Shown: positions 1 to 32,000, counted from the first letter of the stretch. The stretch is DNA of 32,000 bases from Nitratidesulfovibrio vulgaris str. Hildenborough (GCF_000195755.1 NC_002937.3:1230001-1262000); one strand, 5' to 3'. Made by a program: numbers and translations. Notes: generated from the sequence alone by a model not told the origin.

Positions 1-121
1 GCATGCTGCCGAGGTAGTCACAACGCGCGGCCAGAACAGCGACCGTAGCGACAAGCGCCGCGCACAGAAGCACGCCACGCAATGCCCATAGTTGGTGCAG
101 GATGAGCCTTACGCTAGTCAT
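1..121 (-). CDS. N-terminal 40 codons of a membrane-anchored protein, possibly a spanin-like lysis accessory protein (partial, runs off the window)
   Basis: The ATG at 121 overlaps the end of the transglycosylase gene by 8 nt. The translation MTSVRLILHQLWALRGVLLCAALVATVAVLAARC is a hydrophobic N-terminal anchor. The position after holin and endolysin fits a lysis cassette. Confidence 0.35.
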   Translation of the reverse strand, partial: MTSVRLILHQLWALRGVLLCAALVATVAVLAARCDYLGSM

Positions 122-782
122 GCCGACCCCCTTCACTGCATATGCCCCCGCCCCAGCCCGCCGCCATGTAGGCGGGTTCCAGCGTCAGCAGGATGCGCCG
201 GGGGTAGCCCCGGTTCTCGGTCAACGCCGCACGATTGCGTCCGGCGTTGACGGTCTCCACGTTGTCCCACCACCGCCGGGCATCCAGTCCGCGTGCGGCG
301 GCAAGCCGGGCATCGCGCTGCACCCAGCCGAGGCCGCCGTTGTAGGCGGCCAGCGTCATGGCCATGCGGTCGCAGGGCGTGACGGCCTGCACCCGCTGCC
401 ATAGCCAGCGGTCGTAGGTGACAAGGGCGCGGAGTGACCACGCGGGGTTGAACGGCAAGGGCTTGCCCGTGTCCGGGGCCACCTGCGGCAACCAGCGGGC
501 GGTTGCGGGCATGAACTGCGCCAGCCCCTGCGCGCCCACCGGCGACACGGCGTCGGCGTTCCACGTGCTCTCTTGGTGGATCTGCGCGGCGAAGGTGGCT
601 GTGGGTGCAGACATCCCCCATTGCACACGTGCTTCACGAATGAGTTGATAACGGTGCTGGAGGGCTTGCGCGGGGATGGATGGGGCGGCCTTGGTGACTG
701 ATGTCCACATGAGGGCCAGCACCAACAGCAGGCAACAACCCATGCAGGTGGGCAATGCGGGGTAAGAACGCACCTTCATCAC
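114..782 (-). CDS. Phage lytic transglycosylase (SLT domain) with N-terminal signal/anchor, candidate endolysin
   Basis: SLT catalytic motif QIHQESTWNADAVSPVGAQGLAQFMPATA. The hydrophobic N-terminus CMGCCLLLVLALMW suggests a secreted or SAR-type enzyme. An ATG at 779 (GTG at 782) overlaps the upstream stop. Confidence 0.85.
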   Translation of the reverse strand: MMKVRSYPALPTCMGCCLLLVLALMWTSVTKAAPSIPAQALQHRYQLIREARVQWGMSAPTATFAAQIHQESTWNADAVSPVGAQGLAQFMPATARWLPQVAPDTGKPLPFNPAWSLRALVTYDRWLWQRVQAVTPCDRMAMTLAAYNGGLGWVQRDARLAAARGLDARRWWDNVETVNAGRNRAALTENRGYPRRILLTLEPAYMAAGWGGGICSEGGRHD

Positions 783-1147
783 AGCCCCAGCCCCACGGCC
801 AGCATCGCCACTGCCATGACGGCGGCCCGGCGAAGGCTCGCGGCGATGAACAGGCGCTGGCAGTTCTCCACCACCGGGTAGTCCTCAACGCCGTCGCTGA
901 ACTCGTCCTCGTCCTTCCATTCGTACACGAGGTACGAATCCGGGCGTGCGTACGGAAAGGCCCAGCGGTCGAGCCAGTAGCCCCCTGTCCCCGCAAGGGA
1001 GAGGAGCGATCCTTTGTAGATGATGACGGGTAGCTGCTGCGGAGAGAAGAGGCCCACCAGCCCCAGCAGCAGGACAGAGAGGGCTAGGCACCAGCCCATG
1101 CGGGGCAGGCGGTGGAACAGGGAAGCAAGCGAGGGGAAGAAACGCAT
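779..1147 (-). CDS. Small two-TM membrane protein, holin candidate
   Basis: The ATG at 1147 is preceded by AAGGAGG, so I prefer it to the track start at 1174. TM segments lie at both ends (WCLALSVLLLGLVGLF, AAVMAVAMLAVGLGL). The stop overlaps the endolysin start. Confidence 0.5.
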   Translation of the reverse strand: MRFFPSLASLFHRLPRMGWCLALSVLLLGLVGLFSPQQLPVIIYKGSLLSLAGTGGYWLDRWAFPYARPDSYLVYEWKDEDEFSDGVEDYPVVENCQRLFIAASLRRAAVMAVAMLAVGLGL

Positions 1148-1220
1148 ATGATCCTCCTTTTTAGGGAGGATCATAGCGACATGGCAGGATGTTTCCTGAA
1201 TTGGTGGAAGCTGTGGAGGG

Positions 1221-1685
1221 TTATTCCTCCCAGTTCTCCATCATCGCCCGCACATCCTCGGAAGGGACGCGCACGGGGGCCTCTTTCAATCGGCGCAGTC
1301 TGCCCTCGGCTATCCAGTTGTATATCTGGCCGGGGCTGACGTTCAGGCAATAGGCCGCCTGATGCACGTTGAGCAGGCGCAGTCTTGTGACCATCTCCTG
1401 CGGAGTGAGCGTGAAGGGCCGCTCTTTGCTGACGGGGTAGCGCACGGGTAGCGGCGGCTGGAAGCCGTTGGGCCTGTTCAGGCTGCAACGCCTGCCACAA
1501 CCGAGGCAGAGGAACACGTCCGCCCGGTGGAACCAGTACGGGCCGCCGCTCTTCGGCGCATTGCGTCCGGGTATGGGCAGGCGGGGGCACTCCAGCGCGT
1601 CGTAGACACTGGCATCCACATCGCCACGGTAGGGCCGCCAGCCGCCCGCAACCAGCTTCACCACGTCATCAATCAGTGTCGCCAT
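1221..1685 (-). CDS. Phage DNA-binding protein with C-terminal excisionase/MerR-type HTH, candidate late-gene activator
   Basis: An internal ATG at 1685 has the RBS GAAGGAGG. The C-terminal LLNVHQAAYCLNVSPGQIYNWIAEGRL is HTH_17-like. The gene lies just upstream of the lysis genes. Confidence 0.55.
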   Translation of the reverse strand: MATLIDDVVKLVAGGWRPYRGDVDASVYDALECPRLPIPGRNAPKSGGPYWFHRADVFLCLGCGRRCSLNRPNGFQPPLPVRYPVSKERPFTLTPQEMVTRLRLLNVHQAAYCLNVSPGQIYNWIAEGRLRRLKEAPVRVPSEDVRAMMENWEE

Positions 1686-2034
1686 GGCAGCCTCCTTCTG
1701 TCTGCATAGGCAGCAGGTCGATGATTTCCTTGGCCTGTGCGGTGAACACGGGCAGGCAGGTTGCACAGAGCGAACTGTTGCGCACCATGCACCGAGCGCA
1801 GGCGTGTTTACGAAGAATCTGCATGATGCCCTCCACCGTGGGGACGGATGCTACGCGGCGCTGCAACGCCGAGCGAATCCGGTTGGCCTGCCGGGTCATG
1901 TCCCCGGCATAGCGGCCTGAAAGAACCTGATAGACCGTGCCGCGTGGCAGCCCGGTCGCCTTGCAGAACCGGTGCGCCGACCCGTAACGTCGCCTGATCT
2001 CATCCGCCAGCGCCGCCCGCTCTCCATCCGTCAT
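1669..2034 (-). CDS. Phage hypothetical protein with HTH-like segment and C-terminal Cys cluster
   Basis: The ATG at 2034 forms an ATGA overlap with the upstream stop. Motifs: FCKATGLPRGTVYQVLSG and CARCMVRNSSLCATC. Confidence 0.5.
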   Translation of the reverse strand: MTDGERAALADEIRRRYGSAHRFCKATGLPRGTVYQVLSGRYAGDMTRQANRIRSALQRRVASVPTVEGIMQILRKHACARCMVRNSSLCATCLPVFTAQAKEIIDLLPMQTEGGCHGDTD

Positions 2035-2507
2035 GCTTGGCCCTTGCGCCGTTGCGCGTGCAGGCGGGTTTCGAGGTCGGCAAGCAGGGTGCGCAGATGG
2101 CGCTCGTCTTCGAGCCAGCGAAAGGCATCCACTCCGAACGAACGGCGGACACGGGTGTCGAGGCTGGTCATGTCGTACCCGAGTTCGCGCCACATCGCGG
2201 CGATCTTGCGCTTCAGCGCGGCCAGTGGCCCTTCGGGGATCTCGTACCAGTCCGAACGCCGCCCGGCGGCCTTGCGCCGGAAGGGCTTGCCTTCACGGGG
2301 AGCATCCTTGGCCGTGAACGAGGCTCCCAGCGTGGCGAGATGGTCACACAACAGGGCCAGTTCATGGTCGTTGAGTTCCTTGCGCGACTCGCGACCGAAG
2401 AGGTTGCGGAGCATGGCGCGGAACGTCTCGTCATCGAGGCCGAGTTGCTTCACGGCGATGGCCGTCTTGGCCAGCATGGCCCTGCGCTGTGCGGGATGCG
2501 TTCTCAT
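2031..2507 (-). CDS. Mu GemA/gp16-like protein (DUF1018 family)
   Basis: RRAMLAKTAIAVKQLGLDDETFRAMLRNLFGRESRKELNDHEL matches the remembered gp16/GemA N-terminal pattern. The ATG at 2507 forms an ATGA overlap with the upstream gene. Confidence 0.7.
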   Translation of the reverse strand: MRTHPAQRRAMLAKTAIAVKQLGLDDETFRAMLRNLFGRESRKELNDHELALLCDHLATLGASFTAKDAPREGKPFRRKAAGRRSDWYEIPEGPLAALKRKIAAMWRELGYDMTSLDTRVRRSFGVDAFRWLEDERHLRTLLADLETRLHAQRRKGQA

Positions 2508-2962
2508 CTTGCATGACTCGCTTGATGTTTCAGGATGCACGCCTCGGCGGGCACCATGACGACGCCTCGCCCGTACAGATGCACGCCCACGTACCACCGT
2601 CCGTCACGCCCCTGCATCGGTGCTTCCGTGACCACATGGGTCACCTCGTGCGGGGATTCCTCGCCGCCAGTGGGCGCGGAGACGCGCACTCCACGCCCGA
2701 GGGCCTCCGGGCGGTCTGGCGTCCGGGCCGCCGTATCTAGATCGCCACCGAAGAGATGCTGCGCCACCACGGCGGCGATCTCATCGGTACTGAAGAAACG
2801 CTTGGCCCCGTGTGTGCCGTCCATCCACTTGCGCCCCACGCGGATGCGGTAGAAGCCTTCCGGCCCCTCCCACTCGCTGGCGGGGAAGAACTCAAGGGTG
2901 CGGCCTGTGTTTGCGCTGTTTCTGACGCAAAGTGACGCCACTTTTTTACGATGTTCGGCCAT
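2504..2962 (-). CDS. Phage hypothetical protein
   Basis: 152-aa ORF in the operon frame with an AAGGTAAGGA RBS upstream of the ATG. Its stop overlaps the next start. Confidence 0.55.
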   Translation of the reverse strand: MAEHRKKVASLCVRNSANTGRTLEFFPASEWEGPEGFYRIRVGRKWMDGTHGAKRFFSTDEIAAVVAQHLFGGDLDTAARTPDRPEALGRGVRVSAPTGGEESPHEVTHVVTEAPMQGRDGRWYVGVHLYGRGVVMVPAEACILKHQASHAR

Positions 2963-3043
2963 GTCCTTACCTTTGGCTTTCGGCTGCTCGTCAGGCCGGA
3001 GCCGCCACGCTCCGACGACCGCCCCGCACCGGGGGCGGTTTCG

Positions 3044-3331
3044 CTATCCAAGGGCTTCGCGCAGGTCTTTTCCCGCCTTGAACGTCACCACCCGCCGGGC
3101 AGGGATGGCGATGGACTCGCCCGTGCGCGGGTTGCGCCCGGCGCGCGCGGCACGCTCGACCGATCGCAGCTTGCCCAGCACAGGCAGGGGCACGTCGCCC
3201 CCTTCGAGCAGTTCCGCAGCCGCCACGTCCCCAAAGACATCCAGAGTGCGCTCGACATCACGGCGCGTGATCTTGCAGCCCGTCCGTTCCAGCGTGTTCT
3301 GCACCGCCGACACGAGTTCCTTCCTGTTCAT
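3044..3331 (-). CDS. HU/IHF-family DNA-binding protein (phage-encoded)
   Basis: MNRKELVSAV...GRNPRTGESIAIPARRVVTFKAGKDLREAL is the canonical HU beta-arm signature. The ATG at 3331 has the RBS AAAGGAGGAG. The track ORF start at 3520 is an artefactual extension. Confidence 0.9.
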   Translation of the reverse strand: MNRKELVSAVQNTLERTGCKITRRDVERTLDVFGDVAAAELLEGGDVPLPVLGKLRSVERAARAGRNPRTGESIAIPARRVVTFKAGKDLREALG

Positions 3332-3344
3332 GGTCTCCTCCTTT

Positions 3345-3584
3345 TCAATTGAGGCGCAACACGCGCCGCACCTTTGCCTTGCAATGTCCCGCTGCCACCA
3401 GCACCTTGCCCGCCTCTTCACGGATGGCGTGGTCGATGCCCATGCGGGCCTCCACATGCTGTTCCCTGTAGGACTTGAGCCTCGACAACTCCGGCAGCCG
3501 TTCCGGTTGCAGGGTGCCATCCTTCAAGACCCGTTCGGCGTAGAGCCGCCCGAAGCGCGTGATGTCGATGCCATAGCGTTTCAT
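3345..3584 (-). CDS. Phage hypothetical protein
   Basis: 79-aa ORF with a GGAAGGAG RBS, packed tightly between gam and the HU gene. Confidence 0.5.
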   Translation of the reverse strand: MKRYGIDITRFGRLYAERVLKDGTLQPERLPELSRLKSYREQHVEARMGIDHAIREEAGKVLVAAGHCKAKVRRVLRLN

Positions 3585-3601
3585 GCTGACTCCTTCCGCC
3601 T

Positions 3602-4114
3602 TCAGGCAGCGGTATCCGCCACTTCTTCACGATTGATTTCGATGTAGAACGCATCCGTGGTGCGGCGCTTGAGACCCACCATTTCCAGCCGTTCGTCGGG
3701 CCATCCCTGCATGGCCTCCTTGTTCACGTCCTCCTTGATGCGGATGCCTTCGCTGATGCCGAACTGGCGCAGGCGCTCCAGCGTCATGTCCTTGGTGATC
3801 TTGCTCATCTGCACGATCTGCGTGGAGAGCCGGAAGCCTATGGTGCCGAAGCCAAGGTCGAGGCTCTTGCGGTCTTTGAACATCTCCGTCTTGTTCAGGG
3901 TGGCGAAGGTGGCCACGCCGTCTTCCAGTTCCTTGCGGCGGGCGAGGAGCGGCGCACTCTTCTGGCTGGCACGGGCCTTGGCGGCATCGATGGCCTCGTT
4001 CATCTGCGCCTCGATCTCACCCACCTTGCGGTCGATGGTGGCGATCTCGGCCAGTGCCCCCTCGGCCTGCCGGATGTCCGCCACGATGACGGGGTTGGGC
4101 TTGCGTCTGCTCAT
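3602..4114 (-). CDS. gam: Mu Gam-like host-nuclease inhibitor
   Basis: The length, coiled-coil N-terminus and position after the A/B genes match the remembered Gam family. The ATG at 4114 has a GAAGGAGG RBS 7 nt upstream. Confidence 0.8.
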   Translation of the reverse strand: MSRRKPNPVIVADIRQAEGALAEIATIDRKVGEIEAQMNEAIDAAKARASQKSAPLLARRKELEDGVATFATLNKTEMFKDRKSLDLGFGTIGFRLSTQIVQMSKITKDMTLERLRQFGISEGIRIKEDVNKEAMQGWPDERLEMVGLKRRTTDAFYIEINREEVADTAA

Positions 4115-4115
4115 G

Positions 4116-4310
4116 CTAGATGCCTCCTTCATGCTTCGCGCCCGGCGCGGGCACGGTCAGTTCACGTTCAAGGGTCTCGGCCTGCCCGGCTGCGTCGTCC
4201 AGTTCGTTCTGTACGCAGCGGATGAGGCCCCAGCTTTCCTCGCTGACCTGTCCGGCCAGCACGCCCAGCGCGAGGCGGGCGTCCCTGATCTTGGCGGCGA
4301 CCATGTTCAT
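4116..4310 (-). CDS. Small phage hypothetical protein (64 aa)
   Basis: The ATG at 4310 forms an ATGA overlap with the upstream stop. The longer track ORF (to 4496) overlaps the upstream gene. Confidence 0.4.
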   Translation of the reverse strand: MNMVAAKIRDARLALGVLAGQVSEESWGLIRCVQNELDDAAGQAETLERELTVPAPGAKHEGGI

Positions 4311-4939
4311 GCCTCCGTGATTTGCGGGGTGTCGGCCCCTGTGGTGCAGAAACGTGCGGTGAGCACCGCAAGCTGTTCTTGGATCCTGTTCCGGGTACGG
4401 GGTTTGTCCGGGTCTTCCAGCAGCAGGATACGGCACAGTTGGGCCGTGGCCTTGCGCTCGTCCTCGTAAGGGTCGGGGATATCGACAGGGGGCCACGGGG
4501 TCTGGCGATGGTCACGCCCTTTGGCGGTCGTGCGCCACAGGTTGGCATTGCCTTCCTGCCCGCTCTTGGCGATGTACCCTTCGCTTTCGAGCCAGCGGGT
4601 GTAGCGTCCCACGGCAGTGGCATCCACACGAGCGATCAACGCGATGTCTTGACGCTTCCAGCCCACGCTCTGGATGCGGATAGCCCGCCACATGCGCACG
4701 TAGCTTTCCCCCCGGCGCGATGGCTCCTTGCCGGGGATGAAGAGCCACACCCCACGGCCCACCTTCTCTGTCTCGCCGCGCGTGGCGAGGATGAGCAGCC
4801 TGCGCCGCAGCAACTGCTTCTGGCTCTCCGTCGTCAGGCCAAGGGCTTCCGCCAACTGGGGCACGGTCACCGTTTCCTTGCCCGTGGGGCAGAACGCACG
4901 CAGGGCGGCGCGCAGGGCGTCCATGGCATCGCTACGCAT
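4307..4939 (-). CDS. Phage hypothetical protein with winged-helix-like segments
   Basis: The ATG at 4939 has the RBS GGAGGGGG and overlaps the MuB-like stop by 8 nt. It occupies the semi-essential early-region position downstream of B. Confidence 0.55.
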   Translation of the reverse strand: MRSDAMDALRAALRAFCPTGKETVTVPQLAEALGLTTESQKQLLRRRLLILATRGETEKVGRGVWLFIPGKEPSRRGESYVRMWRAIRIQSVGWKRQDIALIARVDATAVGRYTRWLESEGYIAKSGQEGNANLWRTTAKGRDHRQTPWPPVDIPDPYEDERKATAQLCRILLLEDPDKPRTRNRIQEQLAVLTARFCTTGADTPQITEA

Positions 4940-5669
4940 GCTGCCCCCTCCGGGGTGCCCTCGAAGCCGAAGAACGGGCTGCGGGCATGGCGGCCCGCAC
5001 CAGTGCCTCGTCCACCTCCGTGGTGTCATGCGCCCGTGCTGCCGACTCCACCGAGAGCATCAGGTTGTGGATGCGGCGGAAGTTGCCCTTGGCCTGCTTG
5101 TGGATGAGGCCCGCCGCGCCGGGGGTGAGCACGATCTCCGCCGCCTCAAGGGCGAAGAGGCTCACGTCGCGCGGCGTGATGCCGGAGAACGGCACCCGGT
5201 ATTCTTCGGGGATGCGGTCGTCGATGCGGGTGCGCTCTGCCAGCTTGCCCGGCAGGTGCTGCTCACCGATGAGCACCACAGGGCACCCGGTGATGTCGTG
5301 GATGTCGCGCAGGTCTTCGAGCCTGCGCAGGTCGAGCCTGTCGGCCTCGTCCACGTAGACGGTGGCGGGTTCCTCTTCGAGCGCTCGCAGGATGTCGGCC
5401 CGGCAGCGGTGCGACCCGTGCGGGCGCGTTCCCTTCACCTCCCAGCACAACTCCTGCAGGAATGCGTGCTGGCTCATACCTTCCATGGCGCGCAGGAAGA
5501 CCCCGCCCCGCTGGGCATACAGGCTGTGCGCCGCGATGGTCTTGCCAGCGCCTGCCTCACCCCACACGGCCACCATGCCGGGCCGCCCGCGTTCCGTGTC
5601 CTCGGCCTGCTTCACGGCAGCGCGCAGGCGCGTCACGTTGTCCGTTTCGATCAGGATGCCTTTTTTCAT
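4932..5669 (-). CDS. MuB-like transposition AAA+ ATPase
   Basis: Walker A GEAGAGKT and Walker B VYVDEADR. It lies immediately downstream of the transposase and is translationally coupled to it by an ATGA overlap. Confidence 0.85.
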   Translation of the reverse strand: MKKGILIETDNVTRLRAAVKQAEDTERGRPGMVAVWGEAGAGKTIAAHSLYAQRGGVFLRAMEGMSQHAFLQELCWEVKGTRPHGSHRCRADILRALEEEPATVYVDEADRLDLRRLEDLRDIHDITGCPVVLIGEQHLPGKLAERTRIDDRIPEEYRVPFSGITPRDVSLFALEAAEIVLTPGAAGLIHKQAKGNFRRIHNLMLSVESAARAHDTTEVDEALVRAAMPAARSSASRAPRRGQHA

Positions 5670-7828
5670 GCGTGTGCCTCCTCCATGGCCGCCAAGCGAG
5701 CGTTCAGGCGGCGTTGCTGTTCGTAGCGCGGCAGGGCCACTTCAAGGTATTCGGGCGTCTGCTCGTAATCTCTCTTGAAAGCCGCGTCTGCCGGTGTCAG
5801 GGGCAGGCCCTGCACCTCGGAAACCTGAAAAAGGTACTCGTAGCGTTCGAGCGCGGAGCCGAAGAACGTGGGCGCGTCGTAGGCGGGCCGGGCCGCCATG
5901 GCGGCCTTGTGCTCTGCCAGCATGGCCTCGTGCGCGTGGCGCTCCTCGTCGGTGATGACGGGCGCGGGGCATGACTCCGGCAAGGCTTCAGGGGCACGGG
6001 CAGAGACGGTCAGACGCTCCATGCGCTGGCGGGTCTCGGGTTTGACCACCGTCTCGAGCAGCGCGCGGGCCGTGCCGCCCGCCAGATGCTCCTGCTCGCG
6101 CCGGATGGTGAGCGCGTCCGCAAGGGCCTGCTGGTCGCTCTCGTCGCCGAGGTAGTAGGCGGCGGGGTGCAGCGTCTGCATCTCCTTGGCCTCGGCGATG
6201 AAACGCCCGTCCGTGGCGTAGACGAGTACGCTCTGCGGGCGCTGCGCGTCGTAGCGGATGATGGCCGGGTGCTTCTTGCCGTAGAGTTCGGGGGCGAAGT
6301 AGCGACGCCCCATGAGGCGCACCGTGCCGCCCCGGTCGATCTCGCGCACCTCGCGTTCCAGCATCCACATGTTCAGGCGGGTCATCTCCTCGCCGTCGAG
6401 GCCGGGGCCGCGTCCTGCGGCGAAGACCTCCTGCGGTGTCCGGCCCTTGAGGTGCCCTCGGGCAGGTCGACGTACATAGGTGTCGAAGAAGTGGGCGATG
6501 GCCGCATGCGTCTCTTCCAGCGTCAACGGGCGTCCGCCCATGGCTGCGTAGAGCTTGCGGTGCGTCACTTCGCCCCGGTGCATCCGGGCGGGCTTGGTGT
6601 CGATGCTGCGGCCCGTGTACGAGGGCACCCAGTTCTCAAGCTCGTGGAACGTGCCGAAGAACCGTTCGATGGGCTTCGACTGACCGTGGTAGGCCCATGC
6701 GTGGATGACCTGAATGCCGAGGTCTTCGTACAGGCCCACGATCCCGGCCTGCCGGAAGTCGGCGCAGCCCTTGAAATGCTTGGCCCGGAACGCCTTGCCG
6801 TTGTCGAGGTAGGCGATGCGCGGAATCTTGCCGAGGCGCAGGCATGCCCGGCGGAGGGCCGAACTGATGCAGGCCGTGTTCTCGGTGGGCATGACCTCCC
6901 AGCCCAGCGGGTAGCTGCTGGCCCCGTCGAACCAGAGCAGCAGTGTCATGCGGCAGGGCTTCCCCGTTTCGGGATGGACGGACTCGAAGTTCAGCACGTG
7001 TCCGTCCGCGATGAGGATGTCGCCCACCTCCACCAGCCCCCAGTTGCGCTCGAAGTAGATGGCTGCCTTGTCGTTCCACGCCTTCTTGCCTTCGCGGATG
7101 AACGTCCACTCGGCGTAGCATTCCTGCATGTACTGCCCCACGAAACGGCGAATGGTCGCCGGGGCGGGGATGTGCAGCCCTTCGGCCCGGCAGCGGGCCA
7201 CGGCTTCGTTGCACACGTAGCTGATGGCGGGATTGTTGATGTTGAGGGCCAGCCCGAGGATGATCTGGCGATGCCTCTCCGTAAGCAGCGACCGCCCCCT
7301 GTGGGCGATGCCCCGCTTGTCGGCGATGGCCAGCACGTCACCCGCGCGGCGCTGCTGCACCTTCCAGCGCTCCAGCGTCTTCCAGCTGGTCGGGCCGATC
7401 TGTTGCAGCAGTTCAGGCCATGCCCCGCCTTCGTAGGCGGCCATGAAGTCGGCCCGGCTCCTCGCGGAGGTGCCATGCCTACGCAGCCAGTGCGTGTATT
7501 CGCGGACGAGGTCGGCGCGGGCCAGAGCCTTCTGGCGGCGCTTGGGGTCGATGGCGACCACGCTGGCGACATCGTGGGCCGTGACGGCTGGTGATGCGGC
7601 GGCGGGCGTGGCGATGGCGTTCCGCACTTCGGCGGCCTGTATCGCCAGCACTGTGTCTTCGGGCATCGAACTCACCAGCCACTCATTACCGCCGCCACGG
7701 CCCGGACGCTTACGCGACGTCCAGCCCTCGCGCTTGGCGCGCCACTCCATGCCCTGTCTGCTCAAGGACAAGAGTTCTGCCAATTCGCGAGTCGTGTATG
7801 CGTCTTTGTTCGTCTTCATTGCGTCCAC
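5666..7828 (-). CDS. MuA-type DDE transposase
   Basis: 720 aa with an N-terminal Mu-type HTH (YTTRELAELLSLSRQGMEWRAKREGW) and a central integrase-core region (ADGHVLNF...WFDGASSYPLGWEV...AYLDNGKAFRAKHF). The start is either GTG 7828 or ATG 7819. Confidence 0.9.
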   Translation of the reverse strand: MDAMKTNKDAYTTRELAELLSLSRQGMEWRAKREGWTSRKRPGRGGGNEWLVSSMPEDTVLAIQAAEVRNAIATPAAASPAVTAHDVASVVAIDPKRRQKALARADLVREYTHWLRRHGTSARSRADFMAAYEGGAWPELLQQIGPTSWKTLERWKVQQRRAGDVLAIADKRGIAHRGRSLLTERHRQIILGLALNINNPAISYVCNEAVARCRAEGLHIPAPATIRRFVGQYMQECYAEWTFIREGKKAWNDKAAIYFERNWGLVEVGDILIADGHVLNFESVHPETGKPCRMTLLLWFDGASSYPLGWEVMPTENTACISSALRRACLRLGKIPRIAYLDNGKAFRAKHFKGCADFRQAGIVGLYEDLGIQVIHAWAYHGQSKPIERFFGTFHELENWVPSYTGRSIDTKPARMHRGEVTHRKLYAAMGGRPLTLEETHAAIAHFFDTYVRRPARGHLKGRTPQEVFAAGRGPGLDGEEMTRLNMWMLEREVREIDRGGTVRLMGRRYFAPELYGKKHPAIIRYDAQRPQSVLVYATDGRFIAEAKEMQTLHPAAYYLGDESDQQALADALTIRREQEHLAGGTARALLETVVKPETRQRMERLTVSARAPEALPESCPAPVITDEERHAHEAMLAEHKAAMAARPAYDAPTFFGSALERYEYLFQVSEVQGLPLTPADAAFKRDYEQTPEYLEVALPRYEQQRRLNARLAAMEEAHA

Positions 7829-8042
7829 CGTTGCGGGTTGCCTGCTGTGGTTAAATGGTGCCCGGCTTGTGCCGCGCCGGGCTGCGTCCCGCGTGACTTG
7901 CGGTATTCGCCGTTACATCTCTCCGAGCCGGAAACTCCCTACGGCTCGTCCTACACGGTCGCGGTAGCGGGCCATCTGGCGCTCAAACACACATGCGTGC
8001 GGGCGCTCTGTGGCTCTAGGTGAAAAACTGCGGGAGCATCCT

Positions 8043-8534
8043 CTAGTAAGGCTCATTGAAAACCGGGCCGAACAAAGTGCCTCCGGCGTCGACGATGGCT
8101 TGCATCAACAGCCAGTAGTGGAAGGGGACTTTCTGCTCCTCGAGGAGGTCTGCCACGGCGAAGAATCTGTTCTTGAGAATGGGGTCGGCGTGCAGAGTCT
8201 GGAGCATCAAGTGGGTGCGAGGGCCTAGCCAAGGGTAAGGGTCAGCTTTGTGCTCGGCACGGTTCTCGGTGTTCTCCGACGGAGCCGTTTCAGTGCGTGA
8301 AGCACGCTGCCACCGGCTGTGGATGGCATCCGCATCGCAAACATGCGAGGCGATTGGGCGCACTTCGACAGTCGCCACATAACCACTGGGTAGCCAGAGC
8401 CTGCTTGCGACGGTGCCAAGCACGAGGGTAGCGTCAGCCTCATTCAGCATATTGTTCGCCAACGCCTGCATCACATCGCATTCCCCTTTTTGCAGGCGTT
8501 CCAGCAGATCGTTCGGGGTGTTCTTGGTCATCAC
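8043..8534 (-). CDS. Hypothetical protein inserted between the ner-like gene and the transposase gene (moron candidate)
   Basis: 163-aa ORF coupled to the Ner-like stop (ATG 8531 / GTG 8534). Its GC content looks lower than the neighbouring phage genes. I recognised no motif. Confidence 0.5.
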   Translation of the reverse strand: MMTKNTPNDLLERLQKGECDVMQALANNMLNEADATLVLGTVASRLWLPSGYVATVEVRPIASHVCDADAIHSRWQRASRTETAPSENTENRAEHKADPYPWLGPRTHLMLQTLHADPILKNRFFAVADLLEEQKVPFHYWLLMQAIVDAGGTLFGPVFNEPY

Positions 8535-8800
8535 GCCACCTTCCCTTCCGTGACTTCTTCAAACTTCGCAGGATCGCAGAGGTACTTTTCCGGGACACCG
8601 ATTTCCCGCAGAGCCTGAAGCACTCGCGGACTGTGCGTCATGCCGCTGATGGTCTTCGACACGGCCTGATTGCAGACGCCTATCTGCGCCGCCAGCGAAG
8701 TCATGGTCAGCCCGCGCCGTTCAAGCTCCTCGCGAATGCGGAAGCGCATCTTGGCCCGCGCGGCACCGCACTGCCGTCTGCGTGTCGTCATCACGTTCAT
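8531..8800 (-). CDS. Ner-like HTH DNA-binding protein
   Basis: LTMTSLAAQIGVCNQAVSKTISGMTHSPRVLQALREIG resembles the Ner/Nlp family. It lies in the early operon upstream of the transposase, as in Mu. Confidence 0.7.
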   Translation of the reverse strand: MNVMTTRRRQCGAARAKMRFRIREELERRGLTMTSLAAQIGVCNQAVSKTISGMTHSPRVLQALREIGVPEKYLCDPAKFEEVTEGKVA

Positions 8801-9222
8801 ATGTTCTCCTCCAGCATCTTCTTGCGCTTGCGAACGGCCTTCTCTTCAAGGCAGGCACGCCCGTAGTCGCGCTGTCGCTTGTCTTCTGCTGTCATCACAT
8901 CCAGCCCCAGCACCTTCAGGGCAGCACGAAGCGGAGCCGGGTCGCCCGTGGCTTTGCAGAACACCACAACAGCCAGGAGTGACGGCGTGTGTTCCCGGTC
9001 GGAGGGCGAAAGCCACTTGTCGAGCAAGTCCTTGCTGATGGTTTTGGTGTTCCCTTGCGTCAGGCGCACCCCGGCGTTGGTCGCTAGCGCATTGATGCGG
9101 TCGACCAGCCTTTTCCGCCCTTCGGCATCGGCCCCGGCAGCGCGGTTCATGGCTGCGCGTATGGCAGGCATGACACCGGCTAGCGCACCGTTGTCGTCGT
9201 CGAAGAGGGAGAGTTGCCGCAT
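8797..9222 (-). CDS. First early-operon protein, possibly CII (CP76)-like regulator
   Basis: The ATG is at 9222. The segment LLDKWLSPSDREHTPSLLAVVVFCKATGD recalls the phage 186 CII motif NKLNPEQPHQFTPPELWLL. This match is from memory and weak. Confidence 0.4.
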   Translation of the reverse strand: MRQLSLFDDDNGALAGVMPAIRAAMNRAAGADAEGRKRLVDRINALATNAGVRLTQGNTKTISKDLLDKWLSPSDREHTPSLLAVVVFCKATGDPAPLRAALKVLGLDVMTAEDKRQRDYGRACLEEKAVRKRKKMLEENI

Positions 9223-9377
9223 GAGAAACACCGTCCGTCAGAGTGAGGGGTTAACGTCCAATCATTATCAGGCTGTGGACATTGACCCGTAAGCGCGGGC
9301 GGTTTAGGTAGGGTTAGCGAAACTTTTTCCTAACCACCCGCAAGGCAAAAATACACTTTTGGACGGCATAATCAAGC

Positions 9378-9475
9378 AAAAGTTGCCTTGCAGGTTTAGC
9401 TCTATGCTAAAAGTTGCAAATACGTGTTAATTCGTAGAGTTGCACGAATCCAAAACTTGCAACTTAATTTGCAGG
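9378..9475. promoter_or_regulatory. Operator repeat array in the divergent repressor / early-operon control region
   Basis: AAAAGTTGC at 9378 and 9409, TAGAGTTGC at 9435 and AAAACTTGC at 9452. TTGCAGG occurs at 9388 and 9469. The surrounding intergenic region (9232-9483) is AT-rich. Confidence 0.5.
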
Positions 9476-9483
9476 TTCTACCC

Positions 9484-10251
9484 ATGAAAGATGCAAGCTG
9501 GGAAGAAATCCTTTCCCGCCTCAATGAGGCGACTGAAACCAGAAGTGACGCCGCATTAGCCGCAGCGCTGGGGCTCTCTCATCAAGCGATTTACAGCGCA
9601 AAATCAAAAGGTCGAATCCCTCCTGCATGGATTTATGAGGCAGCAAGAAGATACGATGTATCAGCTGATTGGCTTTTCTTTGGGCGAGGGAGAAAGAAGG
9701 TGGCCGACCCCGATGAATCCGCAGATCCTTCCCCTACACTAGAGAAAGCAGAGGTTGCTCGACGGCTCTTGGCCACCAGACAGGCAACACCTCTTGATGT
9801 GGAGCATGACGGAATCATCGAATGTGCTGATTGCCAGATTATGATGATGCCCATGGTCGAAGCCCGTCTGAGTGCGGGCACTGGCAGTTTTGAGACGGGT
9901 GCAAACGTAGAACGTCGTTACGCATTCCGCATGGACTTCCTCATGCGTAAGGGGTGTCCCTCTCAAATGGTTCTCATGCGCGTGGCGGGTGACAGCATGG
10001 AGCCGGAAGTCAAACACAACGACGTTGTGCTCATCGACCAGAGTCAACTCACCCCACGGCCAGGGGCTCTTTACGCAGTGGGGGTTGAAGACATGGTTTA
10101 TCTCAAGCTTATCAATGCCACTCCCGGCAAGCTCGTGATGACCAGCTACAATGCTGCGTATCCTCCTCTTGAAGTCGACGCGCGCGGAGACCTCGCGAAC
10201 GGTATCCGCATCATTGGTCGAGCTGTTTGGGTGGGGCGCGAACTGAGCTAG
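9484..10251 (+). CDS. Phage repressor: CI-type HTH plus S24 (LexA-like) autopeptidase domain
   Basis: The N-terminal GLSHQAIYSAKSKGRIPPAWIYEAARRYDVSADWLFFGRG is phage CI-repressor-like. The C-terminal RVAGDSMEPEVKHNDVVLID is the S24 serine motif. A candidate Ala-Gly cleavage site lies in RLSAGTG. Confidence 0.85.
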   Translation: MKDASWEEILSRLNEATETRSDAALAAALGLSHQAIYSAKSKGRIPPAWIYEAARRYDVSADWLFFGRGRKKVADPDESADPSPTLEKAEVARRLLATRQATPLDVEHDGIIECADCQIMMMPMVEARLSAGTGSFETGANVERRYAFRMDFLMRKGCPSQMVLMRVAGDSMEPEVKHNDVVLIDQSQLTPRPGALYAVGVEDMVYLKLINATPGKLVMTSYNAAYPPLEVDARGDLANGIRIIGRAVWVGRELS

Positions 10252-10272
10252 AAAAATCAACTGCACAAAAAA

Positions 10273-10324
10273 GCCCCGGTAATTTGCGTCTATTTCAGCG
10301 CAAACTCCGGGGCTTCCTTTTCTC
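10273..10324 (+). terminator. Rho-independent terminator after the repressor gene
   Basis: GCCCCGG (10273-10279) pairs with CCGGGGC (10307-10313). An inner stem pairs TTTGCG with CGCAAA. The T-rich tail is TTCCTTTTCTC. Confidence 0.55.
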
Positions 10325-10344
10325 ATCTTGAGTGACAAATCGCA
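10307..10344 (-). repeat. Mu L1-like terminal transposase-binding sequence (candidate prophage c-end)
   Basis: The minus strand reads TGCGATTTGTCACTCAAGATGAGAAAAGGAAGCCCCGG. It has the same geometry as the remembered Mu left end TGTATTGATTCACTTGAAGTACGAAAAAAACCGGG: TG at 1-2, CACT at 11-14, an A-run, then CCGG. Confidence 0.45.
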
Positions 10345-10501
10345 GAGCTTTTGCAGTCTCGTGCTCAACTCTTTAAGCGTGGGCAGATTGAGGCTCCCGC
10401 TCGTCTTTAACCCGCATCATTCCTAGATTCTTCCGACATCCTTCCTATTGGATCTAGGCCCCATGCCCTTTCTCAACTTCCGCTAGCCCCTATATTGGCA
10501 T

Positions 10502-10548
10502 TGTGTAGCGGGAAAATTGGCACTGGAAAGTACGGTAAAAAGCCCCGG
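10502..10548 (+). repeat. Second Mu-end-like sequence, facing outward from the prophage
   Basis: TGTGTAGCGGGAAAATTGGCACTGGAAAGTACGGTAAAAAGCCCCGG contains CACT-GGAAAGTACGG-TAAAAAG-CCCCGG, close to the Mu L1 core CACTTGAAGTACGAAAAAAACCGG. It shares AAAAAGCCCCGG with 10267-10279 and, in inverted orientation, with 10307-10320. Confidence 0.4.
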
Positions 10549-10890
10549 TAGCATGCTGGCTGGGAGCTCCGCCTTGGGCTAGTTTTGGGCCATGTTTTGA
10601 TCGGTCTCGGCGAAGCGGTTTGATGTCCTCTCATGGTACCCGGTGGAGAGCTCGATTCCGACGAATCGTCTGCCTGTATTGATACGGCACCGCTTGCGGT
10701 TCGAGTTCGGGGCGTGCGCGACAAATTGCGTCGAATATAGCCCCGTTCGAGGGAGTGAAGGTGGTGGGCTGAATGTGCTGAGCTAGTTATGGCCTGACAG
10801 GATGCCCTCCGAAAGGAAGTGGTCATGCTGTGCCCGACTGGGTAGCGATGAGGTCGCGACACTTCATCAGTCACCAGCAAGGAGGCCAAC

Positions 10891-11586
10891 ATGCCCACTG
10901 GCAGGAAGATAAAACGAAGGAAGTTGAGCCTGCTAGAGCTTGCAAGCGGACTGGATGGCGAGAGCAAGGGGGCCGTATTATTGGAGTATCCGGGGCTGCA
11001 GTTCGGTGAAATCCGCGAGCGCCATATTTAAACCCGGTGCAGCGGCTATCTGGTGGCTTTGGATACGTTTTCGTGGGGAAAGTCTATCTGCAATCAGCCA
11101 TCGACTGTCACATCCGCTACGCCTTCAGCTGGCTGTACACCAGTAAGCTGCCGGTTCCGGCGTTGCATATGCTCAACGAGTCTGTCCTGCCCTTTTTCGA
11201 CGGCACGACATGCCAGTCGTTACGGTGCATTCAGATAATGGCCGGGAATTCTGCGGACGCCACGACAGGCCACCCCTACGAGCTGTTCATGCAACTGGAA
11301 GGTGTCGAACATCGGACAATCCGGGGCAGCGTCCGCAAAGCAACGGCCTTGTGAAGCGAATGCTCAGGACATTGCTTGATGAATATTTCAGGATTCAGGG
11401 GCAGAAAAACTGGGTGAGTCACTGGGTGAAATGCAGACAGACCTTGATGCCGACTTGCGCCACTTCAACCACAAGCGGGCACACCAAGGCAGAAACATGA
11501 ACACCCGGACACCCTATCAAGCCTTCCTTGATAGCCTTCCCGAAGGGGAGCCGAAAGAAGACAACGAAGGACACTACGCAGTCTGA
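10891..11586 (+). pseudogene. IS481-family transposase pseudogene (internal deletion plus several frameshifts)
   Basis: Pieces lie in three frames: KLSLLELASGLDGESKGAVLLEYPGLQFGEIRERHI*, GKVYLQSAIDCHIRYAFSWLYTSKLPVPALHMLNESVLPFF, TVHSDNGREFCGR, HPYELFMQLEGVEHRT, RPQSNGLVKRMLRTLLDEYF and FNHKRAHQGRNMNTRTPYQAF. Together they follow the rve-type IS481 order. Confidence 0.75.
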
Positions 11587-11836
11587 TCAGCTCTCCAGCC
11601 GGTATGGCAAGTGTCAGTTGAATGCTATTTCTGCGCAAGTATTGCTTGCAAAATATTGTTGCGTACTTTGTGATAGTAAACTATTGTCACACGTTTTTTT
11701 GTTGTTTTTAGCGCGGCAGCTATTTAGGCCGTATGCGTTTCTGTGCGTAGATGACGAGCAGATTGACCTGCTTTATAGGCTTTTGCGGATGGTTAAGTGG
11801 CGTCACCTTAAACACTATTGATGAGTACTCTAGTCT

Positions 11837-13216
11837 ATGGTTTTTACATCGTTAACATTTATTTTCTTAATTTTACCGCTTTTTTTAGCTCTAGATGCTA
11901 GCGCAAAGTCTTCAAGAATCGACATTCGCAATGCCGTTCTCCTCTTTGTCAGCGTTGTCTTCTATACGTGGGGGGAAGGGGCAAACGTATTCATCCTTAT
12001 CCTGATGGGTATTATCAATTATATTGCGGGTGAAGTCATACATAAAGCAGACAACAAAAAGCCTTACCTCATATTGTTTGTAACTCTCAATCTTTTTACG
12101 CTGTTCTCATACAAGTTTCTCTGTTGGGTGGTTGCTGCGATTGCTCCTGGGGTTCAGTTTCCAAATATTGCTATGCCCCTTGGTATTAGCTTCTTTTCGT
12201 TTCATGCAATGAGCTATTTGTTCGATATTTATAGTGGTACAACAAAACCAGCTAGAAATATTAATGAATTTTTGACCTATTTTTGTATGTTTCCCCACCT
12301 CGTTGCGGGCCCTATAGTGCGATTCGCACAGGTAAAGAGTGATCTTGAAAAACGAGGGCCGAGCCGCGAACTTGCTATTTTCGGTGCCTACCGGTTTCTC
12401 TTGGGTCTGAACAAGAAAGTACTCATAGCAAATACGGTGGCTCCAGTCGCCGACACAGCGTTCCTGCTTTGTAAGCAAGGAGAGTTAAGCAGTCCTGACG
12501 CTTGGGTAGGTATCCTTGCCTATGCAGTGCAGATATATTTCGATTTTTCAGGTTATTCGGACATGGCCATCGGCTTGGCTGCCCTTGCAGGGTTCCATTT
12601 CGAAGAAAACTTCAAAAGACCTTATTCGAGTTTGACAGTCAGGGAGTTTTGGCGACGCTGGCACATTTCTCTGTCGACGTGGTTTAGGGACTATCTCTAT
12701 ATCCCGATGGGAGGGAATGCTCTAGGACGCACAAGGACATACGTTAACCTTGTCATGGTGTTCTTCTTGTGCGGACTGTGGCATGGTGCAAACGTCACTT
12801 TTATCGTGTGGGGGTTGTGGAATGGCTTTTTTCTTGTCTTTGAGCGAGTAGCATCAAAGTTTACATCCTTAAGAATGCCAAGCCCAGCATTGAAGGTTTA
12901 TTTTGTTTTAGTGACCCTCATCGGGTGGGTGTTTTTTAGGTCAGAAAATATTACACAGGCAATGGATTATATTGGAAGCATGTTTTCAAGCGGTGGATCG
13001 TTTACGCTGACAATTTATCATGCTGGTGCAATGGGCGTTCTTGCTGTTGCTCTCATGCTGTGTGCTGTCCCTGATAAGTATATTCCTTGTCCAGATTCTG
13101 CTAATCCAGATGATTTTTTTGTTGCACCATATGCAGCTCAAGCGGTGTTATCTTTTTTTTCAGTTGCAATGCTTCTTAAAAACATGCGAAATCCTTTTAT
13201 TTATTTTAATTTCTGA
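11837..13216 (+). CDS. MBOAT-family membrane O-acyltransferase (AlgI/DltB/PatA-like)
   Basis: 459 aa and polytopic. Motifs: FSFHAMSYLFDIY, FWRRWHISLSTWFRDYLYIPMGGN and LCGLWHGANVTFIVWGLWNG, which contains the conserved His. GC is about 40% against a background above 60%. Confidence 0.9.
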   Translation: MVFTSLTFIFLILPLFLALDASAKSSRIDIRNAVLLFVSVVFYTWGEGANVFILILMGIINYIAGEVIHKADNKKPYLILFVTLNLFTLFSYKFLCWVVAAIAPGVQFPNIAMPLGISFFSFHAMSYLFDIYSGTTKPARNINEFLTYFCMFPHLVAGPIVRFAQVKSDLEKRGPSRELAIFGAYRFLLGLNKKVLIANTVAPVADTAFLLCKQGELSSPDAWVGILAYAVQIYFDFSGYSDMAIGLAALAGFHFEENFKRPYSSLTVREFWRRWHISLSTWFRDYLYIPMGGNALGRTRTYVNLVMVFFLCGLWHGANVTFIVWGLWNGFFLVFERVASKFTSLRMPSPALKVYFVLVTLIGWVFFRSENITQAMDYIGSMFSSGGSFTLTIYHAGAMGVLAVALMLCAVPDKYIPCPDSANPDDFFVAPYAAQAVLSFFSVAMLLKNMRNPFIYFNF

Positions 13217-13217
13217 T

Positions 13218-14264
13218 ATGACTAAGCAACGTATAACGATCATGCTTTGTGCCGTTCTTTTTTGTGCGGCACTCGGTGTTTATGCTCCGTTGAAGTCTTC
13301 AGTCCTTGAGACTGAACGGCGATTGGCGTCAGCTTTTCCTGAGTTGCCACATGGTATTTCTTCAGGAAAAATTAAAAAGTTTTGCGCTGGAATAGATAGA
13401 TTTTATGCAGACCATTTCCCACTGCGCAGTACTATCCTTAGTGCTGCGTCCGTAATCTTCGCCTACACAGGCAATCACTATGATACGAGCAGGTGTTATC
13501 AAGGAAAGAGTAATTGGCTGTTTCTCGGGAATGATTATAGTAAATGCGTAGACAAGCTCACAGGTAAAGAAAGTCTCAATGAAAACCAGATAGAGCGCAT
13601 GGCAGCGAAATATTCACGGCTGCAAAGGCTTGTCGATAGCGGGGCGTCCCAGTTTTTAATCTTGATAGGACCTAATAAATCAACGATTTATGGAGAGCAT
13701 CTTCCGGGTTTTATATTCCCTTCGCGCGTACGATATATATCTCCTCTCGTAGCCAAGCTGCGAGCAATGAATATTGATGTCTATGACCCGACAGAACGCC
13801 TTATGTCTTTCAAATCAAATCGTCTTCTTTACTACAGAACTGATACTCATTGGAATCTGCTCGGAGCATACGTTGCATTTGAAGGCTTGCGCGAGTACGC
13901 AAAATGGCCACCCCTCTTTCCGGCTACGTTCAAAAATGTGCCTAGTAAGCATGGCGATCTTGTTAATATTGGAGGGTATACTTCTTTTCATATTATAGAT
14001 GATGATACTTTTTCTTTAAATGACTTCCACATACAGTCTTCACCTAGCCAAGACGATACAATTACTACTGTTCAAGCGAGCAGTGATAAGGCCGTATGGG
14101 TGTTTGGAGATTCCTTTACAGAAGCACTTAAGCCGTTCATACAGGCACAATTTCGAACGGTGCGGTACTTCAAGCATGATGACTTTAAAAAGGTTATGAA
14201 GTCGGACGCACCTCGTCCTGACATTGTGCTGTGGGTTGTCGTTGAGCGCAACTTCGCAGAATAG
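13218..14264 (+). CDS. AlgJ/AlgX-type (DHHW/SGNH-like) periplasmic O-acetyltransferase partner
   Basis: The ATG at 13218 lies 1 nt after the MBOAT stop. There is an N-terminal TM anchor, and YYRTDTHWN is the D-x-H-W signature of AlgJ-like proteins. The track ORF start at 13020 overlaps the MBOAT gene. Confidence 0.7.
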   Translation: MTKQRITIMLCAVLFCAALGVYAPLKSSVLETERRLASAFPELPHGISSGKIKKFCAGIDRFYADHFPLRSTILSAASVIFAYTGNHYDTSRCYQGKSNWLFLGNDYSKCVDKLTGKESLNENQIERMAAKYSRLQRLVDSGASQFLILIGPNKSTIYGEHLPGFIFPSRVRYISPLVAKLRAMNIDVYDPTERLMSFKSNRLLYYRTDTHWNLLGAYVAFEGLREYAKWPPLFPATFKNVPSKHGDLVNIGGYTSFHIIDDDTFSLNDFHIQSSPSQDDTITTVQASSDKAVWVFGDSFTEALKPFIQAQFRTVRYFKHDDFKKVMKSDAPRPDIVLWVVVERNFAE

Positions 14265-14291
14265 TAGTAGTTTTAGAATGGTCTTCTGCCT

Positions 14292-15424
14292 TTACTCCGT
14301 CAAGTCTACCATGGATAAGCCCGGAGTCGCGGCTTCAGTGTTTTCACCCTTCATCGGTCTTCGGTATTCCTCTGGGCTTGTCCCGGCGAGGGAACTGTGC
14401 GGGCGCACGGTGTTGTACTCCTGCCTCCACGCCTCGATAATCCGTCCTGCCTCGGCTAGTGAGAAGAAGGCCTGAGCATTCAGGCACTCTTCCCGAAACC
14501 GGCCATTGAAGCTTTCGATGTGGCCGTTTTCAGTCTGCTTGCCGGGGCGAGAGGAACTCCAGCCTTACTCTCGCCCATGCGCCCACAGGTCTAGGGCCAT
14601 CCGCTGAACTCCAGACTGTTGCCGGTGCGGATGACCGCCGGACACTGTCGCAGAGCTTTCAGCCGCTCCAAGCCTAGGCGATCCGCGCGCCTGTCGGGGA
14701 GTGCTCCGCTTCGATCGCCTGACAGCACCGAGCATAGCGGTCAACGACGGTCAGTATGCAAAGCCTGTGGTCGTTCATTAGACAGTCGCCCCATGAAATC
14801 CATGGCCCCAATGCTGATTCGGCCCCCTTGAGACATGGCGTCACCACCCGCAGAGGCTTATCCGTTTGCTGCGGTGCTCGAGCCTGAGGACAGCCCTTCC
14901 TCCCGATACACTCGAGCGACGCGCTTGTGGTTCACGACGAGGCCTTTGCGGTGCAATAGGGTCTGCAACCGTGGGCTGTCGACGCGCAGAAGTTCCTCGG
15001 TCAGGCCACGCAGACGGAGGCGCAATTCAACGTTGCAATCTTGTCCTGACGGTCGTCTGAAGGTCCGTCGATTCATCTCTATCAGCTGGCAGCCCGCCGC
15101 TCTGAAAAACGTGCACCTTGATGGCGTAACGCACGGCCAAGCTCTGCTCGGTGGGCTCTACCTGCTGTTTCCAAGGATTTCCTTGAGCACTTGGATGTTC
15201 AGGGGCTGCTTCGCTACGAGCCGCTTCAGGCGCTGGTTCTCCTCCTCAATCCGCCTCAAGTGACGCGCTTCGGACACGTCCAGTCCGCCGTACTTACTGC
15301 GCCACTTGCAAAACGTCGCGTCGGACATCACATGCTGTCGGCACAGGGACGCTACCGTCATCCCGACTTCGGCTTGCTTGAGAATTGCAATGACGTTCTC
15401 CTTGGTGAATCTGCTCTTTCACAT
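14292..15424 (-). pseudogene. IS3-family element remnant (orfA with a stop at codon 2; orfB fragmented)
   Basis: orfA reads M-TGA-KSRFTKENVIAILKQAEVGMTVASLCRQHVMSDATFCKWRSKYGGLDVSEARHLRRIEEENQRLKRLVA. orfB pieces are LHRKGLVVNHKRVARVYREEGL and GKQTENGHIESFNGRFREECLNAQAFFSLAEAGRIIEAWRQEYNTVRPHSSL, with stops and frameshifts between them. Confidence 0.8.
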
Positions 15425-15877
15425 GACGATGGAGTCCTTGGCCTGCGTCACGAACTAATAGCTGGATACATGGGGGGGAAAGGTCACGCAAGCCCGACGG
15501 AGAACGTCCTCCATCTGTCTGCACTGGCGGGCCACGGCACCATGGAGGTGGGTAAGGAGGTGTATGCGGCCTGCGGAGAGGGCAATGTCCCAGTAGCCCA
15601 GTAAACGCCGCGCCTGACGCTGAGGGCTGTGTCAGGAGGTGGTTTAGCCTGTCGACACGTGGCATCACCTGTCGACTGTCTTTACAATGCATTAGATGAA
15701 CATGATCTTTCTTTACATCATGTTGCATTGCCGCGTCGGCAATGAGTTGTCGGAAGACCTTACAGTTGCCTGAAGTGGATGTCTTTTGTCGTAATTATGT
15801 ATGATATAGCAGTATGTTAGTGTGTTATTTCTGGCGGTATGCAACTTGCAAATCGATGACATACTATGGAGGTTCTT

Positions 15878-16705
15878 ATGAGACTTGTCGCTCTTTTTGC
15901 ATCGTTTTGCATGATCGTGTCGCTTATGTTGTCACCGGTAAGGGCCTCGACGATCTATCAGATTGATGATGGCATCGGAGACGAGTCCATCGGCGTGACA
16001 ACACCAGGCCTCTCGTGGACATGGATGAACAGTTTCAATGCCGTGGGAGGACAGGATCAGATAACCAGCGTGAGTATTATGTGGGGTCAGGTGAGCGACG
16101 GGCTTGCTGCCCTGGTCAAGATTTGGGACGATCCCAACAATGACGGCAACCCCAATGACCGGGTGCTCTTGAACACCCTTGAGGTTGTCATCTCCAACGC
16201 CAATACGGACGTCTTCAGTCTCTACGACATCGCCGATACGCTTGTGTCGGGTTCGTTCTTCGTCGGAGTGGAGATGGCTTCTGATTCGAATATGTACCCT
16301 GCCCGTATCGACTTTACCTTGCCCCACCAGCAAAGAAGCTGGGTAGGCACACTGGATGGGCAGATTGCCATGAACCTGATCGACAACTACGGCTACGCCG
16401 GAAACTGGATGATCAGGGCCAACGGTGCTGGAACCGCACCAGTGCCGGAGCCGTCAACCTTCTTGCTGCTCGGTTCGGGCCTGCTTGGGTTGTTCGCCTT
16501 CAGGGCTCGACCAGAGCGTGACTGGACTTGCCAGAATGATCAGCCGGGGGGCGCAAAGCTCCCCGGCTTTGTGTTGCTGGCGATAGGGAAGGTGCTGGAG
16601 GTTGGCCTTGGGCAGGTCGGCCTCGTGGTGCGGGGTGACGCACAGCACTCCACCGCGCGGACCGGGCGTGTCGCTCTTGCGCTGGGGAACGGACGTGGAC
16701 AATGA
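15878..16705 (+). CDS. Secreted PEP-CTERM-domain protein with an aberrant C-terminal extension
   Basis: GGAGG lies 7 nt before the ATG at 15878, followed by a signal peptide. VPEPSTFLLLGSGLLGLFAFRAR (16442-16510) is a PEP-CTERM sorting motif. About 65 further codons run antisense into the high-GC IS5-like remnant. Confidence 0.65.
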   Translation: MRLVALFASFCMIVSLMLSPVRASTIYQIDDGIGDESIGVTTPGLSWTWMNSFNAVGGQDQITSVSIMWGQVSDGLAALVKIWDDPNNDGNPNDRVLLNTLEVVISNANTDVFSLYDIADTLVSGSFFVGVEMASDSNMYPARIDFTLPHQQRSWVGTLDGQIAMNLIDNYGYAGNWMIRANGAGTAPVPEPSTFLLLGSGLLGLFAFRARPERDWTCQNDQPGGAKLPGFVLLAIGKVLEVGLGQVGLVVRGDAQHSTARTGRVALALGNGRGQ

Positions 16706-17224
16706 AGGTTGCCTGCCCGGCATCCTCTCCCGTCCACACTGATATTGAAGCCGCTGATTGTGGCACCAGCACTGGGCAGATCGTCGCGCAGTCCGCGCAA
16801 CAGGGCGTCCGGCGTCGTGCCTGTCGGTATGCGTCAGGCTGAAGCCGCTTTCGGCATGGGGCGCTCGGGTATGATGAGCAGATGTGCCTCTGACGCTGTG
16901 TGTTTGTCGCGGAAGGCGTAACGGCTGGCGTCCTCGCACAACACCTGCGGAGGATGCAGGGCAAGACAGGGCGGACAGCACGTCTGACGGAAGAGGGCTC
17001 ATGTCTCATCCATGGTCTTGGCGTCCTGCGTCCTGAAGGCCTCGCCGCGGCGGATGGCCGTGCTGTAGTCGTTGCGCAGCGATGATTGTGGCGGGGGTGC
17101 GGCCTTCTGACCGTAACGTGAAAGCTCCACATGCATCGTGAAGCTGGTGATTGGAGCGCAGGGATTTGATTGCCCGTAGTGTTTGTTGCGTGCGTGAACG
17201 CGCTATGTAGTCCTTAAGCAGCAT
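16511..17224 (-). pseudogene. IS5-family transposase remnant (frameshifted, 3'-truncated)
   Basis: Degenerate pieces: N-terminal MLLKDY...TLRAIKSL...SEGRTPATIIAAQRLQH (DUF772-like), LLIIPERPMPKAASA*RIP (compare IIxAPSSTKNKxxxRDP), GFNISVDGRG (compare GMKAHIGVDxxSG) and VTPHHEADLPKANLQHL. These are weak matches from memory. Confidence 0.4.
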
Positions 17225-17370
17225 ATGTCATGCATATGTTGTTTGTGAAGTGATGGAACATGGTCGTGTATGTCAACGGCAATGGCCATATAAAACGAGT
17301 GCGACATGATATTTTATGGTCATTCTGGAGTTTTGATATCTCTAGTGCGGTTGATGTGTTTTTTTTGATA

Positions 17371-18810
17371 CTATTTAATCGATTTGAGTTTTTTTATTTT
17401 TGCACTCAATGCTTGTTGGGTTATGCCGAGAAGTCCAGATGCTACTGTCTGATTGCCACCAGATATTTCCATGGCTTTGCATATGAGTTTTGATGTCATC
17501 GTGTCGATGGCAGACTTGAGTGTGGGAAGATTTTCTGTTGTGAATTGTAAGGTTTCTAAATCGTCCGTTGTGCCTATTGATGATGTGAGCAATTTTGTGT
17601 CGCATTCGTTCATTATGTATTGTCTGAAAGAAGATGAGGATAGCATGTGTGAAGCATGATTCATGAATGCATCGGAAATCATGCCGCGAAGTTCTCGGAT
17701 ATTGCCGGGAAAGGCATAAGACCTGAGCAGATTGATTAGTTCCGGGTGGTATGACGGCGGCTTGCGTTTCTGTTCCCGTGCGTCAAGTTCGAGGAAGTGG
17801 TCGAGGAGGCAGGGAATGTCGCCAGGCCTCTCTCTCAGTGGAGGAATGTGTATCCTGTGTGTCGTGAGCCTGTAGTAGAGGTCGTCTCTAAAGAGTCCCC
17901 TGTGCCGCAGGTCGACGAGGTTCTTGAGGGTCGATGCCACGATTCGAACGTTGGCCTTCTTCGCGTTGTCTGACCCTACGGGGAAGTACTCCTTCTCCTG
18001 CAACAGCCGTAGCAGCTTGACCTGTGACAGTGCTGGCAAGTCGCCTATCTCGTCGAGGAACAGCGTCCCCCCCGCCGCCTTTTCGACAAGCCCTGCCCGG
18101 GGCGTGTCGGCACCTGTGAAGGCACCTCTGGAGTGTCCGAAGAGCGTGTCGGCGAAGACCGGGTCATCGAAAGCCGCGATGTTGACGGCGACGAACTCGC
18201 CCTTGCGTCCGCTCAAGCGATGGAGCGCCTGCGCGACAAGCTCCTTGCCAGTCCCTGTCTCTCCGGTGATGAGTATGGGCTTCGTGCTCGGGGCGACTGC
18301 CTCACAATACCTGAAGATTGCATGCATCTTTTGGTCCTGAGTGACGATATCTGAAAAGGCCTCAGGATGCCGTATTTCTCCATCCAGAAGAGATGCACGC
18401 AGAAGCCGATTCTCACGCTCAAGTTCCCGTCGCTCCAATGCCTGCTGAACCCTGTTGCGCAGATGGTCCTTGTCTACCGGTTTGAGAATGTAGTCCTGCG
18501 CGCCGTTGCGTATGCACTCAACCACCGAATCTATGTCGTTCACGGCCGTGATGATGATTATCGGTACCTCGGGCCGTCTGCGCTTTATCTCCTCGATGAG
18601 TTCAGTGCCGCTCACATGGGGCATGATGAGGTCCAGCAGTATGAGCTCGGCTTCATGCTCGGCAATGAAGGGCAAGACCTTTCTGCTGTCGTCCATGGTG
18701 ACGATGTTGGTGTAGCCCGATGACACCAGCGCGACCTCGAAGCCGTCGAGTGCGGCTCGTTCGTCGTCAACGACAAGTATGGGGCGCTCGGGGAAGACTC
18801 GTGTACTCAT
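17371..18810 (-). CDS. Sigma-54-dependent response regulator (NtrC family: REC + AAA+ + Fis-type HTH)
   Basis: Receiver: ILVVDDER...LILLDLIMP...ITAVNDID...DYILKP. Walker A: GETGTGKE. GAFTGA loop: SRGAFTGA. Also FLDEIGDL and the C-terminal HTH GGNQTVASGLLGITQQALSAKIKKL. The start forms an ATGA overlap with the kinase stop. Confidence 0.92.
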   Translation of the reverse strand: MSTRVFPERPILVVDDERAALDGFEVALVSSGYTNIVTMDDSRKVLPFIAEHEAELILLDLIMPHVSGTELIEEIKRRRPEVPIIIITAVNDIDSVVECIRNGAQDYILKPVDKDHLRNRVQQALERRELERENRLLRASLLDGEIRHPEAFSDIVTQDQKMHAIFRYCEAVAPSTKPILITGETGTGKELVAQALHRLSGRKGEFVAVNIAAFDDPVFADTLFGHSRGAFTGADTPRAGLVEKAAGGTLFLDEIGDLPALSQVKLLRLLQEKEYFPVGSDNAKKANVRIVASTLKNLVDLRHRGLFRDDLYYRLTTHRIHIPPLRERPGDIPCLLDHFLELDAREQKRKPPSYHPELINLLRSYAFPGNIRELRGMISDAFMNHASHMLSSSSFRQYIMNECDTKLLTSSIGTTDDLETLQFTTENLPTLKSAIDTMTSKLICKAMEISGGNQTVASGLLGITQQALSAKIKKLKSIK

Positions 18811-21800
18811 GGCAAAGGCTCCTGCTGCTGGAGGGGGGGGCGCTCTGGTGCCTGAAATCTGAGCGTCACGGTGGTTCCCCGGCCCGGTTCGGAAGAGAAT
18901 TGCATGTTGCCTCCATGTTCCTTGATGATTCCCGCCGAGACCGAGAGACCGAGTCCCGTTCCGCCCTGATCACGCTTCGTGGTATAGAACGGGTCGCAAA
19001 TGTGCGTGAGTTGCTCCTGTGTTATGCCATGCCCCTCGTCGACGATTTCGAAGCAGACAGTGCCGTCTGCCCGGTAGGTGCGCATGTGAATGCCCTGCCG
19101 CCTGTTTTGCAGGGCCTGATAGGCGTTCTGGATGAGATTGACGAGTATCTGCTCTATGCGTCGCTGGTCGCCCCGAAAGGCAGGCAGTCCGTCCTCGGTC
19201 TCGACGACGAGCCGGTTGGTGGCCTTCCGCAGTGGCGTTGTCAGCAGTTCGAGCGCAGAATGCACGGCCTTGTTCAGGTCGACGCTCCCGCTCATGTCCA
19301 GCGGCACTTGCCGGGCATAGTCCTTCAGGTTGCAAATGATAGTGGACACGCGTTCGGCTCCCTGATGGATGCCGCGCAGCAGTTTCGGAATGCTCTTGCG
19401 CGCGTAGTCGAACGGCATTCCCGCTATCCACAGGTCTTCCTTTTTGCTCTCGCGGTCGAGAATGTGGATGGAGTCGTCCCATATGGATTGCAACAGGCCG
19501 ATATTCATGCGGATGAAACTGGAGGGGTTGTTGATCTCGTGCGCCACGCCCGCGACAAGAATGCCAAGGGACGCCATCTTGTCTGCCTGCCTCACGGATT
19601 CGAAACTGCGTTCCAGTTCTTCGGTGCGCAGCCTTACCTGACTTTCGAGACTCTCGTTCAGTTCTTTGAGGCGTTCTTCGCTGTGGCGGAGTTTTTCCTC
19701 GGCGAGTTTGCGTTCGGTGATGTCGTCCAGCAACCATATGCTGCCGTATTCCACATGGACGGGATCGACGACACTGACGGAGAGTACGCACCAGTACTGT
19801 TGCGTGCTGGAATGGAAGATGGGCAGTTCGACATCGAACTTCCCGCCACTTACATGGGCGGCGCGCACTTCGTTCATGATGTCGGTGCCGGTACCCAGCT
19901 TGGCGAGGATGGTGCCAAGGGGCATGGTCGCCCCTTGCCGCAGGTCGTCGGCAAGGCCACACAGCCGCATGAAACGGTTGTTGCCCCACACCACCCGCTT
20001 CTCTCGCACGTAGGCGATGCCGATTGAAGCGTTCTCGAGTATGAGGCGCTGCTGGCTGGCCGATTCCGCCAGCTGGGCGCTCATGGCCTCACGTCTTTTG
20101 ACCTCTTCGTTCAGTTCGTGGATGTGCCTGTCCAGTTCGTCTTCAGTCCGCAGTCGCGTCTCCTGGATGAGCGATGACCACCATACCCATATGCCGTTGA
20201 TGAGCGAGGAGAAGACGAAGATCGTGGCACATATCTCTTCTAGCAGGGGGCTGCCGAGCCCCGTGTTCCTGAAGTAGGCGTAGCAGAGGACGAAGATGAG
20301 GGCCTGTGCACAGAAGATATTGAAGAAATGCAGGCAGAATATCTTGGCCCTGCGGCTGAGGTGCAGGAACGGGAGGGGAATCTTCGCCTCGTCCCATGCC
20401 TCCTTGCGTCCGGCCGTTGCGTGCGCGAGGCGTTTGCAGAAACCTCCGCATACGCTGTCGAGGGAACAGCATAGCGAGCATACGGGTTCGTCATAGGCGG
20501 GACAGTACACCATGTCGCCCGCCTCGTAGCTGTTGCCGCAGGTGGTGCATGTGGTGCTGGCGGTGAGCGAGACCGGTTCGGCCTTGCGCGCCATGTAGTA
20601 CTTGCCGCCTGTGAGAAGGGCTATGCCCACTGCCGTGGGGACGGAGACGACGAGGGCGACGAGGGGGGCGAACGCTTGCGGCAAGGGGCCGAAAGCCCCC
20701 CGGTAGCAAAGGAGGGACACGCCAGACGCCATGAGCATGGCGCCGAAGCCCACGGGGTTGAGGTTGTACAGGTTGGCCCTCTTGTATTCGATGTGCCTCG
20801 GGCTGAGGCCGAGGGGCTTGAGGATGACAAGGTCGGCGAAGAGGGCCCCCACCCACGAGACGGCGAACATCGCATAGACCATCAGCACCGAATGCAGCAG
20901 GTAGAAGACGCCGAACTGCATGAGCAGAAGGGATATCGTCACGTTGAAGACGAGCCACAGCGCCCTGCCGGGGTGGCTGTGAGAGATGCGTGAGAAGAAG
21001 TTCGACCATGCCAGCGAGCCGGCGTAGGCGTTGGTGACGTTGATCTTCACCTGACACACGATCACGAAGATGGTTGTCGTGGCGAGAGTGAGCCCGCCCG
21101 TTCCGAGCAACGCCGAGAAGCCGTTGTAGTAGAGATTCACGGGGTCGAGCGCGTCGCTGATGCGCGCTCCGGCTTTCTGCATGAAGTACACGGCGAGAAA
21201 GGAGCCGCCCAGAAGTTTCAGGCATCCGACGACTATCCAGCCGGGCCCGGCCGCCGCCATGGAGAGCCACCACGCGCCTTTGTTCTCTGGTGTCTTGTCG
21301 GGAAGAAAGCGCAGGTAGTCCACCTGTTCGCCAATCTGGGGGACGAGCGAGAAAAGCACGGAGAGTGCACCGCCGAAGAGCAGGGGGTCGAATCCCGCCG
21401 CCATGCCGTCCTTGCCTGTATATTCGACCCAGGCATCAAGCGCGGTCGGGTCGCAGGTGAGGATATAGGCGAACAGTATCACGGTGAGCACGACCCACAC
21501 CGGCTGGGTGTACAGTTGCAGCTTGTTGATGAAGGTTATGCCGTAGAAGACCAGCGGGATGATGACCACCGAACTGATCAGGTAGCCCAGGTGTATAGGG
21601 ATACCCAGCCCGACGGAGAGGGCCTTGGCCATTATGGCGGCTTCGATGGCGAAGAATATGATGGTGTAGGACGCATAGATGAGCGAAGTGACAGTCGAGC
21701 CGTAATAGCCGAACCCGGCTCCTCGCGTGAGTAGGTCGATATCCACGTTGTAGCGCGAGGCGTAGTACGAGATGGGCAGCCCGGTGAGGATGATGATGGC

Positions 21801-22064
21801 CGAGACGCAAAGGATGGCAAGCGTGGAATTGACGAAGCCGTTGTTGAGCACGAGCAGGGCACCGATGGCCTCAAGGGCCATGAAGGTGATGCCTCCGAGC
21901 GCCGTATTGGCCAGCAGCCAGCAGGGCCAGCGCCTGAACGACTTGGCGGCACTGCGGAGCGAATAGTCCTCTATGGCCTCGTTGACCACGAGCGCGTTGT
22001 AAATCCTCCTGCGTTTCAGGGCTTTTATCGACAGGCTTCGCGCATCGTGAAGTGGGGTTTGCAT
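18807..22064 (-). CDS. Hybrid sensor histidine kinase: permease-like 12-TM domain, Cys-rich cluster, extra TMs, PAS, HisKA and HATPase
   Basis: Residues ~30-495 are polytopic with NCS1/CodB-like motifs (EDYSLRSAAKSFRRW, GEQVDYLRFLP). Residues ~505-545 read CTTCGNSYEAGDMVYCPAYDEPVCSLCCSLDSVCGGFCK. A PAS-like region follows. The H-box is AGVAHEINNP (His codon 19539-19541). N and G boxes include DEGHGI and GGTGLGLSVS. Confidence 0.9.
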   Translation of the reverse strand: MQTPLHDARSLSIKALKRRRIYNALVVNEAIEDYSLRSAAKSFRRWPCWLLANTALGGITFMALEAIGALLVLNNGFVNSTLAILCVSAIIILTGLPISYYASRYNVDIDLLTRGAGFGYYGSTVTSLIYASYTIIFFAIEAAIMAKALSVGLGIPIHLGYLISSVVIIPLVFYGITFINKLQLYTQPVWVVLTVILFAYILTCDPTALDAWVEYTGKDGMAAGFDPLLFGGALSVLFSLVPQIGEQVDYLRFLPDKTPENKGAWWLSMAAAGPGWIVVGCLKLLGGSFLAVYFMQKAGARISDALDPVNLYYNGFSALLGTGGLTLATTTIFVIVCQVKINVTNAYAGSLAWSNFFSRISHSHPGRALWLVFNVTISLLLMQFGVFYLLHSVLMVYAMFAVSWVGALFADLVILKPLGLSPRHIEYKRANLYNLNPVGFGAMLMASGVSLLCYRGAFGPLPQAFAPLVALVVSVPTAVGIALLTGGKYYMARKAEPVSLTASTTCTTCGNSYEAGDMVYCPAYDEPVCSLCCSLDSVCGGFCKRLAHATAGRKEAWDEAKIPLPFLHLSRRAKIFCLHFFNIFCAQALIFVLCYAYFRNTGLGSPLLEEICATIFVFSSLINGIWVWWSSLIQETRLRTEDELDRHIHELNEEVKRREAMSAQLAESASQQRLILENASIGIAYVREKRVVWGNNRFMRLCGLADDLRQGATMPLGTILAKLGTGTDIMNEVRAAHVSGGKFDVELPIFHSSTQQYWCVLSVSVVDPVHVEYGSIWLLDDITERKLAEEKLRHSEERLKELNESLESQVRLRTEELERSFESVRQADKMASLGILVAGVAHEINNPSSFIRMNIGLLQSIWDDSIHILDRESKKEDLWIAGMPFDYARKSIPKLLRGIHQGAERVSTIICNLKDYARQVPLDMSGSVDLNKAVHSALELLTTPLRKATNRLVVETEDGLPAFRGDQRRIEQILVNLIQNAYQALQNRRQGIHMRTYRADGTVCFEIVDEGHGITQEQLTHICDPFYTTKRDQGGTGLGLSVSAGIIKEHGGNMQFSSEPGRGTTVTLRFQAPERPPLQQQEPLP

Positions 22065-22307
22065 AGTCCACCAGCGCTTATGTGTGCCGATCCCGCGTGG
22101 ATGGGCGGGGTCTGCCGATTGCAGGCCTATCCTCGGTCATCCTGAAAGCCGTCAGGTAAGGCAGGTCATGGTGTGGGCATCCGGACTTCTGGCAGGTCAT
22201 TGTCAAAGCCGGCTGCATCCTCCCCGGGCCTGTCCGACGCGGATTGTGCCATATGTTCCGCATACCTTCTTTCCCCATGAAAGCATAGCTATTTCATATG
22301 CTTATAT

Positions 22308-22814
22308 TCATTCGCCGATATGCTGCCTGTGCGTGTCATGCCCCCGGACTTCGGCGATGTGGCGTTCGCGGCAGGTATCCGAGCAGAAGTCGCCGGATGG
22401 CTCTTCTGCTGTTGCAGGCTCTTCACCGGCATGGCGTTCCCTGGTGATGAATCTTGTGCCGCAGTGGTCGCATACCTCGGTCGTGCTCTTGATCAGCGTG
22501 ACCAGACATCGTTCGGAGCAGACAGCAAGCTCCTCCCTGGCACCGGCGCGGACGGTTGCAGGGCTTCCGCACACCCGGCAAGGGACGGCGGCGGTGGCTG
22601 CCATCAGGTCGGTGCCGCATGCGGGGCAGAATAGCTGCGGCCTGATTGTCATGCGGTCACCGCAGCGTGGGCACGAAGTGCGCATCGGCCCTCCGCAATG
22701 GGGGCAACTGCCCGTGTCGCCAGACTCCGTGCGGGCGGCATGGGGAAGTTGAGACTGGCCTGAACGCCCGGAACAGTAGGGATTGGGGCAGTATGCGTAA
22801 GCGTGGTTGTCCAT
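22308..22814 (-). CDS. Multi-zinc-ribbon protein (about seven Cys pairs), function unknown
   Basis: The ATG at 22814 has the RBS GAGGTG (GTG at 22820 is an alternative). Motifs: CPNPYC, CPHCGGPMRTSCPRCG, CPACG, CRVCG, CSERC, CDHCG and CSDTC. It has its own sigma-54 promoter. Confidence 0.6.
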   Translation of the reverse strand: MDNHAYAYCPNPYCSGRSGQSQLPHAARTESGDTGSCPHCGGPMRTSCPRCGDRMTIRPQLFCPACGTDLMAATAAVPCRVCGSPATVRAGAREELAVCSERCLVTLIKSTTEVCDHCGTRFITRERHAGEEPATAEEPSGDFCSDTCRERHIAEVRGHDTHRQHIGE

Positions 22815-22868
22815 GTTCACCTCGATGAGGGAAGAGGGTGCATTGGGGGCAAACTGTCATCGGGTAGA

Positions 22869-22884
22869 AGCGAGCACCATGCCA
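22869..22884 (-). promoter_or_regulatory. Sigma-54 (-24/-12) promoter of the zinc-ribbon ORF
   Basis: The minus strand reads TGGCATGGTGCTCGCT, with GG and GC at canonical spacing. It lies about 50 nt upstream of the ATG. Confidence 0.6.
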
Positions 22885-22958
22885 AAGGATGCTTGGCATG
22901 TAATATATTTGAATAATTTGGTATTTCCGTGATGTTCCCGTCGCGTGCCAAAGGGGAG

Positions 22959-22978
22959 GTCACAACGTCTGTTGTGGC
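22959..22978. promoter_or_regulatory. Candidate enhancer (UAS) palindrome CACAA-N6-TTGTG
   Basis: GTCACAACGTCTGTTGTGGC. Its centre lies 86 bp upstream of the -24 GG of the 22869 promoter. Confidence 0.5.
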
Positions 22979-23046
22979 TTCCCGGGGAGACTGCTCCTTC
23001 AGAGCACGTCTGGCATGGATGATGGCGTTTCAGGGGGTGGCGTTGG

Positions 23047-23064
23047 CTACAACCGCGGTTGTAG
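23047..23064. promoter_or_regulatory. Perfect 18-bp palindrome, variant UAS
   Basis: CTACAACCGCGGTTGTAG (TACAA-N6-TTGTA). It lies 87 bp beyond the 22959 site and is intergenic. Confidence 0.4.
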
Positions 23065-23138
23065 GACTTCATGGGATAGTGGCGGAGGGACGGGCTGGAC
23101 TCCGCCCCTCCGCCGTGCACCCACCCTGTGGGGAGCCT

Positions 23139-24188
<1,050 letters not shown>

Positions 24189-24419
24189 TCAGACTGAAGT
24201 CTTCATTTCAGCCTTGAGTTTGTCTTTTTCTTTCGCCTTTGCCAGTCCACCGAGCATGTTCCGTTCCCAGTGGTCGGCGTTGCGATAATAGGTGATGGAT
24301 ATGATGCGCGTTGTCTGGACACTTTTGCAGAATGGACAGACAGCCTGTGCATCATCCTTTCCTCCAATGACTTCGAACCAATCGGAACATTGGTCGCATA
24401 TGTATTCATAGATCGGCAT
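24189..24419 (-). CDS. fmdB: FmdB-family zinc-ribbon protein
   Basis: MPIYEYICDQCSDWFEV...CPFCKS is the CxxC...CxxC FmdB/TIGR02605-type signature. It is the first gene of the UT transcription unit. Confidence 0.85.
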   Translation of the reverse strand: MPIYEYICDQCSDWFEVIGGKDDAQAVCPFCKSVQTTRIISITYYRNADHWERNMLGGLAKAKEKDKLKAEMKTSV

Positions 24420-24451
24420 TCCTGTTCTCCTGTTGTTTTGCAGTATGGAAA

Positions 24452-24467
24452 AGCGATAATCGTGCCA
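24452..24467 (-). promoter_or_regulatory. Sigma-54 promoter of fmdB-UT
   Basis: The minus strand reads TGGCACGATTATCGCT. It lies about 33 nt upstream of the fmdB ATG. Confidence 0.65.
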
Positions 24468-24543
24468 GTGTCTGATGTTCCTTTAAGTGGCCGTCATCAC
24501 TGTTCATGTTGTGCTCATGCAGGGAACGCGGGGGGCGGAGTCC

Positions 24544-24559
24544 CACAAACGTCCTTGTG
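24544..24559. promoter_or_regulatory. Candidate UAS palindrome CACAA-N6-TTGTG
   Basis: CACAAACGTCCTTGTG. Its centre lies 86 bp upstream of the -24 GG of the fmdB promoter. Confidence 0.5.
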
Positions 24560-24739
24560 AGAAGAGCGGGAGCGCGTGGCTGTCGTGCGGCTGGCATTGA
24601 GAGTACCTCCTGCCTTCGGCAGTGTGTCGCGCTGCCGGAGAGGACGGGCGGTCCGTGTCCGAGGCAGGACCGCCCGTTGCGGCATCGGCCTCACTCGGTC
24701 AACGCTTCACACGGAAGGGTCGGTCGGTGCCGTGCCGTC

Positions 24740-26014
24740 TCAGGATGTCTCGCCGGCTGCCTGTTGCTCGAGGAACATGCGCCGCCTTATCTGGCGCAGG
24801 TCCATGCAGAGGAGGCAGGAGACGATGAACGCGAAGGTGAGGAAGCCGGTGAAGATGTAGAGAGTCATCGTATAGCTGCCCGTCGCTTCCAGCACGCGCG
24901 TGACGATAGACGGCCCGACCATGCCTGCGATGCCCCATGCGGTCAGCTCGTAGCCGTGGATGGTGCCGAGTTGCTTGGTTCCGAACATGTCACCGAGGAA
25001 GGCTGGAAGAGTGGAGAACCCCCCGCCGTAACAGGTCAGGATGATGAAGATGAGGCACTGGAACCCCAGATGACTGGTGGTCGTCGTCAACGCCATGAAC
25101 GCGCATATCTGGATGAGGAAGAAGGCCATGTATGTGCGCCCGCGACCGAGGTAGTCGGAGAGGCTGGCCCAGCCGATTCTCCCCCCGCCGTTGAAGAGCC
25201 CCATGAGTCCGACCATCGTGGCTGCCTGCATCGGTGAGAGTCCGATGACTTCCTGCGCCATGGGAGACGCGACGGAGATGAGAGCGATGCCGCAAGTGAT
25301 GTTGATGAACAGCATGAGCCACATGAAGTAGAAACGCTTGGTGCGGATGGCCTCGGCAACCGTGTACTGACCAAGGTCCCTCTTGAGGGTCCTGCCAGCG
25401 GATTGCTGTCCCTGTGCGGCATATCCGGGAGGGACCCAGCCCTCGGGAGGCGGCGCCAGATACAGGGATGACCCGTAGATGAGGCAGAAGTAGATGGCCC
25501 CGAGAACGAAGTACACCTGCCAGATCTCCATGATCTGGAAGAGTTTCGCCATGATGGGCCCGAAGATCATCGCCGCGAAGCCGAATCCCATGATGGCCAT
25601 GCCCGTTGCCAGCCCTCGACGGTCGGGGAACCATTTCACGAGCGTGGAGACAGGCGTGATATAGCCGACCCCCAGGCCGATGCCCCCGATCACACCGTAG
25701 CTCAAGAGGAACAGGGGCAGTGATCCCAGCTTGACGGCGATGCCGGCCCCCATGATGCCCGCCGTGTACAATATGCCCGCAAGGCGGCCTGAATTGCGCG
25801 GCCCCATCTTCTCGACCGAACGGCCGAGGAATGCGGCTGAGAATCCCAGAAAGAGGATGGCGAGACTGAACGCCAACGTGATGTTGCTCTTCTGCCAACC
25901 ATGTAACTGGTTGAGCGGCAGCGTCATGACACTGTAGGCGTAGACGGAACCGATGGAGATGTGCACGCCCACTGCCGATGCGGCTATGAGCCAGCGGTTC
26001 TTCACTTTATCCAT
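24740..26014 (-). CDS. MFS transporter, oxalate/formate antiporter (OFA) family
   Basis: The ATG at 26014 has the RBS AGGAGAAAG. The sequence NRWLIAASAVGVHISIGSVYAYSV...WFPDRRGLATGMAIMGFG is typical of OFA/OxlT-like MFS transporters. The track ORF start at 26389 is an extension. Confidence 0.85.
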   Translation of the reverse strand: MDKVKNRWLIAASAVGVHISIGSVYAYSVMTLPLNQLHGWQKSNITLAFSLAILFLGFSAAFLGRSVEKMGPRNSGRLAGILYTAGIMGAGIAVKLGSLPLFLLSYGVIGGIGLGVGYITPVSTLVKWFPDRRGLATGMAIMGFGFAAMIFGPIMAKLFQIMEIWQVYFVLGAIYFCLIYGSSLYLAPPPEGWVPPGYAAQGQQSAGRTLKRDLGQYTVAEAIRTKRFYFMWLMLFINITCGIALISVASPMAQEVIGLSPMQAATMVGLMGLFNGGGRIGWASLSDYLGRGRTYMAFFLIQICAFMALTTTTSHLGFQCLIFIILTCYGGGFSTLPAFLGDMFGTKQLGTIHGYELTAWGIAGMVGPSIVTRVLEATGSYTMTLYIFTGFLTFAFIVSCLLCMDLRQIRRRMFLEQQAAGETS

Positions 26015-26080
26015 GATGCTTTCTCCTGTGCAGTCGGGCCGCAGACCGTTGCTGCAGGCCGATACAGACCACTTAGAGTG

Positions 26081-26109
26081 AAAAGAGGCGGCCGTGACCG
26101 GCCGCCTCT
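26081..26109 (-). terminator. Intrinsic terminator/attenuator between amiF and the MFS gene
   Basis: A perfect 11-bp stem AGAGGCGGCCG / CGGCCGCCTCT with a 4-nt loop. It is followed on the minus strand by TTTTCACTCT. Confidence 0.6.
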
Positions 26110-26133
26110 GCGAACCTGCTACACGTTCCGGAC

Positions 26134-27138
26134 CTACAGTCCGAAGCGGCCGCCGGTGGTGGGGTAACCGTATATGGAGCCGTCCTTGATCTTGATCTTG
26201 TCTTCCCAGGGCAGGTGGTACTTGCCGGCGGCGAAGTCCTTGACCCAGGTGTAGGGGCAATCCTTGACGCCACCGGGATGAGCGACGTAGCCGCGGGTGC
26301 CCACGTTGAAGATGTTGTTTTCCAGACCCCAGTCGGTGCGAGCCTGGTCGGCCATCTTGGGGAACACTTCGGCGGTGACGATCTCCCACGGGTTGCGATG
26401 GCCCTGTACGAGCGTCGTCCCGTCGAAGTTGCAGACCTGACCTTCACCAAAGTAGTAGAACACGCCATCGTAGCCGGCGAGGTTGACGGCTGCGGTGTAC
26501 ATGAGGTTGTGCCACGCGTTCGAGCGGTTGGTCAGTATCCACTGCTCGTTGACCTGCGTGCTGTAGCCGGAGATGCGGATGTAGACGTTGCAGCCCTTGT
26601 AGGCGGCTTCACGCGCCTGCTCGGGGAACATGCCGTCATGGCAGATGCACAGGGAAAGCTTGCTGCCGCCGGGGCCGTCGCACACGGGCTGGCCCAGATC
26701 GCCGGGCATCCAGGGCTCGATGGGCACCCACGGGTTCAGCTTGCGGTACTTCAGGGCGAGCTCGCCCTTGTTGTTGAAGATGACCGCAGTGTTGTAGGGC
26801 ATCTGGTTCTTGTTGGGGTTGCGTTCCATGATCGAGAACACGCCCCAGACGTCATTTTCCTTGCAGGTCTGGGCGTAACGCTGGAAGAGGGGCTCCTCGA
26901 CATCCATCAGGAACTCTTCGGTGACCCACTTCTTGGTGTTCAGGCCCTGCGTGCTGTATTCGGGCCATACGATGAGATCCATGCCGGGGTAGCCAGCCTT
27001 GGTGGCGGCGGTGGCGGCGCAGATGCGATCGACGCTGGCTTCGATGTCGCGACGGGAGTTGACGATGGGCACAGGGTACTGGACGAGTCCCATCAGCATG
27101 CCTTCACTCGGCTTGTTCATGCTTCCGATGCTTCCCAT
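26134..27138 (-). CDS. amiF: Formamidase (nitrilase superfamily, AmiF type)
   Basis: MGSIGSM...VPIVNSR...[22 protein letters not shown]...[14 protein letters not shown]...[10 protein letters not shown]...[25 protein letters not shown]...[16 protein letters not shown] is nearly colinear with the remembered H. pylori AmiF. The ATG at 27138 has the RBS GGAGGAA. Confidence 0.95.
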
Positions 27139-27230
27139 GGTGATTCCTCCGAAAGTTTGCACGGTTGATCAGAGTGTTCAGGAATTTTCAGGAACAGTCG
27201 TGACTGGCCAGTCATCTTGCTTTCGGAGAT

Positions 27231-27246
27231 AGCGACAAGTGTGCCA
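27231..27246 (-). promoter_or_regulatory. Sigma-54 promoter of amiF
   Basis: The minus strand reads TGGCACACTTGTCGCT. It lies about 90 nt upstream of the amiF ATG. Confidence 0.7.
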
Positions 27247-27310
27247 AATGCAGACATGCATCTATGATTTTGATATTTATGATTGTTTTGCTTGTCGTGT
27301 CAGTTGGGGG

Positions 27311-27330
27311 GCCACAACGTGGTTTGTGGC
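27311..27330. promoter_or_regulatory. Candidate UAS palindrome (proximal)
   Basis: GCCACAACGTGGTTTGTGGC has perfect 7-bp arms. Its centre lies 76 bp upstream of the -24 GG. Confidence 0.55.
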
Positions 27331-27377
27331 AGGGCATGGGGAATAGCGGAGACTGGCACTACACAAGCCCTCGGCGC

Positions 27378-27396
27378 TCACAACGACTTTTGTGGG
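27378..27396. promoter_or_regulatory. Candidate UAS palindrome (distal)
   Basis: TCACAACGACTTTTGTGGG. Its centre lies 66 bp from the proximal site. Confidence 0.5.
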
Positions 27397-27612
27397 ATGC
27401 AGGGAGTTGGTTGGAGACCTGGTGGCAGTCCTGTCTGCGTTGCAAAGGGACGGGGTCGATGTGGAGAAAGATGCAGGAATCGCCTGTAGCGGTGGTGGGT
27501 TGCCGAGGTGCGGCGCAAGGCTGTTGAAGGCATCCCCTTGCGCTGTCTGTGGTTGGTGCGGCAACGAGGGCGCAGGGCAGCCGGTATCGCCGGGCAATCT
27601 TTGCAACCGGCG

Positions 27613-27641
27613 TGACAGGATGGCCCGGATATATCTATAAT
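27613..27641 (+). promoter_or_regulatory. Possible sigma-70 promoter for ndh
   Basis: TGACAG, a 17-bp spacer, then TATAAT. It lies about 170 nt upstream of the ndh ATG. Confidence 0.35.
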
Positions 27642-27809
27642 CCGATCGTATGCCGGTAGTGGTGTCCGCTGCAGGGGCGGGGAACGGTTCTTTTGTGCGG
27701 CAGGGTGCCACTGGAATCGTGCACACGGCGGGCACAGGGCCCTGATACTGCATCGGGCAGGCATAGGGCAGGGGCATGGCAGGTACATCCGTCGTCAGGC
27801 AGGTCGGGC

Positions 27810-29129
27810 ATGGACAAAGCGCGTGTTGTGGTGGTCGGGGCCGGTTTCGCCGGGTTGTGGGTGGTGCGTCGTCTCGCGTCGGAGAAGGATGTGGAGGTGA
27901 TGTTGCTGGACAGGCACAACTACCACACCTTTCTCCCGCTGCTGTATCAGGTGGCGGCGGCGGAACTTGAGCCGGAACAGATAGCCTATCCCCTGCGGGG
28001 CATATGCCGCAGGCATTCCAACGTGCGGCTTGCCGTGACGGAGGTGCGGGGCATCGACACCGCCCGCAAGCTGGTTCGCGCCGACGGTCTGGATATTCCC
28101 TATGACTATCTGGTTGTCGCGGCGGGTAGCCGCACCGCCTATTTCGGGGTGCCGGGCGCAGAGGAGCATTCCTTCAGCCTTAAGACGCTGGAGGAGGCTG
28201 TCTGCCTTCGCAATCAGATCATCAGTTGCTTCGAGCAGGCCGCGCTGGAGTCCGACCCTGAACGGCGACGGGCGATGCTGACCTTCACCGTCGTGGGCGG
28301 CGGTCCCACCGGGGTAGAGTACGCCGGGGCGCTGGCTGAACTTGTGCGCGCCCCGCTGCGCAAGGATTTTCCCGAACTGGACATGAACGAGGTACGTGTG
28401 GTGCTGCTTGAGGCCGCACCGGGGGTTCTGGGGGGATTTCCCGAACGGTTGAGAGGTTATGCGAAGAAGCGGCTGGGGGCGATGGGCGTCGACGTGCGCC
28501 TTGATGCCAGTGTCGCCGAGGTGACGGCAGCGGGCGTGCTGTTCGCCAGCGGCGAGCATCTGCCCACACATACGGTCGTCTGGACAGCGGGCGTGCGCGG
28601 CGAAGTCGTGGCAGAGCACATGGGGCTGCCACTGGGGCGTGGCGGACGGGTCGCGGTGTTGTCTACGCTTCAGGTCGAAGGGCTGCCGGAGGTGTTCGTG
28701 GTGGGCGACATGTCGTTGCCGGAAGGACAGAACCCGCCCATGAACGCCCCCAACGCCACGCAGCAGGGGCGTCTTGCCGCCGAGAACATCCTCGCCATGC
28801 TTCAGCGGCGCGACCCTGTCCCGTTCCGCTACCGCGACAAGGGGGCCATGGCTACCATCGGGCGTCAGGCGGCTGTGGTGCGGATGGGGAACTTCGCCTT
28901 TTCAGGATTTCTGGCGTGGCTGCTGTGGCTTTTCGTGCACCTTGCGTACCTGATAGGTTTTCGCAACCGGCTCATCGTGCTCATCAACTGGGCATGGGAC
29001 TACCTGTTCTACGAACGGGCTGTGCGGCTCATCCTGCCACGGCGCGGCTGCGGGACGATAGACAGCCGCAAGCGGGAGGCGGCGCAGGGGGCGGGTGACG
29101 CCGACAGGCCGGGGGCGACCTGTTCATAG
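27810..29129 (+). CDS. ndh: Type II NADH dehydrogenase (NDH-2)
   Basis: VVVVGAGFAGL Rossmann motif, HNYHTFLPLLYQVA, and a second dinucleotide fold FTVVGGGPTGVEYAG. The ATG is at 27810; the track start at 27693 is an extension. Confidence 0.9.
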   Translation: MDKARVVVVGAGFAGLWVVRRLASEKDVEVMLLDRHNYHTFLPLLYQVAAAELEPEQIAYPLRGICRRHSNVRLAVTEVRGIDTARKLVRADGLDIPYDYLVVAAGSRTAYFGVPGAEEHSFSLKTLEEAVCLRNQIISCFEQAALESDPERRRAMLTFTVVGGGPTGVEYAGALAELVRAPLRKDFPELDMNEVRVVLLEAAPGVLGGFPERLRGYAKKRLGAMGVDVRLDASVAEVTAAGVLFASGEHLPTHTVVWTAGVRGEVVAEHMGLPLGRGGRVAVLSTLQVEGLPEVFVVGDMSLPEGQNPPMNAPNATQQGRLAAENILAMLQRRDPVPFRYRDKGAMATIGRQAAVVRMGNFAFSGFLAWLLWLFVHLAYLIGFRNRLIVLINWAWDYLFYERAVRLILPRRGCGTIDSRKREAAQGAGDADRPGATCS

Positions 29130-29800
29130 GCGTGATGCTAAGACCTCGGCCCCGTTTCACGCTTTGCTTGCGGGGGGGGACTGACCATGGGGCGCGTGGT
29201 GCGGCGCTGCATGCCACACTGGTTTCGCATCGGGGTTTGCCGCAGGTCTGCTTTGCTGGCGAGATAGGCCTCCGGTGCGGCACGTGTTTTATACAGTCGG
29301 CACGGGGTGCGTGTTGGCTGTGGGGAACCTGTTCGCACGGGGGATGCTCTTCGGAGGTCGTGTGTGCGGTCACGCTGCCCGATGCGTCGTGCGAAGCCGC
29401 CGCGTTGCGCGGTGGTGAAAGAGGGGAAAGCAGGCGGTAGGTCTAACTTGCCGTGCGCGTTGCACCTTTCGTTCGGGTTCTTTCGGCTGCCCTGTTAGGG
29501 AATATGTCCAAAACGGCTCACCTGCCGACCGTCGGCTTTGCAGTGCAGTTCGCCAGTGCCCGTATGCGCGTCAGTCGACGTTCCTGAATGGACTCCGCGG
29601 CGATGTGCAACCTTTTTGATCTTCAATAGTAAACTCATATTTCGGATTTATCTGAGCGCAGGATTTATGTAGATTCACTTTCAGAAGTGTTTTTTTGATA
29701 TTGGTTTTAACTTTTATTGGCAAACATCAAGCAGTATGGGGAATGGCATGTCAGCTTCTGATCCTTTTTATGTGGTCAAAGTATTCTTTTTTTATTTTTA

Positions 29801-30337
29801 ATGAGTATTGTGATTGACGTCTTATCTCTGAGATATGGCAAGTTAAGAATCTGCGAAGACATGAACGCTCTCCAATCTGAAGTCGTGTATATAGGTAAAT
29901 CTCGTGTATTCTGTAGAGTTCAGTATTATTTGACCATGTCTTTTGTCATACCACTAGTTATGATCACATTATATGGGTCGTCACTTTGTGTGTTACTAAA
30001 AGACACATTGCTATGGGGCGCGTTTTCTTTTTCTTTATTGATGATTTTGGTTCTTTCGATAAGAATGATTCTGTGCATGAATATTTCGTGGATTTGCTAC
30101 GGTGATAAGATTGTGTATTGGCGTAAATGGAGCGAGAGATCTTTTAATACATGTGGTTTGGAGGATGTCATAAATTATAGATCATTACCTGGAGTAGGTG
30201 GACATTTGTTTTACTTGGTGGATGGGCGCGTGCTTATTTTTTATAATTTGTATGATAATTTAGAAGATATGTGCAATAAGTCGGGAATTGTTGCGTGGCG
30301 GAAGAAAAATGAAGGGAATTGGCCCTTTTCAAGTTGA
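29801..30337 (+). CDS. Orphan low-GC membrane protein (2 TM plus ~85-aa soluble tail)
   Basis: It is the only long ORF in a ~33% GC segment (about 29612-30334). TM segments are FVIPLVMITLYGSSLCVLL and GAFSFSLLMILVLSIRMIL. The start codon is uncertain. Confidence 0.45.
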   Translation: MSIVIDVLSLRYGKLRICEDMNALQSEVVYIGKSRVFCRVQYYLTMSFVIPLVMITLYGSSLCVLLKDTLLWGAFSFSLLMILVLSIRMILCMNISWICYGDKIVYWRKWSERSFNTCGLEDVINYRSLPGVGGHLFYLVDGRVLIFYNLYDNLEDMCNKSGIVAWRKKNEGNWPFSS

Positions 30338-30524
30338 TGACGAACACCGCCCACACAACACTCAACAACGTGCCGAGAATCTTTCCGGTGGTGGTGCCCA
30401 AGGCCATGAACAGGTCCAGATAGGTGCCCAGCCATACAATCCACGACCCGGATGCCAGCCCCAGTAGCGCAGAAAGCAGAAACACCTCGAATCCGATGAC
30501 CCCGCCTTCGCTGCGGGCGGTCAT
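30234..30524 (-). pseudogene. Truncated second copy of the small membrane-protein gene
   Basis: The first 63 codons are nearly identical to the upstream paralogue. The reading frame then continues into the low-GC insert (NLKRANSLHF...). Confidence 0.55.
30335..30524. repeat. 190-bp direct repeat, copy A
   Basis: About 95% identical to 30637-30826 by eye, offset 302 bp. Confidence 0.9.
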
Positions 30525-30826
30525 CTGAATGGACGCCACCGGTCGTGGGCAAGCTCATGCTTGTACCATGAGATGCCGAAGGCGACGAGTGCGAAGACGA
30601 TGCGGGCCTCATCACTCACCACGCCATCAAGGAGTGTGATGACGAACACCGCCCACACAACACTCAACATCGTGCCGAGAATCTTTCCGGTGGTGGTGCC
30701 AAGGGCCATGAACAGGCCCAGATAGGTGCCCAGCCATACAATCCACGACCCGGATGCCAGCCCCAGTAGCGCAGAAAGCAGAAACACCTCGAACCCGATG
30801 AATCCGCCTTCGCTACGGGCGGTCAT
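30521..30826 (-). CDS. Small 3-TM membrane protein, function unknown
   Basis: MTARSEGGFIGFEVFLLSALLGLASGSWIVWLGTYLGLFMALGTTTGKILG... Alternative starts are at 30835 and 30862. The stop forms an ATGA overlap with the start of the truncated paralogue. Confidence 0.55.
   Translation of the reverse strand: MTARSEGGFIGFEVFLLSALLGLASGSWIVWLGTYLGLFMALGTTTGKILGTMLSVVWAVFVITLLDGVVSDEARIVFALVAFGISWYKHELAHDRWRPFR
30637..30826. repeat. 190-bp direct repeat, copy B
   Basis: Aligns base-for-base with 30335-30524 apart from roughly 9 substitutions. Confidence 0.9.
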
Positions 30827-30976
30827 GGCGACCATGAAAGCCTGTTTGAGACGTTGTGGCATTTCGGTTCCTGCTGTGCCGGATACGGCATGTCGGCATG
30901 ACGTGGCAGGTCGGGGCGGGGTGCGATTGCCAGCCACGTCTGCGAAGAATCAAGCTTCAGTGACCTTGCTTATACC

Positions 30977-31017
30977 GTCATGGCCCGGTGCAGGCAACAC
31001 CGGGCCATGACTCTTTT
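30977..31017. terminator. Perfect 14-bp hairpin downstream of the MCP gene
   Basis: GTCATGGCCCGGTG-CAGGCAA-CACCGGGCCATGAC. The T-run (TCTTTT) is on the plus strand only, so its orientation relative to the minus-strand MCP gene is atypical. Confidence 0.45.
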
Positions 31018-31034
31018 GCATGTATGGCGGATGG

Positions 31035-32000
31035 TTAGCGGCGCATGTCGGTGATGATGCCGTTCAGGGTGCTGATGGTGCCGTGCATATGCTGCACGTT
31101 GCCGGCTGCCTGCCGCATGGCGTTGCGCGTCTCGTCGGCCATGGTACCCATGTCGGCTGCGCTGCGGGCTATCTGTTCCGTAGCCGCGGACTGCTGTTCG
31201 GCCGCGGTGGCGATTTCGGTCACCATACCGCTGGTTGCCCCGGCAAGGTCGACAATGGACTTGAGCGCCTCGTCGGTCCTACCCGCCTGTTCGACGTTGT
31301 TGCGGGTTTCGTCCTCGACGCGCAGGGCAGAGGCGGTGCACCTGCGGGTACCGTCCTGTATGGCGGAGATGGCGTCTGCCACTTCGCGTGTGGCGGATAC
31401 CGTCTTCTCCGCAAGTTTGCGCACCTCGTCGGCGACGACGGAGAATCCCCTGCCCGCCTCGCCCGCACGGGCGGCTTCGATGGCGGCATTGAGGGCCAGC
31501 AGGTTGGTCTGGTCGGCGATGTCGTTGATGATCTTGATGACGTTGCCCACACTGTCGGCCTGCGCGCCCAGTCCGCCAAGTTCACGCCGCATCTCTTCGA
31601 CCAGTTCACGCAGGTTGTTCATGGTGCGGAGCGATTCTGCCACCACCGCAGCACCGTTGTCGGCCTGCTGCTTGGTGTCCTGCGCGTTGTGGGCCGTCCG
31701 GCTTGCATTGTCGGCAATCTCCCTGACCGTGGCGTTGAGTTCCTCGATGGCGACCACCGACTCGGCGATGAACTGGGCCTGACGCTCGCTGCTGCGCCCC
31801 GTCTCGTCGATGTCCGCTGCAAGGGTTCTCATGGTGGCTTCGGCCTCTTCGGAGACTTCGCCAGCCTGACGTGCCGCCGCTTCGATGGTGTCGCGCTGCA
31901 TCTCGACAGCACGTTGCCTGCGATGAAGTTCGGTGACGTCGTTCCAGAAGGTTATGCCGCCGATGATGTCCCCCGAAGCATCGCGGATGGGCATCACGTC
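31035..32000 (-). CDS. Methyl-accepting chemotaxis protein, C-terminal part (N-terminus outside the window)
   Basis: Highly conserved signalling hairpin [38 protein letters not shown]. The end of a PAS-like segment lies at the window edge. Confidence 0.9.

Follow-up and report, generated by a model that had tools for sequence, protein, structure and literature searches.

The 32,000-nucleotide stretch of the Nitratidesulfovibrio (Desulfovibrio) vulgaris Hildenborough genome considered here (hereafter 'the window') harbors on its minus strand, at 18807..22064, a single uninterrupted open reading frame (ORF) with an ATG start that encodes a sensor histidine kinase of 1085 amino acids. The translated protein matches AAS95635.1, WP_010938454.1 and UniProt Q72CX6 exactly, and the ORF is termed DVU1157 because the accession numbers run consecutively. 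The original prediction had described one histidine kinase ORF at this position, while allowing that an assembly or frameshift error might have joined two genes. The ORF is as described, and the artefact can be rejected: the frame is uninterrupted, the identical protein is found on 76 contigs, and full-length homologs are present in complete genomes. Adjacent to the kinase (17371..18810, minus strand) lies DVU1156, identical to AAS95634.1 and identified through Pfam, NCBIfam and its translation as a sigma54-dependent response regulator that comprises a REC domain, an AAA+ domain with a GAFTGA motif and a Fis-type HTH. The start of DVU1156 and the stop codon of DVU1157 overlap by 4 nt, and DVU1156 is the cognate regulator of the kinase; its control of the formamidase gene DVU1164 has already been published (PMC4641369). 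The best NCBIfam scores were obtained with the AtoS and ZraS models for the kinase core and with the NtrC and AtoC models for the regulator, all of them far below the equivalog cut-offs.

The remaining genes of the locus are likewise read from the minus strand. Upstream of the kinase is an ORF of 170 amino acids (22308..22820) with multiple CxxC motifs, which resembles a double zinc ribbon (DZR match with E 6e-6, narrowly missing the Pfam cut-off) and is kept in D. aminophilus (172 amino acids, 41% identity) and in a Pseudodesulfovibrio locus (32%). Beyond it are dvUT (DVU1160; 23139..24152; Pfam UT, E 1e-97), a channel of the urea-transporter family that is identical to 'Urea transporter DVU1160' and whose cluster contains chains of PDB entries 3K3F, 3K3G, 3M6E and 3ME1, and a 76-residue FmdB-like zinc-ribbon protein (24189..24419; Zn_ribbon_8, E 3.5e-12, above the Pfam cut-off), which has an ortholog in the D. 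aminophilus locus (L001). An MFS transporter of the oxalate/formate and monocarboxylate type (24740..26014; MFS_1, NF049980 at 413.9 bits, TIGR00890) is about 424 residues long once its start is revised to the ATG at 26014, which is accompanied by a Shine-Dalgarno-like sequence; the L001 ortholog has 422 residues. The last gene is the AmiF-type formamidase DVU1164 (26134..27138; CN_hydrolase, and NF009803 at 611 bits against a cut-off of 406), the start of which is likely to be Met9 of the listed ORF, as judged from the sequence of the start region and the published promoter offset of -110. A further minus-strand ORF at 27277..27777 is probably spurious, as it has no family match and overlaps the regulatory region. 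In D. aminophilus the locus is complete, and the order of its genes is the same.

Three elements of the sigma54 (-24/-12) type, all on the minus strand, stand before these genes, against a count of sigma54-like matches over the whole window that is not above chance. The element preceding the formamidase gene (TGGCACACTTGTCGCT, 27231..27246) is the same as the DVU1164 promoter already in print, TTTGGCACACTTGTCGCTA (PMC4641369, supplementary file 6); the other two were located by sequence match upstream of the FmdB-like ORF and dvUT (TGGCACGATTATCGCT, 24452..24467; L001 counterpart at 7560-7575) and upstream of the unit formed by the Cys-rich ORF, the kinase and the regulator (TGGCATGGTGCTCGCT, 22869..22884; L001 counterpart at 9153-9168). 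Two DVU1156 binding sites, given in minus-strand reading, lie before the formamidase promoter: CACAAACCACGTTGTG (27313..27328) and CACAAAAGTCGTTGTG (27379..27394), identical to the published sites at -190 and -256, respectively (PMC4641369). The palindrome CACAA-N6-TTGTG is found upstream of the TGGCACGATTATCGCT promoter at 24544..24559 (L001 counterpart at 7469) and again, as a presumed DVU1156 binding site, at 22961..22976, with a weaker copy (ACAA-N6-TTGT) at 23049-23062; the 22961 and 23049 palindromes are matched by two L001 sites, at 8985 and 9060. This palindrome occurs four times in 32 kb, compared with 0.02 expected, and all four copies are upstream of sigma54-type elements of the DVU1157 locus, the three of which follow the pattern TGGCAY-N5-TCGCT. 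The arrangement of palindromes and promoters is conserved in D. aminophilus, while the Pseudodesulfovibrio locus (L007) shows no clear enrichment of the palindrome (two one-mismatch matches versus 1.07 expected). On the strength of these sequence elements, the FmdB-like-dvUT pair and the Cys-rich ORF-kinase-regulator group are predicted to be further units controlled by DVU1156.

The sensor of DVU1157 is a cytosine-permease-like membrane transporter domain that is followed by an invariant eight-cysteine domain. The protein begins with a K/R-rich cytoplasmic segment (residues 1-47; 21924..22064, minus strand), a low-confidence part of the AlphaFold2 models that holds the beginning of an EDYSLR..SFRRW motif; hhalign pairs this motif with the N-terminus of CodB. 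Residues 48-485 (20610..21923, minus strand) constitute a 12-TM sensor domain with a LeuT fold, resembling the NCS1 transporter CodB according to AlphaFold2, Foldseek and hhalign. A dense series of hydrophobic helices had been foreseen over the first ~495 residues, and hydropathy analysis places such helices up to about residue 489. The two motifs that had been quoted as reminiscent of NCS1 permeases also lie where they were said to, EDYSLRSAAKSFRRW beginning at residue 32 and GEQVDYLRFLP at residue 245.

The Cys-rich cytoplasmic segment that was expected after the permease-like domain is likewise present, at residues 503-545 (20430..20558, minus strand), and contains eight invariant cysteines (C506, C509, C521, C529, C532, C533, C539 and C543) in the pattern C-x2-C-x11-C-x7-C-x2-C-C-x5-C-x3-C, which recurs in 71 of 72 locus kinases and 179 of 185 family proteins. 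AlphaFold2 models residues 503-535 as a small beta-rich mini-domain, which is presumed to bind metal and which, as modeled, suggests a structural zinc site as readily as a sensor site. The domain corresponds to no Pfam family and has no meaningful match among PDB sequences: the best, to RSV glycoprotein G (E 0.34), is due to chance. A B-box-like zinc finger, considered on the basis of the Cys spacing, found nothing in its support.

Three additional TM helices had been proposed beyond the cysteines, a number that must be corrected to two. Hydropathy analysis (segments 573-600 and 604-634) and AlphaFold2 agree on a TM13-TM14 hairpin (residues 566-634; 20163..20369, minus strand) that brings the chain back to the cytoplasm, a topology that a cytoplasmic kinase requires. 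In the model TM13 spans residues 566-600 and TM14 runs from residue 606 as one unbroken helix to residue 677, ahead of the PAS domain. The coiled coil that prolongs TM14 and the PAS domain itself occupy residues 635-795 (19680..20162, minus strand), as indicated by Pfam (a weak PAS_8 match, 672-710) and by a PAS-like beta sheet at 682-781 in the AlphaFold2 model. The DHp (HisKA-like) helical hairpin follows at residues 803-917 (19314..19658, minus strand; modeled helices 803-873 and 885-917, with a weak Pfam HisKA match at 834-918) and presents the phospho-acceptor His842 within an AHEINNP motif, of which H842, E843 and P847 are invariant. The catalytic ATP-binding domain (residues 930-1072; 18849..19277, minus strand) is matched by HATPase_c (965-1072, E 7e-25) and has N976, N980, D1009, G1011, G1013, G1035, G1037 and G1039 as invariant residues. 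The H-box histidine and the N, G1 and G2 boxes of sensor histidine kinases are all present. The anticipated PAS-HisKA-HATPase order of the C-terminal part is confirmed, with PAS_8 and HisKA as weak matches. These two and three HATPase_c-type families are the only Pfam matches of the whole protein at E<=0.01.

The proposed sensor, a 12-TM permease domain of NCS1/CodB-like type joined to a histidine kinase, came with suggested tests that included a Pfam search and structure prediction. Transp_cyt_pur (PF02133) does not match DVU1157 or ten homologs even at E<=10, and at that threshold no transporter family of any kind matches residues 1-500 or the ten homologs; searches of PDB sequences with phmmer and with a profile also returned nothing for the sensor domain. 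Because the Pfam NCS1 model misses the domain, the relationship must be a remote one, and because such direct sequence searches failed, structure prediction and profile-profile comparison were needed to establish it. The AlphaFold2 model of residues 1-500 (pLDDT 78, pTM 0.80) adopts the LeuT fold with 12 TM helices, including helix breaks in TM1 (near residue 61) and TM6 (at 241-242), and the full-length model concurs in placing 12 TM helices at 48-485. The five top Foldseek matches in the PDB are CodB (7qoa) and Mhp1 (4d1a, 2jln, 2x79), with E values of 8e-9 to 8e-8 and TM-scores of 0.60-0.74; SSS, APC, Nramp and LeuT proteins rank lower (E 7e-7 to 1e-3), and every significant match is a LeuT-fold transporter. 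When a 79-sequence family profile was aligned with a CodB profile using hhalign, 353 columns were matched (E 7.9e-5, probability 61%). Single-sequence tests gave E 1.6e-4 for CodB, compared with 0.14 for AllW, 0.25 for PutP and 0.28 for AdiC, while reversed sequences used as negative controls gave 0.33-0.89. An SSS-type sensor domain, as in CbrA, is rejected on the ranking of SSS structures below NCS1 structures and on the PutP value.

By both methods NCS1 members resemble the domain more than other LeuT-fold families do, and an NCS1/CodB-like identity is supported as a remote relationship, at the level of models and sequence profiles, with identity to CodB and Mhp1 of only 17-18%. A distant homolog (P0226) aligns with PF02133 from end to end at a sub-threshold score (17.9 bits versus 23.5, E 0.0014). 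Both quoted motifs pair with CodB counterparts (EDYSLR..SFRR with NNFSQG..SARK, and DYLRF with DFVRF), in agreement with the resemblance originally claimed. The same alignment, which could be off in places given its probability of only 61%, maps CodB residues Q105, W108, T279, N280 and N275 to the invariant family residues T134, F137, T344, N345 and K340, respectively. The first four of these are taken here, from the structure of CodB, to be pocket or Na+-site residues, and N275 is presumably a Na+-site residue as well.

The fusion of permease and kinase, for which a survey across genomes had been suggested, is real and widespread: at least 597 matches were confirmed in species-representative genomes, and the family forms 1458 clusters at 50% identity. 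Among 70 sequences from cyanobacterial, myxobacterial, Desulfovibrionaceae and proteobacterial loci, 87 positions are invariant, many of them in the motifs of TM1, TM3, TM6 and TM8. Some members (P0166, P0175, P0185 and P0186) are stand-alone proteins of about 550 residues with no output domain, the outputs of others include GGDEF-EAL proteins (P0138), and a LuxR-type regulator is encoded at 54 of 83 homologous loci. Pfam has no model of this family, and no description of a permease-8-Cys-kinase sensor was found in the literature searched. At JGI, homologs already bear the label 'histidine kinase/purine-cytosine permease-like protein'.

The coupling to amide-catabolic genes that was noted at the Hildenborough locus extends well beyond it. 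A formamidase, acetamidase or aliphatic amidase gene lies within 10 kb at 59 of the 83 loci (FmdA_AmdA at 56, AmiE-like at 21 and AmiF-type at 2), a proportion of 71% that is biased, as the 80 loci taken from genomes scored highest among the at least 597 matches and are rich in Bradyrhizobium; where full flanks were available the count was 51 of 62. Thirty-three loci also encode an FmdD/UrtA-type binding protein (at a filter of >=40% identity), and ABC transporter genes are present at many other family loci. Two unrelated amidase folds are in this way linked to one sensor family, across cyanobacterial, Desulfovibrionaceae and proteobacterial loci. No amidase lies within 10 kb at about a quarter of the loci, among them cyanobacterial ones beside psaAB and Polyangium signaling clusters; the kinases there keep the same pocket residues, and the ligand may for that reason be more general than formamide. 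The Hildenborough strain can use formamide as a nitrogen source, but DVU1164 mutants have no defect on formamide in pooled fitness assays (PMC10102598). The induction of fmd genes by formamide and urea has been known since the 1990s, and a review of formamide metabolism (PMC10781810) names FmdB alone, as a 'putative positive regulator', and mentions no sensor or two-component system.

Taken together, DVU1157 is probably an amide sensor, and we assign a probability of roughly 60% to the view that it acts as the membrane-bound sensor in a two-component system responsible for inducing the uptake and breakdown of formamide (or short-chain amides). A degenerate CodB-type NCS1 domain would bind formamide or a similar small amide, with acetamide and urea as further possibilities, in a central pocket made by TM1, TM3, TM6 and TM8, and might also move it across the membrane. 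Ligand-dependent switching of the transporter fold would then be relayed through TM12, the 8-Cys domain and the TM13-TM14 hairpin to the long TM14 helix, and from there to the PAS domain and the DHp helices, setting the level of autophosphorylation at His842. The phosphoryl group would pass to DVU1156, which would bind the CACAA-N6-TTGTG palindromes 80-150 bp upstream of the three -24/-12 promoters and activate the formamidase and MFS transporter genes, the putative FmdB-like-dvUT unit and, in what would amount to autoregulation, the Cys-rich ORF, the kinase and the regulator itself. A bolder proposal is offered tentatively, at somewhat short of an even chance: that the NCS1-like and 8-Cys domains form a dedicated formamide/acetamide/urea receptor common to several phyla, which signals by alternating access with the 8-Cys domain coupling as STAC does, and which represents a third class of transceptor, of independent origin and far more widespread than the others, as well as the long-missing sensor through which substrates induce fmd/ami operons.

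The permease-like domain might instead be a pure receptor, rather than a true transceptor, that binds an amide with its transport cycle disabled and leaves uptake to others: dvUT at this locus, the FmdD-type ABC system in Proteobacteria. Separate uptake systems are indeed always encoded nearby (dvUT in this case, ABC genes at many other loci), the Pfam NCS1 model fails on the domain, and the extreme invariance (87 positions) would be less usual for a family of transporters handling diverse substrates than for a tuned signaling device. The pairing of invariant K340 with CodB N275, presumably a Na+-site residue, points in the same direction. However, CbrA, which is proton-coupled and active in transport, is reported to have a lysine at the equivalent site (PMC13022988), all 12 helices are retained (including the broken TM1 and TM6), and the stand-alone versions of about 550 residues could be working transporters; on balance, a pure receptor appears rather unlikely.

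It is still less probable, in our estimation, that the real signal is not an amide but a redox or metal cue perceived by the eight cysteines (for example through Fe-S or Zn), or another solute that reports nitrogen status, with the amide genes as one output among several. The 8-Cys motif and the pocket are equally invariant, amidase-less members occur beside psaAB/psaL in Desertifilum and in the Polyangium clusters, GGDEF-EAL outputs exist, and ammonia also represses the fmd cluster of M. methylotrophus; yet amidase linkage in several lineages, to two unrelated amidase folds, is hard to explain otherwise, and eight cysteines in a small beta-rich domain suit structural zinc equally well. A kinase that reads a partner transporter (dvUT or an ABC system) by contact, with the permease-like domain serving mainly as a docking platform, would have precedent in the co-sensing established in other two-component systems (such as DcuS with DctA), and a transporter is encoded at most loci. 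However, lineages differ completely in the partner (UT channel versus ABC importer) but hardly at all in the sensor domain, and the invariant residues lie in interior motifs aligned to CodB TM3, TM6 and TM8 rather than on the outer face, which makes this arrangement very improbable.

Under the preferred reading, in which DVU1157 senses a small amide through its transporter fold, the family is a good candidate for the missing sensor of short-chain amides, and its gene neighbors provide a testable hypothesis as to the ligand. The Hildenborough copy makes a good test case: its host is a model organism amenable to genetics, binding sites of its regulator have been mapped, and the neighboring channel dvUT, whose natural substrate may be formamide rather than urea, has been crystallized. 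Transporter-fused kinases have been treated as rare curiosities (CbrA has been called a 'rare transceptor'; PMC13022988), yet this family alone has at least 597 matches, built upon a different transporter family and a new invariant 8-Cys domain with a putative coupling role. What is new is the CodB-like type of transporter-fused kinase; the link from DVU1156 to DVU1164 (PMC4641369) and the fusions of SSS and Amt transporters were already known.

The closest known architectures are CbrA and CrbS (MxtR) of Pseudomonas and Vibrio, 'transceptors' of the form SSS (SLC5)-STAC-PAS-histidine kinase. As in these proteins, a LeuT-fold transporter in DVU1157 precedes a PAS domain and a histidine kinase core in one polypeptide, and the catabolism of the sensed nutrient (for DVU1157, the presumptive amide) would be governed through a cognate regulator. 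The invariant lysine of the DVU1157 family is aligned to a CodB residue that we take to belong to the Na+ site. CbrA also has a lysine, in its Na2 site (PMC13022988). In contrast to CbrA and CrbS, the transporter part of DVU1157 is CodB-type and NCS1-like rather than SSS, its linker is an invariant 8-Cys domain with a two-TM hairpin rather than STAC, and its family is linked genomically to amidases. The original prediction regarded the known transporter-fused kinases as users of SSS domains, which overlooks the Amt-fused kinase Ks-Amt5 of 'Ca. Kuenenia stuttgartiensis' (PMC5764959); there, too, a transporter fold for a nitrogen compound has been re-used as the sensor of a fused kinase, but it is an Amt/Rh trimer unrelated to the LeuT fold, with a different ligand and different partner genes.

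The best structural matches, CodB (E. coli, Proteus; 7qoa) and Mhp1 (2jln, 4d1a, 2x79), are NCS1 symporters of nucleobases and hydantoins. CodB and DVU1157 have in common the motifs R-x-FG-x-x-GS before TM3, D-[YF]-x-R-F in TM6 and N-x-T-N...Y-A-x-x-L in TM8; in the alignment, DVU1157 differs from CodB in having Phe opposite W108, Thr opposite Q105 and Lys opposite N275. Unlike CodB, it is also fused to signaling domains, and it probably takes a substrate far smaller than a nucleobase. The AmiC/AmiR system of Pseudomonas aeruginosa likewise provides amide-responsive control of a short-chain amidase operon (amiE), through a soluble, binding-protein-like sensor, AmiC, that sequesters an RNA-binding antiterminator (PMC13209695), and unlike DVU1157 it involves no membrane sensor, phosphorelay or sigma54. 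Finally, the DVU1157/DVU1156 system shares with NtrB/NtrC and AtoS/AtoC a GAFTGA motif, -24/-12 promoters and upstream activator sites, whereas the input module of DVU1157 is unrelated to theirs.

The sensor histidine kinase gene DVU1157 (18807..22064, minus strand) is a single uninterrupted open reading frame with an ATG start and 1085 codons for amino acids, and an exact-sequence look-up places the identical protein of Nitratidesulfovibrio (Desulfovibrio) vulgaris Hildenborough (AAS95635.1; WP_010938454.1; UniProt Q72CX6) on 76 contigs, which together rule out an artefactual joining of two genes. The gene that follows is AAS95634.1 and the nearby AAS95638.1 is named ‘Urea transporter DVU1160’, so that the consecutive numbering of the accessions identifies the kinase as DVU1157 and the regulator as DVU1156. 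Pfam recognizes only the C-terminal signalling part (PAS_8 and HisKA weakly, HATPase_c at E 7e-25), and residues 1-660 correspond to no Pfam family, even at E<=10. A full-length AlphaFold2 model (pLDDT 74) gives the residue-level layout: twelve transmembrane (TM) helices (residues 48-485), a small beta-rich cysteine domain (503-535), a disordered linker (544-567), TM13 (566-600), TM14 running on as a single helix (606-677), a PAS fold (682-781), a DHp hairpin carrying His842 (803-917) and an ATP-binding domain (930-1071). The original prediction placed three further TM helices beyond the cysteine segment; hydropathy and the model agree on two, the number required for a cytoplasmic kinase if both ends of the permease-like domain lie inside.

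The proposal that the sensor is of the NCS1 type, similar to CodB, was borne out by fold and by profile, although the domain misses the Pfam threshold for that family. Searches of solved structures by sequence, with either a single sequence or an 11-sequence profile, returned no match for the N-terminal half. A confident AlphaFold2 model of residues 1-500 (pLDDT 78, pTM 0.80) displays twelve TM helices with TM1 and TM6 broken, and when it was compared to the PDB with Foldseek, LeuT-fold transporters were returned exclusively. The best five matches were CodB (7qoa; E 8e-9, TM-score 0.72-0.74 on the target) and Mhp1 (4d1a, 2jln and 2x79; E 3e-8 to 8e-8), the two NCS1 proteins of known structure, and proteins of the SSS, APC, Nramp and LeuT types ranked below them, from E 7e-7. 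Alignment of a 79-sequence family profile with a CodB profile by hhalign covered 353 columns (E 7.9e-5, probability 61%). In matched single-sequence comparisons, CodB scored E 1.6e-4, as against 0.14 for AllW (the other E. coli NCS1 protein among the controls), 0.25 for PutP (SSS) and 0.28 for AdiC (APC), with reversed-sequence controls at 0.33-0.89.

In the resulting register, EDYSLR..SFRR pairs with NNFSQG..SARK of CodB, DYLRF with DFVRF, LTRGAGFGYxGS with LAR-FSFGVKGS, and NVTN---AYAGSLAWSN with TTNDNALYASGLGFAN, so that both motifs from which the NCS1 resemblance was originally suspected have CodB counterparts. In P0226, a distant homolog with 33% identity, Pfam Transp_cyt_pur matches from one end to the other but below threshold (E 0.0014). 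The structural matches to CodB and Mhp1, combined with the CodB profile alignment, thus describe a remote CodB-type relative lying outside the Pfam model, and because the Pfam threshold is not reached, we call the domain ‘NCS1-like’ rather than a member of the family. That it is an NCS1-related sensor with a LeuT fold we hold to be very likely (probability about 0.9).

Many of the 87 positions that are strictly invariant across 70 sequences fall in motifs aligned with TM3, TM6 and TM8 of CodB. In the CodB structure, N275, T278 and T279 reportedly form the sodium site, and Q105, W108 and N280 are said to touch cytosine. The hhalign register retains N280 and T279 as N345 and T344, replaces W108 with F137 and Q105 with T134, and sets an invariant lysine, K340, opposite N275. 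A lysine has been reported in the Na2 site of the proton-coupled CbrA (PMC13022988). Taken at the moderate confidence of this alignment, the substitutions and the lysine would fit a ligand that is smaller and not aromatic, and a domain independent of sodium.

The cysteine-rich segment predicted between the permease-like domain and the later TM helices proved to contain eight cysteines (C506, C509, C521, C529, C532, C533, C539 and C543) that are invariant in a 27-sequence alignment. The corresponding motif, C-x2-C-x(11)-C-x7-C-x2-C-C-x5-C-x3-C, occurs in 71 of 72 kinases from genome loci and in 179 of the 185 family proteins long enough to contain the region, the remainder being apparent frameshifts or very divergent members; Pfam and PDB sequence searches with this domain gave no match.

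The family is large. A word-indexed search returned more than 4451 related protein clusters, some of which carry the JGI label ‘signal transduction histidine kinase/purine-cytosine permease-like protein’, and an exhaustive search of representatives at 50% identity returned 1458 proteins at E<=1e-3 and 342 at E<=1e-30. When a single genome of each species was scanned, at least 597 stretches were confirmed, in taxa that include Bradyrhizobium, Pseudomonas, Burkholderia, Marinobacter, Alcanivorax, Cellvibrio, Polyangium, Sorangium and cyanobacteria, with 52-59% identity to the window domain for all matches listed. Partner domains include plain and hybrid kinases and, in one protein (P0138), a PAS-GAF-PAS-GGDEF-EAL array; stand-alone members of about 550 residues consist of the permease-like domain and the cysteine domain. 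In a Leptolyngbya locus the module occurs twice, once as a 547-residue open reading frame.

On the minus strand, the genes run in the order AmiF-type formamidase (NF009803, 611 bits), MFS transporter of the oxalate/formate and monocarboxylate type, FmdB-like zinc ribbon protein (24189..24419, minus strand, 76 residues; Zn_ribbon_8, E 3.5e-12), urea-transporter-family channel, a 170-residue protein with many CxxC motifs (22308..22820, minus strand; near-threshold DZR match), kinase and sigma54 regulator. D. aminophilus has the identical seven genes in the identical order, including both small cysteine-bearing proteins, and a Pseudodesulfovibrio metagenome-assembled genome has the set rearranged. 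The original prediction of a coupling to amide genes also holds beyond these relatives: among 83 non-redundant homologous loci (80 of them the best-scoring of at least 597 genome matches), an FmdA_AmdA-family formamidase/acetamidase is encoded in 56, an AmiE-like CN-hydrolase in 21 and an AmiF-type enzyme in 2, so that at least one of the three lies within 10 kb in 59 loci, and in 51 of the 62 with full flanks; a binding protein of the FmdD/UrtA type (identity >=40%) is encoded in 33 and a LuxR-type regulator in 54, and genes for ABC transporter permeases and ATPases are found repeatedly. The near-constant sensor module is thus associated with two amidase folds that are unrelated to each other, and likewise with two unrelated uptake systems. 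Exceptions exist: in the cyanobacterium Desertifilum (10001..12880 of the locus) the kinase gene has psaA/psaB on one side and psaI/psaL on the other, without an amidase gene in the vicinity, and in Polyangium it lies within a signalling cluster. The pocket motifs of amidase-linked and unlinked loci are identical.

The regulator DVU1156 (17371..18810, minus strand) is built from a REC domain, a GAFTGA-containing AAA+ domain and an HTH of the Fis type, and its start codon overlaps the stop codon of the kinase gene. Elements of the form TGGCAY-N5-TCGCT stand in intergenic positions upstream of three minus-strand units (27231-27246, 24452-24467 and 22869-22884); such matches show no excess over chance across the window, so their position carries the weight. 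Four copies of the palindrome CACAA-N6-TTGTG (27313, 27379, 24544 and 22961) are present in the window, against 0.02 expected, together with a fifth, weaker copy at 23049, and the copies stand 80-150 bp upstream of an element; D. aminophilus has a matching 2+1+2 arrangement. The FmdB-like and 170-residue proteins each stand behind their own sigma54-type element and palindrome. DVU1156 has been described as a sigma54 two-component regulator with DVU1164, the formamidase gene, as its sole target under ‘Amide metabolism’ (Kazakov et al. 2015; PMC4641369), and the published sites CACAAACCACGTTGTG and CACAAAAGTCGTTGTG and promoter TTTGGCACACTTGTCGCTA match the window exactly (PMC4641369). The sites before the FmdB-like and dvUT genes, and before the cysteine-rich frame, kinase and regulator, are new predictions. 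The regulator’s HTH, AIDTMTSKLICKAMEISGGNQTVASGLLGITQQALSAKIKKL, fits the row for DVU1419 rather than that for DVU1156 in supplementary file 2 of PMC4641369 as extracted; accession order and position identify it as DVU1156 despite that match, and the file or its text extraction may contain a row shift.

The channel of this locus, dvUT (DVU1160; 23139..24152, minus strand), is the bacterial homolog of urea transporters for which crystal structures exist (PDB 3K3F, 3K3G, 3M6E and 3ME1), encoded behind a predicted sigma54 promoter with a DVU1156 palindrome. Since it lies in a formamidase locus, and strain Hildenborough is reported to draw nitrogen from formamide but not from urea (PMC10102598), its natural substrate may be formamide.

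The best-supported reading is a four-step scheme of amide sensing. A small amide would enter the pocket of the NCS1-like domain; the conformational change would travel by way of the 8-Cys domain and the hairpin of TM13 and TM14 to the coiled coil that extends TM14, and on to the PAS domain and DHp hairpin; phosphorylated His842 would relay to DVU1156; and DVU1156 would switch on three sigma54 units, providing uptake by dvUT, hydrolysis by the formamidase, the MFS transporter (with a presumed role in formate handling) and its own synthesis. The use of formamide nitrogen by strain Hildenborough (PMC10102598) lends physiological support to this scheme, with the caveat that loss of DVU1164 carried no fitness cost on formamide when mutants were assayed in pools (PMC10102598). 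We consider it somewhat better than an even chance that the kinase senses short-chain amides and drives the regulon of the formamidase locus.

Elsewhere, signs of a Mu-like prophage occupy approximately 1..10400, including a Mu-type transposase (5666..7828, minus strand; Mu-transpos_C, HTH_Tnp_Mu_1 and rve) and a CI-like repressor that carries Peptidase_S24 (9424..10251, plus strand). The GC content of this region is 63-68%, compared with about 60% in the surroundings of the kinase. An island of 42-49% GC (11837..14264, plus strand) encodes an MBOAT-family O-acyltransferase and an AlgX-like SGNH-domain protein, a pair reminiscent of polysaccharide O-acetylation genes and probably acquired horizontally. 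A PEP-CTERM motif protein (15866..16705, plus strand) is probably DVU1152, which has been listed among sigma54-dependent exopolysaccharide and biofilm genes (PMC4641369). Genes for an NDH-2-like pyridine nucleotide-disulphide oxidoreductase (27693..29129, plus strand) and, at the window edge, for a fragment of a methyl-accepting chemotaxis protein (31035..31997, minus strand) border the locus.

The original observation is thus confirmed and its interpretation supported, with corrections. Already known are the gene with its generic annotation, the JGI label derived from COG, and the link from DVU1156 to DVU1164; the identity of the sensor fold, the invariant cysteine module, the size of the family and the cross-phylum link to amidases appear to be new. 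Literature searches turned up no account of this kind of sensor, a review of formamide does not mention a sensor or two-component system (PMC10781810), and a preprint on CbrA terms transceptors rare (PMC13022988). Known fusions of this kind had been said to use SSS domains, which is correct for CbrA and CrbS, but the Amt-type Ks-Amt5 is also known. Like these proteins, the DVU1157 family unites a transporter fold and a histidine kinase in a single chain. It differs from them in its transporter part, which is CodB-type and NCS1-like rather than SSS (CbrA and CrbS) or Amt (Ks-Amt5); in its linker, where an 8-Cys domain and TM hairpin, with no other Pfam family at E<=0.01, stand in place of the STAC domain of CbrA and CrbS; and in its associated pathway, which is distinct from those of all three.
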